The position numbers and the translations under genes are program-made. Source: Nanobdellota archaeon (GTDB taxonomy: Archaea; Nanobdellota; Nanobdellia; Pacearchaeales; GW2011-AR1). Taken from it: a stretch of DNA of 64,000 nucleotides. The stretch is taken from contig DAHWUG010000001.1 in assembly GCA_027334715.1 (NCBI GenBank), forward strand, positions 211,322-275,321. The letters are read 5' to 3'. The notes under the pieces were generated by a model that was given only the letters and a program-made list of their open reading frames with translations, ran no database searches and was not told the DNA's origin. How positions within the stretch are numbered: the stretch's first letter is position 1; each line of letters starts with the position of its first letter. This document shows, in pieces, positions 1 to 64,000 of this stretch.

Positions 1-114
1 CAATAGATCAAAAGAAATCTTGGCTGGAATTAATGAGAATATCACCAAACACATCAGGGAGAAAATCAGCGGTTTTTGATTATTTTTAAGGATTCATGAT
101 TTGCCAATACAAAA

Positions 115-1254
115 ATGGGAACAAATAGGGGAATCAGCAAGGCTAAATCAGTTGTTTGCATATACTGCCATTCAAAAAAAGTAGTAAAGAACGGCCAGAG
201 AAAAGCAAAATTCCAGACAATCCAAAAATACCTGTGCAAGGAATGCAACAGGCACTTTCTTGACACTGAAAAAAGAGTGCCAAACAAAACTTATCCAACG
301 CAGACAATCCTTAGGGCAATTTCTTTTTACAACCTGGGATACAGCCAGCAAAAGGTTTCAAACATTATCTCAAAAAGATACAAAATCAAAGTTCCCCAAA
401 GGACAATAAGTCAGTGGCTCAGCGAATACAGAAATATCTGCACTTTTTATAAGATAAGAAAAGAAGCAACTAATTTTTATTCACCCGATGAAATAATAGA
501 GGATCATGTTCTCATGCATAACAATCTTCCATACAAGTTCCAGATTCATAAGGCAAAATTGCAGATTCTCTGCCAAAGCAAGGTTTACAACAATAAATTC
601 ACAGACAATTCAAAATTTTATCAGCCATTAAAATCTTATTTCGAAAGAATTCCCACAAAAGATTTTCCCAATCATATCTTTAGCCAGCATCATGACCGTG
701 GCCCAAACCAAACTCAAGAAAATAAATCAGATAAAACAAGCAAAGCAGGCGAAATAGGCAGATTAAGCCGCTCTTCTCAGTTAAAATTCAAGACACTTGA
801 CTTTGTAAAGCAGGAGAAATATAATCAGGCAAACAAACTTGCCTATCTGGCTTTAAACTTAGCAAGGAACAATAGGGAAAGGCACCAGTCAATCCAGGAT
901 TTCATGTTAATCAATGATTCAACAACAATCGCAACAGAAATCCCTGTTTATCTTACTAAAGATGACATAGCTTACTTCAAAGACAAGGGGTTTATTTTTA
1001 ATTTTGAAAGCTATCAAACCCCTATTACAGGGCACATTGATTTCCTGCAAGTAAGGAACGGAATAATCCACATTCTTGATTACAAACCTGGCGCAAACAA
1101 AGTAAATGCAGTCAACCAGCTGACAATCTATGCCTTGGCTTTGGCATCGCGGACAAAGCTTGCTGTAAAGGATTTCAAATGCGCATGGTTCGATGAAAAC
1201 AATTGCTATGAATTCTTCCCTTTGCATGTTGTGTACAAGTTAAGGGAAAAATAA
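115..1254 (+). CDS. N-terminal C4 zinc ribbon (CxxC...CxxC) plus HTH, with a C-terminal PD-(D/E)xK-like motif (GHIDF...ILDYK); transposase/nuclease-like
   Basis: CIYCHSKK..CKECNRHF zinc ribbon as in IS1/IS1595-type N-termini; HTH-like segment; C-terminal D...D-Y-K motif. Confidence 0.35.
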   Translation: MGTNRGISKAKSVVCIYCHSKKVVKNGQRKAKFQTIQKYLCKECNRHFLDTEKRVPNKTYPTQTILRAISFYNLGYSQQKVSNIISKRYKIKVPQRTISQWLSEYRNICTFYKIRKEATNFYSPDEIIEDHVLMHNNLPYKFQIHKAKLQILCQSKVYNNKFTDNSKFYQPLKSYFERIPTKDFPNHIFSQHHDRGPNQTQENKSDKTSKAGEIGRLSRSSQLKFKTLDFVKQEKYNQANKLAYLALNLARNNRERHQSIQDFMLINDSTTIATEIPVYLTKDDIAYFKDKGFIFNFESYQTPITGHIDFLQVRNGIIHILDYKPGANKVNAVNQLTIYALALASRTKLAVKDFKCAWFDENNCYEFFPLHVVYKLREK

Positions 1255-1271
1255 CGAAAAATGGATGCGAA

Positions 1272-1316
1272 TTGCCTCCCAGAACGAAACAAAACAGAAA
1301 TTTATCGAGAAGTGAC
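1272..1316. repeat. partial (3' half) copy of the cassette-boundary repeat
   Basis: tgcctcccagaacgaaacaaaacagaaatttatcgagaag aligns with the 3' half of the repeats at 2039, 3277 and 4421. Confidence 0.5.
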
Positions 1317-1402
1317 AGGAAGTGAAAAAACATAAGGAGCAGGATAATACAAGCAGGAAAAGCAAAAGAAAAATTTAAATAGTATCAATTGATATTATTA
1401 AA

Positions 1403-1684
1403 ATGGAAACAGTAAATAAAGGATTTGCAAGATCTCCTACACTTCAAACTGTTTTAATGGTGGAAAAGTTCATCGATGACAATAGCGGGGAATATAAAAA
1501 AACAGATTTATTCAAAAATCTTCCGCGAAAAGTCATGTGGCAGACTTTTCAGGTTATAATAAAATATCTTGAAAACACGCTAAAAATTGCTTATGACAGA
1601 GATGGCTATATTGTCTATATATGGAATCCAGAATTATACTCAAAATATAAAGACAGAAAAGATTTGGAATGGAATCCAAAGTAA
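1403..1684 (+). CDS. putative antitoxin partner, overlapping the downstream RelE/ParE-like toxin gene
   Basis: 93 aa; 16-nt overlap with the downstream toxin-like ORF in operon arrangement. Confidence 0.3.
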   Translation: METVNKGFARSPTLQTVLMVEKFIDDNSGEYKKTDLFKNLPRKVMWQTFQVIIKYLENTLKIAYDRDGYIVYIWNPELYSKYKDRKDLEWNPK

Positions 1685-1989
1685 TTTTTGCAGATACCAA
1701 TTTAAAAGAAGCTTTTGAAATGCTGAAATCAGAGGACAGCAGGCTGTTTAAGGAAATAGAAAATGCACTTAATACAATAAAACAAAATGCTTTCGCTGGA
1801 AGAAATGTTAAAAAAGAAATTATTCCAAGGTCTTTAATCCGGAAATATCAAATAGACAATCTCTGGATTTACAACCTAAGAAAAGATTGGAGATTACTTT
1901 ATACCATAACAAATAATGGGATAGCTGTTTTGGCAATAATTCTTGACTGGATGAATCATAAGGATTATGAGAGATTGTTCAAATTTTAA
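1669..1989 (+). CDS. RelE/ParE-family toxin-like protein
   Basis: C-terminal WRLLY...IAVLAIILDWMNHKDY resembles the RelE/ParE YRIIY...HRKDVY signature. Confidence 0.5.
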   Translation: MESKVIFADTNLKEAFEMLKSEDSRLFKEIENALNTIKQNAFAGRNVKKEIIPRSLIRKYQIDNLWIYNLRKDWRLLYTITNNGIAVLAIILDWMNHKDYERLFKF

Positions 1990-2038
1990 TAGTTTATATC
2001 CTAATTTCTATGAATTTTCCTGCTGATCGCAGACAGGT

Positions 2039-2118
2039 ATGACTGGAGAAACTGGGAAAACACCCTTGTTTCACAGAATGAGACAAAGATGCCTTTGATT
2101 GAGAAGAAATAGGAAAGA
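2039..2118. repeat. cassette-boundary repeat copy R1 (~80 nt)
   Basis: gcagacaggtatgactggagaaactggg...cacagaatgagacaaagatgcctttgattgagaagaa; about 85-90% identical to the copies at 3277 and 4421. Confidence 0.8.
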
Positions 2119-2188
2119 GTAGAGGGAAGACTAAATTAATGCATTAATAGAAAACTTTAAAAAGTATTTCTTATTATAATACATTAAT

Positions 2189-2521
2189 ATGGAAGAGGAA
2201 CTCTTAAAAAATATTGATGAATTTATTGATTCAGGAGATGATAACTTAAAAAAGAGGAGATATAATGCTGCGGTCTCTGATTTCTTTAAGGCAATTGTTG
2301 TCTGCTGTGATTTTATCATCTATAAGAATACAAAAATCCTACCCAAAAACCATAATGACAGATTCTCTTTATTGAAAAAATATTTCCCTGATATTTACAA
2401 GAATGTCTCTAATCTTTTTATTTTGTATACTAAATCTTATAACTTGCGTTTAAACGAAAAAGAAGCCATAAACACGAAAAATTATGCATATGAATTCAGA
2501 AATAAAGTCAATAAAAAATAA
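2189..2521 (+). CDS. HEPN-domain protein (partner of the MNT)
   Basis: YNAAVSDFFKAIVV...PKNHNDRFSLLKKYF is a typical HEPN partner of minimal nucleotidyltransferases; overlaps the next gene. Confidence 0.55.
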   Translation: MEEELLKNIDEFIDSGDDNLKKRRYNAAVSDFFKAIVVCCDFIIYKNTKILPKNHNDRFSLLKKYFPDIYKNVSNLFILYTKSYNLRLNEKEAINTKNYAYEFRNKVNKK

Positions 2522-3023
2522 GCTAAGCAGGATAATAGCAAAAGAGAGTATATTAGATGTTATCTTATTCGGATCTGCAATAAAAGGAAAACCCAACCCC
2601 CATGATATAGACATAGCAATAATAAGTGAAAATGAGGCAGATAGAGATATGCCATGCCCAGATGGATTTCATTTCAGTTTTTTGAAGCCTTTAGATTTTT
2701 TTAGGGAGAGACCCACTATTTTAAACACACTCTTTAGGGAAGGGTATAGCCTTAAATTCAAAAGGCCATTTTCAGAATTATATGGATTCAACAATAAAGC
2801 TCTTTTCTCTTATCAATTAAAAGGATTAAACAGCTCAAAGAAGGTTAAAATTGTAAATATTCTGAGGGGAAAAAAAGGTAAAAAGGGGTTGGTTGCCGAA
2901 AAAAACGGGAATTGGCTGGCTAACCAAATATTTACCGTGCCTATTGGCAATATGAATATTTTTGAAAAATTTTTTTTAAACTTTGAAATTAAATTTATTA
3001 AGTATTATGTATTAATGCATTAA
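2484..3023 (+). CDS. minimal nucleotidyltransferase (MNT)
   Basis: ILFGSAIKGKPNPHDIDIAII matches the GS...DxD NTase motif. Confidence 0.6.
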   Translation: MHMNSEIKSIKNKLSRIIAKESILDVILFGSAIKGKPNPHDIDIAIISENEADRDMPCPDGFHFSFLKPLDFFRERPTILNTLFREGYSLKFKRPFSELYGFNNKALFSYQLKGLNSSKKVKIVNILRGKKGKKGLVAEKNGNWLANQIFTVPIGNMNIFEKFFLNFEIKFIKYYVLMH

Positions 3024-3029
3024 TTTATA

Positions 3030-3281
3030 ATGAACAAAAACAGTAAAAAAACTAATATTTTAATTAGAAAAAAGCTTATTGGCGAAATAAGAAAATCGGG
3101 CATAAAAAGAATTAACCCCCAATCTATTTTTTTCTTGGATTCGTATATATTAAAAAAATTAAATGGAATTTTTAAAATCGCGAAGGATGAGCTTATAATC
3201 CAGGGAAAAGAGACACTAAATCCAAAGGATATAAAGAGAGTTTTAGATGCAGCTAAAAAAGAAGATTCTTTTGAAGTATGA
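3030..3281 (+). CDS. histone-fold (archaeal histone-like) small protein
   Basis: IRKSGIKRINPQS...GKETLNPKDIKRVLD parallels archaeal histone RI.K.AGAERVS...GRKTI..EDI. Confidence 0.4.
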   Translation: MNKNSKKTNILIRKKLIGEIRKSGIKRINPQSIFFLDSYILKKLNGIFKIAKDELIIQGKETLNPKDIKRVLDAAKKEDSFEV

Positions 3282-3348
3282 CTGGAGAAACTGGGAAAAT
3301 ACCCTTGCCTCACAGAATGAGACAAAGATGCCTTTGATTGAGAAGAAG
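3277..3348. repeat. cassette-boundary repeat copy R2
   Basis: begins at the stop codon of the upstream ORF (gtaTGActggagaaactggg...gagaagaag). Confidence 0.8.
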
Positions 3349-3412
3349 TGAGAAGAAAATATTTGTATATTCAATGGGAAAATATATAAACTACAGTTTA
3401 CATATGTAAACT

Positions 3413-3961
3413 ATGGTAAATCTATATAAACAAAAGTTAACAGTTCTTCAGCAGGAGATTTTAAGATTGTTGTTTATAAAAGCAGGAAAATCCCTAAATC
3501 AAAGACAGATTGCAAAAATTCTTGTAGTAACGCCTCCTGCAGTAGTAAAAGCTCTGCCGAAATTAGAGGAAGAAGGATTAATAAAAACTAATCAGGATAA
3601 GGAATCAAAAAGATGGTCTATATCCCTAAATTCAGACAATTATAAAGCAATCCAATTAAAGAGGGCAGATAATTTAAAGCAAGTTTATGAATCTGGACTG
3701 GCTGATTTCCTCCAGGAAAAATTTGCCGGCAGTTCAATCATATTATTCGGAAGCTATTCTAGAGGAGAGGATATTTTTAATTCAGACATAGACCTTGCTG
3801 TTATTGGCAGAACCAATAAAGACGTCGATTTATCAGAGTTCAGCAAAGCCTTAGGAAGGGAAATTTCTATTAATTTTTATGATTCTTTTGGGGAAATACA
3901 TAAAAATTTAAGAGAGAATATATTTAATGGGATTATGCTTTTTGGGGGCATAGAATTATGA
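3413..3961 (+). CDS. wHTH plus nucleotidyltransferase (MNT-type) protein
   Basis: IILFGSYSRGEDIFNSDIDLAVI; N-terminal HTH-like segment. Confidence 0.6.
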   Translation: MVNLYKQKLTVLQQEILRLLFIKAGKSLNQRQIAKILVVTPPAVVKALPKLEEEGLIKTNQDKESKRWSISLNSDNYKAIQLKRADNLKQVYESGLADFLQEKFAGSSIILFGSYSRGEDIFNSDIDLAVIGRTNKDVDLSEFSKALGREISINFYDSFGEIHKNLRENIFNGIMLFGGIEL

Positions 3962-4398
3962 AAATTGAAAAATTTGGCCAGTTTATTGAGGAAGGCATTG
4001 TTAAAAAACAAATTCCTGATAAATCCAGGGCAACATTTCTTATTAAAGAATCTGAAAGGCGGTTAAACTCGTTAAACGAGAAAATTGAGAAAATAAGGAT
4101 AAAAGACGAGAATGCAAATGATTATGTTGAGAATTGTTATGATATTTTGATGGTATTGGTTAGGGCCAAAATGCTAACAGAAGGATACAATGCTTCCGGG
4201 TTTGATGCGCATAAAGCAGAAGTTGCATATCTCACTGTCCTGGGATTTTCAGAGGCAGATATCCAATTTGCAGATCAGATGAGGGTCTTTAGAAATGGGA
4301 TGCTTTATTATGGAAAAAGGCTTGACAAAACTTATGCTGAAAAAACTATTGAATTTACAAAAAAGATTTATGCTGAATTGATGAAAACTTTCAGGTAA
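3958..4398 (+). CDS. HEPN-domain protein
   Basis: 4-nt overlap with the upstream NTase gene; HEPN-like helical protein with a conserved H in ...GFDAHKAEVAYL. Confidence 0.5.
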   Translation: MKIEKFGQFIEEGIVKKQIPDKSRATFLIKESERRLNSLNEKIEKIRIKDENANDYVENCYDILMVLVRAKMLTEGYNASGFDAHKAEVAYLTVLGFSEADIQFADQMRVFRNGMLYYGKRLDKTYAEKTIEFTKKIYAELMKTFR

Positions 4399-4420
4399 AT
4401 GTTATTTTTACAGGCTCACT

Positions 4421-4500
4421 GCAGACAGGTATGACCGGAGAAACTGGGGGAATACCCTTGCCTCACAGAATGAAACAAAAATGACACTTGTAGAAAAAAC
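4421..4500. repeat. cassette-boundary repeat copy R3
   Basis: gcagacaggtatgaccggagaaactggggg...cacagaatgaaacaaaaatgacacttgtagaaaaaac. Confidence 0.8.
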
Positions 4501-4513
4501 TTAAAAGAATAAA

Positions 4514-4795
4514 CTACTGATATTTTTTCTTGTAAATCTTGTCGTGATGTTCAAAATCTGTAAAAAAAACCGTATCACTTTTTTTGTCATATCTAAAAAC
4601 AAGAACAAAGGAACCTATATGCGTTCTCTTATAATCCTTCATATCGTATCTTAAATTTTTATAATGTTCAATATCAGATACCATTAAAATTTCATCCATT
4701 TTCCCGAGAAGGCTTTCAAAAAGGGTCTTATCTTTTCTCTTTAATTTATCAAGAACTCTATCAAAATTTTTACTATTCTTATAAACTCTTGGCAT
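4514..4795 (-). CDS. RelE/ParE-family toxin-like protein
   Basis: RTHIGSFVLVFRYDKKSDTVFFTDFEHHDKIY matches the RelE/YoeB-type C-terminal signature. Confidence 0.5.
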   Translation of the reverse strand: MPRVYKNSKNFDRVLDKLKRKDKTLFESLLGKMDEILMVSDIEHYKNLRYDMKDYKRTHIGSFVLVFRYDKKSDTVFFTDFEHHDKIYKKKYQ

Positions 4796-4797
4796 TT

Positions 4798-5043
4798 TTA
4801 CCTTTTCTCTATTATTGCTCTAAACTCTTCAATAGAATTAAAGGTTCTTCCATATCCTTCTTTCTCAATTTTCTTCAATTTTTCTATATACTCTGGTCTT
4901 AGCTCTGGCTCTAAAAAACTGTCTTCATAAACCTTTGCCAGCATAGCTATCGCCTGAGATTTGTTCTTAAGTCCGAATTTAGCCTTGACTATATTTAAGA
5001 TTCTGTCCTCATTTTCCCCAAGGTCAATTATGCTTTGTACCAT
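4798..5043 (-). CDS. putative antitoxin, upstream partner of the RelE-like toxin
   Basis: 81 aa ORF ending 3 nt before the toxin gene start. Confidence 0.4.
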   Translation of the reverse strand: MVQSIIDLGENEDRILNIVKAKFGLKNKSQAIAMLAKVYEDSFLEPELRPEYIEKLKKIEKEGYGRTFNSIEEFRAIIEKR

Positions 5044-5173
5044 TTTATTATGAAATATAATGAATTATAATGCTTATAAACTTTTTTATCCACCCTCTAT
5101 TTTATTACTCCCTTATAAGTGACAACAGCCACAAGGTTTAAATAGCCAGATTTTTATACTCAAATATATTAAA

Positions 5174-6889
5174 ATGGCGATGAAAAAAGGATTTTCAGGA
5201 AGAATAAGAAAAGGAATTGCAGCAGCTGCGCTTGGCCTTTCTGTATTAACCGGATATGCATGCAATAATGGTACCGAGCCAAAATACCCACCTGTCGCAA
5301 GCCTTTCTGCTTTCCCTTTATCAGGAATTTCTCCATTGGCAGACACTGTAAAATACAGCTGTGTAAGTCCAAGCAACAATCTGAGAAGCTCAACTTTGTA
5401 CAATAATGGAAATGTTGCTTCAACAAAAACATCGCTTGACACAGTAATAAATTTAACACAGAACGCTTCTTTTAGCTTAAAATGCATAGATAATGATGGA
5501 AAAACAGACAGTATAGGTCCTATAAGTGTCCAGGTTTTGCAACCATCAATTTCACAAACACTTTCCCTTCAAAATTACATTGACCTGCAATCAAATGTAA
5601 ACCTGCAAAACATTTCACAAGCAACAAGAAAAATAACAAAGAATGGAACAGCAATTGATTCTCTTACAAAAACAATAACAGGACCAAACTATCAGCAGAC
5701 TTTAAGCAAGATGCCTTCTGGCCAATATTGCTCTATTGTTGAAGCAGCCAATGTTAAGCCAGATACTGCATGCACAGATGTCCCTGTTTATGCCCCAATT
5801 GTCTACACTGGCAATGTCCAAAACATCTACACAGATGATTCAATAGAAGTTACAATAGACAGTGTTGTAAGCAGAAATCCTGAGGCAAATCCTGTTGCAA
5901 TAACAGGAGTAACGGATTTAGACAGCATTGTGCGCGCGAGCATGAATGGGAACCAGATGAAGATTTTATCTGGAGATTCTCTTGGAAATTATTCAATAGG
6001 AATAAACACAACAACAGCAACAGGAGCAACAAACCAATTTGTCTTCAACGGCAAGATAAGCCCTGACATTGTTGCTTTTTCAAGCATAATTCCCGGTCCA
6101 TGTGATAGTGCAGGAGTATGCCAACCACCTACTGAAGGCGATCAGGTTTATATAGACTCATTGAACGGGTCACCATCAATAAAACTTACTAACGGGATTC
6201 AAAATATTGTGCCTGCTTGGTCGCCTGATGGGACTAAGTTAGCGTATTTCTCTTCCGGAGGAGGTTTATTCTCTGTTTATACTATGAATTCAGATGGGAG
6301 TAGCCAAACAAGATTAGTCCAAACTAATCTTAATACAATGTACCCTTCCTGGTCGCCTGATGGGAAGAAAATTGTTTTTTCTTACACTGATTATTCGACA
6401 AAATCAGGCGATGGAGTAGTTAATACCAACGGAACAGGATTTTTGTCTTTATATGAAGAACCTTACAATGGTTCAGAACCATCATGCTTATTCTTCTCTC
6501 CTGACGGGACAAAAATCGCATTCGAGACATCTTATGGGCAAATAGACATAATGAATCAAGATGGGACAAATATAACTCAATTTACAAGTACTGGGTCGAA
6601 TGGAGGACCTAGATGGCTTCCAGATGGTTCGGGGTTGCTATTCATGTCAAACAGAGACAATCCAAATTTTGATATCTATAAAAAAACATTGACTGGAATT
6701 GTTACAAGATTGACAACAAATGTCGGAGCCATTGACCCAGATATTTTGCAGAATGGGAAAAAGATAATTTATGCTAAGATGGGGAGCTCGCAATTTTACA
6801 TAATAAATGCAGATGGAAGCGGGCCTGTCCAGACAGTTACTGTTCCAGGGCTGGCAAGATTCCCAACTTTCAGGCCAAGAATAAGATAA
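5174..6889 (+). CDS. secreted TolB-like beta-propeller repeat protein
   Basis: N-terminal signal and lipobox-like GYAC; repeated WSPDGTK(L/I)AF and SWSPDGKKIVF blades. Confidence 0.55.
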   Translation: MAMKKGFSGRIRKGIAAAALGLSVLTGYACNNGTEPKYPPVASLSAFPLSGISPLADTVKYSCVSPSNNLRSSTLYNNGNVASTKTSLDTVINLTQNASFSLKCIDNDGKTDSIGPISVQVLQPSISQTLSLQNYIDLQSNVNLQNISQATRKITKNGTAIDSLTKTITGPNYQQTLSKMPSGQYCSIVEAANVKPDTACTDVPVYAPIVYTGNVQNIYTDDSIEVTIDSVVSRNPEANPVAITGVTDLDSIVRASMNGNQMKILSGDSLGNYSIGINTTTATGATNQFVFNGKISPDIVAFSSIIPGPCDSAGVCQPPTEGDQVYIDSLNGSPSIKLTNGIQNIVPAWSPDGTKLAYFSSGGGLFSVYTMNSDGSSQTRLVQTNLNTMYPSWSPDGKKIVFSYTDYSTKSGDGVVNTNGTGFLSLYEEPYNGSEPSCLFFSPDGTKIAFETSYGQIDIMNQDGTNITQFTSTGSNGGPRWLPDGSGLLFMSNRDNPNFDIYKKTLTGIVTRLTTNVGAIDPDILQNGKKIIYAKMGSSQFYIINADGSGPVQTVTVPGLARFPTFRPRIR

Positions 6890-7162
6890 TTTTTTTAGCA
6901 CAGTCTTGTATTCCAAGCTGAACCCAGATTAATTAAAATAAACAATTACAGCATATTACAAATTTTATAATAGATTTTGTTATAAAAAGTATACAATTGT
7001 TTACTGAAAACTCCTTTGGTTTAACAACAAAACAAAATTTATAAATAACAAAACCCTAAAGACTTGATGAAAAAGAGTTGGGTGGAAAGGCAAAATAAAA
7101 TAGAAATAAATGATGCACAAATGGCTGTGTTTATTTTGACAGGTATCCGAGTCTGATCCACG

Positions 7163-7176
7163 GCTGGGCGCCCAGC
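7163..7176. other. perfect 14-bp GC-rich palindrome GCTGGGCGCCCAGC upstream of the pilin-like gene
   Basis: self-complementary 14-mer in an AT-rich intergenic region, ~35 nt before the 7210 ORF. Confidence 0.3.
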
Positions 7177-7209
7177 GCTTAAAATTAAAAATATGCAATA
7201 ACTTTAATA

Positions 7210-8952
7210 ATGATGAAAAAAGAGGGCAGGAAAAGTAAAGTTAGATTTATTTCTATAAACAAATCAGGAGACATTATTCTATCAAAAAAAGGGCTTTCAG
7301 AGATTGTTGCTACATTGATAATAATTCTCGTAACTTTGGTTGCTGTAGGAATTATCTGGGCAGTCATCAGCAACGTCATAAATTCAGGTACACAGCAGAT
7401 TGCATTAAACCAGTATAATGTTGACTTACAGATAACAAAGGCGCAAGTTTCTCCTGACAATACAAGCCTGCTAGTCTATGTGAAAAATGCAGGCCAGGGA
7501 GACTTTACAGGGATGGATTTTGTCTTCAATAACAGAACGAGCTCCCAAGTAATAAGGGTTAACTCAACGATAGTTCCTTTGCAGGAAAAAAGCTTCAGTT
7601 TCACATTTTCTGATATAAATATCACAAACCTGCAGACGATTTCAGTAGCTCCTTTTACAAAGATAAATTCTGGTCCGGGAACAGTTGGAGCAACAACAAG
7701 CACATTTGACATATCAAAGATTGTTGCGGCAGTTGTGACAGGTGGTCCGCTATTTCAAAAAGAGACTAGTTTTGAGAAAGGAGGCTTTTCAGGAGTTCAG
7801 TTAATAAGCTATTCTGTTTCCAGCGGATCAAACGGATTGCCAGTTTATCCTGAATTCAAAAATGCAACAGTAGATCCGCTTGATGTTTCTCCAGGCCAAA
7901 ACCAGACATACATTACAGTTGTTTATTCTCCTTACAATGTTACAAATGTTACTTCATTTACAGAACTGGACCACAGCAACCTTTCATTGACTTTCATAAA
8001 AATAGCAGATAACAATGCAGGAACATCAGTATGGTCTGTGAATTGGACAGCAAATGACACGCATCAGACAACATACTTGACATGGATTACTGCTGTAGAT
8101 TCTGCAGGAAACAAAAACAAACTTTCTCTTGGCTGGGCAGATACTGTTGATTGTGCTGGTTTGATCCCAATGACCGCAACAGGACCTTATGTAATAACTC
8201 AATCCTGTACCCTTACTACTAATGAAGTCGCGGGATTATCTTCTGGAACATTAACAATAGGCTCAGCAACAGGTCCAGTTACAGTTACTTTAAATTCTGG
8301 AACAAATCTTCTTACTGCAGGAGGGTTCAGCTTTTATAACTCTTCTTCTTCTTTGCAATTAGTCCAAACAGGAACACTCCCTTCAATTCATCCATCAGGC
8401 TACTTGTATTATTATGACACAGATGGCGATGGCTTTGCGAACAATGCAACAATGGTCTACAGCACAACTGCCCTTGGGGCAGGGTATACTTTAGCTACAA
8501 ATATTTTGGCAACTTCTGACTGCGACAACAACTTTTATTCAACTACATTGGGGGGCTGCGGGCTGTATAATGGAGTACACTCAGAAAGTCAGTGCACAAG
8601 CGCTGGAGGAACATTTTACACTAATGGTTTATCAGCTCCTAAAACAATAGGAGACTGCAAATTTTCAGGCAGCTCATGTCTTGGCGGCTGGACTGCTAAT
8701 GGGGATACTGCAACAAGTGCTAATACGTTCCTAGGAGTAGTTAGTCTTTCAAACCCATTTGCAAAAACAATAAGCGGGCCTCTTAATCTTGCATGCGCTT
8801 GCACTTCATGTACAACAGGAAGCCATGCTTTCCCAGGTTCTGGACAGGAAACATGCACATACCTGAATTGTAATCCTACTAATACCTGTCCTGCTCCTTC
8901 TCCTTCTTCTGGTACATGTTATGCTACTATTTCATATGTTGGATGTTATTAA
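7210..8952 (+). CDS. surface protein with an archaeal class-III (type IV pilin-like) signal peptide and a Cys-rich C-terminus
   Basis: KGLSEIVATLIIILVTLVAVGIIW hydrophobic N-terminus typical of archaeal pilin/flagellin-like prepilins. Confidence 0.5.
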   Translation: MMKKEGRKSKVRFISINKSGDIILSKKGLSEIVATLIIILVTLVAVGIIWAVISNVINSGTQQIALNQYNVDLQITKAQVSPDNTSLLVYVKNAGQGDFTGMDFVFNNRTSSQVIRVNSTIVPLQEKSFSFTFSDINITNLQTISVAPFTKINSGPGTVGATTSTFDISKIVAAVVTGGPLFQKETSFEKGGFSGVQLISYSVSSGSNGLPVYPEFKNATVDPLDVSPGQNQTYITVVYSPYNVTNVTSFTELDHSNLSLTFIKIADNNAGTSVWSVNWTANDTHQTTYLTWITAVDSAGNKNKLSLGWADTVDCAGLIPMTATGPYVITQSCTLTTNEVAGLSSGTLTIGSATGPVTVTLNSGTNLLTAGGFSFYNSSSSLQLVQTGTLPSIHPSGYLYYYDTDGDGFANNATMVYSTTALGAGYTLATNILATSDCDNNFYSTTLGGCGLYNGVHSESQCTSAGGTFYTNGLSAPKTIGDCKFSGSSCLGGWTANGDTATSANTFLGVVSLSNPFAKTISGPLNLACACTSCTTGSHAFPGSGQETCTYLNCNPTNTCPAPSPSSGTCYATISYVGCY

Positions 8953-9170
8953 TTTTTTAATTATAAACCTATATGTTCACATTCCCAATATATCTAATAT
9001 ATAAATTAAATTTTTATGCTGGAAAATTAGTTTTAAAGTAAATAATTGCTGTCTTTTTACCTAAAAACTAATAAGCATTATAAAAAATAATTTAGACTCT
9101 TGCTACAAAAAATAAACTTATTTGGAATGATTCTTGGTTATGATTACAGCAAGTGATAAAAGTATTACAT

Positions 9171-9872
9171 TCAGCTAAATTGCTTTATAATATTTTCTTT
9201 TAATTTCTCAAATGCTTTTAGAATTGTTTCTGCCCGCGGCTTTTCTAAAGCAGGGACATAATTGATGCATTTCCTGAAAGCATCAACTTGAGAATTTATG
9301 GCATCTGCCTCCAATGCATTCTCCTCTTTAAGTGTCCTTGAATACCAATTATTCACAATCCCCTTCTGTGTAAACTGCCATGAATGCCTTGCTTCATGAA
9401 CTATTGCCCCCATGTACCAAAAAATTCTTGCTGATGTCAAATTTCCAGGAAGATAATTGGTGAGATTAGATGAGGCTGCCATCATTGTAGAGCCGAAAGA
9501 TATATCTGCTCCTGCATAAGAGCCATTTGTCGCATAAATGCCAGTTATGTATTTATTGACGTCTGAGAAACTTGATGAATCACATCTGCTAAGCATCTCT
9601 AAGGCGGATTCAATATTACTGTCAAATTCAGGAGAACCTAAAATTTCTATTTTCGGTGCTATGCTTATGAACTCTCCTGTTTCATTGTACCTTGTGTCAT
9701 AAACGGTTATTTTGTCTGTGATATGGTTCTGCGATAATAAATTATCATGACTCATTATAAAAACCAGGGCAATAATCGCGAGAAAGATATAAGCGCACAA
9801 TAATGAAACAGCCCAATAATGCTCAAAATCTGAATAAGAAACCGATTTTTTTCCGTGCATTCTCTTTTTCAT
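9171..9872 (-). CDS. membrane-anchored protein with an HExxH motif (putative metallopeptidase)
   Basis: N-terminal TM helix; AIVHEARHSWQ. Confidence 0.3.
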   Translation of the reverse strand: MKKRMHGKKSVSYSDFEHYWAVSLLCAYIFLAIIALVFIMSHDNLLSQNHITDKITVYDTRYNETGEFISIAPKIEILGSPEFDSNIESALEMLSRCDSSSFSDVNKYITGIYATNGSYAGADISFGSTMMAASSNLTNYLPGNLTSARIFWYMGAIVHEARHSWQFTQKGIVNNWYSRTLKEENALEADAINSQVDAFRKCINYVPALEKPRAETILKAFEKLKENIIKQFS

Positions 9873-9964
9873 TTTAATTGTTGGTTTTTTTTATTTATAA
9901 CCTTTTTTGCTTAATTTTTAAGAATCATGATTAACTTTATTAATGATTTCTGATTAAAAAGAAC

Positions 9965-11020
9965 ATGAATAGAGAGGAAAAAGGGGGAAGCAAGGCAAAA
10001 ATAAAATTATTTATTGCACCAAAATTCTTAATACTTATATTTTTATCCTTTATTATAATAACCTTTTTTTTGTCCTCAATCAAGGCAGATGTTATTTCAA
10101 TCAATGCAGGTGGGGACAACAACACCGCAGTAACACCAAGCAACTACATTGAGAATTTTTTCACTTCAATACCAATAATTGCGGCGCCTTCAGGAGGAGG
10201 CGGAGGAACAGGTGGCGGAGGAACAGGCGGTGGTGGAGGAACAGGAGGGGGAGGAGGGGTATCCCCATCTATGAATATATCTTTAAGCTCTACCGAATTC
10301 AACATAAATCTTGCAGTAAATACGACAACTGAAAGAATAATAACCATAACAAACATAGGAACAAATTCTGTTACGCTCACTCCCACAACAACCATTGCAG
10401 ACCATTTAATATTTGAATCATCAAACCTGACTATTGCTCCTGGCCAGTCTGCAACACTTAAAGTTATTTTTCTTGCCCTGAGCACGCCCGGAATTTACAC
10501 AGGAACAATAACAATAGGAGGCCATGATATTCTTGTCTCAATTAACGTAAAAACAAGCTTCTTGCTCTTTGATTCTAACATTGTTGTCTTAAATCCAAAT
10601 TATCAGGTTCAGCAAGGCGATCAGCTATTAACGCAGGTTACATTGATTCCACTAGGCAGCCAGGAAAACACGGATGTTAACTTAATTTTCACGATAAAGG
10701 ACTACAACAATAAAGTATTCATCACAAAATCAGAAACAATGATGATTAACAAACTTACAAGGATAAACAGAAACTTTGACACAGGAACATTGCCTCCAGG
10801 CAATTATGTAATTGGATTGCAGCTTGTCTATGGCACTTCTTTAGCTCCCTCAAGCGCGCATTTTGAAATAACAAAGAAGACAACAACAATACTCGGCACA
10901 ATAATACTCTATCTGATATTTTTGATATTGTTAATTATAGTACTTATCTTGATAATATTAATCATCAGAAGAATCAGGAAGATGAGGGAAGAGGAAGCTG
11001 CACAAGCACGGGCAGCATAG
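9965..11020 (+). CDS. Gly-rich surface protein with a C-terminal TM anchor
   Basis: signal/TM at the N-terminus, GGGGGTGGGG tract, C-terminal ILGTIILYLIFLILLIIVLILIILIIRR. Confidence 0.45.
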   Translation: MNREEKGGSKAKIKLFIAPKFLILIFLSFIIITFFLSSIKADVISINAGGDNNTAVTPSNYIENFFTSIPIIAAPSGGGGGTGGGGTGGGGGTGGGGGVSPSMNISLSSTEFNINLAVNTTTERIITITNIGTNSVTLTPTTTIADHLIFESSNLTIAPGQSATLKVIFLALSTPGIYTGTITIGGHDILVSINVKTSFLLFDSNIVVLNPNYQVQQGDQLLTQVTLIPLGSQENTDVNLIFTIKDYNNKVFITKSETMMINKLTRINRNFDTGTLPPGNYVIGLQLVYGTSLAPSSAHFEITKKTTTILGTIILYLIFLILLIIVLILIILIIRRIRKMREEEAAQARAA

Positions 11021-11100
11021 AAAATAGTCAAAGCCATAGTGAAAATAGATGATGACGCAAACTATTTCTGATTGGAATAGACATTTTGGTTTGAAATAAA

Positions 11101-11364
11101 ATGTATAAAATTGCAGTAAGAAAAGAAACCGAGGCAGTTTTTAAAAAACTTGCAAAAAAAGACAAAATAAGCTCAGTATACATCTCTAAAAAAATAGAGG
11201 AAATCAGAGAAAACCCCTATCACTTCAAGCCCCTTAGAAATCCACTACAAAACTTTAGGAGAGTTCATATAGGAAATTATGTCCTTGTTTATTCAATAGA
11301 CGAAAAAACCAAAGCAGTCATAATTGAAAAATACAAGTATCATGATGAAGTCTACAAAACATGA
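11101..11364 (+). CDS. RelE/ParE-family toxin-like protein (solo)
   Basis: RVHIGNYVLVYSIDEKTKAVIIEKYKYHDEVY. Confidence 0.5.
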   Translation: MYKIAVRKETEAVFKKLAKKDKISSVYISKKIEEIRENPYHFKPLRNPLQNFRRVHIGNYVLVYSIDEKTKAVIIEKYKYHDEVYKT

Positions 11365-11415
11365 GGCTTCTTTGGTATAATCTTTAAAAACAGGCATTGT
11401 TTATTCTTTAGTAAA

Positions 11416-11988
11416 ATGTTAATAGGTTTGACAGGTAGGATATCTTCAGGAAAAGGGGAAATTGTTGAATTCCTTAAGAAAAAAGGATTTCAGTATCTTA
11501 CTCTTTCACAGGTCATAAGGGATGAAGCAGAAAAAATAAGCCTGCCAATAACACGTGAAAGCCTGCAGGATTTTGGAAATTTGCTTAGAAAATACGATGG
11601 AAATTCCGCACTTATAAAAAGATTAATCGGAAAAGCTGATTTTCCGAACAATACAATAATTGACGGGATAAGAAATACAGGAGAAGTTGAAGAATTAAGG
11701 AAAATGAAAGATTTTGTCCTAATCTCAATTGATGCACCCCAGAAAATAAGGTTTGAAAGGGTTTTGAAAAGAGGCAAGCCAAGCGATCCTAAAAAATGGG
11801 ATTTATTCCTAAAGGTTGATGAAAGGGATTACGGAGAAAATATTGATTCAGGCCAGCAGGTTGGAAAATGCATGAAAATGGCTGATTTTCATCTTGTAAA
11901 TGACTCCTCAATAGAGAATTTTCATAAAAAGATTGAAGATGTTTTTAAAAAAATAAACAAAACAAAAAATAACAAACAAAAATGCTAA
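11416..11988 (+). CDS. P-loop nucleotide kinase-like protein (dephospho-CoA kinase/UPF0200-like) with an atypical GKGE loop
   Basis: MLIGLTGRISSGKGEIVEFLKKKGF. Confidence 0.35.
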   Translation: MLIGLTGRISSGKGEIVEFLKKKGFQYLTLSQVIRDEAEKISLPITRESLQDFGNLLRKYDGNSALIKRLIGKADFPNNTIIDGIRNTGEVEELRKMKDFVLISIDAPQKIRFERVLKRGKPSDPKKWDLFLKVDERDYGENIDSGQQVGKCMKMADFHLVNDSSIENFHKKIEDVFKKINKTKNNKQKC

Positions 11989-13175
11989 TCGGACTTGTCG
12001 GAAAACCAAGCTCTGGAAAATCCACTTTTTTCAAAGCAGCTACGCTGGCAGAAGTTGACATTGCGCCGTATCCCTTCACAACGATAAAGCCAAATCACGG
12101 AGTTGGATATGTGAAAGTCGAATGCATTGACAGAGAGATGGGGGTCCAGTGCCAGCCAAATCACGGCTTCTGCATAAAAGGGCAGAGATTTGTGCCTGTT
12201 GACATCATGGATGTTGCAGGTCTTGTGCCCGGAGCAAGCGAAGGGAAAGGCCTGGGCAACCAGTTCCTTGACGATTTAAGGCAGGCAGATGTTTTCATCC
12301 ACATTCTTGATGCATCAGGAACAACAGATGAAGAGGGAAAGCCTGTTGAAACCCATGATCCATCAAAAGACATTATGTTCCTTGAAAATGAACTGAACAG
12401 ATGGTTTTACAATATAATGATTAAAGCATGGAAAAGCTTTGCACGCAAGATTGAACAAGAGCAGGAAGGCGGAAGTTTTTCAGAGGCAATCGCAAAGCAG
12501 TTTTCCGGATTGAAAGTCACAGAAAATCAGGTTAAAAAAGTCCTGGCAAGAATGAAGAATCTTCCTGAGAAGCCAACTGCATGGACAAATGACCATCTCT
12601 TCTGGTTTGCATCTGAACTGAGGACAGAAAGCAAGCCAACAATAATCGCTGCAAACAAGATTGACATGGAAAAAGCAAACTCAAATTATATTCTTCTAAA
12701 AATGAAATTTCCAGGATTGATGATAATTCCTTGCTCTGCTGATTCAGAGCTTGCATTAAGAGAAGCTGCAAAATCAGATTTGATTGACTATATTCCGGGC
12801 GAGAGAAATTTCGAGGTTAAAAAACCACTGAGCAACGCGCAGAAAGAAGCGCTGGAAAAAATAAAGGAAAATGTCCTTGGCAAATTTCCAGAAGGAACAG
12901 GCGTACAGGCAATCCTGAATCATGCCGTATTTGACCTCTTGAAATATCTTGCTATTTTTCCAGCAGGAGCAACAAAGCTTGCAGACAGCAAGGGAAAAAT
13001 CCTCCCTGACTGTTTTTTACTTCCTTCTGGCTCAACCGCCCTTGACTTTGCATTCTATCTGCATACTGATTTCGGGAACAATTTTATAAAGGCCATTGAT
13101 GCAAGGACAAAGAAGGCAATAGGAAAAAATTATGAACTGAAGAACAGGGATGCCTTGGAGATTGTCACAAGATAA
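11982..13175 (+). CDS. ychF: Obg-family GTPase, YchF/OLA1-like
   Basis: GLVGKPSSGKSTFF...YPFTTIKPN...GLGNQFLDDLRQADVFIHILD. Confidence 0.65.
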   Translation: MLIGLVGKPSSGKSTFFKAATLAEVDIAPYPFTTIKPNHGVGYVKVECIDREMGVQCQPNHGFCIKGQRFVPVDIMDVAGLVPGASEGKGLGNQFLDDLRQADVFIHILDASGTTDEEGKPVETHDPSKDIMFLENELNRWFYNIMIKAWKSFARKIEQEQEGGSFSEAIAKQFSGLKVTENQVKKVLARMKNLPEKPTAWTNDHLFWFASELRTESKPTIIAANKIDMEKANSNYILLKMKFPGLMIIPCSADSELALREAAKSDLIDYIPGERNFEVKKPLSNAQKEALEKIKENVLGKFPEGTGVQAILNHAVFDLLKYLAIFPAGATKLADSKGKILPDCFLLPSGSTALDFAFYLHTDFGNNFIKAIDARTKKAIGKNYELKNRDALEIVTR

Positions 13176-13630
13176 TGGACAATTTTGAGCGCTTATACAA
13201 AAAAGATGAAGAAAATATCAAAAAATGGGAAAAAGATTACACAGATAAAGAGTTCTACTTAAAAAATAAAGAAATAAGAAAACAACTTGAAATTTTGATA
13301 AAAAAGAAAGATAAATTAAGTTCAAGGCAGAAATTTATATGCGCAATTATTTATCATCATGGTTTTAGTCTATTATCATCTAGAAAAGCAATGAAATATA
13401 TAAAAGAAGCCCAGGCAGAAGGATACAAAAGGCAAAAATGGCTCATTGCTTCAATAACAGATAGATTATTACAAATGCAGGATAAACCCCAGAAATATGG
13501 AACTCAAATTGTTAAACTAAAAAATGGAAAATACAAACAATACAAGATTGATAATTCTATTAATGATAAAGAGAGAATTAGTATTGGATTACCAAAATTA
13601 AAAAACCTAAAAAGATATCTTGAAAAATAA
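13175..13630 (+). CDS. hypothetical protein
   Basis: ORF only, Lys-rich. Confidence 0.2.
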   Translation: MDNFERLYKKDEENIKKWEKDYTDKEFYLKNKEIRKQLEILIKKKDKLSSRQKFICAIIYHHGFSLLSSRKAMKYIKEAQAEGYKRQKWLIASITDRLLQMQDKPQKYGTQIVKLKNGKYKQYKIDNSINDKERISIGLPKLKNLKRYLEK

Positions 13631-13845
13631 TTCTTAAAAATTACTTACTTCCTCATAAATCTTATCAGCCTGTACAAAAAAATAGGAGGCAGAACTATCA
13701 AAAGTCCGACTAGCATAAATAAAACCTCTATTCCATTTACTATTTCCTTGAACACCATGAAAATTGGCAAATTCCATATTATTTAACTTTTTCTGTTTGA
13801 AAATCGGGAGAAATTTATAAATCCAGATATCTTATTCAGGGTATA

Positions 13846-14355
13846 ATGAAACTAAGGCATATTTTAAAAAAAGGTCGCGAGGTTACAACAAGAGAAGGCA
13901 GTTTTGTAATTAAACTAGCGAGCAAAATTGTTTCTGAGATAAAGTCATACTGCAGAAAAATTGAAATCGGAGGGAGCATAAGAAGAAAGTCGAAAAATCC
14001 TACAGATATTGACCTTATTGTTATCCCAAAAACAGAAGAGAATAAAGATAAAATAAAATTTGCCCTTGAAAAAAAAGGAAAATTCTTGCAGGGTGGAGAA
14101 CAAAGAGCATTCTTTAAGATTGAAGGCGTTGAAGTTGAGATCTATTACACAACGCCTGAAGAATGGGGGGCTGCGTTTCTTGCCTATTCAAGTCCATTTG
14201 GCGCCAGCATTGGCTTAAGGATTGTTGCAAGGACAAAAGGATTCAAATTAAACCAGCATGGGCTTTTCAGGCACGGGTTGCAGGTTGCAGGAAGAACAGA
14301 AGAGGAAATTTATCGTGCTTTAGGAAGGCCATGGAAGCCGCCTGAAAAAAGGTGA
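13846..14355 (+). CDS. Pol-beta-like (family X) minimal nucleotidyltransferase domain protein
   Basis: GGSIRRKSKNPTDIDLIVI palm motif; C-terminal GFKLNQHGLF...EEEIYRALGRPWKPPEKR thumb-like. Confidence 0.5.
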   Translation: MKLRHILKKGREVTTREGSFVIKLASKIVSEIKSYCRKIEIGGSIRRKSKNPTDIDLIVIPKTEENKDKIKFALEKKGKFLQGGEQRAFFKIEGVEVEIYYTTPEEWGAAFLAYSSPFGASIGLRIVARTKGFKLNQHGLFRHGLQVAGRTEEEIYRALGRPWKPPEKR

Positions 14356-14567
14356 ATAAAATGAAAATTAAAGTCAATGTTCATCCTAAATCAGGACGGC
14401 AAAGTGTTATTAAGGCAGAAAAAGATTACTCTGTTTATCTTAAGTCAGCTGCAGAAGACAACAAGGCAAACATTGAACTTATAAAATTGCTGAAGAAACA
14501 TTTTGGCAGAAATATTGAAATAAAATCAGGGTTTAAATCGAGAAAAAAGACAATCGAGGTAAAATAA
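14352..14567 (+). CDS. DUF167 (YggU) family protein
   Basis: KIKVNVHPKSGRQSV...EDNKANIELIKLL...IKSGFKSRKKTIEV. Confidence 0.5.
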   Translation: MNKMKIKVNVHPKSGRQSVIKAEKDYSVYLKSAAEDNKANIELIKLLKKHFGRNIEIKSGFKSRKKTIEVK

Positions 14568-14571
14568 AAAA

Positions 14572-15054
14572 ATGAGATACGAACCAGCTCCAGATATACA
14601 GAGAATAGCAGATGAAATATCCAAGCTGCTTTTTCCCCACGTTCATATAGACAGAATGAGATGCTTTCGCAGTTATGGAAGCTCTTCGCGGGGAACAATT
14701 GCAAGATGCCACACCATTGGAAAGCTTTTGCAGAGAGCAATGAATGTTGACGCTTTTTATGCACTTGAGTTCATATCGGAAAGGTTTGACAAGATGCATG
14801 AAGAGGAGAAGATAAAGACGATAATCCATGAATTAATGCATATTCCGCAGACTTTTGGCGGGGGATTCAGAAATCACGACCATGTCTGCGAAAGAAATGT
14901 CAATATGTGCTACAAAGAGTACAATGAAAAAAAGAAGCAGGCTGAAGAAGCAGACTTTTTAAAAATCAAGGAATTAAAATGGAAAAACGAGGATAATGTC
15001 AAAAAGCTTAAAGACATAAGAAAAAATGCAGGCAAAGGTTGGTTTTCATTATAA
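14572..15054 (+). CDS. HExxH zinc-metallopeptidase-like protein
   Basis: IIHELMHIPQTFGGGFRNHDH. Confidence 0.3.
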   Translation: MRYEPAPDIQRIADEISKLLFPHVHIDRMRCFRSYGSSSRGTIARCHTIGKLLQRAMNVDAFYALEFISERFDKMHEEEKIKTIIHELMHIPQTFGGGFRNHDHVCERNVNMCYKEYNEKKKQAEEADFLKIKELKWKNEDNVKKLKDIRKNAGKGWFSL

Positions 15055-15382
15055 AAAAAAGAGGCTTTCTTTTAATGCAAGGAAATGCGGAATGTTTGGC
15101 CAATTTTGGGGTCTGATGTTTTCCCGTAGGGAAAAAGCTGAAAATCTCCTTTTTGAATTTAGGAAGCCGGTAAGTTTCAGCATTCACTCTGTGTTTGTTT
15201 TCTTCCCTTTTGTTGCTGTCTGGCTTGATGAAAAAGGCAATGTTACCAAAATAAAGATTATAAAACCATTTACTCTGTCTGTCAAACCAAAAAGAAAATA
15301 CAAAAAGCTGCTGGAAATACCAATAAACAGGAAGAACAGGAAAAAATTGCAGTCTCTTTCCCGTAACTTTCCTCAATATTAA
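15026..15382 (+). CDS. DUF192-family protein
   Basis: GFHYKKK...GLMFSRREK...VWLDEKGNVTKI pattern. Confidence 0.4.
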   Translation: MQAKVGFHYKKKRLSFNARKCGMFGQFWGLMFSRREKAENLLFEFRKPVSFSIHSVFVFFPFVAVWLDEKGNVTKIKIIKPFTLSVKPKRKYKKLLEIPINRKNRKKLQSLSRNFPQY

Positions 15383-15463
15383 CTAACAAACTTCTTTCGT
15401 AAAGTTCCTCTGCTCGTAACTTTCCTCAATATTAACTAACAAACTTCTTTCGTAAAGTTCCTC
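15361..15463. repeat. tandem direct repeat, 2 x ~50 nt (ccgtaactttcctcaatattaactaacaaacttctttcgtaaagttcctc)
   Basis: two near-identical units separated by tgct; unit 1 includes the stop codon of the upstream ORF. Confidence 0.75.
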
Positions 15464-15542
15464 GTCGGTAATGAGAAAGATTTAAATAGAGAAATTAGCT
15501 TTATTAAATAGATACTTTATATATCTAAAAAGGAGGTGCTAA

Positions 15543-15668
15543 ATGGGAAAAGTACTTGTCAAAAACGCAGTCAAAAGAAAGCCAGGATACCTTTACTATG
15601 TTGACGGAAAGGGAAATGTATGTGAAGCAAAGATGGCTAGAGGCGGAAAGAGAAAGAAGAGAAAGTAA
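15543..15668 (+). CDS. small basic protein (41 aa) with a strong Shine-Dalgarno sequence
   Basis: AGGAGGTG 7 nt upstream of the ATG; MGKVLVKNAVKRKPGYLYYVDGKGNVCEAKMARGGKRKKRK. Confidence 0.3.
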   Translation: MGKVLVKNAVKRKPGYLYYVDGKGNVCEAKMARGGKRKKRK

Positions 15669-15708
15669 GCCTACAAACTTTTTTTATTTTTATTAATTTT
15701 ATTAAAAT

Positions 15709-16008
15709 TTATTTTTTGCTAACCTGAGAAAAAGCCAGTGATACAAGTCTTTCTAATTTTTCTCCAAGGGGATAAATTGGAAGAATTAGATTATTAATGT
15801 CTGAATATTTAAATCTCCCCTGTCTGCGATAATACCCTATCCATGATAATTCCTCTACTTTTATGTCAGCCATAAAATTAATATTTATCCTGACAGTATA
15901 GTCTTTTTTAGCTGAATGCAGGTAAACTATTGCCGTTTTCCTACTTTCTTCTGTTTTTCTAAACTCAATCCTGGCAGCGTCAATTGGATCAGCATAATGC
16001 CTTCTCAT
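15709..16008 (-). CDS. hypothetical protein
   Basis: ORF only. Confidence 0.2.
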   Translation of the reverse strand: MRRHYADPIDAARIEFRKTEESRKTAIVYLHSAKKDYTVRININFMADIKVEELSWIGYYRRQGRFKYSDINNLILPIYPLGEKLERLVSLAFSQVSKK

Positions 16009-16063
16009 TCTATAATTTTATAAGAGAAGAATTTTATAAATATACTTTTACTGGAGTATACAT

Positions 16064-17048
16064 GATAATCTTGGGAATTGAGAGCACTGCCCATACTTTT
16101 GGCGTTGGAATTGTAAAAGACGGAAAAATACTTGCCAATGCAAAGAAAACATACACAACAGAAACAGGCGGTATCATTCCAATGGAAGCTGCAAAGCATC
16201 ATCGGGAGAACAAGGAAGAGATTTATTTTGAGGCATTGAGCGCAGCAGGTATAAAAGAAGAGGAAATAGATGCCATTGCCTTTTCCCAGGGGCCTGGTCT
16301 TGCCCCATGCCTTTTGCAGGGAATGCATTTTGCCAAAGAACTTTCTGAAAAGCTAAAAAAGCCGGTTGTGCCTGTTAATCATTGCATTGCACATCTTGAA
16401 ATAGGAAGAACAACAGGAGCAAAAGACCCTGTAATGCTTTATGTTTCTGGCGCAAACACGCAGATAATTGCATATGCCTCTGGAAAATTCAGGGTTTTTG
16501 GAGAGACACTTGACATAGGAATTGGAAATTTCATAGATACTTTTGCAAGATATGCAGGCATAGGATTTCCAGGGGGGCCAAAAATAGAGAAACTTGCTTT
16601 GGAAGGAAAAAACCTGATAAGGATTCCATATAAAGTAAAAGGAATGGACATTGCACTGTCAGGAATACTCACAAACTTGAGGCAAAAGCTAGAATCAGAA
16701 AAATATAATCTTTCTGACCTTGCTTTCTCTCTCCAGGAAAATGTTTTTGCGATGATTACAGAAGTTTCAGAACGTGCCTTGGCCCATACAGGAAAGAAGG
16801 AACTGCTGCTGGGAGGAGGAGTTGCATGCAACAAAAGACTCCAGGAAATGTGCAGGATAATGTGCAAGGAAAGAGGAGCAAAATTTTTCTGCCCTGAAAA
16901 TAATCTTTTACAAGATAATGGCAGTATGATAGCCTATACAGGAGAACTTCTTTTTAAAAATGGAAATTTTGTCCCTTTTAAAAATATAAAAAATTTAGAT
17001 ATAGCGCCCCGTCAACGAACCGATGAGGTAGAAATAAAATATAGATAA
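16064..17048 (+). CDS. kae1: tRNA N6-adenosine threonylcarbamoyltransferase Kae1/TsaD
   Basis: MIILGIESTAHTFGVGIV...HCIAHLE...GGGVACN; the track ORF starts upstream at an alternative codon. Confidence 0.85.
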
Positions 17049-17543
17049 GGCCAGATATCATTATCGCAAGAAATCAATTTTTCTTTCTCTAATTTTAACA
17101 AATAATGATTAGTAACTCTCTTATTCTTATTAATACATTCAGAAAATTCTCTGGCAGTAACCCTCTTATTTAGCTCTTTTAGTTTATTCATATAGAAACT
17201 TCTGCAAGTGTTTTTTGAAATTTGATTCCTTTTAAAACTGTTCATAACGTCCTTCCAAGATTTTCTTTCTTTGTTTATTTTGCTAAAAAAGGAGAAAAAG
17301 AAGAGGTTTTGATACGAAACAGATTACAGATACCCATGAAGGAGGGGAGAAGAAGCAGAAAGATACCACAAAAACCTTTTATTATTAGAAGATTAAATCT
17401 CTGTAAAATAAGCAGCCTGATTTAAGGACTTAATTTAAAAATGCTTTTTATTAGAAAAGTTTAAAAACAAACTTTTAGATTAATATTTATCCGATGAGCG
17501 AAAGTGAGGATAATTTCTTTCGTTTTACATTGGAAACCATAAC

Positions 17544-17843
17544 ATGGATGTTTACAGCATAATAGAAAAAGCAAGAAAAACAGGAAAAGTCGAGAAAGGA
17601 ACTAATGAGGTCACTAAAGCCATAGAGAGAGGCACTGCAAAGCTAGTTGTTTATGCAGCGGATGTTTCTCCTAAGGAAATAATCCAGCACATTCCAATGC
17701 TTTGCAAGGAGAAAAAAGTCCTTTGCAAGGAAGTTGACAGCAAGCAGAAGCTGGGAATTGCTGTCGGAATTTCTGTATCTGCATCATCAGTCGCAGTAAT
17801 AAATCCCGGCGATGCTGAAAAAGACATTGCCTCATTGAAATAA
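17544..17843 (+). CDS. rpl7ae: ribosomal protein L7Ae
   Basis: VVYAADVSPKEIIQHIPMLCKEKKV...LGIAVGISVSASSVAVI. Confidence 0.85.
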   Translation: MDVYSIIEKARKTGKVEKGTNEVTKAIERGTAKLVVYAADVSPKEIIQHIPMLCKEKKVLCKEVDSKQKLGIAVGISVSASSVAVINPGDAEKDIASLK

Positions 17844-17869
17844 CAGGGGTAAATCAATAAACTAAGAAA

Positions 17870-18178
17870 ATGGGCGGAGCAAAACAACAAAAATCAAAAC
17901 AGCAGCAACAGCAACAGCAAACTCAGGCAACAAAGGGAAGCGAGAAAATTCTTGGAGAAGCTGTGCCTGCCCTTGTCCAGGAAATAATCGGAAGGACAGG
18001 ATTCAGGGGAGAAATAACACAGGTTAAGTGCTTTGTGACAGCTGGAAGGGACAAGGGAAGGGAAATAAGAAGAAATGTAAAAGGTCCTGTTCGCGTAGGG
18101 GATTATTTAATTCTCAGAGAAACAGAAATTGAGGCAAGAAGAATTAAATCAAAAGTCACAAAAGGGGCATACACCTAA
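17870..18178 (+). CDS. rps28e: ribosomal protein S28e, with a poly-Q N-terminal extension in the annotated frame
   Basis: [54 protein letters not shown]. Confidence 0.8.
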
Positions 18179-18180
18179 AA

Positions 18181-18314
18181 TGAAATCTTTAGGAGAATTG
18201 GTCTCAGAAGCAGATTTCCTGACAAAATCATTAACTAAATATGATGTAAGAAAAGTTTCAATTGTTTCAGCATATGAACCAACAGCTTATGCCTTACATA
18301 TCACGAATAAATAA
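18181..18314 (+). CDS. hypothetical small protein
   Basis: MKSLGELVSEADFL... between S28e and L24e. Confidence 0.2.
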
Positions 18315-18316
18315 AG

Positions 18317-18478
18317 ATGCCAAAATGCGTTTATTGCGGAAAAAATTACGAGCCTCCAAGAGGACTTACCATGGTAATGAATGACGGCACTTTGAAGTAT
18401 ATTTGCTCATCAAAATGCAGAAAAAACATGCTGATGAGGAGAAGAAAAGTCCGCTGGATTTCTAAGAAAGAGGAGTAA
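18317..18478 (+). CDS. rpl24e: ribosomal protein L24e
   Basis: MPKCVYCGKNYEPPRGLTMVMNDGTLKYICSSKCRKNM...RKVRW; below the ORF-track length cutoff. Confidence 0.8.
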   Translation: MPKCVYCGKNYEPPRGLTMVMNDGTLKYICSSKCRKNMLMRRRKVRWISKKEE

Positions 18479-18679
18479 TTTTCAATTCTGCAAAGCATAA
18501 AAAATAACACTATTTTTCATGCAAAAAAAGATTTTATCGACGATAAAATCGCAAAAAGGTTTATAAACCAAGCTTCCGTTTTTCTGGGATAATAGGGTAA
18601 AAAGGACTGATTTTCTAGTCCAAAATTACTAAAAAACACCAAAGAAATAGCAAAAGCTGCCTAAAACAGAGAATCAAAA

Positions 18680-21600
18680 ATGGAAGAAAAAAAAGAAAGG
18701 AATGAATATACTGCATCTGAAATAAAAGTGCTTGAAGGCCTTGAAGGAGTAAGAAAAAGGCCTGCAATGTACATAGGCTCGACAGGAAAAGACGGCTTGC
18801 ATCATCTGGTTTATGAAGTTGTTGACAATTCTGTTGATGAAGCACTTGCCGGTTACTGTAAAAAGATAAAAGTCACGATAAACAAAGACGGCTCTGTCAC
18901 AGTCGATGATGATGGAAGAGGAATTCCAGTTGACATGCATCCTATCCTGAAGATTCCTGCTGTTGAAGTTGCATTAACAAAACTTCATGCAGGGGGAAAA
19001 TTTGACAAAAAAGCATATGTTATCTCAGGAGGTTTACATGGGGTTGGTGTAAGCGTCGTGAATGCCCTTTCAAAGAAGCTGATTGTTGAAGTAAAGCGAG
19101 ATGGAAGAGTATATACACAGGAATATTCAAAGGGAATAACAAAAACAAAACTAAAAGAGGGGGCAAAGGCAGAAGGAACAGGAACAACAGTAACTTTCTG
19201 GCCTGACGAGGAAATATTTTCAACAGTTGTTTTTGATTACAAGGTTCTTGAAAACAGATTCAGAGAAATAACCTTCCTTAATCCTGGCCTGAAAATACTT
19301 CTTGAAGATGAAAAGAGCGGAAAGAAAGAGGAATTTTATTCTTCAGGAGGGCTGATTGAGTTTGTAAAATGGCTAAACAAATCAAAAGAAGCCCTTCATA
19401 AGCCAATTTACTTCAAAAAAGAAGTTGACCACAGCGTAATAGAGGCTGCAATACAGTACAACAGCAGTTACCAGGAAAATATTTTCGGTTTTGTCAATAC
19501 AATAAACACAATTGAGGGAGGAACTCATGTTTCTGGCTTCAAGACAGCACTGACAAGGGTAATTAATGATTATGCAAAGAGCAAAGAGCTTCTTAAGGGA
19601 GAATCCTTGCAAGGAGATGATGTGAGAGAAGGCCTTACAGTTATAATCAGCCTAAAAATGCAGGAACCTCAGTTTGAAGGCCAGACAAAGACAAAATTGG
19701 GAAACTCGGAGATGAAAGGGTTTGTTGATTCTGCAACAACGCAAGCTCTGAGTGAATTTTTTGAGGAAAATCCAGGAATTGCAAGAATAATAACTGCAAA
19801 GGCGCTTGATTCTGCAAAGGCAAGGCTTGCTGCAAAAAAGGCAAAAGACCTCGTAAGAAGAAAAAATGCTTTTTCACTCGGAGGTTTGCCCGGAAAACTT
19901 GCTGATTGCTCTTCAAGAAAAACAGAAGACACTGAAATTTACATTGTAGAAGGGGAAAGCGCTGGAGGATGTTTTTCTATGAATACAGAAGTTGCGCTGG
20001 CTGATGGGAGAGATTTGTCTTTCAAAGAATTAGTTGAAGAACACCAACAGGGTAAAACAAATTTTTGCTATACTATAAACAAAAATGGAAGCATTGGAAT
20101 CGAGAAAATAGAAAATCCGAGAATAACTAAATCAAATGCAGAGGTTATTAAAGTCATTCTTGACAATAACCAAGAAATAATCTGCACTTTAGATCATAAA
20201 TTTATGCTTAGGGATGGAACTTATAAAGAAGCGAAACTTTTAACGCGGAATGATTCTCTTATGCCATTAAACAAGAAAATATCTAAAGTTGGCGGGAGAA
20301 TTACAATAGAAGGTTATGAAATGGTCTGGGATCCAAAGAGAAAATGGATATTTACACATATGCTTGCTGATGAGTACAATTTAAGGAACTATATTTATAC
20401 TAATAAACAGAATGAGGTTAGGCACCATATAGACTTCAATAAAAGGAACAATAATCCACGTAATATAACAAGATTAAACAAAGAACAGCACCTTCTTTTG
20501 CATACAGAACATCTAGACAGGACATTACATCGGCAAGATGTTAAAGAGAAAGCCAGACAAGCTCACAGAAATCCTGAATACAGAAAAAGAGTTAGCGATT
20601 GGGCAAAACAACCAGAGATTAAGAAGATGATGTCTGAAAGATCAAGAAAACTATGGGAAAATCCAGAATATAAAAGGAATATAATGGAAAAATATATAAA
20701 ATTTTATAATTCTAACGGAAAATATAGAGAAAATTTAAAAAAGAGATTTTATCAGCAACAGAAGGAATACTGGCTAAATTTAGAGAATAAGAAAAAAGCC
20801 TCAGAAAAACTTAAAAAATTCTTTGAGAAAAATCCAGATACTAAAGAATACCTTTCTAATCTGGCTAAAGAGCAATGGAAAGATGAGTTTCTTTTACTTT
20901 GGAGAAGACAAAAAACTAAAGAGCAATGGACTCCAGAATTTAGAAAAAAAAGAAAAGATTCATATAATCAAACTTATTACAGAAAAACAATAAGTTTAAT
21001 GAAGAGTATTGCTGAACGAGAAGGTAGCTTGAATAACTTTGATAATGTTAGGATTCAAGGCAGAGATAAATCTATACTCAGCCTAAAGGAATTTCAAAAA
21101 AGATTCTTTAATAGAGATAAAGAAGAAATGCTTGAGACTGTTAAAAATTATAATCATAAGATCAAGAGAATTGAGAGATTAACAGAGAGAATTGACGTTT
21201 ATGATATTGAAGTCCCAAACACCCATAATTTTGCCTTGGCTTCAGGTGTTTTTGTCCATAACAGTGCGAAAATGGCAAGAAACAAGGAAATTCAAGCTAT
21301 TCTTCCATTAAAGGGAAAAATCCTCAACGTCGAGAAATCAAGCCCTGTGCGCTCATTGTCAAGCGAGGAAATTGCGAACTTAATAACTGCAATAGGAACA
21401 GGAGTTGGGGAAAATTTCAATGTTGAAAACCTTAGATACAATAAAATAATAATAATGTCTGATGCAGATGTTGATGGGGAGCACATAAAAACGCTTTTGC
21501 TTACTCTTTTCTACAGATTCATGCCGCAGCTGATAGAAAGCTCGCACATTTATGTTGCCCTTCCTCCATTGTACAGGGTAAGAAAGGGGCAGAAAGACCA

Positions 21601-21865
21601 GTATGTTTATACCGATGAAGAACTTAAGAAAGAGGTCAGCAATGTTGATTCAAACAATGTCACAAGATTCAAAGGACTTGGAGAAATGAGCTCTACCCAG
21701 CTATGGGATACGACAATGAATCCAAAAACGAGAAAAATAAAAAAGATTTTCATAGAAGATGCTGTCGAGGCAGACAGCGTTTTCACAATGCTTATGGGAG
21801 ATGACGTGCAGGCAAGAAAGCTTTTCATCCAGGAAAATGCAAAAGAAGCTAATCTTGACATATAA
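18680..21865 (+). CDS. gyrB: DNA gyrase subunit B, containing an intein
   Basis: GyrB ATPase and TOPRIM motifs (LHHLVYEVVDNSVDEA; IVEGESAGG / SAKMARNKEIQAILPLKGKILNVEK) interrupted by a ~431-aa insertion. Confidence 0.9.
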   Translation: MEEKKERNEYTASEIKVLEGLEGVRKRPAMYIGSTGKDGLHHLVYEVVDNSVDEALAGYCKKIKVTINKDGSVTVDDDGRGIPVDMHPILKIPAVEVALTKLHAGGKFDKKAYVISGGLHGVGVSVVNALSKKLIVEVKRDGRVYTQEYSKGITKTKLKEGAKAEGTGTTVTFWPDEEIFSTVVFDYKVLENRFREITFLNPGLKILLEDEKSGKKEEFYSSGGLIEFVKWLNKSKEALHKPIYFKKEVDHSVIEAAIQYNSSYQENIFGFVNTINTIEGGTHVSGFKTALTRVINDYAKSKELLKGESLQGDDVREGLTVIISLKMQEPQFEGQTKTKLGNSEMKGFVDSATTQALSEFFEENPGIARIITAKALDSAKARLAAKKAKDLVRRKNAFSLGGLPGKLADCSSRKTEDTEIYIVEGESAGGCFSMNTEVALADGRDLSFKELVEEHQQGKTNFCYTINKNGSIGIEKIENPRITKSNAEVIKVILDNNQEIICTLDHKFMLRDGTYKEAKLLTRNDSLMPLNKKISKVGGRITIEGYEMVWDPKRKWIFTHMLADEYNLRNYIYTNKQNEVRHHIDFNKRNNNPRNITRLNKEQHLLLHTEHLDRTLHRQDVKEKARQAHRNPEYRKRVSDWAKQPEIKKMMSERSRKLWENPEYKRNIMEKYIKFYNSNGKYRENLKKRFYQQQKEYWLNLENKKKASEKLKKFFEKNPDTKEYLSNLAKEQWKDEFLLLWRRQKTKEQWTPEFRKKRKDSYNQTYYRKTISLMKSIAEREGSLNNFDNVRIQGRDKSILSLKEFQKRFFNRDKEEMLETVKNYNHKIKRIERLTERIDVYDIEVPNTHNFALASGVFVHNSAKMARNKEIQAILPLKGKILNVEKSSPVRSLSSEEIANLITAIGTGVGENFNVENLRYNKIIIMSDADVDGEHIKTLLLTLFYRFMPQLIESSHIYVALPPLYRVRKGQKDQYVYTDEELKKEVSNVDSNNVTRFKGLGEMSSTQLWDTTMNPKTRKIKKIFIEDAVEADSVFTMLMGDDVQARKLFIQENAKEANLDI
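19970..21262 (+). mobile_element. GyrB intein (Cys1 ... His-Asn / Ser+1) with an HNH-like region
   Basis: insertion begins CFSMNTEV right after GESAGG and ends FVHN before SAKMAR; internal HHIDFNKRNNNPRNITRLNKEQH resembles HNH. Confidence 0.75.
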
Positions 21866-21882
21866 AAAAAGGAAAAATAAAA

Positions 21883-22137
21883 ATGAAACTAAATATAAGA
21901 TGTCCAAAATGCGGCTCTGATAAAATCAGCATAACATCTGACGAAAAAGACCCGACACCGCTTTACAAGTGCGGAAAATGCGGATACAAAGGAAGGCTTT
22001 TTCCAAAGTTTGAAAGCGACAAAGATGTTGCTGAAGAGAATGAAAGCGAGGATGAGAATGAAGATGAACCAAATGAAGATGATGAAGATGAAGAAGGGCT
22101 AAGTGAGGACAAAAACGAAGAAACAGAGCAGTTTTGA
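21883..22137 (+). CDS. zinc-ribbon protein with an acidic tail
   Basis: CPKCGSDK...CGKCGYKG; E/D-rich C-terminus. Confidence 0.4.
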   Translation: MKLNIRCPKCGSDKISITSDEKDPTPLYKCGKCGYKGRLFPKFESDKDVAEENESEDENEDEPNEDDEDEEGLSEDKNEETEQF

Positions 22138-22148
22138 GGAGATAAATC

Positions 22149-22439
22149 ATGGGAAAACTAGCAACGCCAGAATGGATACTGAAAGGCTACAAATCAAAGG
22201 AAGAATTTGAGAGAAAAACAGGGAATAAAAACAGCGGCAGCAGCAACAAAAGCGGAAAAACTTACAAAGTCAAAAAATGCCCAAAGTGCGGAAGCACGAA
22301 CGTATCTGTTGTTCTTGGACAGGAAGAAGGGAGAGGAAAGAGCGAATGGGAATGCAAAAAATGCAAATGGACAGGAAAAGATGTTGAGGAGAAGGAAGTT
22401 GGAGAGGAAGAATTCATGAAAATGGGGGAGGAAAAATGA
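22149..22439 (+). CDS. zinc-ribbon protein (paralog of the upstream gene)
   Basis: CPKCGSTN...CKKCKWTG. Confidence 0.4.
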   Translation: MGKLATPEWILKGYKSKEEFERKTGNKNSGSSNKSGKTYKVKKCPKCGSTNVSVVLGQEEGRGKSEWECKKCKWTGKDVEEKEVGEEEFMKMGEEK

Positions 22440-22440
22440 G

Positions 22441-22842
22441 ATGGCAAAAATATTCATAGGACAAGCTGTAACAGGGCAGGATATTGCCAGCTTGCAGAGT
22501 GAAATGGAAAAGATTTATGATGTTCTGAAGCAGAAAGGACATTCTGTATACTCAACACTTGAAGAAGAAGGAAAAAACATGTTCAAAAAAGCAGGAGACT
22601 GGGTTATTCACGGGTTTAAGAAAATAGACGAATATGATGTATACTTAGCAATAGTAAGAACAGAGCATAGAAGCGAAGGAATGCTCATTGAAGTAGGCTA
22701 TACTCTAGCAAAAAAGAAGAAATTTATTCTTGCGATAAATGAAAACGTAAAAAACAGCTATCTTGCTGATTTTGCAGATAAAACCATTGTATGGAAAGAT
22801 TTTTCAGACATATTAAATAAGTTATCTAAATTAAAATTATAA
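22441..22842 (+). CDS. nucleoside 2-deoxyribosyltransferase-like (Rossmann-like) protein
   Basis: KIFIGQAV...VYLAIVRTEHRSEGMLIEVGYTLAKKKKFIL pattern. Confidence 0.35.
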   Translation: MAKIFIGQAVTGQDIASLQSEMEKIYDVLKQKGHSVYSTLEEEGKNMFKKAGDWVIHGFKKIDEYDVYLAIVRTEHRSEGMLIEVGYTLAKKKKFILAINENVKNSYLADFADKTIVWKDFSDILNKLSKLKL

Positions 22843-22845
22843 AAA

Positions 22846-25347
22846 ATGACAGACGAAAAAGAAACTGAAAAAAAACCAAAAACAGCTGAAAACAACGGAA
22901 ATAATAACCAGCAGAATGAGAAAGGCGTTATTGATGCAGAAATCTCTGAGGAAATGAAGAAAGCATATCTTGATTATGCGATGTCCGTAATCGTTGCTCG
23001 TGCTTTGCCGGCTGTTGAAGACGGACTGAAGCCTGTACAGAGAAGAATTCTTTATGCAATGAAAAGAGCTGGCATGACTTTTGACAAGCAGACAAAGAAA
23101 TCTGTTGCAGTTGTTGGAGATGTACTTAAATTATATCATCCGCATGGAGATACTTCTGTTTATGACGCTCTTGTAAGAATGGTTCAGGATTTCACGCTAA
23201 GATACCCCCTTGTTTTCGGGCAGGGAAATTTCGGAAGCATTGACAATGATCCTGCAGCTGCTTACAGGTATACTGAGGCAAAGCTGGCCAAAATTTCAGA
23301 AGATCTTCTCGAGGACATCGACAAAGAAACAGTTGAAATGATTCCCAATTTTGACAACTCAACGAAGGAGCCTGCACTTCTTCCGGGAAAGCTTCCTGCA
23401 TTGATGCTTAATGGAGCCTCCGGAATTGCAGTTGGAATGGCAACAAATATCCCTCCGCATAATCTTACAGAAGTCTGTGATGCCATAACAGAATACATAA
23501 AAAATCCAGAGATAAGCATTGAACAGCTTTCTCAGATTGTGACAGGTCCTGATTTTCCGACAGGAGGATATGTTTCAGGAGACATGAAAGAGTTATACAC
23601 AACAGGGAAAGGGCAGCTGATTCTAAGGGGGAAGACAACAACAGAGACAATAAGGAACAAGGAAGCTATTGTAATAACTGAAATACCTTACATGCTGAAC
23701 AAGTCTGACCTTGTAACACAGATTGCAGACATGATTCAGAAGAAAAAGATTGGAGATATCTATGATTTAAGGGATGAAAGCTCAAAAGGAAAAATAAGAA
23801 TTGTTGTAGAGCTAAGGAAAGGGGCAAATCCAAAGATGGTTACAAATGCACTTTACAAATACACAAGGCTCCAGGATTCATTCAATGTTAATTTCCTTGC
23901 TCTTGTTAAAGGACAGCCACGCATTTTGAATCTTAAGGAAGTTGTCAGGGAATATGTTGATTACAGAAAGAAGATAATCACAAACAGGACAAAATTCGAT
24001 TTAAAGAAAGCACAAGAAAGGCAGGAAATTGTCCTTGGGCTTATCATTGCCCTGAAAAACATTGATGAAGTGATTAGCACAATAAAGAAATCAAAGAATA
24101 CTACGGAAGCTTTGGAATCACTTGAGAAGAAATTTAAATTTACAAGAAATCAAAGCAAAGCTGTTTTGGAGACAAAGCTTCAGCAGCTGACAACACTTGA
24201 ACAGGACAAACTGAAAAAAGAAGAAGATGAACTAAAGCAAAAAATAGAGGAATTCAGGAAAATTCTTGGAGATATAAAAGAAGTTCTGAGGGTTATTCTG
24301 AGGGAAGTTTCTGAAATGAAGAGAAATTACGGGGACAACAGAAGAACATATGTCCTTCAGAAAATATCGGAAATATCTGAAAAAGATGTCATACAGAAAA
24401 AGGATGTTGTTGTTACAATAACTGACAAGGGATACTGCAAGAGAATGGACATACAATCATACAAGGAGCAGAAAAGAGGGGGAAAGGGAAGCATTGGAAG
24501 CAATCTTGCAACAGGTGATTTTGTAAAGCAGCTGATAACATGCTCAACGCACGACTATATGATGTTCTTCACGACAAAAGGCCGCGTTCTTTGGCTTAAA
24601 GCATATGATATACCGGAAGCAGAAAAATACAGCAAGGGAAAGGCACTTGCAAATCTCCTCAGCCTGAAAGATGAGAATGTTGCAAATGTTATTTCTGTAA
24701 ATAAATTTGAAGATAGTTTGTTCATGGCCACAAAACTTGGAATTGTAAAGAAAACTCCATTGGATAATTTTTCAAGCCCAAGAGCTTCAGGAATAAAAGC
24801 AATAAATCTCCCCGAGGATAATTCAGATGCCCTTATAGACGTGCATGTTGTGAAAAAAGGAGAAGAAGTTCTTCTAGCAACTAAGAAAGGCCAGGCAATA
24901 AGATTTGATGCAGATGATGTTAGGGACATGGGAAGAGCAAGCTATGGCGTTGCAGGAATAAAGCTCGACAAAGGAGATGAAGTTGTCAGCCTTGAGGTTT
25001 TAAAGAGCGAATCAATACTTACAATTACAAAAAATGGTTATGGAAAAAGAACAGAAGTCAAAGATTACAGAAAAACAGCAAGGGCTGGAAAAGGAGTTAT
25101 CAACCTCAAAGTTTCTGAAAAAACAGGGGACATTGTCACAACTGTTTCTGTAAATCCAGAGGATTCAATAATAATCACAACTGCAAAAGGCCTTGTCATG
25201 AGAACAAGCCTGAAAAACATAAGGATAATGGGAAGGGCAACGCAGGGAGTAAGGATTGTAAAGCTTGCCCCAGGCGATACTGTAACAGACTTAGTGCGTG
25301 TTGTTGAAGACACCAATGGGAACGGGAACGGGGAAGAGAAGAAGTAA
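22846..25347 (+). CDS. gyrA: DNA gyrase subunit A
   Basis: YAMSVIVARALPAVEDGLKPVQRRILYAM...HPHGDTSVYDALVRM. Confidence 0.9.
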   Translation: MTDEKETEKKPKTAENNGNNNQQNEKGVIDAEISEEMKKAYLDYAMSVIVARALPAVEDGLKPVQRRILYAMKRAGMTFDKQTKKSVAVVGDVLKLYHPHGDTSVYDALVRMVQDFTLRYPLVFGQGNFGSIDNDPAAAYRYTEAKLAKISEDLLEDIDKETVEMIPNFDNSTKEPALLPGKLPALMLNGASGIAVGMATNIPPHNLTEVCDAITEYIKNPEISIEQLSQIVTGPDFPTGGYVSGDMKELYTTGKGQLILRGKTTTETIRNKEAIVITEIPYMLNKSDLVTQIADMIQKKKIGDIYDLRDESSKGKIRIVVELRKGANPKMVTNALYKYTRLQDSFNVNFLALVKGQPRILNLKEVVREYVDYRKKIITNRTKFDLKKAQERQEIVLGLIIALKNIDEVISTIKKSKNTTEALESLEKKFKFTRNQSKAVLETKLQQLTTLEQDKLKKEEDELKQKIEEFRKILGDIKEVLRVILREVSEMKRNYGDNRRTYVLQKISEISEKDVIQKKDVVVTITDKGYCKRMDIQSYKEQKRGGKGSIGSNLATGDFVKQLITCSTHDYMMFFTTKGRVLWLKAYDIPEAEKYSKGKALANLLSLKDENVANVISVNKFEDSLFMATKLGIVKKTPLDNFSSPRASGIKAINLPEDNSDALIDVHVVKKGEEVLLATKKGQAIRFDADDVRDMGRASYGVAGIKLDKGDEVVSLEVLKSESILTITKNGYGKRTEVKDYRKTARAGKGVINLKVSEKTGDIVTTVSVNPEDSIIITTAKGLVMRTSLKNIRIMGRATQGVRIVKLAPGDTVTDLVRVVEDTNGNGNGEEKK

Positions 25348-25669
25348 AAATAAAAGCCATTCTGATATTTCTAAAAAGAAAAGAATTATCTACATTATAC
25401 ATACATAAAACATGCAGGAATATAAATCAATTGGAATTATACATGATACAAGTTAGAAAGTTAAGGAATGATTTTTTATAAGAAAACTTGTTTCATTAAC
25501 ATGGTTACAGGTATGAAATTCTAGATGCTTTGAAGAGTTATCAGCATGAAAACATAGGCATTTAAACTTATTTTTACGCTAACATAAACAAGTCACGGAT
25601 TAATTCATGCTATTCGCCCATAAGGATAACGAACGCCGGGCCTTGAATGAGGTAAGCGTTTTATTTTAT

Positions 25670-26872
25670 TTAACCAGAAACATTATATTCACATTCTTGG
25701 CTGCTTGAATTCCAGTAATCATATCCTTTAGTCTGACAACATGCATCATTTTGCCCAGGCGTTACTGTTGCGCAGCTTGAACCAAGCAATTGCCCATTAT
25801 TTGTTGCCTGTATATTGCTTGCCAAAAATCCCCACCATGGCGCATTTTCATTTGATACATTGCCTGTTTGCGCATCAACATGCCATGAAACATGCTCCTG
25901 AACTTTGAACAATCCAAGGAATCTTGCCTGCTTCTCTGCCTGAACTTTGTATTGTCCTGAAGAATCAAGAGTTATGTTGGTATTATTCAATGAAGCATTT
26001 GTTCTTTGCAAAATTAATTTCTGTACATCATCAGGGAAATAACTAATTAAGGTTGTTGTGTTGTTTCCAAGAATAGCATAAACGCTTCCATTGCTTTTGT
26101 ATAGCTGAACCTGTGTTGAGGCATTAACTCCCCTTACCTGAAGAATTACATTGCCTGAATTTCCAGCAATGACAGCCATTGCCTTCTGCACTACAAACCT
26201 GCTCTTTATTTCTATCTGGATATGCGCATTGCTTCCTGCTGCTTCAATATCTGAAACTGTTTCATTTACAAAAGTGTTAAGCAAGGTTCTCTGGTTATTT
26301 GTTATTCCGCCTTCAATTTCAACTTCAGGGGTATGACCATTTTCTACATTGATGTTTATCTGCACTTCATTTGTTCCGTTCTGCAAATTTGATTTTAAAT
26401 CATCTAAAGTTTGCTGTGTTGCTGCAGAGAGGTTTACATTTTCTGAAGAAACCTGAACAGCTACCTGCATCTGTCCGCCAACATTGCATTTTATCACATC
26501 TCCTGTTTCCTTGCATCCATCAGGTGCATTGCCAACAGAAAGCCTGTTTTGTGCCTGCAATGCTTCTTGTATGTCTCCCGCATCCTGCCCTTCACGCACC
26601 CTTATACTTGTATTTACACCATTATTTTCAACTTCAACCTGATGTTCTCTGCTATCTTGCTGTTCTGAATTTACTGTTGCATTTGCATTTCCAGAATCAG
26701 TACCAATTTCCGCATTTATTGTTGCGTTTGCATTTCCAGAATCAGTGCCAACTCCTGCATTTGCACTGACACCCGGACCATTTCCACCATCATCCGCATT
26801 TGTAACAAAAGAATGAACTAAAATTCCAAATAAAATAACAAAAATAAATACTGAAATCAGCCCTTTTTTCAT
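25670..26872 (-). CDS. secreted repetitive surface protein, Cys-rich at the C-terminus
   Basis: signal peptide; GTDSGNANAT repeats; shadow ORFs on the opposite strand. Confidence 0.4.
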   Translation of the reverse strand: MKKGLISVFIFVILFGILVHSFVTNADDGGNGPGVSANAGVGTDSGNANATINAEIGTDSGNANATVNSEQQDSREHQVEVENNGVNTSIRVREGQDAGDIQEALQAQNRLSVGNAPDGCKETGDVIKCNVGGQMQVAVQVSSENVNLSAATQQTLDDLKSNLQNGTNEVQININVENGHTPEVEIEGGITNNQRTLLNTFVNETVSDIEAAGSNAHIQIEIKSRFVVQKAMAVIAGNSGNVILQVRGVNASTQVQLYKSNGSVYAILGNNTTTLISYFPDDVQKLILQRTNASLNNTNITLDSSGQYKVQAEKQARFLGLFKVQEHVSWHVDAQTGNVSNENAPWWGFLASNIQATNNGQLLGSSCATVTPGQNDACCQTKGYDYWNSSSQECEYNVSG

Positions 26873-26906
26873 AATCTGGACTAAAGGAAAATTGGTTTTA
26901 AATACT

Positions 26907-28106
26907 TTATGGAATAATCCTGCCCCAGCCTATAAGGCGCCAGTGACCTTCTATGTTTCTTGCTATTCCTACATTGTCGTCCTTAAGTGCTACTACCGGA
27001 ATGTTTAATGACATTTCAACGTCATTTTTTGATATTTTTTCAACAGTGCCCACAGTTATCGTTGTGTTTATGCTTAGCATTAGCAATTCCTTAACTCTTA
27101 TTGAATCCACTGATTTTTCATTTCCCAAACCAAAAATCTGCGGGAAGAGTTTTGCTTCAATCTTTATCCTGTGTTTTATTTCAGGCAGCTGACCCTTTAA
27201 TGAAGCAATGCATCCTGTGAGCGAATCTGCCTTTGTTATGAATGGATCCAGAGAAGTTTCTATAGATATGCTTGCGCCAGGAGAAACTTCATCAACTTTT
27301 TCATCTCCTTTTCTTAATGAAAGGATTTTTGTGAAAAGCGTCTTGTAAATTGTTTCATCATGCTTCTTTGAGCTTATGCCGGGCTTTATTTCTATTTCAT
27401 CACCGACTTTTAAGATGCCTTTTTTTAGAATTCCTCCAATAACTCCGCCCCTTATTTTTTCTACTTCTGTTCCGGGTCTGTTTATATCAAAGCTTCTTGC
27501 AATCAAGAAAAAAGGGCTTGATTTTGTATCTCTTTCTGGAATCATTATCAGTGCCAGCTCTTCAAAAATTCTGCTTATGTTTATCTCTTGCTGGGCAGAA
27601 ACAGGAATTATTGGCGCGTTTTCTGCAATGCTTCCCTTAAGGAATTTTTTTATTTCATTATAATTCTCCAACGCCTTTTTTTTGTCAACAAGGTCTATTT
27701 TATTCTGCACAACTATTATGTTCTTCACATTTTTTGCCTGAAGAGCCATTAAATGTTCCCTTGTCTGAGGTTTTATGCCTTCATTTGCAGCTATAACAAG
27801 GATGGCAGCATCAATTACAGCTGCGCCGGACAGCATTGTTGCCATAAGCATTTCATGGCCCGGAGCATCAATAAAACTTACATATCTCTGTATCTGACCT
27901 TTGCCTTTGTTATTATAATTCTCACCATCTTTGTAAATCACTGTTTCCGCATATCCCAGCTTTATCGTAATCCCCCTTTTCAATTCCTCTGAATGGGTAT
28001 CTGTAAACTTCCCGGTTAGCTTGCTTAGCAGGGTCGTTTTTCCGTGGTCGATATGGCCCACAACCCCAACATTAAGCTCTGGAATATTTTTTTCATTATT
28101 AGCCAT
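26907..28106 (-). CDS. eif2g: translation initiation factor aIF2 gamma subunit
   Basis: NVGVVGHIDHGKTTLLSKLTGKFTDTHSEELKRGITIKLGYAE. Confidence 0.85.
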   Translation of the reverse strand: MANNEKNIPELNVGVVGHIDHGKTTLLSKLTGKFTDTHSEELKRGITIKLGYAETVIYKDGENYNNKGKGQIQRYVSFIDAPGHEMLMATMLSGAAVIDAAILVIAANEGIKPQTREHLMALQAKNVKNIIVVQNKIDLVDKKKALENYNEIKKFLKGSIAENAPIIPVSAQQEINISRIFEELALIMIPERDTKSSPFFLIARSFDINRPGTEVEKIRGGVIGGILKKGILKVGDEIEIKPGISSKKHDETIYKTLFTKILSLRKGDEKVDEVSPGASISIETSLDPFITKADSLTGCIASLKGQLPEIKHRIKIEAKLFPQIFGLGNEKSVDSIRVKELLMLSINTTITVGTVEKISKNDVEMSLNIPVVALKDDNVGIARNIEGHWRLIGWGRIIP

Positions 28107-28156
28107 GAAAATTTAAGATAAAACGGGTTTTTAAGGGTTTTGAGGAAAAAATAAGT

Positions 28157-28462
28157 TTACCTGCTTCTAGAATTATTATCCTCACATTCATGGGCATTAA
28201 CAACTTCCTCGCTTCCAAGTCCCATAAAATATCTTTTTAATGTCAACCTGTACTCTCTTCCAGTTTTCAGTGAATCTGGAGTAAATCCTACTCCTGCATT
28301 ATAAATTTCATTCCCAAAAAATACTTTTTGTTCACCTTCTGGCATAATATTATGATATCCCCTATATCTTATGCATTCTGTTTTTTTTGTTGGTCCTGAC
28401 AAAACAAATGTTCCTACTAATCCAATTCCGCCGACAATAGCTGCCAATTTTCTTGCATTCAT
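28157..28462 (-). CDS. small secreted/TM hypothetical protein
   Basis: N-terminal hydrophobic segment. Confidence 0.25.
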   Translation of the reverse strand: MNARKLAAIVGGIGLVGTFVLSGPTKKTECIRYRGYHNIMPEGEQKVFFGNEIYNAGVGFTPDSLKTGREYRLTLKRYFMGLGSEEVVNAHECEDNNSRSR

Positions 28463-28466
28463 TTTA

Positions 28467-28820
28467 TTATGGGTATTTGTTGAAATAATTATTTATTTCT
28501 GCTTCTAACTTCCGTTTAATATCCTTTAATTGACTTATTGATAAATCTCTACCTTCTTGCCCTGTATACTTGCTTCCCAACCCAATTTCATCATATGCAG
28601 CTGCCCATTCCTCTGTTTGTGTTCTATTATCCATGAATCCTGGCCTGTTTGGACCAAGTTTTAATCCGCTATAATCAATATTCGGCAGTTGATCTGCTAG
28701 GACAGCGACATCTTTGCTTAATACATCTTTTATAGCATCGCGGGTAATTCCTATGCTTGCAGGAATAGTCATTGCTGCTATAAGACCGTAACCCAATACT
28801 TTTCTTAATATCTCTTTCAT
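28467..28820 (-). CDS. small secreted hypothetical protein
   Basis: N-terminal hydrophobic segment. Confidence 0.25.
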   Translation of the reverse strand: MKEILRKVLGYGLIAAMTIPASIGITRDAIKDVLSKDVAVLADQLPNIDYSGLKLGPNRPGFMDNRTQTEEWAAAYDEIGLGSKYTGQEGRDLSISQLKDIKRKLEAEINNYFNKYP

Positions 28821-29316
28821 TTTATTTTTTTTCTCCTTTTTTATTTTTTGTTTATAACATCAATCTTTTGATTAGGGAAGGCATGAAATTAATACCGTCG
28901 CTGCAATTACGGGACATGTATACTCCCGCATTAACGCACCTTTCTGCAAGATTTGCTTCTTCTTCTGACCTTGTTCTTGATATTCTTTCATCCAGGTCAT
29001 ATACGTCGATATCTCCTCCCTGTGCTATATAATCAGCTTTTGTTTTTGTCATAGTTCTTCCAGAAATCCGGTATTTATAAATGTTTCTATTTTGTTACTA
29101 CTTTAAAAGAACATCAAACTATCTTCTGTTATCATCTTCATCCCTTCTATTGGCTCTTCCCTCAACATAATTTTCAGGGTCATTAATCCCATCCAATTGA
29201 TGTGGTTCCAGAAATCGTGCCTTAAAAAATTTTCTTGCACCGCCCTTTTTTTCTATCTCATCAGTGATCCAGCCCCTTCCATCTTGACTTTCATAGCTGG
29301 GATTTGTCATATTAAT

Positions 29317-29832
29317 TTACTCTTTTTTTTCTTCTGTCGCTTCTTCTTTTTTCTCTGATTTCGGGGATTCGCGCGACTTTTTTCTTCTCATTGCGCGATT
29401 TTCCTTTTTCTCCTTTCCCTTTGCCTGGTCTGGAAATATTTCAGAAAGAGGCTTGTTTCCGGTCTTGAGAACTTTGAAATTAACCTGCATTGTGTCTGGT
29501 GAAAGAACTTTTCCCCTGACAGTTCTTCGCAATCTTAGACCATCTGGTTTTGGGTTTGAAACCTTTTTTTTGCCCTCTCTTTTAGGTCTTTTATGCATAC
29601 TTTTTCCATATGTAAGAAGAATTCTTTTCAGTCCAATTCCCTGAACACTTTCATGAGAGCTGAATCCTGCTTTATCGCTTGCTCCTGTGATTTCAAGCTC
29701 ATAACCCTCCAGGGCAGGGAGTATTTCCTTTCCCTGTATCTTTTCATGAAGCTCTTTTCCGAAGAGATCCTCTGTTTCCAGCTCGAACTTGTATGTTTTC
29801 CCAGATTTTTCTGAAACATTTATCTTGAACAT
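29317..29832 (-). CDS. rps6e: ribosomal protein S6e
   Basis: MFKINVSEKSGKTYKFE...ELEITGASDKAGFSSHESVQGIGLKRILL pattern of S6e. Confidence 0.7.
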   Translation of the reverse strand: MFKINVSEKSGKTYKFELETEDLFGKELHEKIQGKEILPALEGYELEITGASDKAGFSSHESVQGIGLKRILLTYGKSMHKRPKREGKKKVSNPKPDGLRLRRTVRGKVLSPDTMQVNFKVLKTGNKPLSEIFPDQAKGKEKKENRAMRRKKSRESPKSEKKEEATEEKKE

Positions 29833-30156
29833 GTTAATTATTAATTTAGAAGGTTTTTAAAGTTTTCAGACGCGGAAAATTACACATTTATCCCTATAAG
29901 AACAAGAATTAAAGCAATGATTAAATCCCAGATTCCAACTTTTTTCATTATTTTGTGGCTTCTTAAAATCTTTTCACCTTCTCTTCTGCTGAAATGCGGA
30001 AATGCAAGGAGCAGAATTCCCTTTAGAAAAACAAAAATCGCCAAAGTCAATAAAACAATGTTCCAATTCATGATTTATTAATGATTATTTAATTTTTAAA
30101 CCTGATGTAAAGTCAAGAACCATAAACGATATAAGATAATCTCTTGTCTGAAAGTA

Positions 30157-31211
30157 ATGGGTCGGGAGATTTTATGGAGTCCGTCCAGGATTGATGCTGC
30201 AAACTACTGCCGTATGAGGTATTATCTAAAATATATAGAGCACAATCAAGGCCTTCAACTGTCTGCATTTCTTAAAGGTGGTCTCTTGCATGAATTGATA
30301 GAAAATTTTTGGAATAGGCTTAATGTCAAATATTCAGATGCCGGGGAATTTGCAAAGTATGCACAAGGGAAATGGCAGCAGCAGTGCATAAGGTCAGAGC
30401 ATTCAGACAGGCCTGTTGTATGGAAATATCCCGAGGAAAGATGGGTTATAAAAAAAGATCTTGAGGGCATATGTGAAACACTATTCCCTATTTTTATGGA
30501 AGAGGGAAAGCCGATATATTCAGAACTTGGATTTACCATAAGAATCGGGGAAAAACATTTACAGGCAGAATAGACGATATAAGAAGAAGACTAGTTGAAG
30601 GAATCAAAAAAATTATAATAAGGGATTACAAATCAGGAAGACCCTCCATAGGCGAGATGAAACTGAATTTTGACCCGCAGCCAACAATTTACAACGCGGC
30701 ATTAAATGGGATGATGTCTGAGAGTGATGAAGTTGCAAGAGCCCTTGGTTTTGATGGAAGGGTAATAAATGCAGATGGTTCATTCATAAACCATGATTTT
30801 GTACAGGAATATTTCATGCTTGAAGCTGAAAATTTTGTCAGGAAAAAGGAAAGTGAAGGCAAGAAAGTGGTAATGCCTTATCTTAGGGAAGCAAGAAGGA
30901 CAGATGAACATTTTTACGAAGTAATCAGAATGATAGAAGGAACAGAAAAAGCTGTTGCTACAGGCAATATTTATGCTGAAAGAGGGAGAAAATGCGATGA
31001 CTGCGACATGAAAAATGCGTGCGCTGCAAAACTTATGAAATCATGGGAAGGACCGTTTTCTGTCAAGGGTCAAATGACTTTTGATTTTGCAATTCCCAGA
31101 TTCGCAAAAACAGAAACAAAATCGCAAAAAGAAAAAACACAGAAAAAAATAATATTCAGAAAGAAAAAGCCAGAAATTGTTGCCCCCAATCCGCTTTTTC
31201 CTTCCTCTTGA
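30157..31211 (+). pseudogene. Cas4/RecB-like PD-(D/E)xK nuclease with a C-terminal Cys cluster, split by a -1 frameshift at the G4A5 run (30547-30555)
   Basis: frame 1 ends ...GEKHLQAE*; the overlapping frame continues FTGRIDDIRRRLVEGIKKIIIRDYKSGRP (motif II/III) then ...CDDCDMKNACAAKL. Confidence 0.6.
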
Positions 31212-31248
31212 TTTTTCTTAACCTTGATTAATGAGAATTATTGGTAAT

Positions 31249-33000
31249 CTACATCCCCCAATCCGCTTTTTCCTTCCTCTTGATTTCCGCGATTTCCTGG
31301 AGGATATTTATCTCTTTTCCCGACAAAAGGTCCTTATTTTTCCTGAAATTTCTGAATTCTGATTCTCCCATGTCTGAATAAATAAAATCTACATCCCTCA
31401 TTCTTCTCTCGAAATTTATTCCAGGAACAGAGACTGCAAGCTCCTCGTCCTCATGAGCTTCTTCAACGCTTCTCTTTTCTTCCTGCATGTTCTTTATCTT
31501 TCCAATTTTCTTGCCTGTTGAATCCATGAAATGAATTCCAGGCACAAGCTTGCCTGCTTCAACCTTTACCCCAAAAATTGCAGGGCTTGTATTCCTGAAA
31601 ACATATTGCTTTAAAACTCTGAGCTTGCACAATTGAGTAAGCCCTAGAAGCCTTGTTTTTTCTATTTCTTTTCTTTTTTCATCCCTGAATTTTACTAAAT
31701 TTTCTATAAGCTTGTAAATAACCTCATCTGTAAGAACCTTGACATTTCCCTGCATTTGCCTTGCTTCATCATCCATTGAAACATTAAAGCCAAGAATTAC
31801 TGCATCAACCTCATTAATTTCCAGATTTGCCTTTGCGTTTAAAATATCACTCTTGCTTATTTTTCCTATACCTGCCTTAAGCACCGGAATATTTGCCTGT
31901 TCCAAAAGAATCATCAATGCTTCTAGGCTTCCAAGGGAATCTGCCTTGACAATTATACCGCTTGAATCTGTTTTTATGTTTTCAGACAATTCTTTCTGGA
32001 ACATTTTTTGAATCTCATTAAGATTGTCCTTGAAGACGACAAACGGCATTCCCGGAAGAATGTCAATGCTTTCTGTTAGCTGCATTCGCAAGCCGGTCGC
32101 AGCTGTGACTTTTTCCTTTGGAGAAAACTTGTCGCTTATAGGAAGAATCTCCTCCAAAACACGGATTTTCACAACAACAGGTTTTGCTTCCAGATTTGCA
32201 ACAGCAATCTTGTCCTTTTTTGAAAGCTCCCCATCGTAAAGTATTGATTCCAGATAATAATTCTCTTTTTCTTTCTTTATTTCCAGGACAACCCCTTTTG
32301 CCTCGCTGCCAAGAGTAATCCTGTTTTCAAGATATTTCTGGCTTAAGCCGCACAGCATAAGTGTTAGTTCTGGAATTCCCTCGCCTGTTCTTGCAGAGCA
32401 AGGAACAAGAGCTATTTTTTTTGTGAAATCAGTTATATTATAGTAAATGTCTGCATCAAAGCCATAGCTGTTCAATGAGCCAATCAAAGTTAGATATTTT
32501 TCGTTGAAGTCCATTGCGGTATTTTTTGCCTGGGACTCAATGCTTTCCCTTAAATTCTCATTATTCCTCTTCCATCCATGAATATTGTCTATTTTATTCA
32601 GTGCGATTACGAAAGGAGTTTTGTTATGCTTCAAAATCTGTATTACCTCTGATGTCTGTGGCTTTATCCCCTCATTTATATCAATGACAAGGACAGCGAG
32701 GTCTGCTAGAGAACCTCCGCGCTTTCTCAAATTAGTGAAAGCTGCATGGCCAGGCGTGTCAATAAGAAGAAATCCCGGAATGTCAAGCTTAATTCCGCTC
32801 TTATCAATCAAAGGGCATGCTTTTTTCAGATTTTCAGCAGGATATAATGTGAAAGAAATCTTTTGCGTTATCCCCCCTGCTTCGCCTGTTGCAACACTGC
32901 TTTTTCTCAGCCTGTCCAGTATGCTTGTCTTACCATGATCAACATGACCGCAGACCGTGACAATCGGCTGACGGATACGGTTATTGGCTATGGTTCTCAT
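31249..33000 (-). CDS. infB: translation initiation factor aIF5B (IF2)
   Basis: QPIVTVCGHVDHGKTSILDRLRKSSVATGEAGGITQ; probable start at the internal Met (MRTIANN). Confidence 0.85.
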   Translation of the reverse strand: MRTIANNRIRQPIVTVCGHVDHGKTSILDRLRKSSVATGEAGGITQKISFTLYPAENLKKACPLIDKSGIKLDIPGFLLIDTPGHAAFTNLRKRGGSLADLAVLVIDINEGIKPQTSEVIQILKHNKTPFVIALNKIDNIHGWKRNNENLRESIESQAKNTAMDFNEKYLTLIGSLNSYGFDADIYYNITDFTKKIALVPCSARTGEGIPELTLMLCGLSQKYLENRITLGSEAKGVVLEIKKEKENYYLESILYDGELSKKDKIAVANLEAKPVVVKIRVLEEILPISDKFSPKEKVTAATGLRMQLTESIDILPGMPFVVFKDNLNEIQKMFQKELSENIKTDSSGIIVKADSLGSLEALMILLEQANIPVLKAGIGKISKSDILNAKANLEINEVDAVILGFNVSMDDEARQMQGNVKVLTDEVIYKLIENLVKFRDEKRKEIEKTRLLGLTQLCKLRVLKQYVFRNTSPAIFGVKVEAGKLVPGIHFMDSTGKKIGKIKNMQEEKRSVEEAHEDEELAVSVPGINFERRMRDVDFIYSDMGESEFRNFRKNKDLLSGKEINILQEIAEIKRKEKADWGM

Positions 33001-33348
33001 AAATAAAATGGGTGTGAAAACAACTTTAAAAACGCTATGGAAAAGAGGAGTTAAAAAATAATGGTAAGCAAAAATAAGCCTGTTTTTGAATGCAATCAAA
33101 ACGAAATTAAGTGGAATTTAATAAATAACTTGCTTGCTGGATTATTGGTTTTCTTCGATGCTTTTACTGGTGCTGGTTTTCACTTTACTTTAGAAAGCGT
33201 TATAATTGCTGGTGCAACATCATTAATCGTCGCTCTTTCTAAATTTAAAGATTATTGGGCGACGCAAGAAAACGAATACAAAACAAAAAAATGCTGTTTA
33301 ATTTTGTTGGTTAATTAGGTTTATAACTAAAGATTTTATATTACTTGT

Positions 33349-33978
33349 ATGAGTGATAAAATAACTGTTAAAGAATTTAATACTTGGCAGAGATTAATGA
33401 AAAGAGGAGATAGTTTTTTAGACATTGGTTGCTGGGATGGAAGTTTAGTTAGTAAATTATTGAAGAAAGGAGTTGACGCATTTGGAATAGATATTGATAA
33501 AGATAAATTAGCTTTGGCGGATTTTAAAATAAAAGATAGATTAAAATTGGCGGACGCAACTAAAACTATCCCATTTAAACAAAAATTTGATTTTATTTTG
33601 CTCTCAGAAGTTTTAGAGCATGTTAATTCCGAGGAAGAATTGATTAAAAATGTTTCTAAATGTCTAAAAAAACAAGGTTATTTAATATTGACAACTCCTC
33701 GAAGCGTAAGAGGATTTCAAATATGGGACCCTGCTTGGGTTAGATGGAAGTTTGGGGGAGCATTCCATCATCATTATACCTTAGAACAACTTCAAAAACT
33801 TTTATCGAAGCAAAACATAATTATAGAAAAGTATGCTATAGGCGGTTCTCTCTCTTGGGTAATTTCAAGATGGTGGAGTGTATTAATAAGGTATGGATTA
33901 AAAATAAACACAAAATTAACTCATTTTTCAGAACGAGATGGATTTTGCGACTTTAAATTGATTGCTCGTAAAAAATAA
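33349..33978 (+). CDS. class I SAM-dependent methyltransferase
   Basis: FLDIGCWDGSLVSKLLKKGVDAFGIDID. Confidence 0.6.
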   Translation: MSDKITVKEFNTWQRLMKRGDSFLDIGCWDGSLVSKLLKKGVDAFGIDIDKDKLALADFKIKDRLKLADATKTIPFKQKFDFILLSEVLEHVNSEEELIKNVSKCLKKQGYLILTTPRSVRGFQIWDPAWVRWKFGGAFHHHYTLEQLQKLLSKQNIIIEKYAIGGSLSWVISRWWSVLIRYGLKINTKLTHFSERDGFCDFKLIARKK

Positions 33979-34142
33979 TCAATAATTAACAGTTCATCGC
34001 TTGCCCCATGGGCTCAAAAATTTCTTTATTCAAATGGAGATATTTTTTTTTGCTTCCATTTTGTATTTTGCCCTTTATTTTCCATTTATGATATACTTAT
34101 CAGTGCAGAATTATTTTTAAAGCTTGAGATGCATATTTTTAT

Positions 34143-34430
34143 ATGGCAAATATGGCATTGTCAGAAATCTGTGAGTATATTCAAAATGGAGAAAATTGCT
34201 CCCTGAAGGTATTGGAACCATTGGAGCCATCCGGAGATTTTTTCTGCGATTATACTGTTCCTTATGAAGCGCAAATTGGAGCTAAAAACGCAACTTACAA
34301 ATCAGAGGAAGCAAAAAGCTGCCCCTTAAGGCTTAGGCAAATTGTAGCAAGAACTCAGGGTTCTCCACTTAAAATTGGAATTAAAGATGAATTAGCTACA
34401 GGACAAATTCAGGCTCACTGGAATGTTTGA
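34143..34430 (+). CDS. hypothetical protein
   Basis: ORF only. Confidence 0.2.
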   Translation: MANMALSEICEYIQNGENCSLKVLEPLEPSGDFFCDYTVPYEAQIGAKNATYKSEEAKSCPLRLRQIVARTQGSPLKIGIKDELATGQIQAHWNV

Positions 34431-34685
34431 TTAATTTTAAAAACCGAGATTTCTTTTACTAAACATGGCATTTTGGTATTATACTCCTGGAATTTTTGTA
34501 GGAATAATTGGAATATTAATGATGGTTTTCAGCTCGTATGACAATAAAAATCTTATGACCTGGGGCTTACACTGCTTATTATTTCCCTTGTTGCAGAAGC
34601 TGTTATCTGGCTTGCTACTGTAATCTAGAATTTAGAATCAGTAATTTTTTATAGTACTTATAAATATCTTCCTTAAACAAATAGC

Positions 34686-35054
34686 ATGGGAAAATCACTA
34701 TCTCCTAAAAAATTTGAATTTGTTTCTGTAGCAGAAGCAGACAGAGAAAATCTTTTACCTCCTGTTTTAATAGAACCTGAGCTTGAAAAAATAGCCCTCA
34801 GAGAAGATGTAGAAAAAGTTTTGTCTCAGCTCAGCTCAAAAGAGTCTGCAATCGTTGTAAGATATTATGGCTTAAGGGGTTATAACCCTATAATATTAAA
34901 GGAAATTGCTAAGGAATTGCACACGTCTGTTTTTAGGGTGCAATATTTTTATCATAAAGCAATGGAAAGACTGAGGGGAAGACATGATTACTATTCAAAT
35001 AGAACAGGACTTGCAGAAAGATTAGAGCCTTATTTAGAAATTTTTTTTCAATAA
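34686..35054 (+). CDS. sigma-70 region 4-like HTH protein
   Basis: LSSKESAIVVRYYGLRGYNPIILKEIAKELHTSVFRVQYFYHKAMERLR. Confidence 0.45.
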   Translation: MGKSLSPKKFEFVSVAEADRENLLPPVLIEPELEKIALREDVEKVLSQLSSKESAIVVRYYGLRGYNPIILKEIAKELHTSVFRVQYFYHKAMERLRGRHDYYSNRTGLAERLEPYLEIFFQ

Positions 35055-35061
35055 ATGAGAA

Positions 35062-35364
35062 TTAGTAATCCTGTATTTCTTCTTCGCTAGGCTCATCTGA
35101 CAAGGTTTTCTGCCCTGCAGGCATTTTGCCTTCTTCTTTTGCAGGCTCTGCCTTTAGGTCTTCCTCAGAAATGGAATCTATCATTTCCTTGAACTTTGGG
35201 AAATCTGCAGCGCCAATCTTAACTCCTGATTTTGTGAAGCCGGTGTATCTTTCAGATGTTACAAATTCCCTTATTGTCACTCCAGGACGGCCTCCAAAGT
35301 CATCGAGCCTTATGATTATGTCTGTCGTGTCGTTCTTTTTTATCTTTCCCAGGTCTTTTTCCAT
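35062..35364 (-). CDS. PC4-like transcriptional coactivator / ssDNA-binding protein
   Basis: IIIRLDDFGGRPGVTIREFVTSERYTGFTKSGVKI parallels the PC4 core. Confidence 0.45.
   Translation of the reverse strand: MEKDLGKIKKNDTTDIIIRLDDFGGRPGVTIREFVTSERYTGFTKSGVKIGAADFPKFKEMIDSISEEDLKAEPAKEEGKMPAGQKTLSDEPSEEEIQDY
35238..35280. repeat. 43-bp direct repeat, copy 1 (inside the PC4-like CDS)
   Basis: agccggtgtatctttcagatgttacaaattcccttattgtcac, identical to 36469-36511. Confidence 0.9.
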
Positions 35365-35469
35365 GATTTAGGATTGTTTTCCTGTTTATATAAAGTTTTT
35401 GATGCTTGTGTTTTGGTGCTGTAGTATAATGCTGAAAAAAGAACTATCAACAAAAGCAAATAAGCCAAA

Positions 35470-36345
35470 CTATAAACCAATTTTCATTAAAATTACACCA
35501 ACTATCATAATAACACTACCTATTATTGTTTCAGTCTTAGGTTTATCTTTGAAGAAAATAAAACTAAATAACAAAACAAATAATATTTGAGTTTTGAAAA
35601 TTGTTGAAACAACTCCAATGCTTCCGCCGCCTGTAGCAGAAAAGGCTAAAATTGTTGAAATAGCATTAAGAACCCCTAAAATAATAAATAGTTTTTTGTT
35701 ATCAAATATTTGTTTTGTAAAGTTTTCGTTTCTTAGATAGAGAATTGGCAATAGTCCGATTATAATCAGAATATTCTCAGCCAGAAGAACAAAAGTAGTA
35801 TTCTGAGGAATAGTGTTATTGATTGCGAGCTTGTCAAATGCTATTACGACGCTGCCAGCTAAAACAGATAATATCATTAGTTTTGACGCTTTATTTTTAA
35901 AAAGCAGTTTTATAGGTTTAAGTAAACCTTCTTTAGCACTACTAACATTTAAAGTATACACTCCAAACAATGTTATAAAAATACCAATTATTGCGAGAAA
36001 CCCTGGCTTCTCATTGAGGGGCGGAAGAAAAGCAACCAATAATGTAAATATTGAACCGAGAGATATAAGTGGATAAATTGCTGATAAATCGGCAATTTTC
36101 ATTGCTTTGAACTGAACAATCTGTGAAACAGTGTAAAAGAGAACGGAACCAACAATTCCAGTAATAAATAATAGGTTTAAACTCGGAATGCCTTCTTTGA
36201 TAGCAATCACTACAATAATTGGCGTTGCTAAAACTAATGTGCACCAGGTTAAAACTAAGGGGCTAACACCCTTTAGTATTCTTTTGTTTAAGATTACAGA
36301 AATAGCAAATATTACAGCTGTTATAATTGCTATATAAAACCACAT
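35470..36345 (-). CDS. EamA/DMT-family transporter
   Basis: ~10 TM helices in two repeated halves. Confidence 0.55.
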   Translation of the reverse strand: MWFYIAIITAVIFAISVILNKRILKGVSPLVLTWCTLVLATPIIVVIAIKEGIPSLNLLFITGIVGSVLFYTVSQIVQFKAMKIADLSAIYPLISLGSIFTLLVAFLPPLNEKPGFLAIIGIFITLFGVYTLNVSSAKEGLLKPIKLLFKNKASKLMILSVLAGSVVIAFDKLAINNTIPQNTTFVLLAENILIIIGLLPILYLRNENFTKQIFDNKKLFIILGVLNAISTILAFSATGGGSIGVVSTIFKTQILFVLLFSFIFFKDKPKTETIIGSVIMIVGVILMKIGL

Positions 36346-36468
36346 ATTTATTTAAAATCATTGAATGTATATAAATATATTTTCCTCTCTTATTTCTTGT
36401 AAAGTTGAATGTTGTACAGACTAACTCGAATATTGTGCAGAATTCTCAAGATTATTTATATTGTGCAA

Positions 36469-36511
36469 AGCCGGTGTATCTTTCAGATGTTACAAATTCC
36501 CTTATTGTCAC
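36469..36511. repeat. 43-bp direct repeat, copy 2
   Basis: exact copy of 35238-35280. Confidence 0.9.
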
Positions 36512-36736
36512 GCCCGAAGATGAAGAATTTATAAATAAATTTCCTGTGGATAATTAATGAATAACACAATTAAACTGCTTTATTCATTGCTCATTGGATT
36601 TGTTGCAGTAGTGATAGCGAAATTTGTCCATCCAGTCTGGAGTTTAATTCACCTGCTTATATTTGGCTTAGTAGTATTCGCTGTAACATTCATATTGACT
36701 TTATTAATAAAAAGGAAAAGAGCGAAAAAATAAGCT

Positions 36737-37057
36737 TTATCTTCTCTTGTTCTGGTTGCTTATGTGAAATACATGTTCAATCTGATGCTCTATCTTGCTG
36801 AAAACCTTGTGAAAGACGGCGTTTAGCTCAAAATCGCTTGCTTCTGCCTCCATTGTCTTTCCTGCATAACTTACCTGAGCATGAAGGCTATATTTTGTCC
36901 TTCCTCCCTTGCTGTGCTCTTTTAGTTTTATCCTGAAAGACTCAGCATCTTTTAGCATTCTGTCTATTTTTTTGGAATTTTCCTCAAATATTTTTTGAAA
37001 CTCGCTTTTAGTACTGTCTGTAAGAATTTCAAATCCTACTGTCTGGAGTTCAACCAT
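36737..37057 (-). CDS. ribosome hibernation factor (HPF/RaiA)-like protein
   Basis: size and pattern (MVELQTVGFEI...; C-terminal FELNAVFHKVFSKIEHQI resembling Y.AID.A.DKLERQL). Confidence 0.35.
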   Translation of the reverse strand: MVELQTVGFEILTDSTKSEFQKIFEENSKKIDRMLKDAESFRIKLKEHSKGGRTKYSLHAQVSYAGKTMEAEASDFELNAVFHKVFSKIEHQIEHVFHISNQNKRR

Positions 37058-37101
37058 CTTTTATTGCATGACAAAATAGCAAGATTATATAAATTTTATG
37101 A

Positions 37102-37142
37102 AAACGAAATCGCCACAACCAAAACCCTATAAAAAGTAATAC
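37102..37142. repeat. 41-bp direct repeat, copy 1
   Basis: aaacgaaatcgccacaaccaaaaccctataaaaagtaatac; one mismatch to 37937-37977. Confidence 0.85.
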
Positions 37143-37160
37143 TGTTAAGAATTTAAAATC

Positions 37161-37877
37161 CTAAGAATCATCGATTAACCCCTTAAAAATTCTCATCATA
37201 TCTCTGACTTTTATTGAATTGATTTTTCTTTCTGTGTTTCCATCTTTAAAATAACTACCAATTATTGCCGCATTACAAATTTTCATCTGATTAACAAAAT
37301 TTCTGGGATTTACGCCTGCTCCAACAACCAATGGAAAATTTCCCATAACTCTCCTAAAATCCATTAATTTTTTTGTTGGTGTCTCAATTCCAGTTCCTTC
37401 TCCTGTTGTTACGATTGCTTCACATCTTGACATTCCTTCCGCTATATCTTCTTCTAAAGCCCTTCCTGTTGGCTTAATATATTTAAATCTTACTCCCCCG
37501 AGAATAAAAATATTTTGGTATGCTATCCTATAATTATTAAAATAATCTGGAGTAATATCAGGGGAGTTAATAGTATCAAATTGCACAAACTTTGCTTCGT
37601 ACTTGTTAGCAAGAGTAAGTCCAAGATAAGGATCTCTCAGAACATTAACTCCCAATACTAAATTAGTCCCCCTCTCTTTAATTGCTTCTAAAGTTCTCTC
37701 AACGTCTTCTTCACTTCCATGATAATCTTCAACAATTACTCCGTGAATACCTTGTTGTTCAAAAATGTCAATTTCATCCAACGCTCTTTTAACTCTTTCT
37801 TTCTTATTTTCTCCTGCTAGATGGAGCATTCCAATAACTGATTTCTTAGGAAACAATTGAAAAAAATCCAATGTCAT
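37161..37877 (-). CDS. BtpA/SgcQ-family TIM-barrel protein
   Basis: SVIGMLHLAGENKKE...GIHGVIVEDYHGS. Confidence 0.55.
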   Translation of the reverse strand: MTLDFFQLFPKKSVIGMLHLAGENKKERVKRALDEIDIFEQQGIHGVIVEDYHGSEEDVERTLEAIKERGTNLVLGVNVLRDPYLGLTLANKYEAKFVQFDTINSPDITPDYFNNYRIAYQNIFILGGVRFKYIKPTGRALEEDIAEGMSRCEAIVTTGEGTGIETPTKKLMDFRRVMGNFPLVVGAGVNPRNFVNQMKICNAAIIGSYFKDGNTERKINSIKVRDMMRIFKGLIDDS

Positions 37878-37936
37878 TAAAAAATATATAACTTATTCTT
37901 TTTAAGAATTATTGTTCTTTTCGTTTAACCTTTTTT

Positions 37937-37977
37937 AAACGAAATCGCCACAACTAAAACCCTATAAAAAGTAATAC
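37937..37977. repeat. 41-bp direct repeat, copy 2, immediately 3' of tRNA-Ser
   Basis: aaacgaaatcgccacaactaaaaccctataaaaagtaatac. Confidence 0.85.
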
Positions 37978-37978
37978 A

Positions 37979-38059
37979 CGCCCGTGCCAGGAATTGAACC
38001 TGGAAGCCAGTTAAGGCCTCGCTTTCCAAGCGAGTGGAGTACCATTGTCCCACACGGGC
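37979..38059 (-). tRNA. tRNA-Ser (anticodon GGA) with a long variable arm
   Basis: acceptor GCCCGTG/CACGGGC, anticodon stem CTCGC/GCGAG with loop TTGGAAA, T-arm CCAGGTTCAATTCCTGG, 14-nt variable arm. Confidence 0.8.
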
Positions 38060-38062
38060 TTA

Positions 38063-38750
38063 TTGTAAAATCTTCTTTAACTTAACATTTTTATCTGGAT
38101 GATTAAAGCTTATAAGACTTTTGTATTTTTCTAGATTACCATCTTTTTTTGATATGACCAAGACATTGTAATCACTATGCCAAGAACCTTTTTGTTTATA
38201 TGGACCATAAACCTTTGAAAAAATTCCTATTTTTTTTCAATTCATTTATTATAGAAATTAATCCAATTCTATTTATTGACTTAACCTGAATATTCTTTTC
38301 ATATTTAATAGCATAAGCTTCGCAGTCAAAGAAACATTTTATCCATTCTTTTACTAGTTCTAAGTTTAGGCCATTCGGAATATTCCAATTTAAGCTGTCA
38401 TATCTTCCTAAATTTAATAGACCTAAGCACGCAGGTTTGTTCTTAATGCTAATCTCATAATAACCTCCTCTTTGTTTTATTGCAGGTTTTATGTTATACT
38501 CTTTTATAAATAAAGAGGCAACATCTTTTGATAAAGCAAAACTATCCAAAGCGATTTTTATTTCATAATGAACAGCATGCTTTTTCTTGCTTTCTTTTCT
38601 TATTTTTATCCAACCATCTCCGCAAAGATAAGCATTTATTGAGAATTTCTCCTTGCTAAGATTTTTAGATATTCTAATTTTAGAATGCTGTTTTTTCCAA
38701 CGGGCTTCTAATCCTAATTGACTAAATTTGAGAAATATACAAACCTAATC
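38063..38750 (-). pseudogene. degenerate LAGLIDADG homing-endonuclease gene with no start codon for the N-terminal motif and a frameshift at the T8/A8 run (38230-38237)
   Basis: in-frame upstream of the track ORF: ...NAYLCGDGW... and a second motif WIKCFFDCEAY; the open frame begins right after the Tmk-like stop. Confidence 0.5.
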
Positions 38751-38752
38751 AT

Positions 38753-39565
38753 TCAAAATGAAACTCTTAGGCTTTCCGTGAAATCAATGTAAGCCTGTCT
38801 GCCCAGATTTCTGGTCTCTTCCTCTGATACGCTGGCATCAATATACTTTATAACTGTCCCATGCGATTCAAATATCTCTCTCAACCAATCAGAAGTATAC
38901 AAATCAGACAATCTTGTTTGGAACTGAACCTCTTCAAATATTGCCTTGTCATCTTTGGCTATCTTGCTCCTTACCTTTAACCTTTCGGTTAACTGCCCCG
39001 CATCCTTTACAGTGGGGATTATTAACAAATCCGGTGCGTTGTTCAGCTGATAAATATTTCCTTCCTGCTCTAATATCAATTTCCTTATGCTTTCAGGGTT
39101 TCTTCCTTCGTCAATAGCCACTATATGCTGATATGTGAGCGAAGCGGCACAGCATCTTGATTGAATAACATTCAGCCCGTTTTCCAACGCAGGTATGACA
39201 ACTCTTTTCATCTGTACAAGCCTGTCTAATCCGTATGCTTGGATCTGACTGCTTGCAGAGTAATTTCTTCTGTTCCTTGTAATCATTTCAAATCTTACTG
39301 TATGGCCTATTCCAGAATAAGTTGGCTCTGCTGTTGTGATTGTATCATAATAAACAGATGGAGGATTCCAGAAATCAGCAAGCTCCGGAAGGCCTTTCCT
39401 GTTAGCTTTTTGAAATGCCACAGAATCAAAGACCGATTTTCCATTTCTTTGTTCATATGATAATATTGCCCTTTCTACTTCTCCTTTTCCAATGCCATCC
39501 AGACCATCCACGCATATGAACAACCCCTTTCTTGATTCCCCTCTGTTTTCGCTTTTTATCGTCAT
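38753..39565 (-). CDS. thymidylate/nucleoside-monophosphate kinase-like protein with an atypical GIGKGE P-loop
   Basis: GLFICVDGLDGIGKGEVERAI; DRLVQ...IPALENG. Confidence 0.4.
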   Translation of the reverse strand: MTIKSENRGESRKGLFICVDGLDGIGKGEVERAILSYEQRNGKSVFDSVAFQKANRKGLPELADFWNPPSVYYDTITTAEPTYSGIGHTVRFEMITRNRRNYSASSQIQAYGLDRLVQMKRVVIPALENGLNVIQSRCCAASLTYQHIVAIDEGRNPESIRKLILEQEGNIYQLNNAPDLLIIPTVKDAGQLTERLKVRSKIAKDDKAIFEEVQFQTRLSDLYTSDWLREIFESHGTVIKYIDASVSEEETRNLGRQAYIDFTESLRVSF

Positions 39566-39566
39566 T

Positions 39567-40919
39567 TTATTTTATGATAATATCATGCTCCCCCCTTTTT
39601 ATATCAAATCTGCTTGGTTCTGAATCAACATGAAGGGGTATTCCGAGATTTTGTGTTATTTTTTCTCCAATATAATGCGCAACCCTCTGGAGTGTAGGAT
39701 GCACTAACCTTGAATCCCTTAACTCAACCATATAAACTACTGCCGGCAGATCTCCTGTGAATCTGTTCGCAGTGTTGTATCCCATAGGCAAGAAGTATTG
39801 CTCTTCTTCAGGAGAAATTCCCAACTTCAAAGTTTCATCCAATATTTTTCCCAGATGTTCTGGTAATTTTTCTCTTATGCTTTCTGGAAGATTATCAACA
39901 TACCACTGGTTAAATCCTAAATCAGATGTCAAAAGAGGCATTCTCTGAACTATTGCTCTGTGCCTTTGAATATCCCGGAATGAGCCGAAATCCAATGAGA
40001 ATTTTGCATCAATAGTTCCAAGTTGGCTTAAAAATTTTGGAAGCTCTGTTTTTTCAGGCCGTTTCTTAAATAATTCCGAATATTTTCCTAACTCTAAAAT
40101 ATCCAGATTATCAAAATTCACAAAGGGAAGAAGAGGGGAATCATGGTCGTGATAATAATAATTTTTTGCTATTAAATCCTGATATGCTTCTGTTTCTGCA
40201 TATCTTTTATGGCTGAATGAGCTTGGATATTTCTGGGTTAATGCTTCCTCAAGACCTCTTGTTATTTCCCTAACTTCTGCAAGAGGATGATGCCTTAAGA
40301 AGAGTATCCTGTCTGCAGCCTGCCTTAGATTAACATGCCATGCAATGTTTGTTGCAGCGCCTGCAGGAAGAAGACTTCTTGTTATATCAAAAGCCCTTGC
40401 ATTTATAGCTTTTTGATAAACAGAATCTTTTTCTCCTTCTTTTTGTGGATAAATATCTGTTAAATGCTTCTTTGTAGGCTCCTGAGCAGAAATATAAAAA
40501 TCTCTTTGTGACTCAAGTATCTTATCTCCTAAATTTCTGCCTGTAAAGTTAAGAAAAGGCTGCTCTGAAAAAGGGATAAACCTTGTTGATGCTTCCTGTC
40601 CTGAATAAAGCTGAGTATCCTGCATTGCTTTTGCAGCAAGCATTGAAATCCCTTCCACGAAGACTGTTGTTGTGCCGCAATCGCCTATTGACTTATGGCC
40701 ATATCCAACATAAAAATTCTGCATAAAATTCTCAGCGCCTTTTTCCGCAAGGATTTTTAGGTGGCTTCTTAACCCGCCGGTTGACCTTGAATGCAGGGCC
40801 TGTAGCATTGCCTCTGCTTCGGCATCTATAACTGCACCTGTGTCAAGTACCATCACTTCACCGCCCGTGCTTAATTTAACATGCGCATGTTTCAACTCAG
40901 AAATCCTATTATCACCCAT
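39567..40919 (-). CDS. thyX: ThyX-like flavin-dependent thymidylate synthase (large form)
   Basis: GYGHKSIGDCG...; FRDIQRHRAIVQRMP (RHR motif). Confidence 0.45.
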   Translation of the reverse strand: MGDNRISELKHAHVKLSTGGEVMVLDTGAVIDAEAEAMLQALHSRSTGGLRSHLKILAEKGAENFMQNFYVGYGHKSIGDCGTTTVFVEGISMLAAKAMQDTQLYSGQEASTRFIPFSEQPFLNFTGRNLGDKILESQRDFYISAQEPTKKHLTDIYPQKEGEKDSVYQKAINARAFDITRSLLPAGAATNIAWHVNLRQAADRILFLRHHPLAEVREITRGLEEALTQKYPSSFSHKRYAETEAYQDLIAKNYYYHDHDSPLLPFVNFDNLDILELGKYSELFKKRPEKTELPKFLSQLGTIDAKFSLDFGSFRDIQRHRAIVQRMPLLTSDLGFNQWYVDNLPESIREKLPEHLGKILDETLKLGISPEEEQYFLPMGYNTANRFTGDLPAVVYMVELRDSRLVHPTLQRVAHYIGEKITQNLGIPLHVDSEPSRFDIKRGEHDIIIK

Positions 40920-40989
40920 GAAGATACTAAGATTTTTTGTCTTTTATAAACAAATCTGTGGAGAAAAATATATTTCAGAAATTAATGGC

Positions 40990-41298
40990 TTAATCTTTCA
41001 TTTCAATCTTGATATTGACATTCTTTGGAATCTGCATCCTCATAATGTGATGAAGAACTTTTTCATTTGCTGGAAGATCAATAAGCCTTCTGTGAATTCT
41101 CATTTCAAAATTGTCAAAAGTTGCTGTGCCATTTCCACAAGGTGATTTTCTTGTCGTGATTTTCAGCCTTTTTGTAGGCAAAGGGACAGGACCTGAGACA
41201 GCTATGCCTGTCTTTTTAGCTATGTCTTTTATGGATTCACAAATAGCATTAATCATTTCTATGTCGGTACTGTTCAGCTTGATTCTTACTGTTGGCAT
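40990..41298 (-). CDS. rps10: ribosomal protein S10 (uS10)
   Basis: VRIKLNSTDIEMIN...GPVPLPTKRLKITTRKSPCGNGTATFDNFEMRIHRRLIDL. Confidence 0.85.
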   Translation of the reverse strand: MPTVRIKLNSTDIEMINAICESIKDIAKKTGIAVSGPVPLPTKRLKITTRKSPCGNGTATFDNFEMRIHRRLIDLPANEKVLHHIMRMQIPKNVNIKIEMKD

Positions 41299-41423
41299 TA
41301 TTATAGGATTTAAAATTTGTTTTTAAATCTTGTGATGATAATTTTATGATATTCCGGCAGTAAATTAACCCCTTAACTAATAATTCTAACAACCTTTAAA
41401 TATAATATTTCCCTGTATAAAAT

Positions 41424-42710
41424 ATGATTGATCTTAAGGATCTTAGGGAAAACCCTGAAAAGTACAGGGCTAACATGAAGAAGAAAAGCCGTGATGAAAA
41501 GCTCATAAACCAGGTTCTTTCTATTGATGAAAAATGGAGAAGCGTGAAGCCAAGAGCTGATTCTTTACGGGCAGAAAGGAACAAAATTTCAGAGCAGATA
41601 AATCAAGCTAAGAAAGAGGGTCATGACGCAAAAGAACTGATAAAAAGAGCAAGGGAAATTCCTGAAAAATTGAAACAGCTTGAGGAAGAAGAAACAAGCA
41701 CTTACGGGCAGCTGCAGAAAGAGCTTTATAAAATTCCAAATTTGATGCACAAGGATGTTCCTGCCGGAAAATCAGAGAAAGACAATGTAGTGAAAAAATA
41801 TGTTGGAAAACCAACCAAATTCAAATTCCCTGCAAAAACTCATGTTGAGATTATAGAGGCTTTTGACCTGGGTGATTTTGACGCATCTGCAAAAGTTGCT
41901 GGAAATGGATTTTATTATCTAAAAGATGATCTCGCCATGCTTAATAGGGCATTGATAAATTTTGCAGTTGATTTCATGTCAAAGAAAAAATATACTTACA
42001 TTGAACCTCCTTTAATGATGTCAAAAAGGATTGCAATGGCAAAGGGTGATTTCACGGCATTTGAGAAAGCGCTTTACAAAATTGAAGGAGAGGATTTATA
42101 CATGATTCCAACTGCAGAGGACGCAATACTTGGAATGCTTTCTGACAAGACAATTCTCGAAGAGAAACTCCCCCTGAGATTCTTTGGATACAGCATGGCA
42201 TTCAGGAAAGAAGTCGGAAGCCACGGAATAAATGAAAAAGGGCTTTGGAGAACGCACCAGTTTAACAAAGTAGAACAGTTTATTTTCTGCAAACCAGATG
42301 ACTCATGGAAGCATTACGATGAACTAAGAAAAAATTCAGAGGAAATAATGAAAAAGCTCAAGCTTCCTTACCGGATTTTGGAAATGTGCGCTGCTGACAT
42401 GGGAGACTGGAAAGCAAAAACCGAAGATATTGAAGTCTGGCGCCCAACAACAAAATCATATGGAGAAGTTGGTTCATTAACAAACTGCACTGATTTCCAG
42501 GCAAGAGATTTAAACATCAGGGGATTAAATAAAAAAGGAGAAAGATATGTCCTGCATACTTTAAACAACACGGCCCTTGCAACATCAAGAATCATGGTTG
42601 CAATACTTGAAAACTATCAGCAGAAAGACGGCTCAATAAAAATACCTGCTGTTCTCCAAAAGTACATGCTTGGAAAAAAGAAAATAGAAGCCAAAAAAGC
42701 GATAAAATAA
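41424..42710 (+). CDS. serS: seryl-tRNA synthetase
   Basis: MIDLKDLRENPEKY...; class II motifs FRKEVGSHG, GSLTNCTDFQARDLNIR. Confidence 0.85.
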   Translation: MIDLKDLRENPEKYRANMKKKSRDEKLINQVLSIDEKWRSVKPRADSLRAERNKISEQINQAKKEGHDAKELIKRAREIPEKLKQLEEEETSTYGQLQKELYKIPNLMHKDVPAGKSEKDNVVKKYVGKPTKFKFPAKTHVEIIEAFDLGDFDASAKVAGNGFYYLKDDLAMLNRALINFAVDFMSKKKYTYIEPPLMMSKRIAMAKGDFTAFEKALYKIEGEDLYMIPTAEDAILGMLSDKTILEEKLPLRFFGYSMAFRKEVGSHGINEKGLWRTHQFNKVEQFIFCKPDDSWKHYDELRKNSEEIMKKLKLPYRILEMCAADMGDWKAKTEDIEVWRPTTKSYGEVGSLTNCTDFQARDLNIRGLNKKGERYVLHTLNNTALATSRIMVAILENYQQKDGSIKIPAVLQKYMLGKKKIEAKKAIK

Positions 42711-42820
42711 AATAAATAATTCTGTCACAGAAAACCACCTCAATTTATTTATCAAATATTGGCTTTGAGCATTAACATTTACACAAACTTTAAAAACAAA
42801 TTCCTTCATTCTTTAATTAA

Positions 42821-42956
42821 GCTCACGTGGTCTAACGGCTATGACGCTAGCCTGTCGCGCACGGGAAGGACCAAGGTCCTTCTACGATGACATCTCCTTT
42901 AAGGGATGGCAATGCGCAGAACGCTGGAAACCCGAGTCCGACTCTCGGCGTGGGCG
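42821..42956 (+). tRNA. tRNA-Asp (anticodon GTC) with a ~63-nt intron after position 37
   Basis: acceptor GCTCACG/CGTGGGC, anticodon stem CTAGC...GCTGG, loop CTGTCG, T-arm CCGAG TCCGACT CTCGG; intron contains the hairpin AAGGACCAAGGTCCTT. Confidence 0.7.
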
Positions 42957-43030
42957 ATACACCCAAACTGGGCGTTGGAGAATTCTAAAAATACGCGCTG
43001 GAAATCTAGGACAACAATTCTTAAATAGGG

Positions 43031-43552
43031 ATGAAATATAAAAAAAATATGGTTTATAGTCTTGATATAAATGAAATATTAAAAAAAGTCATGTCTTCTG
43101 AAAGAGGAAAACAAATGGAATTTGAAACATTTCTAGTAAAAAGAAACTTACTCTGGTCTTTTAAGTTAAAAAGCAAAAAAGGCGCAAGAGCACAAGGATT
43201 ATCTCATATAATGACTTCAAATAATCATGGCACTATTATTCTTGAGGATTTTTTAAAATTAGAAACACAGAATAGTGGTTTTGAACCAGACCTTTGTTCA
43301 CTTAAGTGTTGCATGTTCTATGACCTGGGTGCAACTGTTTCTGGAGGAGTTTCTAATCTTGGATATTCTCCTGAAAGAAATGGGCACTTAGTTCACTTTG
43401 GCGTTTCAAAAGATAAAGCTCCAAAGGCTCTGCATTGGTATGTTGATATTGCATGCGGGGTCATGGGAGAATTTTTTAGAGGTTATGAATCTGTAGACTT
43501 AGCTCTTTCTTTGGCTAGAGAAAGAGGTATTGCACAATTTGCCGGACGTTGA
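43031..43552 (+). CDS. hypothetical protein
   Basis: ORF only. Confidence 0.25.
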   Translation: MKYKKNMVYSLDINEILKKVMSSERGKQMEFETFLVKRNLLWSFKLKSKKGARAQGLSHIMTSNNHGTIILEDFLKLETQNSGFEPDLCSLKCCMFYDLGATVSGGVSNLGYSPERNGHLVHFGVSKDKAPKALHWYVDIACGVMGEFFRGYESVDLALSLARERGIAQFAGR

Positions 43553-44091
43553 ATATTATCACAATAATTCTTAAAAAGTATGGTAAAATAAGAGGAACAT
43601 GGCTGGTATAGGTGGTAGTACTGGATTTTAAGATATATTTTAAAGAAAAGTGACACGTTGCCAGAGGGTTTTCAATTAGTAGAAGAATCAAGCAGAAAAT
43701 GTGTTCTAAGATCTTATAGTTATCCTCTTGATGAAGTCTATCCTTTATTTGGTATGACTTCAATTGAAGTTCAAGATTAATTATTCTGAATAGCTAAAAA
43801 TAAAGATGAGATGACAAGAAGGATACATGATTACTTAGAAAGATATGCAAAAGAAAATCTAAAGGGTATGGAAATAAAAGACGGAACTGGTCTTGCTGCT
43901 AAAATAAGGTAGGGAGTGTATTACTTTTAATACAGTTTCTGCATTAACTGATTTTTTAGGAAAAATCAAACAAAAAGTTTTTTAAAGCACTGTAGATATT
44001 AATTATTATATACCCCCCAGGATTGCACCGCAAACCTGGGTTTTATACTCATTTTAGTTAATTTTATTAAGACTTTATCTTTGAATCTTTT

Positions 44092-44640
44092 GTGGGTAAC
44101 AAAGACAGAGTTGCTATTTTTATAGATGGAAGTAATCATTATCATATTGTTAAAGATATGTTTAATGGTAAAATTAGCCCAAACGACTTTAATTTTGGTA
44201 AATTTATCAAATACCTTGTTGGTAATAGGAAGCTTGTAAGAACTTATTATTATTCTGCCCCTTTAGATGCAGCTTTTGACCAAGAAATCTACATGAAACA
44301 GCAGAAGTTTTTTGATAAATTAGGAAGAATACAGAACTTTAAACTTGTTCTTTGCAGAATGCAAAAAGTGAAAATTGACGGAAAAACAGTTTATCAGGTT
44401 AAGGAAGATGACATTCACTTGGCTGTAGATATGGTAAAATTAGCATATAACAATGCATATGACACTGCCATATTGGTTTCTTCTGACGGAGATTTTGTTC
44501 CTGCTGTCAGAGCAGTCAAAGAAGTTGGAAAAAATATCGAAAATATAGGGTTTGAAACAAAATTCTCTTATCATTTAAGACAAGAATGTGACGATTTTAA
44601 AAAATTGAGTAAAAAAGAAGTAAAACTCTTCTTTGATTAA
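44092..44640 (+). CDS. NYN-domain (LabA-like) putative RNase
   Basis: RVAIFIDGSNHYH...RTYYY...ILVSSDGDFVPAV. Confidence 0.55.
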   Translation: MGNKDRVAIFIDGSNHYHIVKDMFNGKISPNDFNFGKFIKYLVGNRKLVRTYYYSAPLDAAFDQEIYMKQQKFFDKLGRIQNFKLVLCRMQKVKIDGKTVYQVKEDDIHLAVDMVKLAYNNAYDTAILVSSDGDFVPAVRAVKEVGKNIENIGFETKFSYHLRQECDDFKKLSKKEVKLFFD

Positions 44641-44789
44641 CCCTATTTCTTTTTTTAGGAATCTAATAAAAAATTATCTATCTTATCTCGACAAAGCTTA
44701 AAAATTCAAATAGCATCAGAGATTTAGCTAATTAGAAATTATAAAATAATAAAACTCAAATCCCACAAAGATAACATAAACATATCTTG

Positions 44790-44804
44790 TCCGGCGTGGG
44801 CGAT
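44790..44804. repeat. copy of the tRNA-Asp 3'-end 13-15-mer (tccggcgtgggcgat); att-like
   Basis: cggcgtgggcgat is identical to tRNA-Asp positions 42946-42958. Confidence 0.5.
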
Positions 44805-44866
44805 GTTATCACTTCTAAATAACATAATATCATAAAGTTTATAAAGTATGATTTTATGGAGAAAAT

Positions 44867-45274
44867 ATGGCAAAAACATTGAGAAATATACTGGCCGGAA
44901 CTGCATTGTTAGGAGCTTTGACTGGATGTAGTCGAGATCAACAATATATAAGTGGACAAGTTACTAAAGAAAATGGTACTGCTGTGAATATTGTTAAGTC
45001 AAGTGGCGCTCTTTTTGGCAATGAATCTATTAAATTTGGAAGTCCAACTTATATTTTAAAAGTACAAACAGATAGTGGTGAATATATAATAAACGTAAAT
45101 GACAGTTGTTATTATCCTACAAGGAAACCAATTCTTGCTTTAGCTGAAGCAATTAAAGTTGGTCAGAGTAGAATTGAGTTCCCCAGACGTTCTCTTTTTT
45201 CTACGGGTTTGAATTATTTTTCACAAGATAAGATAGGTGATGTTCCTAGTTGCGAGATTAGGGTCTTAAAATAA
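44867..45274 (+). CDS. lipoprotein
   Basis: signal peptide with lipobox LTGCS. Confidence 0.4.
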   Translation: MAKTLRNILAGTALLGALTGCSRDQQYISGQVTKENGTAVNIVKSSGALFGNESIKFGSPTYILKVQTDSGEYIINVNDSCYYPTRKPILALAEAIKVGQSRIEFPRRSLFSTGLNYFSQDKIGDVPSCEIRVLK

Positions 45275-45309
45275 TTGTTTTTTCAGAAATATATCCAACT
45301 TCCCCTGCG

Positions 45310-45321
45310 CTCGGCGTGGGC
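45310..45321. repeat. second copy of the tRNA-Asp 3'-end 12-mer (ctcggcgtgggc); att-like
   Basis: 12-nt identity with tRNA-Asp 42944-42955. Confidence 0.45.
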
Positions 45322-45386
45322 CTTGGATATCAGATCCACTAAAAAATTATCACAATAATCTTTATAAATAATATAATTTAGTAATA

Positions 45387-45926
45387 ATGATGCTTGTAAA
45401 AACTTCTGCAATAACTGATGAAACAAGGGAGCACATGAATACTGTTCTTGAGGAAGTATTTGCGCATAAAGAAGGGGAGGGTATACAATCAGTTGTTTCT
45501 GAAGTACTTAATGACAAAGATGTTTTCTTATACTTACTAACTTATCTTAAAACAAATCAAGTTGTTTCTGAAGTACTTAATGACAAAGATGTTTTCTTAT
45601 ACTTACTAACTTATCTTAAAACAAATCAAGGAGTTGAGTTAGGAAGAATGTCTTATTGGGATGATATTAGGGTGGAAGTTCCTTACGGGATAGCAGTTGA
45701 TCAAAGGTCTTATCATCCTAAACTGACTATATTTGAGTATAGTTCTGTAATGGGAAGTGCTGACGAATTAGGATTTTATCCATTTTTACCAAGACGCCAT
45801 GGAACTTTTGCTTATGAAGATTTTCCTACTCCAAAGAATTTTTCTGATGCAGTAAATTTGGTTTTAAAAAATCCAAAAGGAAGTTTAGTTGATTTAAACA
45901 GAATAAAAAAAGGAATTACTTACTAA
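45387..45926 (+). CDS. hypothetical protein with an internal in-frame 69-nt tandem duplication
   Basis: VVSEVLNDKDVFLYLLTYLKTNQ encoded twice (45491-45559 and 45560-45628). Confidence 0.3.
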   Translation: MMLVKTSAITDETREHMNTVLEEVFAHKEGEGIQSVVSEVLNDKDVFLYLLTYLKTNQVVSEVLNDKDVFLYLLTYLKTNQGVELGRMSYWDDIRVEVPYGIAVDQRSYHPKLTIFEYSSVMGSADELGFYPFLPRRHGTFAYEDFPTPKNFSDAVNLVLKNPKGSLVDLNRIKKGITY

Positions 45927-45930
45927 AAAA

Positions 45931-46650
45931 GTGTCAGCAACAAGACCGAGAAAAATAGAAAGCCAGAATACAGTGCAGGGCATTCCATGGATTACGCATG
46001 ATATAGATCAATTTCATTGGTACAGTGATGTAAAACGAAGGAATTCTGGAGATAGGATTAAAGCAATGGATTTTATGAGTGCAGTAAGATTTATGCTACC
46101 TTATTTACCAGGCAGAGATCTTCGTTCTTATGTTGTTGCTGTTGGTAATGGATCTGATATATGTAATGTTTATTTTGTTAGGGTTAATTGGGGTATGGAT
46201 ACTCTTACTGGAAAGTTTCCAGAAGGCACGCATGGACTTTGGAAAGTATTTGATTATAGTGAGAGAAAAAGTGCTGCTGGAAGTAAATTTTATACAGATA
46301 ATCATTATTTAAAAAAATTGAGAGAAAAATTACCAGAGAAACTTGGAAGCATATTTACAACAGACATAATGCCCTTTTTAAGAAGCGGTTATTATCCAAT
46401 GGAATGTGATAGGGTTTATGATTTTGGTTTAGATGGACTTGATAAATTAAGAATGATTGCAAGAAATAGGGAAAAAATAGGGATAGGAGAAAATTTTGAA
46501 ATAAAATATATTCCCCATAAAAAAAATAGTCCAGAAGAAACTGTAATAGTTCTTCCATATGGCAAATGGACAAATTCTGAGACAATTCAATTATTTCCTT
46601 TTACAAAGAGATTTACCTTTGCCTCTGATTTTAATACAAATGCTCTTTAA
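45931..46650 (+). CDS. hypothetical protein
   Basis: ORF only. Confidence 0.25.
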   Translation: MSATRPRKIESQNTVQGIPWITHDIDQFHWYSDVKRRNSGDRIKAMDFMSAVRFMLPYLPGRDLRSYVVAVGNGSDICNVYFVRVNWGMDTLTGKFPEGTHGLWKVFDYSERKSAAGSKFYTDNHYLKKLREKLPEKLGSIFTTDIMPFLRSGYYPMECDRVYDFGLDGLDKLRMIARNREKIGIGENFEIKYIPHKKNSPEETVIVLPYGKWTNSETIQLFPFTKRFTFASDFNTNAL

Positions 46651-46909
46651 TGCCCTCAAAAAAAGGATGTAAAAAGTGAAAATTGACAGGAAAAACATAG
46701 GAAACAATCTTAGATAGTATTATGAAAAGCCGGCATACAAATCTGCAGCCTATTCATGCCGATTTTGGAATAATTTTGATGAAATAAACAGAAATTAATT
46801 GGAGAAAAAGATCTTGAATGGGTTCCTAAAATCTAACTTCCTTTATTTTGAATTAATTCAGAATATACATTTACATACAGAAATGCTTATAAATTAAAAA
46901 ACTGTAAAT

Positions 46910-47254
46910 TTGTTTATGGGATTATTCGGAAGAAAGCCGAACAGAAATGACTTAGTTAAGAAAGTAATTGATTCAGTTACTGCCAAAGGGATAGAAATTC
47001 TTGATGCTCCTCAAGGGGTACCTTTGCTTGGAGGCAAGCCACTGAGTGGATATGAATCATTTCTTATCTCTGGCGTTGGAGATTCTGAAGAGGACTATGG
47101 CACAGCCATAAAGCATTTACTTAATGGAATTAATCGTGAACATCCAAAATATATCTCCTTTATAAAATTTTTACATACTCCTGATGGTCCTTTTGGAAGA
47201 AAAGCCAAAATTTCTGTAAATGGTTATAGGGAAAACCATAATCAGGCCGCCTGA
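46910..47254 (+). CDS. hypothetical protein
   Basis: ORF only. Confidence 0.2.
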   Translation: MFMGLFGRKPNRNDLVKKVIDSVTAKGIEILDAPQGVPLLGGKPLSGYESFLISGVGDSEEDYGTAIKHLLNGINREHPKYISFIKFLHTPDGPFGRKAKISVNGYRENHNQAA

Positions 47255-47710
47255 TTTTTATCGCTTGTTTTGGTCAACCAAAATATTTAAAAAACTCGCA
47301 GAGGGTATATTTTGATATCTAAGGAGGTTTAGATGAAACACAAACACAAAAAGGACGAGGAAGAAAAGAAAGAAAAGGAAGAAGACATGAATGAAGAAGA
47401 TGTGTCTGCTGATGAAGAAGACTCTTCCTTGGAACTTGAAGATACTGAAGACGGAGACTACTAAATTCCTTACCTTTTTTAAGCCTTTTTTATTTTTATA
47501 ATTTATTTTTGACATATTTTAATTCAGAAAGCCCTGTTCTTTTAATTTGAATTGCAGGAGCATAGAATTTGTTGCTTATTCTGAATATGCTTTAATGATA
47601 GGAACCAGGCTTTAACATTTAATTAAAAATGAGAAGAGAGATTTATTACAGGCATCTTTTCGTTTAACTGTCTGTTATACTTAAAATTTATATACATCTT
47701 TTCTTTTTCA

Positions 47711-48649
47711 TTGAAAATGGGCTGGAAATCTGTTCTTGGATATTTGATGGCAATAATGTTGATTGCACTTCTTGCTTTTTACTGGATAGTGCCATTGCAG
47801 AATATAGACTTCGGTGCGTGGTCTTCCGGAGGAAACAGCAATTTCAGCCTTAACAATTCAGCCAATACAAGCATGCAGTTTTACCAAAATATGAGATATT
47901 CTTATACAAATATTTCCTACAGAATAATAAACTGCTCAATAAAAAGAACAGATGACATGAAGACTGCCTTTAGTACAATCCAGAATTTAACCCCGATTAA
48001 GTTCTACCCTGTGCCAAATAATGAACAGATTTCTGTTGCCTGCGATTATGCAACCCAGATCGCGCAAGGAGAACCGGGATATTTTGTTGCGGGCGAGGGC
48101 GGACCGACAAACATCACAGTATCTGGCGATTTTAATGTAATAGAGCACGGAAGCGTACTGCTTCTAAGGGATTCAGCATGCGCCCGGCCAAATATTGCAA
48201 TACACGAGCTTTTGCATGCGCTTGGTTTTAATCATTCTGTAAATCCCAACAACATAATGTATCCTGTAAGCTCCTGCCAGCAAACAATAGGGCAGGATAC
48301 CGTTGACACATTAAACCATCTTTATTCATACCCCAACCTCCCGGACCTCGCATTTGAAAATGTTTCTGCAACAATGAACGGACCTTATCTTAACATGAAT
48401 TTTACAGTAAGAAATGAAGGACTTGTTCCTGCACCTTCATCAGCAGTTAATGTTTATGCAGATGGAAAGCAGGTTTACACGATGCCATTGAACACCCTTG
48501 AAATAGGAGAAGGAAGGCAGATATTCGTAACTAATGTATTTCTTCTACAGAAAAATATAAACCAGTTGAATTTTGTTATTAATGCGAACTTTGAAGAATT
48601 GGACAAAACCAACAATGAAGTGACACTAAACTACAACAATAGCAAATAA
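47711..48649 (+). CDS. matrixin (MMP)-like zinc metalloprotease, membrane-anchored or secreted
   Basis: IAIHELLHALGFNHS (HExxHxxGxxH) followed by a Met-turn NIMYP. Confidence 0.55.
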   Translation: MKMGWKSVLGYLMAIMLIALLAFYWIVPLQNIDFGAWSSGGNSNFSLNNSANTSMQFYQNMRYSYTNISYRIINCSIKRTDDMKTAFSTIQNLTPIKFYPVPNNEQISVACDYATQIAQGEPGYFVAGEGGPTNITVSGDFNVIEHGSVLLLRDSACARPNIAIHELLHALGFNHSVNPNNIMYPVSSCQQTIGQDTVDTLNHLYSYPNLPDLAFENVSATMNGPYLNMNFTVRNEGLVPAPSSAVNVYADGKQVYTMPLNTLEIGEGRQIFVTNVFLLQKNINQLNFVINANFEELDKTNNEVTLNYNNSK

Positions 48650-48893
48650 TTGTTAAATGGTTTCGTCGAGTTCAAGGTCATCTATCTCTTCATCAAACTC
48701 TTCCTCTTCATCGTTAAATTCTTCAAGCTCTTCTTTTTTAGCCATGTTCAGCCTCGTTTCCACCTCAATTTTATTGAACTCTAAAGAAGTATTTGCTTTT
48801 TAAATATTTCTATAGACGGAGATATACTTCTTTTCCGTCGATGACTTATGAGAAAATTTGAAAGAAAATGAAAAATCCCCATCTAGAATCTGG

Positions 48894-49304
48894 TTACGGA
48901 CTGACTAAAAATTCCAACTTCATAACTTTTCCAGGCAATCTTACTTTCTGCTTTGTCTGGAAATCTGTATATGCCTTATAAATTTCCAAAATATATCTTT
49001 TCCTGCCAGATTTTCCGTAATAAACAGAATAATCCATTTCGTGCTCTATTGCACGATTAATAGCGTCATTATTTGCTTTTTTTTCTAATAAAACTATTGC
49101 TTCCTGCGGTGTTATATCTATTGTACTTCTGTTTACAGGCACCCATGCATAATTTGTCAGCCTGCCTGTCACATTATGGCTTTGCAATTCCCTTAAATCA
49201 GAAAAAACACCTACTAAATCTGCAGCATGAAATGAATCGCAATAAGGCCTGCCATGAACAGCATTCACCAATCGCCTAAGGCTGAAGTCATGCTTCCTTT
49301 CCAT
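48894..49304 (-). CDS. hypothetical protein
   Basis: ORF only. Confidence 0.2.
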   Translation of the reverse strand: MERKHDFSLRRLVNAVHGRPYCDSFHAADLVGVFSDLRELQSHNVTGRLTNYAWVPVNRSTIDITPQEAIVLLEKKANNDAINRAIEHEMDYSVYYGKSGRKRYILEIYKAYTDFQTKQKVRLPGKVMKLEFLVSP

Positions 49305-49374
49305 AAAGTTATCCCATCTTTTTTTCTTTTTAAGGATTGTTGTAATAAGAGAAAACTAATACTCAATTGGAGAA

Positions 49375-50436
49375 TTAAGAAACTTGACTAATGGCCCAAT
49401 TGACAAATTCTTCATTATTATTTGTTTCATTAAAAGAGATTATTTCCTTATCACTTATTAAAGCTTCAATAACATCATCAGTTGGTAAACCATACTGTGA
49501 ATAATAATTATTTATCATTTCTCTAATTCTAACTTTACTTTCAATTAATCCGATTGAGTTTAAATTTTCTTGAGATAATGAAATTTGTGAGCGTATTTGC
49601 TCTTGGTCATAAATTACAAAGGTATTTCCATAATGACAAAAAATGTTCATATGCCCTCCTTCAGAGTCACCACCCCATAAAACATCATAACAATTTATTG
49701 AAGAGTTATAGTTTTCCATCATAGATAAAACAGTTAGAGCATAATCTTTACAATCCCCTCCCTTTCCCGCACTCAAGAATTCTGCAGGAGTTTTCCAATA
49801 ATCTGAACCGAATAAAAGAGTATCCCCACGATAATTAAAATTAAATCCACCAATATAATTTAGGTCTCTTTGTGTATCATTTTTCATATACTGCTTAATA
49901 TTCTGATTATAGTAATCTATTGTCTCTGAAGGTCTAATAAATCCTTGAGCAATTCTATAATAAGCATCTGTGTTAGGCACATAACTTTCCGGGATCCTTG
50001 GGTTTAACCAATATGTTTCAAAAGGTATATTTTGACTATTATCAAAGTAGTAAGTTAAATCAGGAACTTTCCATCCTAAAATGAATGGCAATCCAGCATC
50101 TTTCTCAAAACAAAGGTTGGTTATTCCATCCAATTCCAATGATGAATTTGGAATAAAATACTGATTGTATTCCTTTTTAGTTAAATAAAAATTTCCTTGG
50201 CTTGTTTTCCCTATTATCTTCTTGTCTACAGTAATATTTCCATCAAGACTACAACTATTATTTATGTCTTTAAAATTCAAATAAACTCCCTCACTTATAT
50301 TTGAAAAATTTTTTGACGGTAATGTAGATGAATAATTATTTCCATTATTAAAACTCCCGAGAATCATTAAACCCACAAAAACAAATAAAACAATTGCCCA
50401 CCACCTTTTGTACCAGACTTTCTTTAGATGAGGCAT
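49375..50436 (-). CDS. transglutaminase-like cysteine protease superfamily protein, secreted or membrane-anchored
   Basis: N-terminal TM; GKGGDCKDYA core Cys motif. Confidence 0.5.
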   Translation of the reverse strand: MPHLKKVWYKRWWAIVLFVFVGLMILGSFNNGNNYSSTLPSKNFSNISEGVYLNFKDINNSCSLDGNITVDKKIIGKTSQGNFYLTKKEYNQYFIPNSSLELDGITNLCFEKDAGLPFILGWKVPDLTYYFDNSQNIPFETYWLNPRIPESYVPNTDAYYRIAQGFIRPSETIDYYNQNIKQYMKNDTQRDLNYIGGFNFNYRGDTLLFGSDYWKTPAEFLSAGKGGDCKDYALTVLSMMENYNSSINCYDVLWGGDSEGGHMNIFCHYGNTFVIYDQEQIRSQISLSQENLNSIGLIESKVRIREMINNYYSQYGLPTDDVIEALISDKEIISFNETNNNEEFVNWAISQVS

Positions 50437-50480
50437 AAATATTATAATAAATGCCTAATTTTAAGGTTTTCTAAGAAAAA

Positions 50481-50683
50481 TCCCCCCACCCAGAATCGAA
50501 CTGGGGATCTATCGGGTTCTGTTTGAATCTGAACCGATTTTTCCGGCTTTTGGGGTTTCATAGTCTTCCTCAACGGAATCTCCACCTTAGAATCAACATC
50601 CTTAAAGGAAGTTGATCGTCAAGGAACCTTGGTTCCTTACGTAATCTACAGCCGATCGCTCTAAACCACTGAGCTATGGGGGG
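50481..50683 (-). tRNA. tRNA-Tyr (anticodon GTA) with an unusually long ~128-nt intron
   Basis: acceptor CCCCCCA/TGGGGGG, D-arm GCTC AGTGGTTTA GAGC, anticodon stem ATCGG...CCGAT with loop CTGTAG, T-arm CCCAG TTCGATT CTGGG; intron hairpin AAGGAACCAAGGTTCCTT. Confidence 0.7.
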
Positions 50684-50762
50684 ATGCTTTAAGAAATCTT
50701 GAAGTATTTTTAAGGTTTGTTATTATTTCTTTCTGCGGATGCATCTTGCTATTCTTTATAAT

Positions 50763-51329
50763 TTAAATTTTTAGCGAGCCACGAAATCCTCTGCCACCAT
50801 AATAGGATTCTGCACCGTTGTGATATATAAAGACAGTGTTGAAGCGGCGATCAGCAAAAATGGCTCCGCCGAGTTTCCTGATTTCAGAAGGTGTTTTTAA
50901 CCAGCTAGATGTTTTTGTATCAAATTTTCCAAGCTTTTGCAGCTCCCGATACTGTTCTTCTGTTAAAATTTCAATGCCCATGGCAGTTGCCATATCAATA
51001 GCGTTATTTTTTGGTTTATGCTCTTTCCTTGCTTTCAGCGCTTCACTATCGTAGCAAATATTCCTCCTGTCTCCGGGAGTTTCCTCCGAGCAATCGTAAA
51101 AAATGTATTCTCCTGTCTTTTTATCATGGCCAACAACATCTGGTTCACCACCTGTCTTTTCCATTTCACCGAGCGACCACAATTTTTTAGAATTAGCTCC
51201 CACTCTAGATTGTACTTTAACCCATTCAATGCCTTTATGGCGGTTCATGTTCTTTTCAAAGCGGGATTTTAATACTTTGAGCAGCTCTTGACATTGTTTT
51301 GGCGACAGCTCTTTTTCACTGGTATTCAT
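50763..51329 (-). CDS. hypothetical protein
   Basis: ORF only. Confidence 0.25.
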   Translation of the reverse strand: MNTSEKELSPKQCQELLKVLKSRFEKNMNRHKGIEWVKVQSRVGANSKKLWSLGEMEKTGGEPDVVGHDKKTGEYIFYDCSEETPGDRRNICYDSEALKARKEHKPKNNAIDMATAMGIEILTEEQYRELQKLGKFDTKTSSWLKTPSEIRKLGGAIFADRRFNTVFIYHNGAESYYGGRGFRGSLKI

Positions 51330-51422
51330 TTTTTCCTCTTTAAAATTTTAGGAAAATAAAAAACTATTAAGATATTTAAATATTTTGATAAGAAGGGTTA
51401 ATGTAATAAAAATAATAATTTG

Positions 51423-51830
51423 TCATTTAACTTTTTCTATTTTTTTATTCATTATCCTGCTTAATATGGCAACAGTAGCTAATCCTATAATTATTGCTGT
51501 CCATATGAGTAAAGATAAGATTGAAGGTGATCCCACAATGATATAATCAAAAAATAAACTAAAAAAGACTATTATTAAGATTATCAATTCGGTTACAAAA
51601 ATGGATGTATATTTCTTCTTTGTCAGCTTTCTTTCAAGAAATACTTTTCTCATTAAAAGAATTATTACAATAGCCATAAGAGATGTTAGGATGTAATTAC
51701 CTCCACTTCCAATCAATATCATTATAGCTATATACAATACAGTTACTATTATTACTCCTATCATCAAATTATTTGTGAATAAATCTTCTTTTATTTCCTT
51801 AACTGACTCTTTTTTTGATGCTTTAGCCAT
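51423..51830 (-). CDS. small multi-TM membrane protein
   Basis: four hydrophobic segments. Confidence 0.3.
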   Translation of the reverse strand: MAKASKKESVKEIKEDLFTNNLMIGVIIVTVLYIAIMILIGSGGNYILTSLMAIVIILLMRKVFLERKLTKKKYTSIFVTELIILIIVFFSLFFDYIIVGSPSILSLLIWTAIIIGLATVAILSRIMNKKIEKVK

Positions 51831-51875
51831 AAATAATGCAATGTTCAGAAACTTAAAAAGCTACCTAAAGGATTT

Positions 51876-53246
51876 TTACTCCTCAAACTTCCTTTGCTCT
51901 GAAACAAAGAATGCCTTGTTGCTTTCGATTTCGTGTATGTTTCCTTCCCTGTCGAATACTGCTGTTGCCTTTGGCAGTTCAAATCTTCCGACAACTCCTA
52001 CCTTTGAGTATATTATATATGAGAAGACACGAACTTCTCCAGGATTCATTGCGTCAATATTCCATTCTATTCTTCTGTTTCTTTCATCAACTCTTGTTGG
52101 TGCATCCCCCCCGAATCTTTCGTGAAGCTTTACCATTACGGGAAGCTGGTCAACAATATTTACTCTTTCAACATGATTCTTTGCACTTGCCGTTATTGAA
52201 ACTCTTAATGCAAATTCTCCTCCCTTTGCATTTACAAATGAAACTCTTTTCCTGACAGTAAGACTTGTCCCTGTGTATTTCCTTACAAGAACAACAACCA
52301 TAACAACGAGCAATATAAGTATTACGGGGAATAACCAGTTTGTCTTTACAGTTATTTCAAAAGTCTCCCCTGGATTTATGCTTTTTGTCCAAGTGTAGTA
52401 AACAGCTAGACCCTGCCTTTGAACAACATCTGGAGTTGGAGTAAAACTTGTGAACAACCTGGAAATTATATTTTTTTGTATTACTGTTTCAGAGCTTGCA
52501 ACTGTGTTTCCCTGGTTTTGCTTGTCAATAACCTCTGTATTTATCAGAAATCCATAATCCTGCTTTGTTGTTGTAAGAATATTTTTCTCGCCGTATTTTA
52601 TTACTCCTTCAACATTTGCAGTTTTTCCGATTGCATTTACCTGTGCATTCAATGTGTAAAATCCCGCCATCAAGCTCCTGAAATCATTCTGGTTAAGCTG
52701 AACAGTGAATGTCTGTTTGTCATATGAATTTAAGACAGATGTTTTTTCAACATTAAAGAAAGGGGATGAAAAATTTACATCAACATTTCCGAAATTATAA
52801 TTAACCAGGTTCTTTATGTATATATCAATAGACTGGGATTGGGGGTCAACATTTCCCGAGCCGATTTCAAAAGCGTCTTTCATATCTATTATCTTAAACG
52901 TTGCGCTTTCGTTGTCTATTGTCCTGTCGCTTGCTTGTATGAAATATGGAATAGTGTAATAGCCCCTCTGTGAAATCCCGCTTATTGGAGCAAGCTGAAG
53001 AATAATCTCCTTTGTCTGTCCGGAGTTCAAAGTTATGTTTGAGGGATTCATGCTGAATCCGGCAAGATTATAAATGCTAAAAGTATCAGAAGGACCGAGG
53101 TTTGTTATGTTCAAATCAAAAGTTACAGGCTGATTTGTATCAGCAATAAGAACCTCATTCTGGCTTGTTTTCTGAACCTGAATGTTTATTGCTAGTATGT
53201 TTGGAAGAAGAAAGATTAATGCTATAAAAAAAAACCACTTTTTCAT
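51876..53246 (-). CDS. secreted/surface protein with a TM segment
   Basis: signal peptide; internal TM NWLFPVILILLVVMVVVLV. Confidence 0.35.
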   Translation of the reverse strand: MKKWFFFIALIFLLPNILAINIQVQKTSQNEVLIADTNQPVTFDLNITNLGPSDTFSIYNLAGFSMNPSNITLNSGQTKEIILQLAPISGISQRGYYTIPYFIQASDRTIDNESATFKIIDMKDAFEIGSGNVDPQSQSIDIYIKNLVNYNFGNVDVNFSSPFFNVEKTSVLNSYDKQTFTVQLNQNDFRSLMAGFYTLNAQVNAIGKTANVEGVIKYGEKNILTTTKQDYGFLINTEVIDKQNQGNTVASSETVIQKNIISRLFTSFTPTPDVVQRQGLAVYYTWTKSINPGETFEITVKTNWLFPVILILLVVMVVVLVRKYTGTSLTVRKRVSFVNAKGGEFALRVSITASAKNHVERVNIVDQLPVMVKLHERFGGDAPTRVDERNRRIEWNIDAMNPGEVRVFSYIIYSKVGVVGRFELPKATAVFDREGNIHEIESNKAFFVSEQRKFEE

Positions 53247-53494
53247 ACAGAAAATACAAATATTTTCTATTTAAAGATTTTGGTTCCAAAAATCTCCGGT
53301 CAATTTTCACTTTTAGGACATAAAAACCAGCATATGCAAAAAATTTAGCGTAGGTTATGCCAAATCCTGAAGAAAAAAACAAATCATTCCAAAAAAGTCC
53401 TCGACGATTTATTATTTCTCAAACCATTCCTTTATCAGCATTCAGAACTAATGAGCATGATTATTGATTGTTTCTGCCAGCTTAAGAACTAAAC

Positions 53495-54001
53495 TTATTT
53501 TTTCCCTTCCAAGTCAAGATATGCCTTTGCCTGATTCAGGAAAGTATCGCAATAGCTCGAAATTTTTTCCTCGTATTCCTCTACCCTCGAACGAATAACC
53601 CATTTTTCGTAAATCCCCCTGAGAAATTTCTTAAATGCAGTTGTCTCAAACCTGCCTTTATAATCCCTTATCAAAATTCCCTTTATGCTTAATTCAATAG
53701 ATCCCTTGTTTGTCTTTACTTTTGCCCCGCCCTGACTTATTTCTGTCTCTGAGAGACCCTTTACCTTCATTGATACTTTTGCCTCAAACTTAAAATAATC
53801 TGTCAGCTCCTTGCTTCCGTTCCATTCAATATCTATGTTTTTTACAGGACCTTCAATTTTTTCGCTGTATTTTTCTTCAGTAAGCGGATCAAGTCCTGTT
53901 TCCTCCTTTAGCCAGTCATAGCAGAATTTGTAAAAATCCTTAAATGAAAAAATGCCATTGTAGCTTATCTTGCTTGAGAAAATAGTATCTTTTTCTGGCA
54001 T
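53495..54001 (-). CDS. hypothetical protein
   Basis: ORF only. Confidence 0.2.
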   Translation of the reverse strand: MPEKDTIFSSKISYNGIFSFKDFYKFCYDWLKEETGLDPLTEEKYSEKIEGPVKNIDIEWNGSKELTDYFKFEAKVSMKVKGLSETEISQGGAKVKTNKGSIELSIKGILIRDYKGRFETTAFKKFLRGIYEKWVIRSRVEEYEEKISSYCDTFLNQAKAYLDLEGKK

Positions 54002-54070
54002 TTTTATTCCTCAATAAAAGAGAATTTTCGTTTAAATATTTAACTAAACCATGCTTAAACAAAGGTTATT

Positions 54071-54688
54071 ATGCTAAACAATTTAATTTATAAGAAGAAA
54101 ACATGTCCTAAAAACATGGGAGAATATGTACCTGACTACAAAGCATCTTTATGGCTTGTCAATTATGAAAGGGCACATGGCAAAAAAGTCGGATTAACAA
54201 GGGGAACTTTTGATCTTATCAATCCAGGGCATCTTGATTTTCTCTCAAGAGCAAAAGAGCTTTGCGATGTTCTCCTGGTTAATATAAATAACGTTGAATG
54301 GTACAAAAACCACAAGGGAAAAGGTAATGAACCTGTAAGGAAAGAAATAAATCGTATAGAACTGATTAAAAGACTTGAACCTGTGGACTATGTATTTATG
54401 CATCCGGGAATTGGCCAGCACATCCATCCTGCAGTTTTTTTAGCACTTTATTGCAAGCCAGATTTTTTTATAAGAAAAGACGAAGACCCAAGGTGGGCAT
54501 TTGAGGAAAAAAGGATTTTCTCTGAGCATGATTATCACCCTGATTTTGTTATCTTGCCAAGGAGTGATTGGGATGAAAGCAGTTCTGAGATAAGAGAAAG
54601 AGTAAAAGAGATGATGAGGCCTGAAATATCAATAGAAATGCTTTCAGACTGGCTTACACAAATGAGAATTCTTCACAATAAGTCCTAA
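54071..54688 (+). CDS. cytidylyltransferase-like (HxGH) nucleotidyltransferase, RibL/FAD-synthase-like
   Basis: GLTRGTFDLINPGHLDFLSRAKELCDVLLVNI. Confidence 0.45.
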   Translation: MLNNLIYKKKTCPKNMGEYVPDYKASLWLVNYERAHGKKVGLTRGTFDLINPGHLDFLSRAKELCDVLLVNINNVEWYKNHKGKGNEPVRKEINRIELIKRLEPVDYVFMHPGIGQHIHPAVFLALYCKPDFFIRKDEDPRWAFEEKRIFSEHDYHPDFVILPRSDWDESSSEIRERVKEMMRPEISIEMLSDWLTQMRILHNKS

Positions 54689-54716
54689 CTACAGTTACCA
54701 TTCAAAAAAGAAAGAG

Positions 54717-55286
54717 TTAAATAGAATTCCTGCAGGATTCGCAGACAAGCATTCCATTAACCCTGTAAAGGGAATCCCTCTGTCCGCATTCTTCGCATAT
54801 CCCATCAACTACAACAGCATTATCGCGGTCTGTTGATTTTTTTATCCTTTTGAGCTTCTCTTCCTCCTCTTTTATCTTGGAAACTTCCTCAAGCTCAGGA
54901 TAAACCTCCGGATGGAAATTAAGTATGTCTTTTGCAGTTATTATTCCAAGCAGCTCATCATGATTGACAACAGGAAGCCTGTCAAATTTTGTTTTGTTCA
55001 TCTTGCTTATTGCCTCCCTAAGATTTGCATCCTGCTTTATTGTGACTATTTTTCTAGGGGAAATATCTAATGCAGTTATCTTTGAAAGGTCTGTTTTTGG
55101 CTTTTTGACCAATGCCCATAGTATATCTCTCTGCGTTATGAAACCCATAAGCTTTTTTTTGTCAACTAGAAGCAGGCTCCCGACACGGCCGCGGGCCATC
55201 TTTTTTGCGCATTCAAAAAGGCTTGCGCCTGAACTGATTATTACAGGCTCCCTTGTCATAACATCTGAAACAAGAATTCTTTCCAT
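54717..55286 (-). CDS. CBS-domain pair protein with a C-terminal zinc ribbon
   Basis: two CBS-like segments; CEECGQRDSLYRVNGMLVCESC. Confidence 0.6.
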   Translation of the reverse strand: MERILVSDVMTREPVIISSGASLFECAKKMARGRVGSLLLVDKKKLMGFITQRDILWALVKKPKTDLSKITALDISPRKIVTIKQDANLREAISKMNKTKFDRLPVVNHDELLGIITAKDILNFHPEVYPELEEVSKIKEEEEKLKRIKKSTDRDNAVVVDGICEECGQRDSLYRVNGMLVCESCRNSI

Positions 55287-55406
55287 GCTTTTCCTAATCT
55301 GTTTTTACTTATAAATTTTGCGGACTTTAAGTCAATTTCAAACTGATTTTGTCGTGATTTTTTTATTACAACAATATTTAAATAACTAACCTGAGAGTTA
55401 TGAATT

Positions 55407-55715
55407 ATGACAGAATACTGCCCCAACACAGACACCTGCCCCTTTTACCTGAATCTATCTTTTTACAAAGGGCAAATTGAAGGAGATGTTATCTCATTTT
55501 CAGGCAGCGCAAAAACAGGAGGAATAATCCATGACTGCATGGCATTGACTGCCCTTGATAAATCAATAACGCGTGTTCCAATAGGGCATAAGCTTAAGGA
55601 AAAAATTGCATCTTCAAGCGGAGTAAAAAATGTCCAATGCCCGCTAAATTCACTTAATCACGAAGGATTTTTGGAAGCTGAAGTAAACAGAATACTAGAC
55701 AGGTTGTGGAATTAA
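55407..55715 (+). CDS. small CxxxxxCPFY-motif protein (paralog 1)
   Basis: MTEYCPNTDTCPFY. Confidence 0.3.
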   Translation: MTEYCPNTDTCPFYLNLSFYKGQIEGDVISFSGSAKTGGIIHDCMALTALDKSITRVPIGHKLKEKIASSSGVKNVQCPLNSLNHEGFLEAEVNRILDRLWN

Positions 55716-55718
55716 AAA

Positions 55719-55982
55719 ATGACAGAATACTGCCCTCACCTTGAAAAATGCCCATTCTACAAAAACTGGGTGGAACAGACCGGAGACTCTAGAATTGATG
55801 TTATTGTAAAAGAATTAAATATGGCAAATTTTCGCTATAATTGCCTGACTTTGATAGCTTTGGATGACTTAGAAGTACCAATGGCTATGAATGAGGAATT
55901 ATCCAATAGACTGAATTACCCCAAAGAAACAAAATGCTCTCATATCACATTATTAAATTTATTAAATCGATTTCAAAGATAA
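55719..55982 (+). CDS. small CxxxxxCPFY-motif protein (paralog 2)
   Basis: [14 protein letters not shown]; tandem with 55407. Confidence 0.3.
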
Positions 55983-55983
55983 A

Positions 55984-57591
55984 ATGGCTGAAAAACCTGT
56001 AATGCTAATGCCTGAAGATGTACAGAGGCTTCTTGGAAAGGACGCGCAGAGAAATAATATTCTTGCTGCAAGAATGGTTGCGGAGATTGTGAAAACAACA
56101 CTCGGGCCAAAGGGAATGGATAAAATGCTTGTATCTCCGACAGGGGACATTATTGTTACAAATGACGGAGTAACAATACTGGAAGAAATGCAGATAGAGC
56201 ATCCTGCCGCAAAGATGATGGTTGAAATCGCAAGAACGCAGGAATCAGAGGTTGGCGACGGAACAACAACAGCCGTAATGATTGCAGGAAAACTTTTGGA
56301 GAATGCTGAAAAGCTCCTTGACAAGAAAATACATCCGACTGTTATAACAAAAGGATACAGGATTGCCTCTGAAAAATGCCAGGAAATACTTAAGGATATT
56401 ACCCTAAAGATTACTGCAGATGACGAAGACATCTTGAAGCAGATTGCAATGACCGCAATGACCGGAAAAGGAGCAGAGGATTCAAGAGACTGGTTTGCAG
56501 ACATAATTGTCCGTGCAGTAAAGCAAATTGAAACAAACGGAAGAGCAGATCTTAATGATATAAAGATTGAAAAATCAAAGGGCGATGGAATAAAGGACAC
56601 TGAATTAATCTCCGGAATTGTAATTGACAAATCAAGAATTTCTCAGGATATGCCGCAAAATGTAAGAGGGGCAAAAATTGCACTTGTTGATTTTCCCCTT
56701 GAGCTGAAAAATCCTGAAATAGAAACGAAGATTTCAATATCATCTCCTGATCAGCTTCATGGATTTCTAGACCAGGAAGAAAGGGAAATCAGGGAAATGA
56801 TTGAAAAAGTAAAGCTTTCCGGAACAAATGTTATTTTCTGCCAGAAAGGAATTGATGATTTTGCCCAATATCTCTTGGCTAAGGAAAAAATCTACGCAGT
56901 CAGAAGGGTTGCAAAGAGCGACATGGAAAAGCTTGCAAAGGCAACTGGTGCAAAAATTGTAAGCAATCTCACTGAATTAAATCCCTTTGAATTGGGAAAT
57001 GCAGATTTTGTCGAGGAAGTCAGGCACGGAGAAGACACTTTGACATACATAAGAGGATGCCAGAATCCGAAAGCTCTTACAATACTCATACATGGCGGAA
57101 CAGAGCATGTCATTGACGAAATAGAGAGGGCAATCCGTGACGGTCTAGGCGATGTAGCATGTTCTTTGCAGTCAGGGCTTGTTGTCGCGGGCGGGGGAGC
57201 TGTTGAAATAGAACTAGCAAAGCGTCTTCGTGAATTTGGTCATAGCTTAAGCGGAAGAGAGCAGCTTGCAATAGACGAATTCGCATCAGCCCTTGAATTC
57301 ATTCCTTCAACACTTGCGGAGAATGCAGGAATGGACCCTATAGATGTTATTACAGAATTAAAATCAAAGCATGATTCAGGAGAAAAAAATGCAGGGCTTA
57401 ACCTGTTCACAAACAAAATAGAAAATGTTCTGGAAGCAAGAATAATAGAGCCCTTGAAAATAAAAACACAGGCAATAAATTCCGCATCAGAAGTTGCTAT
57501 GATGATTCTGAGGATTGACGATGTGATTGCTTCTTCAGGAAAGACAAGTGAAATCGGGAAAATACAAAGAAGACCCGATGAAATGTTTTAA
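55984..57591 (+). CDS. ths: thermosome (group II chaperonin) subunit
   Basis: GPKGMDKML...TNDGVTIL...[10 protein letters not shown]...GGGAVE. Confidence 0.9.
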
Positions 57592-57603
57592 AAAATAATT
57601 AAT

Positions 57604-58470
57604 ATGACTTCTCAGATTTTAACCGGTATTAACAGGCACTTTACACTGTCAGAAATATTTGAATCAGAGGAATATGTGATATGCGACTCTTCAGCCGAGA
57701 AATCCATGATTGACGAGATATCATCTGCAAAGACCTTTTCTGATCTTCCGGACTACCTTCTTTCCACGCAGCTGAAATATTCAGAAAGGTTCATTGATCT
57801 TCTTGGCAACAGAAATCTTTTGACAACTCAGGGAGTCTCAAGAGAGCTAAGGGATTCAAGAGACATAATAGGCAGGAATCTGCATTATCTTTCTTTAATG
57901 TCAAAGCATTTGAACGGAAATAGAAAAAAACACATGCATAATGGAGAAAATAAAAAAGAGATGCTGGCAGACATACAGGAGCTGCATCATCTTGCTTATG
58001 AATTATCAAAAAAGAAGGCATTTTCCCCCAGAAACAGGCAGATTTACAAATTCCTTGAAAGGATTGTCATGGCTGTGACAGAAGTTACCGACGCAAAGAT
58101 AGACTATGGAAACCTATATTTTTTACAGAAGCAAAAATCAATTAAAAGAGATTTTCATACAGACGAACAGCTTGTCACATCTGCAATTTACCTTTCATGC
58201 ACAGAATGCAAGCATGGAGGAATACTTACAAGAGACTCAGACATAAAAAGGATACTTAGGAACACTGTCTTTTACCTTGACCATTCCTCTTCAGCAGACT
58301 ACAGGGAGATTGTTAATATGGTGACGAAAAATCCAGTAAAGGTTTACCGTGCAGAAGGGATGAATGATGCAAGGCTTAACGGAGATAGCTCATGGCCAGG
58401 GTCATTGGAAATAAGCAGGATAGTTTCACAGCAAAGGATAAGTCTAATAGACAAAATGCTTTCTTATTAA
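57604..58470 (+). CDS. hypothetical protein
   Basis: ORF only. Confidence 0.2.
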   Translation: MTSQILTGINRHFTLSEIFESEEYVICDSSAEKSMIDEISSAKTFSDLPDYLLSTQLKYSERFIDLLGNRNLLTTQGVSRELRDSRDIIGRNLHYLSLMSKHLNGNRKKHMHNGENKKEMLADIQELHHLAYELSKKKAFSPRNRQIYKFLERIVMAVTEVTDAKIDYGNLYFLQKQKSIKRDFHTDEQLVTSAIYLSCTECKHGGILTRDSDIKRILRNTVFYLDHSSSADYREIVNMVTKNPVKVYRAEGMNDARLNGDSSWPGSLEISRIVSQQRISLIDKMLSY

Positions 58471-58506
58471 GATTAATTTTTAATCCTGTAAAAATATTTT
58501 TTATAT

Positions 58507-59439
58507 CTACTTTTTATTTCTTCGCAAAAGAAAGACTATCAAAGCAAGAAGTATTATCAGGATAATAATTCCAAGAATTACCCAAAAAAGTGCTGAGCTT
58601 CCTGAAGTCTGTGTTGTATTTGGCTCTTCTGCAACAACTGACTTAGGCGCAAATTGGTTTAGGTATTGCTGTGTTTCATAGCTTAAATCCTGATGCACTG
58701 CGTTGCCTGCCATTGTTCCTGGTCCGCCGGCAGAGCTCCCCCCTGGTCCGGAAACAGACAAAACAGTAAGAGTATATACCTGTGAGACAGGGGCATTTAC
58801 ACCGTCTGAAACGCTAATATTCAATGTGTAATTTGTATCTGCGGAAACAGATGGAGCTGTTCCTGAAAGCAATCCTGTAGAAGAATTAATTGAAAGCCAT
58901 GCAGGCAATTGTGGTGCCTGTGTAAGAGAATAAGTCAGCACATCTCCGTCCGCATCTGTTGCAACAACCTGGTAATTATACAGCTGAGATGAATTAATCT
59001 GTGTTACAGGCGTTGATGTTATGACCGGAACGCTGTTTTGAGGTGGTACAGGCAATACCTGAAGGTACAATTTGTCTGTAGCTGTCTGCCCGCTTGCTGC
59101 AACAACATTTGAGACAATTGTGTAATTTCCGGAAGAAAGATATGTTCCCTGCCCAAAGATTATATAATTTGAATAAGTATTATTTGTTGTGTAAACATTA
59201 ACCAGATTGCTTACAACTTTTCCTGATGAATCAAGAAGGGAAACATTTATTGTCATGCTGTTTTCAAGTATTGAATTTGCGTCAATTATGACCCCGACAT
59301 TTTGCCCGTTCATTATGCTTAAGCTGCTTGAGTTTGTTGAGTCATAAAATAATGCTGTCTGGACGCTGCTTGCGCTTACAAAAACAGATAATGCAATAAG
59401 TGCCAATGGAATTAAAAGCAATTTTTTGTTTGTGTTCAT
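58507..59439 (-). CDS. surface protein with a cadherin-like domain and a C-terminal TM anchor
   Basis: signal peptide; YTLNISVSDG...TLTV; C-terminal FWVILGIIILIILLALIVFLL. Confidence 0.4.
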   Translation of the reverse strand: MNTNKKLLLIPLALIALSVFVSASSVQTALFYDSTNSSSLSIMNGQNVGVIIDANSILENSMTINVSLLDSSGKVVSNLVNVYTTNNTYSNYIIFGQGTYLSSGNYTIVSNVVAASGQTATDKLYLQVLPVPPQNSVPVITSTPVTQINSSQLYNYQVVATDADGDVLTYSLTQAPQLPAWLSINSSTGLLSGTAPSVSADTNYTLNISVSDGVNAPVSQVYTLTVLSVSGPGGSSAGGPGTMAGNAVHQDLSYETQQYLNQFAPKSVVAEEPNTTQTSGSSALFWVILGIIILIILLALIVFLLRRNKK

Positions 59440-59440
59440 T

Positions 59441-60919
59441 TTAGAATGTGTACCTGAAATTTATTCCCTCATTTTTCTGATTTCCAGTTTTGTTGTAAGA
59501 CAAGCCTATGGAAAAGTGTCTGTTAAGATTAAATCTCGCTCCTGCTTCTAGTGATAATTCGCTTGATGAAGTCCTGTTTACAAGATTATTTGTTACAACC
59601 TGTACACTATTCAAAGGAACTCCATTCCTTTGATAGCCTATTGTAGCCTCTCCATTTTCATACTGATTTCCTGTTGATGTTTTTGCTCCTGCACCAGCGA
59701 AAAGGTCGAGCCAATTAGAAGGCTCTAAAACAAATCTTCCTCCAAATTCATAAAGTGGCTTTTCACTTCCAGTTGTTGTTATAATATCTGTTCTTGATTT
59801 GTATGTTCCAGGACCTATAAGCTCATTTGTTGTCTGTGACGTGTCTGATACAGGAACCATGTTTTTTGGATTTCCCCTTACAAAAGAATAATTTCCATAT
59901 CCCTCAATTCTTACCATCGGAGCTATTCTTGCATTTGCAAAAGCGCCAATAGTTGCTTCATTGTTTGTTCCATACCCTGCTTCAAGCCCAAATTCAATAT
60001 TTCTTCTTTCTTTTTGTGCAGGGGGGACAAATTCATAATTCTGTGCAGGTGTTTGAGCAGGCTGCTGTGCAACAACAGGAGGCTGTACATGTTGTGGGTG
60101 TGCAACTTCAGGTTGCTGATGAATGACTGCAACAGATGATTCAGGTCTTGCTAGAGCCTGAGCCTGTTGTGCAGTCCTTTGCTCTGCAGGAACAATATCA
60201 AGATTTACAAGAATAGGAGTGCTTCCGACAGTTGTGTAACCCCTTCTTCTTGGATTATATCTTCTGTCTTCTACAATAATTGCATAAACACCATCTTTAA
60301 CATTGAGTTCCTGAAGATGCCTTACCTCATTTCCTGAAATTTCTCCGTCTGAAAGAACTTGCTCAAGAGCTCTTACGCTTCCTGCGTCATTATGGCCAAG
60401 TCTGCTTGCAATCCTTGCAAGATTATACTTGTATGCTTTTTGTTCACCTGTAAGGGAATTATCAGGCCCAAGACTTCTTATTTCCCTTTCTATTTCTGAT
60501 TTAGCATCTCTTACCCTGAAATAATTCCTGTCCCTCCTATTTCTTAAATTTACATCAATAGACATTGTTTCTTCAGGAGAAATTACAACAGGTATAACCT
60601 CAGGCCTTGCAAAAATACCTCCTCCTGCAGCTGTCAATCCATATGACAACTCGCCAGCATTCAAGGTTATAGAATAAATAGAATTGTTTGCAGGATTCTG
60701 TCTCTGCAACCTATCTGAATGTTGTGCAGATGTTTCATGGCAGCTTTTTGCGGTGTCTGCAGGAATCCACTGGCCCCATGGGGGAACAAGCATTCCTGAT
60801 GTTGGTTTAGGACATCTATTCCTGTCAGGGTTCTGTGCATAAAGATTTTTCGGGCTCGCAATAGCTAATGAACCTGCAAGTAATGAACCCAGAATTATTG
60901 AACTTTTTTTAAGATTCAT
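59441..60919 (-). CDS. secreted hypothetical protein
   Basis: signal peptide; beta-rich. Confidence 0.3.
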   Translation of the reverse strand: MNLKKSSIILGSLLAGSLAIASPKNLYAQNPDRNRCPKPTSGMLVPPWGQWIPADTAKSCHETSAQHSDRLQRQNPANNSIYSITLNAGELSYGLTAAGGGIFARPEVIPVVISPEETMSIDVNLRNRRDRNYFRVRDAKSEIEREIRSLGPDNSLTGEQKAYKYNLARIASRLGHNDAGSVRALEQVLSDGEISGNEVRHLQELNVKDGVYAIIVEDRRYNPRRRGYTTVGSTPILVNLDIVPAEQRTAQQAQALARPESSVAVIHQQPEVAHPQHVQPPVVAQQPAQTPAQNYEFVPPAQKERRNIEFGLEAGYGTNNEATIGAFANARIAPMVRIEGYGNYSFVRGNPKNMVPVSDTSQTTNELIGPGTYKSRTDIITTTGSEKPLYEFGGRFVLEPSNWLDLFAGAGAKTSTGNQYENGEATIGYQRNGVPLNSVQVVTNNLVNRTSSSELSLEAGARFNLNRHFSIGLSYNKTGNQKNEGINFRYTF

Positions 60920-61007
60920 CGTTTTCCCTGAAATAGAAAAGGGTATTTAAAGATTTCTATATGTGACTATTATATAATTAATACACTAAAAGTCCGGACA
61001 CTCAGTG

Positions 61008-62027
61008 TTATACAAATCCAGTCTTTAGTGTTTCTTCCCATGACTTAATTCCGAGGGCGACAAGAGATTCCCTGAAAGTCAAAATCGGCTTTTCGTATTT
61101 GTAGAAATCGTCAAGCGCAATTCTCGGGCATGCAAGTTCAATAAAAGCATCTATGTTGTAGAAATTCATCACCTTGTCAGGAGTCATTTCAGACATTGTT
61201 ATAACAATTGCATTTTTTCCGGCTTCTTTCAATTTCTGCAGAAGGAATTTTGGAGAGCCAAATTTCTGCCCGGGCTTTATTTCGACAATTATTGCGACAT
61301 TTTCAGCTTCCCTTAATTTTTCTATGGAAATTGCCCTTTGCTTCAGTATTTTTTCCCGCAATCCGCGCATGCTTCTTACATTGTCATTGTAAACGTCGAC
61401 GAGAACAACCGGTTTTTCCAAAGCCAAAGAGGCACCCATTGAATGAAACTGGTTTCCTATTATTAGAAAAGCCTCGACATCTTCCTGTATTGCCTTTAAC
61501 CCGCCATACTGACATCCGACAATATGGCCTTCATATGCAACATTTCCGACTTTTTTTGAGAGAATGACTTTTTTTCCGTTTTTTCTGTAGAAACTAACAA
61601 TATTTTTTAGGTCATGACGATGTTGAATAGAAAAAGATAACCCAATGGTTTTAAATTTATTCAGCTCCTTCAGCGACTTTTTTAAAATAGGTTTTAGGTC
61701 TAATAAATCCTTGACTTCAATGTATAAAATAGGAAATTTTGAGCTGATGAATTCTGCATGGCCAAAATGAATTATGAGGTCGCAGTTCAAAGCCTCTGCC
61801 TCCTGGACAGCAATTGAGCAAGCCCCCCAGCATGTTTCTCCAGAGAAAATTACCTCAATTCCAAGAGGCTCAATCCAACCTGATATTTCCGGGGCATGTT
61901 TTTTAATTCCTTCTGCAAGCTGAACAAGAACACGTTTAGGTTTTCTTCTCCTCAATTCCCTCAGCAATTTTTCCTTTTCAAAATCCAGCATTTTGTTTTT
62001 AACAAGCCCAAATTTTATCAGCAACAA
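61008..62027 (-). CDS. dph2: diphthamide biosynthesis protein Dph2 (2-(3-amino-3-carboxypropyl)histidine synthase)
   Basis: KRVLVQLAEGIKKHAPEI...CWGACSI...DLIIHFGHAEF. Confidence 0.7.
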   Translation of the reverse strand: MLLIKFGLVKNKMLDFEKEKLLRELRRRKPKRVLVQLAEGIKKHAPEISGWIEPLGIEVIFSGETCWGACSIAVQEAEALNCDLIIHFGHAEFISSKFPILYIEVKDLLDLKPILKKSLKELNKFKTIGLSFSIQHRHDLKNIVSFYRKNGKKVILSKKVGNVAYEGHIVGCQYGGLKAIQEDVEAFLIIGNQFHSMGASLALEKPVVLVDVYNDNVRSMRGLREKILKQRAISIEKLREAENVAIIVEIKPGQKFGSPKFLLQKLKEAGKNAIVITMSEMTPDKVMNFYNIDAFIELACPRIALDDFYKYEKPILTFRESLVALGIKSWEETLKTGFV

Positions 62028-62111
62028 CCTATATAATTTTTATGCTAAACATTGGGCGTATTTAATACTGATATCAATTTAATCATCGTCTTTACTTAAC
62101 AAATTTATTGT

Positions 62112-62378
62112 TTAAACCCCTATTTCAACCTCCCCTGATTTAATTCTGCATTGGCATGCAAGCCTATGCTTCCTGTCTCTTTTCAATTCTTTTTCTGGCT
62201 GAGTCAATTGAGAGAGATTTTCTTCTCCCTTAACAATGTCAATCATACAGGTTCCGCAAATTCCATTTTTGCAGTTGAACTCAACGCCAAGAATTTCAGC
62301 TGCGTGCCTTATGTTCTCCCCGTCAGAAATTTCTTTCGCCTTTCCTGTTTTTGAATTTTTTAAAATAGCCACTTTCAT
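62112..62378 (-). CDS. 2Fe-2S ferredoxin-like protein
   Basis: CKNGICGTCMIDI...RLACQC. Confidence 0.55.
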   Translation of the reverse strand: MKVAILKNSKTGKAKEISDGENIRHAAEILGVEFNCKNGICGTCMIDIVKGEENLSQLTQPEKELKRDRKHRLACQCRIKSGEVEIGV

Positions 62379-62562
62379 ATCTTTGTTAGCAAATTTATAA
62401 ACTTATCACATCGCAAGTCGTGGCTATTAGTACAACTTAAAAGTAATAATACTGCATAAGTTTTATAAATTATTTTTATAAACTGCTGTCTTATAAAATT
62501 TTTATGGGACTTGATGACAAATTGAAGGAAAACTTCCAAAACTAATTGATAACATTACAATT

Positions 62563-63043
62563 ATGGGAAGACTTATTTTTGATTTAGGTGAAGGTTATTC
62601 CGGAGATATTTTAATAAGGAAAAATTCTGACAAAAGATATAACAGGGGATTTAACTTAAGCAGACATATAGACTACTCCTTTTATCCACGCCAAGATTTT
62701 AGTATACGTTTTGATAATGAAGCTTCTGCTGTTGGTATATTCCTTTTTGAGCAAACAAAGAGAAAAAAAACATTGGTACAAACCCATAATATATACTTTA
62801 TGGGATCCTGTTATTCAGGCAGAGAATTCAGATGAGTTTACACAGGGTTACCTAAAAAAAGTTCCTGCTATTCAGGCAGGAGGAAATTCTGAACTAATAA
62901 GACTTCCCTCAATTTTAAATGAGATTCCTGATGAGATTAGAGGAGCATATGAACATCTGAAAGATGTGGAAGAGCAAAATCTGGAAAGAATTCAGTCACA
63001 TAACAGAAAACTTAAAGATTTAGATGTTTCTGACTTCTCTTAA
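62563..63043 (+). pseudogene. hypothetical gene split by a frameshift at the A8 run (62763-62770)
   Basis: two overlapping same-strand ORFs (62563-62835, 62711-63043) that share FEQTKR(K/E)KK across the homopolymer. Confidence 0.35.
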
Positions 63044-63057
63044 AAAATTATAATTTT

Positions 63058-63993
63058 CTATTTGCTGCTGATATAATCGTATGCACTGTAAGCTGCTGTG
63101 CATGCATCTGCAACACCTGTTATGAGCTGCTTGAAATGCTTGTCTGTGACATCTCCTGCTGCAAAAATGCCCGGAATATTTGTCTCAGATGTCTTGTGGT
63201 TTATGATTATCTCTCTTTCAACATTTAGATTTACCCCTAATTTTTCCGCAAGCTCTGAAAGAATTATGTGCCCTATTGCAACAAAAACACCGTCAAGCTC
63301 AAGCTCTTTGCCTCCCCGGTAAGGCTTGTCCAGCAAAACACTTTCTGTGAACTCTTTTCCCTTAACTTCTGTTATGTTTGTGTTGTTTATGATTTCAATC
63401 TTTTTATTTTTCTGAACGCGTGCAAGGTTTATTGGCTCTGGATGTATTTTTTCCCCCCTGTAAATTATGTAGACTTTTTTTGCATGCTCTGAAAGAAATA
63501 AAGCATCTTTAACTGCAGAATCAGAGCCACCAACAACTGCAACGACTTTATCCCTGTAAAGAGGACCGTCGCACAGGGCGCAGTAATGAACTCCTTTGTT
63601 CATCAGCCTTTCTGCACCAGGAACTTCTAATTTTCTCCATCTTGTTCCTGTTGCGAACAAAACCGCCCTGCCTTTGTATTCTCCTTTTTTCGTTTTTACT
63701 AAAAAGCCATCCTTTACCTTTTTGATTTCCTCTGCTTTTTCTGTTTTTATTGTTACAAGATCATATGAGCGGGCGTGCTCTTCAAGCTTTTTTGCGAGTT
63801 CGAAGCCGCCTATTTTCGTGAAGCCGGGATAATTCTCAACAATGTCTGTTGTTGTTATTACTCCCCCAATAGGAAGGTCTGTTCCATGGCTGGTTCCAAA
63901 AACAAGCGTTTTCATTCCCAAACGGGCTGCATACATTGCACCTGCTAGGCCTGCTCCGCCGCCGCCAATAATTATAAAATCATAGGATTCCAT
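63058..63993 (-). CDS. trxB: thioredoxin reductase
   Basis: YDFIIIGGGGAGLAGAMYAARLG...CALCDG...GGSDSAV. Confidence 0.85.
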   Translation of the reverse strand: MESYDFIIIGGGGAGLAGAMYAARLGMKTLVFGTSHGTDLPIGGVITTTDIVENYPGFTKIGGFELAKKLEEHARSYDLVTIKTEKAEEIKKVKDGFLVKTKKGEYKGRAVLFATGTRWRKLEVPGAERLMNKGVHYCALCDGPLYRDKVVAVVGGSDSAVKDALFLSEHAKKVYIIYRGEKIHPEPINLARVQKNKKIEIINNTNITEVKGKEFTESVLLDKPYRGGKELELDGVFVAIGHIILSELAEKLGVNLNVEREIIINHKTSETNIPGIFAAGDVTDKHFKQLITGVADACTAAYSAYDYISSK

Positions 63994-64000
63994 TATATTA

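Follow-up and report, generated by a model that had tools for sequence, protein, structure and literature searches.

The left end of the 64-kb stretch of DNA analyzed here (the window) carries a series of small genes. The 3' end of a HEPN gene (1-79, + strand; Pfam HEPN, E 6.8e-7) comes first. Most of this gene lies to the left of the window, at 1500-1973 of the contig ena:ERZ27233565:k141_1685274 (locus L011), together with an MNT gene at L011 946-1503 (NTP_transf_2, E 7.5e-7); the two genes separate ORF1 from the parent gene described below. ORF1 (115-1254, +; 379 aa) is next, followed by three cassettes on the same strand. Cassette 1 (1403-1989) contains a 93-aa ORF (1403-1684) overlapping a 106-aa ORF (1669-1989), which is weakly YoeB/ParE-like, with matches under the curated cut-offs. 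Cassette 2 (2189-3281) contains a 110-aa ORF (2189-2521), a 179-aa MNT nucleotidyltransferase (2484-3023) and an 83-aa ORF (3030-3281). Cassette 3 (3413-4398) contains a 182-aa MNT nucleotidyltransferase with a MarR-type wHTH (3413-3961) and a 146-aa partner (3958-4398), and matches the PADLOC candidate system PDC-M05 (A, 60 bits, E 5.8e-17; B, E 2.7e-4). An inverted pair on the - strand (4514-5043) encodes a 93-aa YafQ-like toxin (4514-4795; TIGR00053, 59.8 bits, under its cut-off) and an 81-aa DUF2683 protein (4798-5043; 38 bits, cut-off 27). A PD40/Tricorn-like gene identified with Pfam (5174-6889, +; 571 aa) is the right-hand syntenic anchor of the inserted region. These assignments partly bear out a preliminary description of this DNA; its HEPN label for the 110-aa ORF and histone-fold label for the 83-aa ORF found no family support. 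Judged by eye, the cassettes appear to have their own TATA-like promoters.

Four copies of a repeat, R0 to R3, all on the + strand, punctuate these genes and are found nowhere else in the window. Initial repeat finding gave + strand copies at 2037-2115, 3276-3354 (92% identical to the first) and 4429-4507 (73%), and a separate 40-nt family brought in 1272-1311. The boundaries used here are those refined by codon alignment to the 3' end of a parent gene: R0 at 1271-1315 (IASQNETKQKFIEK, stop TGA), R1 at 2029-2112 (ADRYDWRNWENTLVSQNETKMPLIEKK, stop TAG), R2 at 3277-3351 (YDWRNWENTLASQNETKMPLIEKK, stop TGA) and R3, the longest in the window, at 4409-4504 (YRLTADRYDRRNWGNTLASQNETKMTLVEKT, stop TAA). 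Against these, the coordinates first reported were correct to within a few bases. The reported identity of 85-90% applies to R1 and R2 alone (92%); R3 is 77-79% identical to R1 and R2, and the figure for R0, the shortest and most divergent copy with one codon less than the others, is 64-73%. Homology of R1 possibly reaches back to about 2016 in decayed form. A 22-nt core of the repeat, allowing up to three mismatches, matches only at R1, R2 and R3 in the 64 kb, with a chance expectation of 0.00 (100 shuffles). No copy follows the inverted pair. As had been noticed, R2 begins at the stop of its upstream ORF: the TGA at 3279-3281 of the 83-aa ORF lies inside the repeat, whose own frame gives TAT GAC where that ORF has GTA TGA C.

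Just upstream of the window lies a surface-protein gene, and the repeat corresponds to its final 15-42 codons, counting the stop. L011 reaches 1.9 kb to the left of the window and is 99.9% identical to it (12 of 11,254 overlapping bases differ). Window position 1 corresponds to L011 position 1895, which places the end of the parent gene 1,228 nt to the left. The parent gene occupies L011 2-667, where its last 221 codons are seen; its C-terminal end reads ...YRLTADRYDWRNWENTLVSQNETKMPLIEKS, and the end of 2-667 is given as ...GEVSYRLTADRYDWRNWENTLVSQNETKMPLIEKS. Since this gene ends in the repeat sequence, the repeats are displaced copies of its 3' end. R1 is 93% identical to the parent copy (Rp) across 84 nt. 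The parent product is a tail-fibre-like surface protein, whose C-terminal domain is common to 44 homologues (35-64% identity, through ...SYRLTANRFD..W.N). The coding origin of the repeat and a parent just left of position 1 were beyond what the preliminary description could show.

The fragments diverged largely as coding sequence. All copies have one reading frame in common, with the stop at the same aligned position (TGA, TAG, TGA and TAA for R0 to R3). They contain no internal stops, and the sole indel is 3 nt, or one codon. Minimum changes at codon positions 1, 2 and 3 number 12, 14 and 28, respectively, an excess at the third position (p=0.004), and 24 codon changes are synonymous against 19 replacements. 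The changes include the serine switches TCT to AGT and TCA to AGC in the related contig L042.

In a related contig, L036, 264 nt separate the parent homologue from the PD40/Tricorn gene downstream, beyond which comes a homologue of window 7210-8952. This contig is an empty site. The ~6.4 kb from the parent stop codon to the PD40 gene in our locus consists of accreted small, self-promoted toxin-antitoxin and defence cassettes. Two strain-variant contigs contain these cassettes in a different order or beside different neighbors. In L042, from the same sample, a different cassette and a 129-nt fragment stand ahead of cassette 2 (85% nucleotide identity). In L044, a 48-nt fragment separates cassette 3 (89% identical) from cassette 1 (83% identical), which lies downstream of it. 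L045, a Nanoarchaeota MAG (GCA_038045405.1), is an independent second case of gene-end copying. The last 213 nt of its parent homologue are repeated 3.5 kb downstream, after MazE-PIN, an ORF1 homologue and a cassette-2 homologue (homology by tblastx); the ~197-nt core of this repeat has one mismatch, which is synonymous, and the copy ends 2 nt past the stop. The proposal of a same-orientation array of small toxin-antitoxin and defence-type cassettes with a homologous repeat between them is therefore supported, as is the view of the cassettes as exchangeable units, whose order and neighbors vary among L042, L044 and L045.

The two ends of the fragments behave differently. The four cassette junctions hold the parent fragment from a variable point exactly to the stop codon. 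Right ends are flush with the stop (+0-2 nt) in 10 copies, whereas left limits lie 44-96 nt upstream of the stop in the window and 12-213 nt upstream over all loci examined, with identity-block left boundaries at 12, 44-48, 75, 84-97, 96, 129 and about 200 nt. R0 and the short L044 fragment (L044b) have the same left boundary and different upstream neighbors. The right end of cassette 3 is the same in both strains and the fragments after it differ in length; the junction between cassette 2 and the fragment differs between the window and L045. The fragments show mosaicism and concerted evolution. R1 matches Rp exactly on the left and resembles R2 toward its right end, and AAT..GCC is common to R2 and R3. 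Fragments are nearer to those of the same genome than to positional orthologues (R1 to Rp, 93%; R1 to the L042 fragment L042R, 75%).

ORF1 is predicted to fuse an IS1/IS1595-type Zn-ribbon and HTH N-terminus to a Cas4/RecB-like PD-(D/E)XK nuclease. It matches NCBIfam IS1_IS1595_Zn (33.7 bits, cut-off 28), with the IS1 transposase N-terminus at residues 15-106, and Pfam PDDEXK_1 (24 bits, cut-off 22), and PADLOC calls it a Cas4-like nuclease. The top fold match of its structure model (pLDDT 81) is Cas4 (4r5q). Its Zn cysteines and D..DYK..Q..Y motif are unchanged in 29 homologues. In both the window/L011 and L045, ORF1 comes after the functional gene end and before the first fragment. In all four contexts seen it comes after a large protein gene, with collar-type surface-protein motifs or a Big_9 domain where checkable, and toxin-antitoxin pairs adjoin it in three of the four. 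It has the appearance of a resident syntenic gene. A conserved downstream block follows the functional gene in L011, L045 and L058, and at other loci ORF1 is a stable syntenic neighbor of surface-protein genes; the innermost 'cassette' may thus be resident rather than incoming.

The arrangement recalls sedentary chromosomal integrons and archaeal CALINs, which are known in DPANN among others, stockpile small toxin-antitoxin-rich cassettes of one orientation between repeats, and vary in cassette order between strains; their toxin-antitoxin cassettes are thought to stabilize the array (PMC9668308). However, reading the repeats as attC sites used by an integron integrase is hardly credible, and is already refuted on those defining features that are open to testing. 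What punctuates the array is demonstrably coding sequence from a gene's 3' end, variable in length, and there is no attI or folded attC. Alifold on the copies gives 9 pairs with 0 compensatory changes and no conserved imperfect hairpin; single-stranded DNA folds differ among copies, and neither R2 nor R3 folds better than its shuffles (z -1.7 to -0.1). The repeat sequences lack R''/R' cores, and the doubt about attC already voiced on that ground was right. The window ORFs examined, and the 1.9 kb upstream where an integrase had been proposed to be sought, yielded neither IntI nor any other tyrosine recombinase, integrase, resolvase or DDE transposase; for the window, this is in keeping with the preliminary description. 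The cassettes here also appear, by eye, to have their own TATA-like promoters, unlike those of integrons. A MITE, or a conserved 3'-UTR, terminator or sRNA element, as alternatively proposed, would likewise be short, conserved and placed at cassette 3' ends, and R1 alone does fold better than its own shuffles (z -3.3). Such an element is nonetheless extremely improbable, as the substitutions track codon structure and shared structure and covariation are absent. Rfam yielded no family apart from one tRNA, terminal inverted repeats and target-site duplications are absent at the copies, which all lie on one strand of one locus, and no dispersed copies were found in the window or, beyond chance 21-mers, in the public viral, genome and metagenome collections scanned.

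We favor serial insertion by recombination at the surface-protein gene's 3' end, with the repeats as displaced gene ends, and give this reading a probability of roughly 0.6. Related-strain DNA containing a gene 3' end and a downstream cassette would recombine into the resident gene end in one of two ways: a circle would enter through one homologous crossover, or a linear piece would be anchored by homology in the gene on one side and joined illegitimately on the other (homology-facilitated illegitimate recombination). The incoming 3' end would take over as the functional end, and the old one would be shunted downstream with its cassette. Direct repeats could then permit gene conversion, loop-out and re-insertion, reshuffling cassette order between strains. 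Toxin-antitoxin cargo would be addictive, so events or deletions losing a resident cassette would be counter-selected; the array would therefore grow by accretion, and old gene ends would persist as scars right before the next cassette's promoter. We infer this mechanism entirely from comparative anatomy, with no circular or linear intermediate seen. It explains the stop-flush right ends by selection alone, and how each cassette first came flush with the stop lies outside it. The left boundary shared by R0 and L044 and the variable fragments after cassette 3 are predicted by neither the Campbell nor the anchor-plus-illegitimate-joint version. R0 is nearest to the functional gene and most divergent, which indicates that the insertions did not simply follow one another at the gene end.

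Elements that rebuild the 3' end of their target, such as tRNA- and tmRNA-targeting islands, typically leave direct repeats ending exactly at the target-gene end. Tandem islands and satellites occur at the 3' ends of tRNA, tmRNA and protein genes, with integrase sublocation rules, and tycheposon islands have partial-tRNA repeats. The cassettes could accordingly be small integrative elements with an att site overlapping the parent 3' end, each carrying a replacement end and using an integrase encoded elsewhere, like satellite islands. The stop-flush repeats between inserts, the common cassette orientation and the left boundary seen again in two strains (R0 and L044b) fit this unlikely alternative. 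However, no integrase, resolvase or DDE transposase was found where we looked, the inserts are only 0.7-2.5 kb with one to three genes, left boundaries vary from 12 to about 200 nt, and junctions to one cassette differ by lineage, as with cassette 2 in the window and L045. In addition, a gene fragment or flank is duplicated on both sides of an inserted gene at two unrelated window loci with unrelated sequences, a pattern that favors a general, homology-driven process over site-specific insertion. It is similarly doubtful that ORF1 is the homing-like engine of the array, binding and cutting near the surface-protein gene end (a predicted activity), with repair from a cassette-bearing template, homologous on one side and end-joined on the other, duplicating the gene end. 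Its position, invariant nuclease and Zn motifs, above-cut-off match to transposase DNA-binding domains, and recurrence behind large protein genes near toxin-antitoxin pairs would suit that role. But ORF1 is single-copy in the window, L036 lacks it, the variable left boundaries showed no cleavage-site motif, and an identical homologue in the same context in 10 samples, as well as L046, is without a duplicated gene end. Erosion of full-length tandem paralogues among the cassettes, deleted down to their last 45-213 nt, is more improbable still. It would need no insertion mechanism to account for coding-type divergence and stop-flush right ends; L036 has three tandem collar-motif genes, and junctions of the same cassette vary between lineages as if from independent deletions. 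Yet at least four independent deletions would be required, each ending within ~130 nt of the stop and abutting the last gene of the preceding cassette. Only one L036 gene has this C-terminal domain, identity between the fragments and the resident gene end is 91-99.5%, unlike that of old paralogues, and different cassette orders in near-identical strains are left unexplained.

If serial insertion is correct, the array is a variant of a displacement process already known from Rhs and Vibrio T6SS effector genes. In Rhs C-terminal displacement, a series of detached 3' fragments of a gene lies behind the intact gene itself, whose clade they share, and each fragment comes with the genes formerly behind it; homologous recombination with a laterally acquired (circular) piece was proposed to shunt the old end downstream (Jackson et al., 2009; PMC2935791). 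Our locus likewise combines an intact gene with downstream 3' fragments and passenger genes. The displaced tip here is the conserved last 15-42 codons, whereas in Rhs it is a variable toxin domain; the passengers are free-standing toxin-antitoxin and defence cassettes with their own promoters rather than immunity genes, and the gene encodes a tail-fibre-like surface protein without YD repeats in a DPANN archaeon. In Vibrio cholerae, T6SS effector displacement leaves orphan immunity arrays, which grow behind a conserved anchor by repeated module insertion that pushes old modules and 3' ends back; homology-facilitated illegitimate recombination was proposed, with old genes kept since their loss is costly (Kirchberger et al., 2017; PMC5361080). 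Growth behind an anchor and old 3' ends shifted back are common to both arrays. The genes retained in Vibrio guard against toxins of neighbors, whereas retention here would be due to post-segregational killing by the cassette's toxin. The effector itself is replaced there, and the protein product here is essentially unchanged.

Four same-strand copies of a repeat of about 80 nt, R0 to R3, are located at 1271-1315, 2029-2112, 3277-3351 and 4409-4504. A repeat search of window positions 1-8000 found a direct-repeat family with three copies at 2037-2115, 3276-3354 (92%) and 4429-4507 (73%), and a 40-nt sub-family brings in a fourth copy at 1272-1311. The search places the repeats within a few bases of the coordinates in the preliminary description, whose ORF layout is also present in the window; its identity of 85-90% holds for R1 and R2 only and not for the other copies. 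When the 22-nt repeat core was scanned with up to 3 mismatches, only three sites were found in the 64-kb window, all on the + strand, with a chance expectation of 0.00 in 100 dinucleotide-preserving shuffles. No copies beyond the four emerged when the entire window was scanned for repeats and for an 18-nt core.

The four copies can be translated in one common frame, with a stop at the same aligned position. The translations are IASQNETKQKFIEK in R0 (stop TGA), ADRYDWRNWENTLVSQNETKMPLIEKK in R1 (stop TAG), YDWRNWENTLASQNETKMPLIEKK in R2 (stop TGA) and YRLTADRYDRRNWGNTLASQNETKMTLVEKT in R3 (stop TAA). They have no consistent start codon, which rules out that the repeats are small genes. The left ends of R0, R1, R2 and R3 differ, giving lengths of 45, 84 (possibly 97), 75 and 96 nt. 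The right end of every fragment is the stop codon, and similarity between copies ceases beyond it. An exact-sequence look-up of ORF1 (115-1254) identified a near-identical contig, ena:ERZ27233565:k141_1685274 (L011), with 12 mismatches in an overlap of 11,254 nt, which reaches 1,894 nt further left. At positions 2-667 it contains a tail-fibre-like surface-protein gene, cut by the contig start, that terminates in ...TLTIHGTAPGEVSYRLTADRYDWRNWENTLVSQNETKMPLIEKS before its stop codon. The repeat is the 3' end of this parent gene, with a probability of about 0.97; we refer to the gene's own functional 3' end as Rp.

The parent gene has 44 homologues at E<=1e-3, with 35-64% identity. The few with a source name are from CPR bacteria, and most are metagenome proteins. 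No Pfam family covers these homologues, and no member of the family was found in viruses. The family shares a conserved C-terminal domain up to ...GEVSYRLTANRFD..W.N, followed by a short basic tail. The N-terminal part weakly matches a PHROG tail-fibre entry and also contains NG.(I/V)GI.TT.P 'collar' motifs. All fragments carry an SQNETK-type tail that is missing in the 19 other aligned family members. A 64-aa concatenate of the repeat translations found no protein with three common 5-mers among 5.8 billion clusters, because the parent is known only as a cut gene at a contig end.

Eight copies, namely Rp, R0-R3 and three from strain variants, carry a clear coding signature. The minimum substitutions by codon position are 12/14/28, with a third-position excess at p=0.004, and the changes of codon state are synonymous in 24 cases and amino-acid-changing in 19. 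There are no internal stop codons, the sole indel is exactly one codon, and at two serine codons both TCN and AGY forms occur. Most of the divergence therefore arose while the fragments were functional gene ends, or the fragments track the functional copy by gene conversion. Fragments within a genome are closer to each other than to their positional orthologues: R1 is 93% identical to Rp and 92% to R2, and 75% to L042R from a strain variant. This likeness and the mosaic make-up of fragments indicate gene conversion or crossovers among them.

The parent gene with Rp, located on L011, is followed by a spacer of ~280 nt, wHTH-MNT and HEPN genes, ORF1 and R0. Next are cassette 1 (93 aa and a YoeB/ParE-like protein of 106 aa), R1, cassette 2 (110 aa, an MNT protein of 179 aa, and 83 aa), R2, cassette 3 (a wHTH-MNT protein of 182 aa and 146 aa, matching the PADLOC candidate system PDC-M05 A/B), R3, an inverted YafQ-like/DUF2683 pair, a PD40/Tricorn-like gene and a gene for a 580-aa pilin-like protein. 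The MNT domains in the cargo score above cut-off, HEPN does so solely for the 157-aa protein of L011, and the YoeB/ParE and YafQ matches fall below curated cut-offs. No family was matched by the 110-aa, 93-aa and 83-aa cassette ORFs, and the 146-aa ORF, when compared directly with the L011 HEPN that Pfam supports, showed no similarity to it. The spacer after R0 (1320-1352) is weakly similar to the HEPN-stop/MNT-start junction at 2505-2541 (score 34, shuffle p ~0.013), a hint that it may be the remnant of a deleted cassette; this likeness is missing in the orthologous spacer of the comparison locus L044.

Comparison with other contigs revealed how the locus varies. L036 comes from a further sample in the ERZ272... 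series. Its parent homologue, P0005, lies 264 nt upstream of a PD40/Tricorn gene and a 532-aa gene, and tblastx found these two to be syntenic with window 5174-6889 and 7210-8952. This makes L036 an empty site, and the 6.4 kb between the corresponding genes of L011 and the window have therefore accreted. Cassettes have also turned over between strains. L042 (1,694 nt), from the same sample as L011, contains cassette 2 at 85% nucleotide identity. In front of it are a 129-nt fragment, TIHGTQVGEVSYRLTANKYDWTNWGNTLASQNETKMPLVEKS plus stop, and, before that, another cassette with genes for 131 aa and 203 aa. The fragment's first base is also the final base of the 203-aa gene's stop codon. L044 (SRR22388092) contains a fragment tail, cassette 3 (89%), a 48-nt fragment (IASQNDTKMPLTEKM plus stop) and cassette 1 (83%), so that cassette 3 precedes cassette 1, whereas the order in the window is 1, 2, 3.

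The arrangement recurs in a second genome. The Nanoarchaeota MAG GCA_038045405.1 (L045) contains a parent homologue at 57-69% amino-acid identity, followed by MazE-PIN, an ORF1 homologue (62%), a cassette-2 homologue and a 213-nt copy of its own parent 3' end. This copy has a core of ~197 nt with one synonymous mismatch and ends 2 nt past TAA. Beyond it are more toxin-antitoxin pairs, a 688-aa surface protein and a cassette-3 homologue. In L058, the end of the parent homologue (64%) is echoed over 12 nt (GAGAAGAAATAG) after a gap of 24 nt; next comes a block that is also conserved in L011 and L045. No fragments were found behind the family members in the CPR contig L037 and in L039.

The preliminary description recognized a cassette array, which our analysis bears out, and considered an integron-like, MITE-like or 3'-UTR/sRNA identity for the repeat, which it does not. 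Archaeal integrons are defined by IntI and folded attC sites (PMC9668308), and neither was found at this locus. An attC site is an imperfect palindrome (R''-L''...L'-R') that folds as single-stranded DNA and keeps its structure even where its sequence varies. RNAalifold predicted a local hairpin of 9 pairs in one half of the repeat, with 0 compensatory changes. The single-stranded DNA folds of both strands differ in structure between R1, R2 and R3, and R2 and R3 are no more stable than shuffles (z=-1.7/-1.6 for R2, z=-0.1/-0.2 for R3). No PF00589 or other recombinase was found among the window ORFs examined, the housekeeping ones judged by eye, or in L011 1-1894; integrase, resolvase and DDE transposase domains were not found in the cassette ORFs, the 1.9 kb upstream and the scanned non-housekeeping window ORFs. 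An adjacent integron integrase is not required in the CALIN class. Integron cassettes are mostly promoterless and in the same orientation; here cassettes 1-3 share one orientation and the last pair is inverted, and a TATA-like box is seen by eye ~25-35 nt upstream of the first ATG of each cassette. As a MITE, the repeat would be expected to have terminal inverted repeats, a target-site duplication and many dispersed copies, but no inverted-repeat arms are found at the copy ends, and the four copies are located at one locus on one strand. Scans of genome, viral and metagenome contigs found no real copy; the degenerate 21-mer TCACARAAYGARACAAARATG gave 10, 0 and 24 hits, respectively, all by chance and without flanking similarity. 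For an RNA element, Rfam 15 at gathering score matches only tRNA-Ser at 37979-38059. The attC, RNA and terminator readings were dropped after the folding and the Rfam scan.

Other origins for the fragments were also considered. As the pre-toxin region of a polymorphic toxin, a fragment would run into a toxin tip, but the fragments contain a stop codon and have no toxin tip behind them. A fixed 3' end with variable 5' truncation resembles the product of reverse transcription. The fixed end here is a stop codon, not the end of a transcript, and the locus showed no reverse transcriptase. An integrase-borne element with its att site at the gene 3' end would encode an integrase and have a constant boundary to the identity block; no integrase was found among the ORFs scanned, and the left boundaries vary from 12 to about 213 nt.

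The dissociated in-frame fragments R0-R3 lie downstream of the parent gene on the same strand, and L045 is laid out likewise. Signs of displacement are also seen between strains, L042 and L044 differing in neighbours and order and L036 being the empty site. In the C-terminal displacement proposed for rhs loci, a laterally acquired piece of DNA that may be circular enters by homologous recombination and shunts the old 3' end and its trailing genes downstream (PMC2935791). In Vibrio cholerae T6SS clusters, the proposed mechanism of sequential effector displacement is homology-facilitated illegitimate recombination; orphan immunity genes and shifted 3' ends of effectors are left behind (PMC5361080). 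Our locus is similar to an Rhs-type array in that the parent gene is trailed by its own 3' fragments of the same clade. Tips in Rhs-type arrays are variable, non-homologous toxin domains with cognate immunity genes, whereas the tips here are conserved (64-93% nucleotide identity) and encode the same protein end, and the cargo consists of autonomous toxin-antitoxin-type cassettes. The process is therefore analogous to that of Rhs, but this is not a polymorphic-toxin locus. By this analogy, we infer that a process like rhs and V. cholerae T6SS displacement has acted at this locus with toxin-antitoxin cassettes as cargo, and displacement by recombination is, on balance, the probable mechanism.

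In the proposed route, an incoming 'gene end + cassette' would recombine within the conserved gene end. The other joint would be restricted to the interval from the crossover to the promoter of the addictive cassette already in place, which would preserve a stop-flush remnant of the old gene end. The repeats could then allow conversion, loop-out and re-insertion. Several features are not explained by this model. All 10 copies end flush with the stop codon on the right; R0 and the short fragment of L044 have the same left boundary but are preceded by different neighbours; the right end of cassette 3 is the same in two strains, but the fragments behind it differ in length; the most divergent fragment, R0, is the one nearest to the gene; and the ORF1 segment is located between two fragment copies, yet ORF1 is syntenic elsewhere. 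A bolder proposal is that the locus is a DPANN analogue of integrons, recombinase-independent or assisted by the ORF1 nuclease. The surface-gene 3' end would be a landing pad at which toxin-antitoxin and defence cassettes are captured and stockpiled, with homogenisation through gene conversion and reshuffling from strain to strain, and the fragments would be kept for this exchange function rather than as mere scars. We consider this unlikely.

Two further loci in the window are relevant to the displacement model. A 41-nt direct repeat (98%) at 37102-37142 and 37937-37977 brackets a BtpA-family gene (37161-37877, - strand; Pfam 66 bits), and one copy starts 1-2 nt past the 3' end of tRNA-Ser(GGA) (37979-38059, - strand). 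Because a TATA-like TTTTTATAGG lies within the repeat, the inserted BtpA gene and the next gene share the same putative promoter, with one copy each. A 55-nt direct repeat (93%) is found at 35229-35283 and 36460-36514, with two of its four differences synonymous. One copy encodes residues 28-45 of a 100-aa ORF (35062-35364, - strand), and the other lies, as an in-frame fragment, upstream of an inserted multi-TM ORF of 291 aa (35470-36345, - strand). Both loci share the signature of a fragment or flank duplicated across an insert, which speaks for a general process driven by homology rather than a dedicated site-specific system.

ORF1 contains an IS1/IS1595-type Zn-ribbon scoring above the NCBIfam cut-off, an IS1-transposase-like HTH region at residues 15-106 and a PD-(D/E)XK domain. 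Its sequence has no match in the PDB. Its AlphaFold model (pLDDT 81) weakly matches Cas4 and RecB/AddA nuclease domains, with 4r5q as the best structural match (probability 0.99, E 9e-3). A homologue search gave >3,000 matches; the best 120 are 46-63% identical and nearly all full-length, the named ones being from Nanoarchaeota and Woesearchaeota. The Zn cysteines and a D...DYK...Q..Y motif are invariant in all 29 aligned homologues. ORF1 thus appears to represent a large, strongly conserved DPANN family combining an IS1-type Zn-ribbon/HTH with a predicted Cas4/RecB-like nuclease. ORF1 homologues are found at L045 1806-2954, L046 6001-7143 and L048 6001-7149. In the four contexts seen, ORF1 is just downstream of a large protein gene, mostly a recognisable surface protein, often with a toxin-antitoxin pair alongside. 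In L046 it follows a 1,370-aa Big_9 protein, and in L048-L057 an 845-aa collar-motif protein, with HicAB after it and the same context in 10 samples; neither L046 nor L048-L057 contains a duplicated gene end. An active IS transposase was rejected, since ORF1 is single-copy in the window, the 35-nt and 17-nt spacers around it are too short for terminal repeats, and its context is constant in 10 samples. ORF1 would be either a resident neighbour or a nuclease that initiates insertion. A conserved block of ~50 nt, ...TTCAGC..TTT.TGTCA....GCCAGCAAAATCTGTCAG..., is found behind the parent gene in three lineages (L011 about 760-800, L045 about 960-1010 and L058 about 2830-2880), and the motif CAGCACTTTCTGTCAG is present twice in L011. 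The block may have a regulatory role or bind a protein, conceivably ORF1.

The archaeal integron, MITE or sRNA reading is attractive but wrong, and gives way to a testable one. Displacement accretion, previously known from bacterial polymorphic-toxin loci, would extend to DPANN archaea, where it acts on a non-toxin surface-protein gene with toxin-antitoxin cargo; the evolutionary process is known, and the host group and cargo are new. The locus would be a concrete case of addiction modules building and stabilising a variable island without a dedicated recombinase. In-frame, stop-flush copies of the upstream gene's end would be a simple diagnostic for such islands in fragmented MAGs. The analysis also draws attention to a conserved DPANN family, with an IS1-type DNA-binding domain and a Cas4/RecB-like nuclease, that adjoins large protein genes, mostly recognisable as surface proteins, in the contexts examined.

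Several other features were observed. A second PD-(D/E)XK ORF of 138 aa (30157-30573; PDDEXK_1, 35 bits) is followed by a 184-aa ORF without a family (30657-31211), and the two could be a split or two-part Cas4-like nuclease. A 152-nt insertion after HicA (L048 about 7675-7830, compared with L049 about 4270) is present in some samples and missing in others. It has terminal inverted repeats (AGATACTGTTAAGATAA...TTATCTTAAC...GGTATCT), is flanked by CTCTAAAA and is a MITE-like polymorphism in another DPANN population. A perfect 49-nt repeat at 15362-15410 and 15415-15463 has its copies 53 nt apart, and a perfect tandem 69-nt duplication (45491-45628) is located within ORF 45387-45926. The GyrB ORF (18680-21865, 1,061 aa) contains, by eye from the translation, an apparent intein (CFS... 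to ...VHNS) with an endonuclease-like insert.

Follow-up and report, generated by a model that had tools for sequence, protein, structure and literature searches.

In a 64-kb stretch of the genome of a DPANN (Pacearchaeota-type) archaeon, hereafter called the window, a short sequence is present twice on the same strand: once inside a conserved gene for a PC4-like protein and once in non-coding DNA beyond a gene for an EamA/DMT transporter. How did a piece of one gene come to stand on the other side of another? The first-pass annotation described an exact 43-bp direct repeat that could not be due to chance, bracketing a transporter gene, and took it to suggest an insertion. We analyzed the repeat itself, the boundaries of the inserted DNA, and the other insertions of the neighborhood. 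The coordinates of all features are given in Table 1.

The repeat and its two copies

The 43-mer had only two exact occurrences, 35238–35280 and 36469–36511, on the same strand and with no mismatches; no 43-mer match was obtained in 100 dinucleotide-preserving shuffles, and none is expected by chance. The full exact identity comprises 44 bp with a spacing of 1231, and with its fuzzy edges the repeat extends to ~55–57 bp at 93% identity with one 2-nt gap. The repeat pair is real. Two k141 assemblies, L001 and L105, were 100% identical to the window over 8,328 and 7,344 bp, respectively, and a Logan contig assembled with k = 31 (L106), which covers 36497..35251, ended 30 nt (k−1) into each repeat copy; these observations rule out an assembly artefact. 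These three contigs and the window represent a single population. The 44-mer had no exact match in JGI metagenome contigs, and protein look-ups for strain variants yielded identical contigs only, with no intermediate haplotype seen.

Table 1. Features of the repeat locus and of the neighboring insertions (positions refer to the window; a dot marks features given without strand).
Feature	Position	Strand	Remarks
Exact copy of the aIF5B CDS end, 32 bp (31255–31286)	31183..31214	.	Inside a 1,133-bp insertion
Native PC4 3' end and spacer (ATTACTAATTCTCATTT)	35053..35069	.	Imperfect repeat (14/17) at 34629–34645
PC4-fold ssDNA-binding-type gene, 100 aa, intact	35062..35364	-	Supported by homologs; 84% nt identity to L002 over promoter and CDS
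Native 44-bp copy, codons 29–43 (VTIREFVTSERYTGF)	35237..35280	-	Strand beta3 and start of beta4
Lineage-specific insertion, 1,328 bp, from HPF-like stop codon to PC4 promoter	35409..36736	.	Replaces 8 bp of the L002 spacer
Conserved EamA unit: 36-bp promoter (TATA 36368–36375), CDS, and 7 bp	35463..36381	-	76–83% nt identity to cassettes elsewhere
EamA/DMT transporter gene, 291 aa	35470..36345	-	PF00892, E = 2.9e-21, two stretches
10-bp ATATTGTGCA abutting the orphan copy	36458..36467	+	Repeats 36430–36439; resembles native flank ATTTTGTGA
Orphan (ectopic) 44-bp copy, non-coding	36468..36511	-	Divergent promoter region between EamA and micro58
micro58 promoter	36512..36556	+	TATA TTTATAAATA at 36528–36537; cassette end abuts the orphan copy
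micro58, 58-aa two-TM small protein gene	36557..36733	+	39 homologs, 66–86% identity
HPF-like (Ribosomal_S30AE) gene, conserved left neighbor	36737..37057	-	PF02482, E = 6e-5
41-bp direct repeat, copy a	37102..37142	.	Adjoins HPF promoter; family D11, 98% identity (1 mismatch)
BtpA cassette, 794 bp, closely flanked by 41-bp copies a and b	37143–37936		Gene 37161..37877
41-bp direct repeat, copy b	37937..37977	.	Begins 2 nt after the tRNA-Ser(GGA) 3' end
tRNA-Ser(GGA)	37979..38059	-	

The first copy lies within the PC4-like coding sequence, as had been proposed; it is an internal, 5'-proximal segment, and not the 3' end of the gene, the duplication of which had been considered in the first-pass annotation. 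The gene is highly conserved, with 3,114 homologs across DPANN, and the homologs cover 100% of the protein length; family comparison showed that residues T30–K45 are mostly invariant and V29 and V35 near-invariant. The AlphaFold2 model had pLDDT values above 90 for residues 1–70, with strands at 3–11, 14–22, 27–36, and 41–51 and a helix at 52–63. Its best PDB match in Foldseek was the PC4 homolog 5a4n_A (E = 3e-4, TMt 0.84), and the top matches (5a4n, 4bg7, MoSub1) were all PC4 homologs. The Pfam PC4 profile (PF02229) scored below the threshold, yet matched 25 of 25 family members, while a sequence search of the PDB with the PC4 family profile gave no meaningful match and a fold search was needed. 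The predicted structure thus assigns the product to the PC4/Sub1 fold family. The copy inside this gene is the native one, and the gene is vertically inherited.

The second, orphan copy is confined to the repeated core. The PC4-family HMM aligned with the core only (hmm 26–45), and blastn homology between the copies stopped at 55–57 bp; a decayed PC4 pseudogene and a larger segmental or tandem duplication are thereby ruled out. Tblastn matches of the antisense ORF seem longer, but the extra part amounts to ~4 identities over 21 residues. The orphan copy was identical to the resident PC4-like gene alone: the closest relative had 7 differences in the 44 positions, the nearest other species in this segment had 3, and every other species differed at 3 or more. 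A PC4 fragment brought by a donor is thus ruled out, and the orphan copy derives from the PC4-like gene of the lineage itself. Its flanks partly resemble the native ones: ATATTGTGCA stands against ATTTTGTG-A on one side and GCC against TCC on the other, matching at 6/9 and 2/3 positions, respectively. The 10-bp sequence abutting the copy represents a microhomology or slippage footprint.

The insertion and the captured genes

The limits of the inserted DNA were determined by blastn against locus L002, where 37065–36737 corresponds to 9620–9948 and 35408–35053 to 9957–10309. In the closest relative (93% amino acid identity of PC4; loci L002–L009 and L020), the PC4-like gene directly follows the HPF-like gene across a spacer of ~50 bp, and the segment occurs only once. 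Several further species included, this empty site was found in L002–L009, L010–L012, L020–L023, L043, and L062. The transporter gene is absent from the spacer of these relatives, and none of the genes for EamA, BtpA, Sigma70_r4, or micro58 was found within 6 kb of PC4 in 80 species. The insertion of the EamA gene, suspected from the repeat, is therefore lineage-specific.

The repeats do not delimit this insertion. One copy lies 128 bp into conserved native DNA, whereas the other belongs to the insert itself and is 225 bp away from the HPF-proximal end. The DNA between them consists of the EamA gene, the promoter of the PC4-like gene, and its first 28 codons; the 58-aa micro-ORF, which had been placed within the bracket, is outside it. 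Since the ends of the insertion do not coincide with the repeats, there was no simple target-site duplication. Of the long target duplication suggested earlier, the plain flanking form fails for this reason, and only a modified form, with ~172 bp duplicated, is compatible with the arrangement.

Two unrelated minimal cassettes of promoter plus gene, micro58 and EamA, form the mosaic of the insert; they are divergently oriented, with the 44-bp fragment exactly between them. The Pfam match confirmed the identity of the transporter gene (Table 1); it had 153 homologs, many of them labelled CPR/Patescibacteria, and the limits of homology of the EamA unit were the same in seven loci. The conservation of micro58 among its homologs indicates that it is a real gene. 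Elsewhere, micro58 occurs in unrelated contexts, with another upstream partner or none, and in other contigs the EamA unit and micro58 are separate and were never linked. The AATTTATAAATAAA motif of the micro58 promoter also precedes an operon in L103. We considered a remnant of a partner gene upstream of micro58 and rejected it: alignments were no better than those of shuffles, and an operon-type promoter stands directly before micro58.

Other insertions and duplications in the window

Four of the approximately eight insertions specific to the window in comparison with L002 carry a duplicated piece of adjacent native sequence, the duplicated lengths being 44 bp (exact), 41 bp (one mismatch), 32 bp (exact), and 17 bp (14/17). 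The 41-bp pair flanks the BtpA cassette. It does not overlap the tRNA-Ser gene and starts beyond it; a remnant of the tRNA 3' end within the repeat was rejected because the resemblance (GGTTGTGGCG versus GGTTGGGGCG in L002) extends over 10 nt only and is too short. Relatives of BtpA were so few and so distant that no mobile unit larger than promoter and CDS could be defined. The 17-bp pair flanks a 407-bp Sigma70_r4 cassette (gene 34686..35054; Pfam), and a single L002 sequence, 10293–10309, aligns to both sites.

The fourth case is the 1,133-bp insertion at 30115–31247, which begins directly after the aIF5B stop codon. Here a split PD-(D/E)XK nuclease pseudogene is truncated at its 3' end, where the 32-bp copy of the aIF5B end is located. 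Homology of the pseudogene ends exactly at the copy, at residue ~172 of 184; no microhomology flanks this copy. A comparable arrangement was present in another species (L052), in which an exact 31-bp duplication of the PC4 3' end flanks a 150-bp insert.

Other short exact duplications of the window, a 69-bp in-frame tandem and a 49/53-bp tandem, have no connection with insertions. In total, the 64-kb window had five short exact duplications and related loci totaling 816 kb about a dozen, an enrichment that is based on small numbers. A 43-bp repeat in L034 was discarded as an artefact flanking a scaffold gap of Ns, and the 11-mer TAATTCTCATT, common to the DNA after the aIF5B and PC4 stop codons, is not significant alone. 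An ORF for a PolX thumb domain (13846..14355) was the sole hint of end-joining or polymerase activity in the window.

Origin of the repeat

We consider the repeat to be the scar of a recombinase-independent capture of foreign DNA between the HPF-like and PC4-like genes that generated duplications, and we assign this explanation a probability of about 55%. A free 3' end of the captured DNA would prime at a microhomology on nearby PC4 sequence, of the broken chromosome or of a sister copy, copy a stretch of it, and then be joined on. Two versions agree with the observations. In the first, EamA would enter at a break inside PC4 with duplication of ~172 bp (spacer, promoter, and codons 1–43), which would keep PC4 intact, and the micro58 cassette would later overwrite the left copy except for 44 bp. 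In the second, one complex event would join micro58, a 44-nt templated 'filler', and EamA. In favor of the explanation, the source of the copy lies in the recipient's own genome, 128–171 bp from the insertion boundary. The copy is placed between cassettes of separate origin and has fuzzy, microhomologous edges; the cassettes may have arrived in one event or in several. The same process would account for the duplicated native DNA at the three neighboring insertions (BtpA, Sigma70_r4, and aIF5B).

The two 44-bp copies show zero divergence. Recombination between them would delete EamA together with the promoter and N-terminus of PC4, so the arrangement is probably of recent origin, with selection acting against the deletion. 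Survivorship may explain part of the association with insertions, because in a compact genome neutral copies are tolerated only where the DNA is inserted or intergenic.

Templated fillers copied from the flank of a break occur at junctions of captured foreign DNA in other systems, as in T-DNA capture (PMC10923293). These likewise are short flank-derived copies of variable length, with junction microhomology and small local repeats and with neither a recombinase nor a fixed target; however, the process described is eukaryotic and Pol theta-dependent (PMC10923293), whereas the host here is a DPANN archaeon. Furthermore, whole cassettes of promoter plus gene were captured at the present locus, and the 44-bp copy is between two captured fragments and not at the chromosome–insert junction, where a classical filler would sit. 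Pol theta is not known as an archaeal enzyme, and the copies of 32–44 bp seem to be longer than the fillers known for synthesis-dependent microhomology-mediated end joining.

The most serious competitor, although an improbable one, is a later patch of the kind described as SPDIR, in which a single-stranded PC4 fragment anneals during replication at microhomologies between EamA and micro58 and replaces a short stretch. The cassettes would already have been in place, with insertions and duplication being unrelated events. SPDIR is a described mechanism, producing intragenomic patches of 3 to ~100 bp at microhomologies with possible mismatches and gaps (10.1101/2023.11.22.568220). The orphan copy is such an ectopic patch in size, position, and (extended) microhomology bounds, and its anatomy of a 44-bp exact core within a gapped 57-bp alignment corresponds to it; the tandem duplications of the window that are unrelated to insertions also speak for this reading. 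Against it, SPDIR was extremely rare in the one organism in which it was measured (10.1101/2023.11.22.568220), and an archaeal case was not found in the literature examined. SPDIR is independent of gene insertion and does not produce repeats on both sides of an insert, and so the 41-bp and 17-bp repeats precisely flanking the BtpA and Sigma70_r4 cassettes are left unaccounted for, as is the position of both internal copies (44 and 32 bp) exactly at the ends of captured fragments. The 32-bp copy lacks the microhomology that SPDIR uses.

A Campbell-type rescue is less probable still. The micro58 insertion would have cost PC4 its promoter and N-terminus, leaving HPF, micro58, and PC4 from codon 29 onward, and a conspecific circular or sister-chromosome fragment with EamA and an intact PC4 5' half would have recombined at the shared segment (A), restoring PC4 and leaving an A–B–A structure. 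This scheme gives exactly the observed order (micro58, A, EamA, promoter and N-terminus, A, C-terminus), a conspecific donor would agree with the exact identity of the copies, and restoration of PC4 would be strongly selected because the gene is so conserved across DPANN. However, it needs at least three independent events and a viable intermediate without a probably important gene, the required donor haplotype (HPF, EamA, PC4) was not seen, and the neighboring events are unaccounted for.

The att cores of archaeal integrases typically form direct repeats of 40–50 bp, those of SSV-type elements being 44 bp. Integrase-borne islands in tRNA or protein genes (SSV- and pNOB8-type archaeal elements, tRNA-linked islands) combine an exact repeat of ~40–50 bp, having one copy in a gene, with acquired DNA and a tRNA nearby. 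The present locus resembles such islands, with the tRNA-Ser gene 1.5 kb away, and relatives of EamA occur in mobile cassettes of other contigs. An attL/attR pair of a site-specific integrative element, or a target-site duplication of an EamA-carrying transposon, is nevertheless very improbable and largely refuted. The repeats are off the insertion boundaries and bracket native promoter and coding sequence, each neighboring event duplicates its own sequence at its own length, and a second copy of the PC4 segment was present in 0 of 80 other species, so the target is not reused among them. Pfam searches of the window ORFs tested revealed no integrase or transposase domain and no tyrosine or serine recombinase gene in or beside the bracket, and we failed to find terminal inverted repeats at the insert ends or an integron-type attC-like palindrome or integrase at the EamA locus. 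The site-specific or replicative insertion proposed in the first-pass annotation was accordingly not upheld. Some IS elements (IS1634, IS1549) do make long variable direct repeats of the target, 8–514 bp, around inserted DNA (PMC2266710), but they have a DDE transposase and defined ends; here neither a transposase nor inverted ends were found, and the repeats of the EamA case are not at the insert boundaries. The CPR-like EamA cassettes (L015–L019) share the gene and its 36-bp promoter (Table 1) as single-gene modules of ~1.2–1.3 kb bounded by direct repeats; they carry a common imperfect-palindrome motif of ~34 nt and direct repeats of ~110 bp in several contexts, whereas the window lacks those flanks and the boundary motif.

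That the orphan copy is a functional element, transcribed from quasi-symmetric flanking TATA boxes into an RNA perfectly complementary (or identical) to PC4 mRNA over 44 nt and coupling PC4 expression to the acquired genes, is suggested by its position between two promoters, with the micro58 TATA at a distance of 16 bp and that of EamA at ~93 bp, and by a 50-aa ORF (36405..36557, plus strand) that reads through it and overlaps the micro58 start (TAATG), but can hardly be maintained: the ORF had no homologs except the antisense of PC4 genes, the upstream partner of micro58 differs or is absent in other genomes, the element is conserved in no other genome, and the sole Rfam match was the tRNA, with none at the orphan copy. 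We read the orphan copy as a young, functionless fragment of the lineage's own PC4-like gene; on its own, the 44-bp repeat is a neutral scar with no evident function. Most probably the 44-bp piece arose through imprecise DNA joining and does not mark a mobile element.

The genomes of DPANN archaea are tiny and contain few recognizable mobile elements, and there is no cultured genetics; gene gain in these organisms is therefore known only from sequence footprints. The locus provides a dated series of single-gene gains beside conserved translation genes, each marked by duplicated neighboring native sequence, including an EamA gene with close relatives in CPR bacteria. A broader proposal, which we put forward tentatively and consider unlikely as yet, is that DPANN archaea, and perhaps their CPR neighbors, acquire single promoter-to-stop cassettes, including cross-domain ones, by a recombinase-independent pathway that duplicates 17 to ~170 bp of the target, with a hot spot between tRNA-Ser and aIF5B. 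If this is true, at least four captures are stacked in that interval, and simple recombination between the flanking repeats could undo each gain. Should the pattern be found throughout the genome, a specific error-prone joining pathway would be indicated as a route of horizontal transfer in DPANN, and recent acquisitions could be recognized by a simple sequence signature.

The repeat and its genes

The first-pass annotation had reported a perfect direct repeat of 43 bp, and this was borne out: its only two copies, at 35238-35280 and 36469-36511, lie on the same strand without mismatches, and none of 100 dinucleotide-preserving shuffles contained such a pair, in line with its view that chance is not the explanation. 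An exact-repeat scan extended the identity to 44 bp (spacing 1231), and with gaps allowed the alignment lengthened to 55–57 bp (93% identity), its edges being fuzzy. Two more k141 assemblies, taken from other ENA analyses, matched the window at 100% identity (8,328 bp of L001 and 7,344 bp of L105), and a k=31 Logan contig spanned 36497 to 35251, ending 30 nt (k-1) inside each repeat copy. De Bruijn assemblers stop k-1 nt into a true repeat; the structure is therefore real, all assemblies showing it representing one population. The repeat is recent, and the gene insertion is real.

The annotation's account of the bracketed DNA had to be corrected: the gene of the 58-aa two-TM protein (micro58) lies outside, and the copies enclose the EamA gene and, from the PC4-like gene, the promoter with codons 1–28. 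The repeated piece is not the 3' end of that gene; it covers codons 29–43 (VTIREFVTSERYTGF), where conservation across the family is highest.

Homologs of the 100-aa PC4-like protein (3,114, spanning its full length) are labelled Pacearchaeota or Nanoarchaeota, and the host of the window is a DPANN archaeon. The label "PC4-like" is justified: Pfam PC4 matched 25/25 tested family members, all below threshold, and the best PDB matches of the AlphaFold2 model (four strands and a helix, pLDDT >90 for residues 1–70) were PC4 homologs, namely 5a4n_A (E=3e-4, TMt 0.84), the T5 PC4 homolog and MoSub1. EamA is, as annotated, a normal two-domain DMT transporter; micro58, with 39 homologs at 66–86% identity, is a genuine conserved two-TM protein.

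Positions of the repeat copies, insert parts and other features of the window
Feature	Position	Description
Repeat copy in PC4-like gene	35237-35280	44 bp, exact
Orphan (non-coding) copy	36468-36511	44 bp, exact
micro58 gene	36557..36733 (+)	58 aa
Window-specific DNA	35409-36736	1,328 bp
Insert part 1 (PC4 direction)		HPF stop codon and 3 bp
Insert part 2	36528-36537 (TATA box)	micro58, reversed, with own TATA box
Insert part 3		44-bp orphan copy
Insert part 4		87 bp, no assigned origin
Insert part 5	36381-35463	EamA unit: 36-bp promoter, CDS and 7 bp beyond
Insert part 6		54 bp with T-run
Insert part 7		native PC4 promoter
Insertion 1, EamA/micro58		44-bp exact copy
Insertion 2, BtpA cassette, 794 bp	37102-37142 / 37937-37977	41-bp repeat, one mismatch, closely flanking
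Insertion 3, Sigma70_r4 cassette, 407 bp	35053-35069 / 34629-34645	17-bp repeat (14/17) of PC4 stop region
Insertion 4, 1,133 bp directly after aIF5B stop codon	31255-31286 -> 31183-31214	exact copy of last 32 bp of aIF5B CDS, 34 bp in
ORFs in aIF5B-side insertion	30157-31211	138 aa (PDDEXK_1 N-terminal half) and 184 aa, consecutive
Methyltransferase insertion	32977-34077	methyltransferase (209 aa) and 85-aa ORF
GyrB	18680-21865	1,061 aa owing to intein (PF14890, residues 439-861)
ThyX	39567-40919	450 aa
79-nt repeats	2037-2115, 3276-3354, 4429-4507	~1.2 kb apart; 92% and 73% identity to first
Zn-ribbon and PD-(D/E)XK ORF	115..1254	before 79-nt repeat array
In-frame tandem duplication	45491-45628	exact, 69 bp (23 aa, VVSEVLNDKDVFLYLLTYLKTNQ twice), within 179-aa ORF 45387..45926
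Duplication at end of ORF 15026..15382	15362-15463	exact 49 bp, 4-nt spacer; 53-bp tandem unit, last 4 nt differing
Family X polymerase ORF	13846-14355	169 aa, thumb domain only

Make-up of the insert and origin of the orphan copy

The empty site that the annotation proposed to look for exists in relatives: L002–L009 and L020 have the HPF-like gene (106 aa), 52 bp and then the PC4-like gene, an adjacency also found in L010–L012, L021–L023, L043 and L062. The genes of EamA, BtpA, Sigma70_r4 and micro58 were found within 6 kb of PC4 in none of 80 GTDB species. By blastn, the window-specific DNA replaces 8 bp of the relative's spacer.

The EamA unit recurs at 76–83% nt identity in other contigs with wholly different flanks; elsewhere micro58 either stands alone or comes second in a small operon, never beside EamA. 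The insert is therefore composed, as a mosaic, of two minimal cassettes with separate origins, and the orphan fragment lies precisely between the two. Against L013–L019 (bacterial, CPR, by gene order), the EamA promoter and CDS (35463-36381) show 76–83% nt and 82–85% aa identity, and several EamA homologs are labelled Patescibacteria; this suggests that the gene crossed between the domains fairly recently, along with a promoter that both can use.

One EamA homolog, P0126, occurs as an identical protein in at least three contexts of CPR-like contigs (L015:118-3710, L016:3938-5360, L018:364-2027), in a module of ~1.2–1.3 kb bounded by direct repeats of ~110 bp and an imperfect palindrome of ~34 nt (AACTTCGNATAT...ACGTTATACGAAAT). 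L015 has the palindrome motif at 118, 1704, 2373 and 3670, between three single-gene cassettes upstream of an EF-G/EF-Tu/S10 operon, and so has the look of an uncharacterised cassette array whose boundary site is lox/dif-like. The 79-nt repeats of the window divide two-gene nucleotidyltransferase (MNT-like) modules and form another cassette-like array, with a ParE/YoeB-like toxin gene ahead of it.

The PC4-like gene, including promoter and N-terminus, is 84% identical in nucleotides to that of the closest relative, L002 (93% aa), similar to neighbouring genes; the copy inside it is native. The orphan copy matches the resident gene at 44/44 positions and has 7 differences from the closest relative and 3 from the nearest of ~100 other loci, so that it was taken, recently, from this lineage's own gene. 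No homology past its core was found by blastn, and the family HMM aligned to its translation only at profile positions 26–45; the larger segmental duplication named in the annotation as the contrary case is thus not seen.

Neighbouring insertions with copied native sequence

Compared with L002, the window has ~8 specific insertions across ~30 kb of synteny, four of which carry duplicated adjacent native sequence. The second BtpA repeat copy begins 2 nt past tRNA-Ser(GGA), and L002 10293-10309 aligns to both 17-bp sites at the Sigma70_r4 cassette. The 32-bp aIF5B copy lies at the end of the captured fragment, since homology of a split PD-(D/E)XK nuclease pseudogene stops exactly there (residue ~172/184). 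The 184-aa ORF of this insertion matches the C-terminal half of ~350-aa homologs, and both ORFs are probably one split, dead Cas4/RecB-like nuclease gene. In another species (L052, 6281-6492), an insert of 150 bp is flanked by an exact 31-bp duplication of the PC4 3' end, whose last nine codons (SNSEEMPDY*) serve a new 59-aa ORF as its C-terminus. Divergence within repeat pairs (Sigma70_r4 3/17, BtpA 1/41, EamA 0/44, aIF5B 0/32) suggests that the Sigma70_r4 event would have come first and those of EamA and aIF5B last.

The GyrB intein is among the ~8 insertions and is absent in L002 (1,321-bp difference); L010 has an intein with a LAGLIDADG domain in GyrA, not GyrB. ThyX is 312 aa in L010, the window protein having ~140 aa extra. 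The methyltransferase insertion, at which no flanking duplication was seen, lies between the old aIF5B promoter and start codon; aIF5B has gained another promoter, and its N-terminus (MRTIANNRIRQP) differs from that in L002 (MKTRIRQP).

Proposed capture at a break and its alternatives

Foreign DNA can be captured at breaks by microhomology-primed, synthesis-dependent joining, which leaves "fillers" templated by the sequence beside the break and can duplicate target sequence (PMC10923293); it is the best-fitting known analogy for the window repeats. Because the repeats at these insertions vary in sequence and length, each copying whatever adjoins the break, they argue for duplications made independently of a fixed target or recombinase. 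We give capture at a break, in either of two versions, a probability of about 0.55. In the first, PC4 would have broken after codon 43 and been repaired with EamA attached, and ~172 bp (spacer, promoter, codons 1–43) copied again from a sister chromosome; only that product leaves PC4 intact. The micro58 cassette would later have overwritten the left copy except for 44 bp. In the second, one complex event would have used the 44 nt as a filler joining two captured fragments. The 10-bp ATATTGTGCA, which adjoins the orphan copy and recurs 28 bp away, and the fuzzy alignment edges are the kind of local footprint left by such joining. The family X (Pol beta-like) thumb-domain ORF is possibly a fragment and at most a hint on gap-filling enzymes.

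The main rival, a later and independent short-patch copy of SPDIR type, is considerably less probable: the 44-bp copy fits its definition, but it would leave the repeats around the BtpA and Sigma70_r4 cassettes unexplained. A Campbell-type rescue of a truncated PC4 gene is doubtful, as it yields the observed gene order but requires unseen haplotypes; in the collections searched there was neither a closer relative nor a variant haplotype of this species. An integrase or transposon origin is very improbable, and the site-specific, replicative or long-target-duplication insertion suggested in the annotation is not supported in that form, because the insertion ends lie away from the repeats and neither terminal inverted repeats nor, in the locus and the other window ORFs scanned, integrase or transposase domains were found; moreover, native sequence lies within the bracketed DNA, and no recurrent use of the 44-mer as a target is seen in the other species and loci compared. 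A regulatory antisense role of the orphan copy is equally improbable.

The repeat is best read as the scar that an illegitimate capture of DNA left behind, not as a mobile-element signature. This capture footprint is of an already known kind, of which the locus is a new example; its interest is raised by the stacking of similar events beside it and because the captured transporter has relatives in another domain.

Follow-up and report, generated by a model that had tools for sequence, protein, structure and literature searches.

A BtpA gene between 41-bp direct repeats beside tRNA-Ser in a DPANN archaeon: probable junction scars of a miniature islet without a recombinase

A single BtpA-family gene in a DPANN archaeon lies between two 41-bp direct repeats next to a serine tRNA gene, and we propose that these repeats are scars left at the two att-type junctions of a miniature BtpA islet that lacks a recombinase, at a tRNA-Ser(GGA) recombination hotspot of the Pacearchaeota. 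Weighing the locus against those of its relatives, we put the probability of this reading at roughly 0.62. How DPANN archaea, whose genomes are tiny and in which few mobile elements have been recognised, gain accessory genes is poorly understood; the locus would represent a concrete route of gain, in which the 3' end of a serine tRNA is re-used as a landing site and no recombinase is left behind.

Repeat and DNA searches across the 64-kb window, by which we mean the whole 64,000-nucleotide stretch of DNA analysed, recovered repeat copies at 37102..37142 (R1) and 37937..37977 (R2) that are identical at 40 of 41 positions, just as a preliminary description made from the sequence had claimed. None of 100 shuffles produced any repeat match, similarity between the flanks ends sharply at the 41 nt, and full and partial searches of the window returned neither a third copy nor a long sub-match of the 41-mer. 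The minus strand carries all features, in the order tRNA-Ser, R2, BtpA, R1 and an HPF/RaiA-like gene, and on this coding strand the repeat comprises a 21-nt arm, an 11-nt core and a 9-nt trailer: in R1 these are GTATTACTTTTTATAGGGTTT (37142-37122), TGGTTGTGGCG (37121-37111) and ATTTCGTTT (37110-37102). R2 has the same arm and trailer, with the core TAGTTGTGGCG, a single G>A change from the tRNA consensus; the sole mismatch between the copies, a C/T difference on the plus strand, falls in the core on the minus strand. The adjacency of R2 to the 3' end of tRNA-Ser was also described correctly, a single base (37978) separating the two. ENA contig k141_1685274 and Logan contig SRR13170411_768446 each contain the two copies at 100% identity, and SRR13170412_102100 also contains R1. 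On neither strand does the 41-mer fold significantly (z 0.07 and 0.33), and an Rfam search for structured RNA found tRNA alone, so a structured-RNA reading of the repeat was dropped.

Where does the repeat come from? It is att-like, as first proposed, in that it contains an 11-nt tRNA-Ser 3' end and its trailer. The core and trailer of R1, together with the promoter that follows, are collinear with the tRNA-Ser(GGA) 3' end, trailer and promoter of the closest relatives (loci L011 and L005), and the anchored alignment of R1 with these loci beats shuffled sequence (7/5000). Judged by its sequence, the tRNA fragment is that of a former, older tRNA-Ser allele and not that of the adjacent tRNA: the core TGGTTGTGGCG matches the 3' end of old-type tRNA-Ser, whose core is of the TGGTTGGGGCG type, at 10 of 11 positions, and differs at 3 of 11 from the resident tRNA, whose core is TGGCACGGGCG. 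The repeat does not overlap the resident tRNA, and neither copy sits in a functional tRNA; the differing core and the position of both copies outside that tRNA weigh against reading the repeats as att-type scars. Of the 41 nt, only the 20 of core and trailer are demonstrably tRNA-derived. The 21-nt arm is not significantly tRNA-like, which limits the claim of tRNA origin to core and trailer, and the idea that the whole repeat is a decayed tRNA 3' half was dropped, the arm alone not being significantly similar to variable-arm or T-arm sequence. In L091 and L070, native tRNA-Ser trailers resemble the arm as well, which tempers any claim about its deeper origin.

Close relatives retain the site in unsplit form. 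In L005/L049 and L011 the same trailer and promoter come directly after an intact tRNA-Ser, and a displaced core is lacking; the layout in L011 and L005 runs tRNA, 50 nt, a Cupin_2 gene and HPF, with no BtpA; lacking both BtpA and a displaced core, these two loci show the unsplit site. The search for an empty site beside tRNA-Ser that had been proposed earlier thus succeeded in part: the unsplit site exists, but the slot in the nearest relatives holds a Cupin_2 gene, which points to a variable slot and not to a simple one-off insertion. The right-hand anchor of this slot is the conserved HPF/RaiA-like gene (36737..37057, minus strand; 106 aa; PF02482, 24.1 bits), whose conserved promoter region TCATAAAATTTATATAATCTT (37081..37101, minus strand) lies directly 3' of the intact tRNA-Ser in relatives.

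We favour R1, the in-context copy, which reads as ancestral, as the original, on the strength of its collinear right flank, of a single homologue of the repeat at the corresponding position in L114, and of a left context, AAC[T/A], that it has in common with L096 and L114. The left flank of R2 is the tRNA, unlike that context, and the stretch to the right of R2 resembles the stretch to the right of the intact tRNA in L080/L100 (21/3000). That the same arm is found in both copies needs an extra step, either conversion or integration at an existing relic, and this too weighs against the junction-scar reading.

Displaced tRNA-Ser 3' ends recur at this tRNA within the clade, which bears out the earlier suggestion of a recurring mechanism. 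Of 48 related archaeal tRNA-Ser loci, eight have the last 11 nt of the tRNA repeated exactly, in direct orientation, 88-1337 nt downstream, where about 0.02 loci in total would be expected to have such a copy within 1.4 kb; L120, outside these eight, has another displaced end. Between the tRNA end and its copy lie at most three accessory genes, and sometimes none; each lineage has its own cargo (Fic, ParE/MazE, NYN, HEPN and unknowns), and Pfam searches never found a recombinase in the bracketed intervals of the related loci. Across many lineages, the DNA from the tRNA to its displaced 3' end is laid out as a tRNA with its core, cargo, arm plus core, trailer and promoter. In L096/L115, an intact tRNA ending in TGGTTGGGGCG, with TATGTTAT directly after it, is followed by one 220-aa gene and then by the arm, TGGTTGGGGCG and TATTTTAT. 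One repeat copy lies inside the intact tRNA in L096, L041, L051, L091 and L092, and the core follows the resident tRNA even where that tRNA differs, as in L041. The arm, conserved across lineages with different cargo, is still 70-78% identical over 37 nt where the aIF5B of the genomes compared is no more than 71% identical, and homologues of the repeat were found only downstream of tRNA-Ser. Near-empty "scar" versions occur in L080, L100 and L108, and decayed relics in L077, L090 and on the HPF side of L051.

The resident tRNA-Ser(GGA) (37979..38059, minus strand; ARAGORN and Rfam), a "new-type" allele with the acceptor GCCCGTG/CACGGGC, has stems that differ throughout from those of tRNA-Ser in the closest relatives. 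The tRNAs downstream of intact LAGLIDADG genes in L116 and L119 are members of its allele family, and the D-arm of the resident tRNA is the same as that of the L120 tRNA, which was read by eye and has an apparent intron. Upstream of it lies a LAGLIDADG homing-endonuclease pseudogene (38060..38717, minus strand; LAGLIDADG_3, 26.3 bits against a cut-off of 22.5 bits) whose stop codon TAA (38062-38060) abuts the tRNA 5' end; its start codon and about 17 N-terminal codons are missing, and it has a frameshift at an A8 run near 38230-38237. Both LAGLIDADG motifs are conserved in the alignment with its relatives, and intact LAGLIDADG genes, 225-239 aa long and up to 74% identical to the pseudogene, end 0-3 nt before a same-family tRNA-Ser in three other lineages (L116, L119 and L120).

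By its allele family, then, the resident tRNA is an alternative allele linked to the LAGLIDADG gene; its interpretation as a foreign xenologue was rejected, the same allele type standing at the syntenic site in L015 and L090. The association is plain in these loci, and we infer from it that the tRNA now adjoining R2 arrived later, together with the LAGLIDADG module, and replaced an earlier one. L015, with a new-type tRNA yet an old-type core beside HPF, provides an independent case of tRNA replacement after relic formation. The conserved pairing of LAGLIDADG gene and tRNA-Ser allele suggests that tRNA alleles may be replaceable by homing. The tRNA-proximal insertion envisaged at the outset holds up insofar as the repeat contains a tRNA-Ser end; it does not hold for the tRNA that now adjoins R2, the fragment coming from the older allele and the neighbour apparently being its replacement.

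The BtpA gene itself (37161..37877, minus strand; 238 aa; Pfam BtpA PF03437, E 3.6e-18) is the sole ORF between the repeats. Its nearest homologue, 68% identical, lies in an unrelated context, and tblastn found no BtpA in the tRNA-Ser slot of any related locus screened. A promoter-type motif, AATAATTCTTAAAA (37900..37913, minus strand), lies 23-36 nt upstream of its ATG; the motif has 3 exact copies in the window and 13 with at most one mismatch (5.1 expected), several of them 30-40 nt upstream of start codons, and it also precedes genes in L012. The idea that the BtpA leader travelled with the gene is weakened, the shared stretch being a general promoter motif. Given this clade-typical promoter and an ordinary GC content, BtpA is not marked as foreign. 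The same HPF protein is encoded on four contigs, with BtpA upstream in 4/4, and the assemblies that carry these proteins include no circular variant and none without BtpA. A virus or plasmid bearing arm plus core (an attP) was sought twice in viral contigs, with 0 matches, and a core 22-mer had no match in exact scans of reference genomes and JGI metagenomes, collections that do not include the source genome. The promoter and GC content of BtpA, the lack of variants and the lack of a viral or plasmid copy weigh against an islet origin. So does the lack of an integrase, recombinase or transposase in the 64-kb window or the mini-intervals of the relatives; in the window, Pfam scans of ORFs of at least 170 aa found no such domain, in agreement with the initial impression that no integrase is present. 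A transposon with a target-site duplication was rejected, a repeat search having found no inverted repeats at the ends of the BtpA unit and the domain scans no transposase; to our knowledge, 41 bp is also far longer than known target-site duplications.

These comparisons allow us to propose a possible history. The ancestral layout, tRNA-Ser, trailer, promoter and HPF, is kept by the closest relatives, and the window has the split layout seen in many lineages, with BtpA as its cargo. The BtpA unit would have been inserted, or the left copy (R2) made identical to the right (R1), through recombination across the tRNA-end sequence; a tyrosine recombinase acting in trans could have carried this out, or the 20-41 nt in common could have served for homologous recombination. 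A LAGLIDADG-endonuclease/tRNA-Ser module would later have replaced the functional tRNA, landing immediately upstream of the left copy, after which the endonuclease gene would have decayed. The repeat pair is probably a fossil now, although recombination between the copies might in principle still excise the 835-bp unit.

An origin with no mobile element at all, through break repair or replication template switching, is possible but unlikely. A double-strand break at the old tRNA-Ser, for which the LAGLIDADG enzyme may have been responsible, would have been sealed with R2 as junction filler copied from the nearby relic, and BtpA would be a resident neighbour. Such repair would fit the position of R2, which begins exactly 1 nt past the incoming tRNA, at the LAGLIDADG-tRNA module junction, and also what lies at the other edge of R2: a perfect 10-6-10 palindrome, TTTCGTTTAA-AAAAGG-TTAAACGAAA (37919..37944, minus strand), which straddles the boundary with the BtpA leader, is found at one repeat copy only and is the kind of inverted templated sequence typical of such repair. 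R2 and the leader region fold (-19 kcal/mol, z -3.0, 0/200 shuffles) and the R1 region does not. The genome contains several other perfect short-range duplications as well. Template switching leaves unexplained, however, why exact displaced tRNA ends surround accessory genes at 8 of 48 loci without a LAGLIDADG gene in the stretch retrieved, and why the arm is conserved beside different cargo, and the homologue in L114 indicates that R1 predates the event.

The nearby EamA gene (35470-36345), which the preliminary description had taken for a second case of the same kind, did not prove to be one. The repeat there is an isolated 55-nt fragment encoding GVTIREFVTSERYTGF (36460..36514, minus strand), upstream of EamA, that copies an internal piece (35229-35283) of the coding sequence of a PC4-like ORF (35062-35364) downstream of it; in relatives, HPF is directly followed by the PC4-like gene. 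The geometry misfits Campbell-type integration, and none of 13 related loci has a PC4-like fragment at an insertion or anything else comparable, so a mechanism in common with BtpA is not supported. The EamA repeat is different in nature from the BtpA repeats, and it does resemble a short piece templated from a neighbouring gene where an insertion meets its flank, which speaks for break repair.

More doubtful is an undescribed cassette-capture process of the Pacearchaeota, in which a host Xer-type recombinase encoded elsewhere, or the repair of LAGLIDADG breaks, would insert, stack and exchange small units of 1-3 genes, with a conserved terminal site of arm plus tRNA core, at the 3' end of tRNA-Ser(GGA), R2-BtpA-R1 being a two-site array. 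We are a shade more sceptical of a version in which capture is active and integron-like, single-gene arm-plus-core cassettes moving in and out under a recombinase encoded elsewhere and R2-BtpA-R1 forming a live array. The intervals are small (0.8-1.3 kb) and contain 1-3 genes in the orientation of the tRNA, and their cargo varies from lineage to lineage; all this would agree with it, as would a conserved arm beside a core that tracks the host tRNA, the near-empty scars, and the two arm-plus-core sites in tandem in the window. Yet only one cassette lies between these sites, no recombinase was identified, several relics have decayed, and we saw neither presence/absence polymorphism among assemblies nor an extrachromosomal copy in viral contigs.

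It is most improbable that the repeat is a regulatory cassette, a tRNA/mRNA terminator with a TATA-like box, duplicated or common because each gene needs one. The coding strand of the repeat does show a TTTATA box and runs of T5 and T4, a gene lies downstream of each copy, and the L012 terminator-like motif is found on both sides of BtpA. But each of the two downstream genes has a better-placed promoter motif of its own, no fold is intrinsic to the repeat, and 40/41 identity signifies copying rather than convergence. Searches of the window and of sequence collections likewise speak against a common intergenic motif, which would have undercut the original interpretation: there are two copies in 64 kb, no sub-matches, and homologues only 3' of tRNA-Ser. 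An assembly artefact or chimera, conceivable for a metagenome assembly, is effectively ruled out by the identical structure in independent ENA and Logan assemblies from other runs.

On the junction-scar reading, displaced tRNA ends bracket small islets of zero to three genes, encoding toxin-antitoxin, Fic, HEPN, NYN or BtpA proteins. Displaced tRNA-Ser relics could thus serve as a marker for mini-islands in DPANN genomes, and they call for caution in tRNA annotation.

How does the locus compare with known systems? The seg and mob genes of phage T4 are free-standing homing endonuclease genes that spread with flanking markers by "intronless homing". The LAGLIDADG gene is like them in lying beside a conserved gene, tRNA-Ser, with varied upstream neighbours and a link to a distinct allele, the copy in the window being decayed; unlike theirs, its cleavage of the alternative tRNA-Ser allele is only putative. 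We know of no described class of archaeal free-standing LAGLIDADG genes abutting a tRNA 5' end. With integron cassettes the locus shares single co-oriented accessory genes, an adjacent recombination-type site, a single position and a recombinase outside the cassette. It differs in that the window has no IntI or attI, the repeat is not a foldable imperfect palindrome of attC type, BtpA has its own promoter and the site is a tRNA 3' end.

The likeness extends to CIMEs and decayed islands, att-flanked remnants without recombination genes known from streptococcal ICE/IME families (PMC5704250): att-type flanks, no integrase in cis, possible mobilisation in trans or a fossil state, and tandem accretion at one site. 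CIMEs are bacterial and have known cognate ICEs or IMEs, whereas the present host, a DPANN archaeon, has a tiny genome and no known cognate element or recombinase. Among archaeal elements, PYG1 of Pyrococcus yayanosii, with 44-bp direct repeats of the 3' part of tRNA-Gln, forms a tRNA-targeting class with SSV-type and pNOB8-type elements; such elements span about 9-23 kb and encode their own integrase, whereas the intervals here span 0.1-1.3 kb with 0-3 genes and no recombinase, neither repeat copy in the window lies in a functional tRNA, and 20 of 41 nt are demonstrably tRNA-derived. In the literature, displaced partial tRNA genes are attR scars and repeated use of att sites builds arrays (PMC9897764, PMC6563490). 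As in these tRNA-targeting elements, the direct repeat described here contains the 3' end of a tRNA and a displaced partial copy marks the other side, relatives retain the unsplit site, the accessory cargo varies, and the same tRNA is re-used (PMC9897764, PMC6563490).

The BtpA-family gene is the ORF, on the minus strand, between two copies of a 41-bp direct repeat, R1 (37102-37142, minus) and R2 (37937-37977, minus), placed where the preliminary description had put them. The copies are 40/41 identical, matches of this kind arose in 0 of 100 shuffles in the repeat search, and the repeat edges are sharp, with flanks that share no similarity. The same structure recurs at 100% identity in independent ENA and Logan assemblies of other runs, which rules out an assembly artefact. 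R2 does lie beside the 3' end of tRNA-Ser(GGA) (37979-38059, minus), one base away. Along the minus strand come, in turn, S10, ThyX, thymidylate kinase, a LAGLIDADG-like ORF, tRNA-Ser, a single T, R2, 59 nt, BtpA, 18 nt, R1, 44 nt and an HPF/RaiA-like gene, and the repeat consists, at verified coordinates, of a 21-nt arm (GTATTACTTTTTATAGGGTTT), an 11-nt core (TGGTTGTGGCG) and a 9-nt trailer (ATTTCGTTT). By the source names of homologous proteins, the window belongs to a DPANN archaeon of Pacearchaeota type.

Where does the repeat come from? An unsplit site beside tRNA-Ser is found in the closest relatives by HPF (80-83% identity; L005/L006/L049 and L011), whose order is S10, tRNA-Ser(GGA), 50 nt, Cupin_2, 8 nt and HPF, without BtpA. 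Their sequence after the tRNA runs ...TGGTTGGGGCG TTTCTTT TCATAAAATTTATATAATCTT, R1 with its flank runs ...TGGTTGTGGCG ATTTCGTTT TCATAAAATTTATATAATCTT, and the R1 region aligns collinearly with the relatives' tRNA 3' end from the core through the start codon; anchored on the promoter side, the alignment has a score reached by 7 of 5,000 shuffles. Given this collinearity and the shuffle test, R1 contains the 3' end and trailer of an old-type tRNA-Ser, the allele kind of these relatives, with its original downstream promoter still attached. A third lineage (L114, HPF 78%) carries a single homologue of the entire repeat, arm included, at the same position, which together with the collinearity marks R1 as the apparent older, in-context copy. 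The derivation of core and trailer from the tRNA-Ser 3' end is shown, as is the unsplit site in relatives.

The locus belongs to a wider pattern. A scan for the tRNA-Ser 3' end across reference genomes yielded 48 archaeal tRNA loci, many of which keep the order S10, tRNA-Ser, a variable slot, HPF and a PC4-like gene. This slot spans 376-2993 nt; its genes are unrelated and change from lineage to lineage, and BtpA is never among them in the related tRNA-Ser loci. In 8/48 loci (L041, L051, L080, L091, L092, L096, L100 and L108) the final 11 nt of the tRNA recur exactly, in direct orientation, 88-1337 nt further downstream, against a chance expectation of ~0.02 in total. L120 likewise has a displaced tRNA end, made of 7 nt of tRNA and 4 nt of trailer, and a match in L036 that resembles another tRNA gene was left out of the count. 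The clearest case is a Rifle-groundwater Pacearchaeota genome (L096/L115), with flanks unrelated to the window's, where an intact tRNA end, TGGTTGGGGCG followed by TATGTTAT, precedes one 220-aa gene and then GTAACACTTTTTATAGGGTTT, TGGTTGGGGCG and TATTTTAT in succession. Elsewhere the bracketed cargo is Fic (L091), NYN with a MazE-like/ParE pair (L041), a HEPN protein (L051) or unknowns; the enclosed genes are accessory-type, all co-oriented with the tRNA, and include no recombinase in these related loci. Displaced tRNA ends around small accessory cargo recur in this clade. Near-empty scars without a cargo gene occur 88-95 nt after tRNA-Ser in L080, L100 and L108, laid out as a ~45-nt spacer, a GC-rich hairpin resembling an anticodon arm and an exact 20-nt copy from T-loop to 3' end, and in L092 the tRNA 3' end recurs in inverted orientation (CGCCCCAAC) 18 nt beyond tRNA-Ser, where it can pair with the acceptor 3' strand.

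The window, L114, L096 and L041 share a conserved arm beside the displaced core (70-78% identity over 37 nt; between the window and L096, 21 nt in a row are identical), and the core follows the resident tRNA (TGGCTCGGGCG in L041). The aIF5B identity of the arm-sharing genomes is only 71% (L041) or more distant. Conservation this strong exceeds what neutral vertical descent would leave, which means that the arm is either constrained or mobile. Alone, it has no significant similarity to tRNA sequence; it resembles the sequence directly 3' of tRNA-Ser in L091 (1/3000 shuffles) and L070 (24/3000).

Compared with the tRNA-Ser of the relatives, the tRNA that now adjoins R2 has different acceptor, D, anticodon and variable stems, and its 3' end is TGGCACGGGCG, not the repeat's core. 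Its first base is touched by the stop codon of a LAGLIDADG endonuclease pseudogene (38060-38717, minus; LAGLIDADG_3, 26.3 bits with the frameshift bridged), which lacks its start and ~17 codons and carries a frameshift, as expected of decay after fixation of such a gene. Endonuclease-tRNA pairs with an intact relative (225-239 aa, up to 74% identity) occur in L116 (5001-5790), L119 (3307-4095) and L120 (5001-5783); in each, the stop codon lies 0-3 nt from a tRNA-Ser(GGA) that belongs to the same allele family. Since the endonuclease abuts one tRNA family in several lineages while the genes upstream vary (S10, Tmk or a VTT-domain gene), the pair is a conserved two-part module, present in four lineages including the window. 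The resident tRNA belongs to the LAGLIDADG-linked allele. The L120 tRNA has an apparent intron and was not detected by ARAGORN. That tRNA replacement can come after relic formation is shown independently by L015, where a new-type tRNA is combined with an old-type core (TGGTTGGGGCG) immediately ahead of the HPF promoter.

We infer that BtpA is flanked by an attL-like and an attR-like junction, both the product of recombination at the tRNA end, and that the old tRNA of the left junction was later overwritten by the LAGLIDADG-tRNA module. BtpA may already have been the cargo that separated the old tRNA from its relic, in which case a module with the structure tRNA(new)-T-R, arriving from a close lineage, would have recombined on its right side within the ~20-nt core and trailer of the old tRNA and left R2 behind; this path is supported by the sequence right of R2 (AAAAAGGTTAAACGAAAAG), which resembles that right of the intact L080/L100 tRNA (score reached by 21/3000 shuffles). 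Alternatively, a circular BtpA unit with one R could have recombined with a chromosomal R in Campbell fashion, through a recombinase supplied in trans or by homologous recombination. No excised or empty variants were seen among assemblies carrying these proteins, and scans of viral contigs found no extrachromosomal element with this arm/core site.

A serious rival is that R2 originated in break repair, by short templated copying from R1, and a perfect 10-6-10 palindrome where R2 meets the leader favors it, as do other perfect short duplications in the genome. Perfect or near-perfect short-range duplications in the window lie at 45491-45628 (69-nt tandem), 15362-15463 (49-nt pair, spacing 53), 31183-31286 (32-nt pair, spacing 72, near the aIF5B start) and 26663-26752 (45-nt tandem), and suggest that slippage or template switching is frequent in this genome. 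Recombination at the tRNA end is our main reading. The att-like, decayed mini-island of the preliminary description is essentially right, once corrected on three points: which tRNA allele was the source, the replacement of the tRNA, and the link to EamA.

Other explanations fare worse. A general promoter or terminator motif, common between genes, is rejected: the 64-kb window holds only the two copies, with no third copy or long sub-match of the 41-mer, and BtpA and HPF have their own promoters, respectively the clade-typical AATAATTCTTAAAA at 37900-37913 (13 matches vs 5.1 expected) and the conserved TTTATATAA. The enriched promoter-type motif AATAATnnTTAAAA (13626, 37900, 43563 and 10 near-matches; 13 vs 5.1 expected), which in many cases precedes a start codon by 30-40 nt and is present also in L012 and L096, is likely the BRE/TATA consensus of the clade, and the leader similarity between the window's BtpA and its nearest homologue is mostly promoter consensus. 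That homologue (L012) is flanked by a 39-nt imperfect direct repeat (1585-1623 and 2429-2467, 85% identical), GGGATTTAACCC..CTGTTTT.., which looks like a hairpin and T-run terminator after successive genes. Transposon duplication (no terminal inverted repeats, no transposase), an integron attC (no fold in the repeat, no IntI) and a structured RNA (fold test and Rfam) are likewise rejected, and a Pfam profile search found no recombinase domain in window ORFs of at least 170 aa, in keeping with the integrase reported absent earlier.

The EamA case, the other repeat-bracketed unit within 3 kb, had been set beside BtpA as a pointer to a recurring insertion mechanism or decayed mini-islands; we find no evidence of a mechanism common to both. 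In relatives the PC4-like gene directly follows HPF; in the window an inserted 58-aa gene, an isolated 55-nt fragment and EamA lie between them. The fragment (36460-36514), upstream of EamA, matches 35229-35283 in the PC4-like CDS and encodes GVTIREFVTSERYTGF, the most conserved stretch of that protein. With no flanking homology on either side and no comparable PC4-like fragment in 13 related loci, the fragment does not fit att-type integration; filler, or what is left of a recombination event, is the closer likeness. Two bacterial-type proteins lie nearby: HPF/RaiA (S30AE), ribosome-hibernation-like (36737-37057, minus), whose gene is a conserved neighbour of tRNA-Ser in Pacearchaeota at large, and a protein of 122 aa that carries a sigma-70 region 4 domain (34686-35054, plus). 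A 79-nt repeat in three copies ~1.2 kb apart (2037-2115, 3276-3354 and 4429-4507) probably represents the 3' ends of tandem paralogous genes, with nucleotidyltransferase/MarR-type ORFs nearby.

Displaced partial tRNA genes are known as attR scars of integrated elements, the 21-kb PYG1 island with its 44-bp repeats being one example, and re-use of a single att site gives rise to arrays (PMC9897764, PMC6563490). To these the present locus would add tRNA-end islets of DPANN archaea that are miniature and lack a recombinase, joined in the window to a LAGLIDADG-tRNA module.

Follow-up and report, generated by a model that had tools for sequence, protein, structure and literature searches.

Copies of a tRNA-Asp 3' end bracket two small gene islets in a DPANN archaeon

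tRNA genes are textbook landing sites for foreign DNA. In the genome of a DPANN archaeon of the Pacearchaeota/Woesearchaeota type, a tRNA-Asp gene is followed on the same strand by two short copies of its own 3' end, each behind a small group of genes. This led us to ask whether the two islets entered the chromosome through the tRNA gene, what they carry, and whether the same site is used in related species. Positions (Table 1) are those of the window, by which we mean the whole 64-kb stretch of DNA that was analyzed. Repeats bracketing two small islets in this way are the classic footprint of foreign DNA entering a tRNA gene, and the islets are unusual only in their very small size and in the absence of a found integrase gene. 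We consider it likely that two successive site-specific insertions into the tRNA-Asp 3' end took place, with the tRNA regenerated each time.

Table 1 Features of the tRNA-Asp locus in the window
Feature	Positions	Strand	Remarks
tRNA-Asp(GTC), intron-containing	42821-42956	+	ARAGORN with intron detection; Rfam tRNA model
Exon 1	42821-42858	+
Intron	42859-42922	+	64 nt, position 38/39
Exon 2	42923-42956	+
T-stem 3' strand	42944-42948	+	CTCGG
Acceptor 3' strand	42949-42955	+	CGTGGGC
Discriminator	42956	+	G, followed by trailer AT
Core copy 1, attL-like, CTCGGCGTGGGCGAT	42944-42958	+	T-stem 3' strand, acceptor 3' strand, discriminator and 2 nt of trailer
Islet 1 (proximal)	42957-44791	+	1.85 kb core to core, between copies 1 and 2
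Promoter-like BRE/TATA motif ACAACAATTCTTAAATAGG	43012-43030	+	Ahead of o167; repeat family D3
o167	43049-43552	+	Function without assignment; listed as 173-aa ORF from 43031; three non-self homologs
Second promoter-like motif	43555-43577	+	No ORF of >40 aa after motif
NYN-domain (PIN-like) nuclease	44092-44640	+	182 aa; Pfam PF01936, E=2.2e-28; PADLOC HEC-09, E=2.1e-17
T7 run	44650-44656	+	10 nt after NYN stop, upstream of copy 2
Core copy 2, CGGCGTGGGCGAT	44792-44804	+	13/13 identical to tRNA-Asp 3' end
Islet 2 (distal)	44805-45309	+	0.52 kb core to core, between copies 2 and 3
Putative lipoprotein	44867-45274	+	135 aa; signal peptide and LTGC lipobox; three non-self homologs
T6 run	45278-45283	+	4 nt after lipoprotein stop, upstream of copy 3
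Core copy 3, CTCGGCGTGGGC	45310-45321	+	12/12 identical to tRNA-Asp 3' end
Further variable segment	45322-46900	+	Distal repeat not detectable; island membership uncertain
o179	45387-45926	+	In variable segment
o239	45931-46650	+	In variable segment; family in housekeeping context elsewhere
NYN-gene fragment	46663-46697	+	34 nt; in variable segment
Conserved far-side frame	46910-48649	+	o114, 46910-47254; M10/CARDB peptidase, 47711-48649

The tRNA-Asp gene and the copies of its 3' end

We recovered the tRNA-Asp gene with ARAGORN only when intron detection was on, and in a small search space its score with the Rfam tRNA model, 38.6 bits, exceeded the threshold of 29. Neither default ARAGORN nor a whole-window Rfam scan detected the gene, which default tRNA finders miss because of the 64-nt intron. 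ARAGORN and Rfam thus confirmed, with a gene and intron at 42821-42956, the original prediction that the repeated 12- to 13-mer comes from the 3' half of tRNA-Asp.

The tRNA shares 13 nt (CGGCGTGGGCGAT) with copy 2 and 12 nt (CTCGGCGTGGGC) with copy 3. Copy 2 had been placed at 44790-44804; the end and the 13/13 match stand, but the start is 44792, as 44790 takes in two mismatched bases. Copy 3 lies on the + strand at 45310-45321, as predicted, and matches at 12/12 positions. The window contains exactly three occurrences of the word CGGCGTGGGC (42946, 44792 and 45312, all on the + strand), against an expected count of 0.22 with up to 1 mismatch; frequent occurrence of the 12-mer had been named as a refutation, and within 64 kb there are only these three copies. 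When the 10 kb downstream was simulated with a Markov model, the mean number of 12-mer matches to the last 29 nt of tRNA-Asp was 0.0007. We observed two, a number reached in 0/1500 simulations, and the claim that three copies are very unlikely by chance therefore holds. The local GC content, given earlier as 33%, needs correction: it is 35.7% for the window and 29-35% for the islets (0.29-0.36 for islet 1), the variable interval thus being lower in GC.

The blocks are short, at 12-13 nt, and this is what speaks for a chance recurrence of a GC-rich word, or for slippage without mobile DNA. We give these explanations hardly any probability at all. Chance is already refuted, both by the simulations and by the same phenomenon with different sequences in other species, and against slippage the DNA between the copies is unrelated, gene-bearing sequence and holds no tandem duplicate.

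Two further candidates were tried and rejected. As decayed long tRNA duplications, copies 2 and 3 gave P values of 0.36 and 0.94 for upstream-only similarity. A split or partial tRNA gene with a functional 3' half was rejected because tRNA similarity is absent upstream of the 12- to 13-nt blocks and because the tRNA finders are blind to the copies: relaxed ARAGORN and the Rfam tRNA model, even at E<=10, detected neither.

The likeness of copies 2 and 3 to the tRNA ends at the block edges, and the arms are unrelated. Such sharp edges with unrelated arms fit a recombination core.

In the mechanism that we favor, the tRNA-Asp 3' end would serve as the chromosomal attachment site for site-specific recombination. 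Each incoming DNA would have brought a short core identical to the T-stem/acceptor 3' strand, and crossover within that core would restore the whole tRNA at the proximal junction while leaving a second core at the distal one. Copies 2 and 3 would then be the distal junctions of two insertions. A later insertion into the rebuilt tRNA would have displaced the earlier insert outward; we infer from this that islet 2, with the lipoprotein gene, came first and is the older, and that islet 1, with o167 and the NYN nuclease gene, came later. The insertions were presumably carried out by a tyrosine-type integrase, which may have been lost or may act in trans from elsewhere in the genome.

Cargo of the islets and the search for a recombinase

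The predicted 173-aa ORF of islet 1 is present, but its start is most likely at 43049, which yields 167 aa and matches database entry P0001. An NYN domain had been proposed for the second gene and was borne out by Pfam (E=2e-28), and the lipoprotein of islet 2 is kept as putative on a signal peptide and an LTGC lipobox read directly from the sequence. Between o167 and the NYN gene, no decayed partner gene was detected. Each islet gene has a BRE/TATA-like motif of its own ahead of it. That at 43012-43030 may act as a promoter, and ACAACAATTCTTAAATAGG-type motifs also stand ~25 nt upstream of the o167 homologs in L085 and L088. With the islet genes intact and promoter-like motifs of their own ahead of them, it is probable that this accessory cargo is expressed. 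The T7 run at 44650-44656 is likely an archaeal terminator.

Copies 2 and 3 are intergenic and lie just after same-strand genes, and for each of them a short C-run upstream offers a pairing partner (CCCAC...GTGGG and CCC...GGG). Both features would suit copies that are selected, functional tRNA-like signals, such as a minihelix, a terminator or processing sites at mRNA 3' ends. We judge this very improbable. Folding is unexceptional (z=-2.2 and -1.6), the Rfam tRNA model fails to see the copies, and the oligo-T runs that probably end the transcripts lie upstream of them. Copies as signals would also leave the insertion/empty-site pairs in relatives unexplained.

The cargo is rare and is found elsewhere at different loci. 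Homologs of o167 lie in other chromosomal contexts without an adjacent tRNA, which counts against our preferred explanation. On all contigs with o167 or lipoprotein homologs there is only one tRNA, which lies in L088 at a distance of ~6 kb from the gene; the contigs with lipoprotein homologs are only 1.4-1.9 kb long. A free element with the tRNA-Asp exon or the NYN gene was not found in viral contigs.

The absence of an integrase, noted in the original prediction, was confirmed: of the 30 window ORFs scanned, in the islets and elsewhere, none encodes an integrase that Pfam recognizes. Searches of the islet ORFs with Pfam, PHROGs, NCBIfam and PADLOC, and of 20 further window ORFs, found no recombinase domain. 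Among the relatives, the Pfam scan covered cassettes of L007 and L035, and it found no recombinase there either.

A transposon or casposon aimed at tRNA 3' ends could also leave short repeats, as target-site duplications. Casposons produce duplications of 14-15 bp and are able to build tandem arrays. The 12-15 bp repeats in tandem seen here resemble casposon arrays at tRNA genes (PMC4779613; PMC6563490). However, terminal inverted repeats are absent at both islets (P=0.36 and 0.51; P=0.053 for the third possible boundary pair), neither islet encodes Cas1, a polymerase or a transposase, and casposons are much larger than the islets. This origin is largely refuted already, and only a very small chance is left to it.

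Past copy 3, two candidates in the variable segment were rejected. A second decayed NYN gene at 46650-46900 proved to be no more than a 34-nt fragment. We had also considered o239 as a capsid remnant on weak matches to Pfam GP7 and PDB 8cjz, but the family profile matches nothing in PDB, GP7 is touched by 1/26 family members, and with a confident model (pLDDT 92) Foldseek gave neither a capsid nor any other match.

The same site in related genomes

Four related species (L005, L006, L007 and L012) have the frame S10-SerRS-tRNA-Asp ... M10 peptidase in common with the window. In these the M10 peptidase is 55-76% identical, and a weak homolog of o114 lies upstream of it in L007. The interval between tRNA-Asp and M10 is hypervariable: it holds different DNA in each species, and the six ORFs of the window's interval have no counterpart in the four syntenic loci.

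The repeat follows the local tRNA sequence. In L006 the tRNA-Asp acceptor is different, and the downstream copy is of its own version, CGGTTGGGGCGT, versus CGGCGTGGGCGAT in the window. Islet 2 is the positional counterpart of a 552-bp interval in L006, and the cargo is unrelated. The same tRNA-Asp has a 15-nt copy at +1000 nt in L097, a 19-nt copy at +100 in L101 and degenerate fragments in L100. Comparison with related genomes, suggested earlier as a check, further gave two occupied/empty pairs, each bounded exactly by the repeat: L101 versus L098, with 92% identity over 215 nt of flank, and L097 versus L012/L099. A reading of the 118-nt L101 insert as the decayed 3' part of an intron-bearing tRNA-Asp was rejected (P of about 0.2).

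Across 57 tRNAs at 81 loci, 11 copies of the 3' end lay downstream on the same strand; the seven control classes gave only 1-4 apiece (P=3e-4). The flank after copy 2 shows a moderate in-register likeness to the L006 post-tRNA flank and the L100 post-insert flank, and none that is significant to L012/L097; on this flank evidence, there is moderate support for reading islet 1 as an insertion. For the window's own species we found no empty site, L001 and the Logan contigs being of the same population. Breaks in the Logan contigs were rejected as a sign of strain variants, since these contigs are 100% identical to the window and so uninformative.

The original prediction of att-like duplications by successive integrations is thus supported by the sharp cores, the repeat that tracks the tRNA, the occupied/empty pairs in relatives and the variable interval.

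It is also conceivable, but in our estimate unlikely, that the islets are miniature non-autonomous cassettes, integrase-less and using an integrase encoded elsewhere, on an integron-like platform anchored on a tRNA gene, rather than wrecks of larger elements. In detail, and just as doubtfully, each would carry a promoter along with one or two genes for accessory, toxin or defense functions, and all would be inserted, stacked and exchanged at the tRNA, whose end would stand in for attI/attC. Every inter-copy interval is 0.07-1.85 kb, with no recombinase in those scanned against Pfam, and L035 has three successive cassettes of ~1 kb each, carrying NIF3, Fic and a ParE pair. In addition, an arm, CAACTTCCCC, precedes copy 3 and is common to the distal copies of L097 and L006. 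In all three the layout is stop codon, T-run, AACTYCCC, 5-9 nt and core, and this conserved arm goes with differing cargo and with a core matching each species' own tRNA. However, these three are the only arm examples, and since all of them occupy the orthologous site, the arm could be due to common descent. It is missing from copy 2, and an arm profile found no members beyond the three seed sites in 1.34 Mb, on which count the arm was also rejected as a dispersed repeat. Neither an integrase acting in trans nor a circular form of a cassette was found.

Relation to known elements and significance

The locus is a known type of feature in a little-studied lineage. Archaeal integration prefers tRNA 3' ends, and acceptor-end att sites of 11-14 bp are known from SNJ2 (13-14 bp) and Msmi-Pro1 (11 bp) (PMC8371274). 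As here, direct repeats of 11-14 bp leave the tRNA intact at one junction, and those of SNJ2 are identical to the extreme tRNA 3' end. However, SNJ2 and Msmi-Pro1 are complete proviruses with their own tyrosine integrase, whereas the islets are 0.5 and 1.85 kb long and without recombinase. Their host belongs to the DPANN archaea, which that review of archaeal tyrosine recombinases never mentions (PMC8371274). Thaumarchaeal integrated elements have att sites with a median of 17 bp and a minimum of 8, 57% of them are in tRNA genes, and they form arrays by re-use of one integration site (PMC6563490). The cryptic ones resemble the islets in their short att sites, tandem occupation of one site and cargo that is accessory or of unassigned function (PMC6563490), but these elements, at 2.6-98 kb, are larger and are defined by carrying an integrase. 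That all intervals seen here (0.07-1.85 kb) fall far below the described archaeal integrated elements (2.6-98 kb) counts against our preferred explanation, as do the negative searches for an integrase, for a free element and for an empty site in the window's own species. In a Thermococcaceae survey, a complete and a partial tRNA copy stand at opposite ends of inserted DNA, as here (PMC9897764). Those repeats are ~44 bp, around elements of 9-23 kb, and long enough to be miscalled as tRNA genes, unlike the 12- to 13-nt fragments described here, which tRNA finders do not see.

Integron cassette arrays without integrase (CALINs) are reported in archaea, including Nanoarchaeota, with no tRNA link reported (PMC9668308). 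They share with the islets tandem cassettes of ~0.5-1 kb, often with toxin-antitoxin or defense cargo, no adjacent integrase and possible mobilization in trans. Integron cassettes, however, are set apart by attC hairpins, in which the core is conserved, and they typically lack promoters; in our locus the tRNA 3' end separates genes that each have a BRE/TATA-like motif. Direct reading of the junctions found no GTTRRRY of the attC core RYYYAAC ... GTTRRRY at either boundary, the unexceptional junction folding gives no support for an attC-like hairpin, and the 30 ORFs scanned across the 64 kb include no tyrosine recombinase that could be an IntI. In bacteria, cis-mobilizable elements are integrase-less DNA between att sites, in tandem and movable by a related element's integrase; their accretion is described in the ICE systems of Firmicutes, where the partner ICE is known. 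The islets are alike in being integrase-less DNA in tandem at one att-like site, but they have no known partner element.

Two surveys of integration in archaea both leave out the DPANN archaea. They have tiny genomes and are host dependent, hence the interest in the route by which they gain accessory and defense genes. Our data show tRNA 3' ends to be recurrent insertion hotspots in Pacearchaeota/Woesearchaeota-type genomes, with remarkably small inserts. Because the intron hides the tRNA from default annotation and scars of 12-13 nt are too short for island finders, such islets will be under-reported in these lineages. The integrase-less islets of 0.1-1.85 kb may be decayed relics or cassettes moved in trans; cassettes mobilized in trans, if that is true, would be a new gene-capture platform.

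The tRNA-Asp gene and copies of its 3' end

Judged by its sequence, the source of the window is a Pacearchaeota/Woesearchaeota-type DPANN archaeon, whose SerRS shares 77 to 83% identity with those of four MAGs of that type. Directly upstream of the tRNA-Asp feature are the genes for ThyX, ribosomal protein S10, and SerRS. Neither default ARAGORN nor a whole-window Rfam scan reported a tRNA there. ARAGORN with intron detection found tRNA-Asp(GTC), and the Rfam tRNA model scored 38.6 bits against a threshold of 29 in a search limited to the local region. Thus, the gene that the original prediction had called by eye is right. Its 3' terminus consists of CTCGG (T-stem 3' strand), CGTGGGC (acceptor 3' strand), the discriminator G, and AT.

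We observed CGGCGTGGGC three times in the 64 kb, always on the + strand; the tRNA end is repeated twice downstream, as claimed. The 10 kb downstream contained two twelve-mer matches, compared with a simulated mean of 0.0007, and 0 of 1,500 runs gave at least two. Chance recurrence, which had been called very unlikely, is thus excluded. When the alignment was extended around the copies, resemblance to the tRNA broke off sharply where the blocks end (P=0.36 for copy 2 and 0.94 for copy 3, upstream side only).

The window's tRNA-Asp and tRNA-Tyr both escape default tRNA finders, and their introns (64 and 129 nt) share a module of ~45 nt, AAGGAxCCAAGGxTCCTT..ACGAT..CTyCCTTTAAGGrATG. Among related loci (L numbers), some tRNA-Asp genes have related introns (L005, L012, L099, and L100) and others have none (L006, L007, L092, L093, L095, L096, L098, L101, and L102). 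These introns look like a mobile or recently gained or lost family.

Features of the window and of related loci
Feature	Locus	Positions	Strand	Remarks
tRNA-Asp(GTC)	window	42821-42956	+	64-nt intron at 38/39
tRNA-Asp intron	window	42859-42922		shared module
tRNA-Tyr intron	window	within 50480-50684	-	shared module
Variable block	window	about 42957-46900		approximate extent
Copy 2	window	44792-44804	+	13/13 nt shared with tRNA-Asp end
Copy 3	window	45310-45321	+	12/12 nt shared with tRNA-Asp end
o179 duplication	window	45491-45628		perfect 69-nt tandem (23 codons)
o239	window	45931-46650		distal segment
NYN-like fragment	window	46663-46697		lone, 34 nt, just past o239 stop; 91% identical to NYN gene 44356-44389
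sR52-like match	window	47354-47414		o114-M10 spacer; archaeal C/D-box sRNA model, weak (27 bits, below threshold of 50)
Toxin-antitoxin-like run	window	115-4800		dense succession of pairs, including putative HEPN/nucleotidyltransferase-like pairs (by eye); adjoins window start, so that any upstream tRNA anchor would lie outside
InsA-like ORF	window	115-1254		InsA-like zinc ribbon, PD-(D/E)XK nuclease domain
ParE-like pair	window	1403-1989		resembles pair of third L035 cassette
GyrB ORF	window	18680-21865		1061 aa; putative intein by eye (CFSMNT...VHNS)
tRNA to conserved flank	L100	5177-5285		~104 nt
Cassette array	L035	~4990-8080 (reversed coordinates)	reverse	tRNA and three 3'-end copies
Intergenic repeats	L085	1095-1279, 2325-2504, 3538-3564		~180 nt, ahead of successive small genes

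Genes between the copies

Between the tRNA and copy 2 (islet 1) lie an ORF of unknown function, most likely starting at 43049 to give 167 aa (o167), and a nuclease whose predicted NYN domain was borne out by Pfam (E=2e-28) and which also matches HEC-09, a PADLOC candidate defence family, at 2e-17. A single ORF, of 135 aa and with a signal peptide of lipoprotein type, occupies the interval between copies 2 and 3. Each islet gene has, ~25 nt ahead of it, a motif (yACAATAATkCTTAAAAA) that we infer to be an archaeal BRE/TATA promoter and that is also found ahead of homologous genes at other loci. Because an oligo-T run comes after the stop codon of every islet gene, ahead of the copies, copies 2 and 3 are probably not cotranscribed with these genes. 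That position also counts against the copies being tRNA-like RNA signals, as do their unexceptional folding and their escape from the tRNA model at E<=10; this explanation is disfavoured.

The claimed absence of an integrase held: no recombinase domain was found in the islet ORFs (Pfam, PHROGs, NCBIfam, and PADLOC) or in 20 further window ORFs (Pfam), the rest being evident housekeeping genes from a by-eye reading of translations. Terminal inverted repeats were absent at the islets, and neither Cas1 nor a transposase was found in them, which speaks against their descent from a transposon or casposon. Integron membership fails on IntI (among the ORFs scanned), the attC consensus, and promoterless cassettes.

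Homologs of o167 and of the lipoprotein are rare: each protein has three nonself ones among 5.8 billion clusters. Those of o167 occupy differing chromosomal places with no adjacent tRNA, which fits itinerant accessory genes; mobility is not thereby proven. One is among the L085 genes, whose intergenic repeats have no tRNA nearby and form a cassette-like architecture of another sort.

In the distal segment, o239 belongs to a family of ~35 proteins. Weak hits to capsid proteins were lost under profile and structure tests. Its AlphaFold model (pLDDT 92) gave no significant Foldseek match in PDB (best E=0.1, TM ~0.2), and it is possibly an undescribed fold. Strain L001, otherwise 99.99% identical, lacks the o179 duplication (156 versus 179 aa). 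Around the NYN-like fragment there is no wider NYN homology.

The locus in relatives

SerRS is followed by tRNA-Asp in the nearest four species as well (L005, L006, L007, and L012), with an M10/CARDB peptidase (M10) 1.3 to 4.8 kb downstream. Because the contents of this interval differ in each species and tblastn with the six window ORFs of the interval gave no match there except a weak o114 homolog beside M10 in L007, we place the variable block approximately from the tRNA through the distal segment, with syntenic genomes not otherwise sharing its genes. Its GC content is 0.29 to 0.35, below the 0.35 to 0.44 of the surrounding conserved genes. The acceptor stem of tRNA-Asp differs in L006, where the 3' end of that gene (CGGTTGGGGCGT) is repeated 552 bp downstream, past one unrelated ORF. 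The sequence of the repeat thus tracks that of the tRNA beside it.

Scanning metagenomes with the 3' exon of tRNA-Asp yielded eleven additional loci. The tRNA end is copied at +1000 in L097 (15 nt) and at +100 in L101 (19 nt). Past the distal copy, the L101 flank matches the sequence right after the L098 tRNA (92% over 215 nt), and that of L097 matches the L012/L099 post-tRNA flank (87% over the 38 nt available before the contig ends). These are pairs of occupied and empty sites, bounded exactly at the repeat. In L100, the stretch between tRNA and flank has three degenerate tRNA-end-like fragments (GGGCGT, CGGTCGGGGCGT, and GGGCGTGGG) and no intervening gene, as though DNA had been inserted and lost there more than once. 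Beyond copy 2, the window flank is in register (within 1 to 3 nt) with the L006 post-tRNA and L100 post-insert flanks and is the best nonself match to the L006 flank among ~285 control upstream regions; its matches to L012 or L097 were not significant. This is moderate evidence for islet 1 being an insertion.

For 57 tRNAs at 81 related loci, 1.18 Mb in total, we then looked for exact matches to the tRNA ends that were 11 nt or longer and outside other tRNA genes. Same-strand downstream 3'-end copies numbered 11, compared with 1 to 4 in each of seven classes that served as controls (5'-end, upstream, or reverse-strand copies). The binomial P is 3e-4, although not all cases are independent, and all intervals were 0.07 to 1.85 kb. 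The three successive L035 copies (15 to 17 nt, ~1 kb apart) have NIF3/DUF34, Fic, and a ParE toxin-partner pair as cargo; no recognisable recombinase was found by Pfam in L007 and L035 cassette ORFs. At three of four L035 sites (tRNA end, copies 1 and 3), the core precedes a T-rich spacer and partial inverted complement (CCCGCC..GTACTT), a hairpin-capable unit of ~50 nt. Two different species (L009 and L022) have a 16- to 20-nt tRNA-Ser(GGA) 3'-end copy 67 to 68 nt downstream, with a reverse-complement T-loop fragment between. Being conserved, this copy is suggestive of more than a random scar; the tRNA-Ser of the window itself has none like it.

Proposed stacked insertions and their precedents

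Our results confirm the observation, and the interpretation first proposed is supported by the repeat following the local tRNA and by the occupied/empty pairs. In this best-supported reading, the tRNA-Asp 3' end would serve as the attachment site, each insertion would recombine inside the short core and regenerate the tRNA, and successive insertions would stack, the older ending up distal. The islets may be decayed relics of larger elements. There are also hints that they are small cassettes for which movement is provided in trans: a common lead-in arm is present at window copy 3 and at the L006 and L097 distal copies (stop codon, T-run, AACTYCCC, 5 to 9 nt, core), yet these sites have differing cargo and cores matching their own species' tRNA, and a dead scar under vertical inheritance would not go on matching a diverging tRNA. 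However, the arm is seen in three examples only, all at one orthologous site, is absent at copy 2, and gave no further members when its profile was searched against 1.34 Mb.

There are precedents. In Thaumarchaea, the median att site length is 17 bp and arrays form by site re-use (PMC6563490), and integration is recognised to leave tRNA fragments behind (PMC9897764). tRNA-anchored insertion scars are already a known kind of feature. Described elements span 2.6 to 98 kb and carry an integrase, whereas the window islets, of 0.5 and 1.85 kb, are unusually small and have none; we found no prior description of such scars in this lineage.
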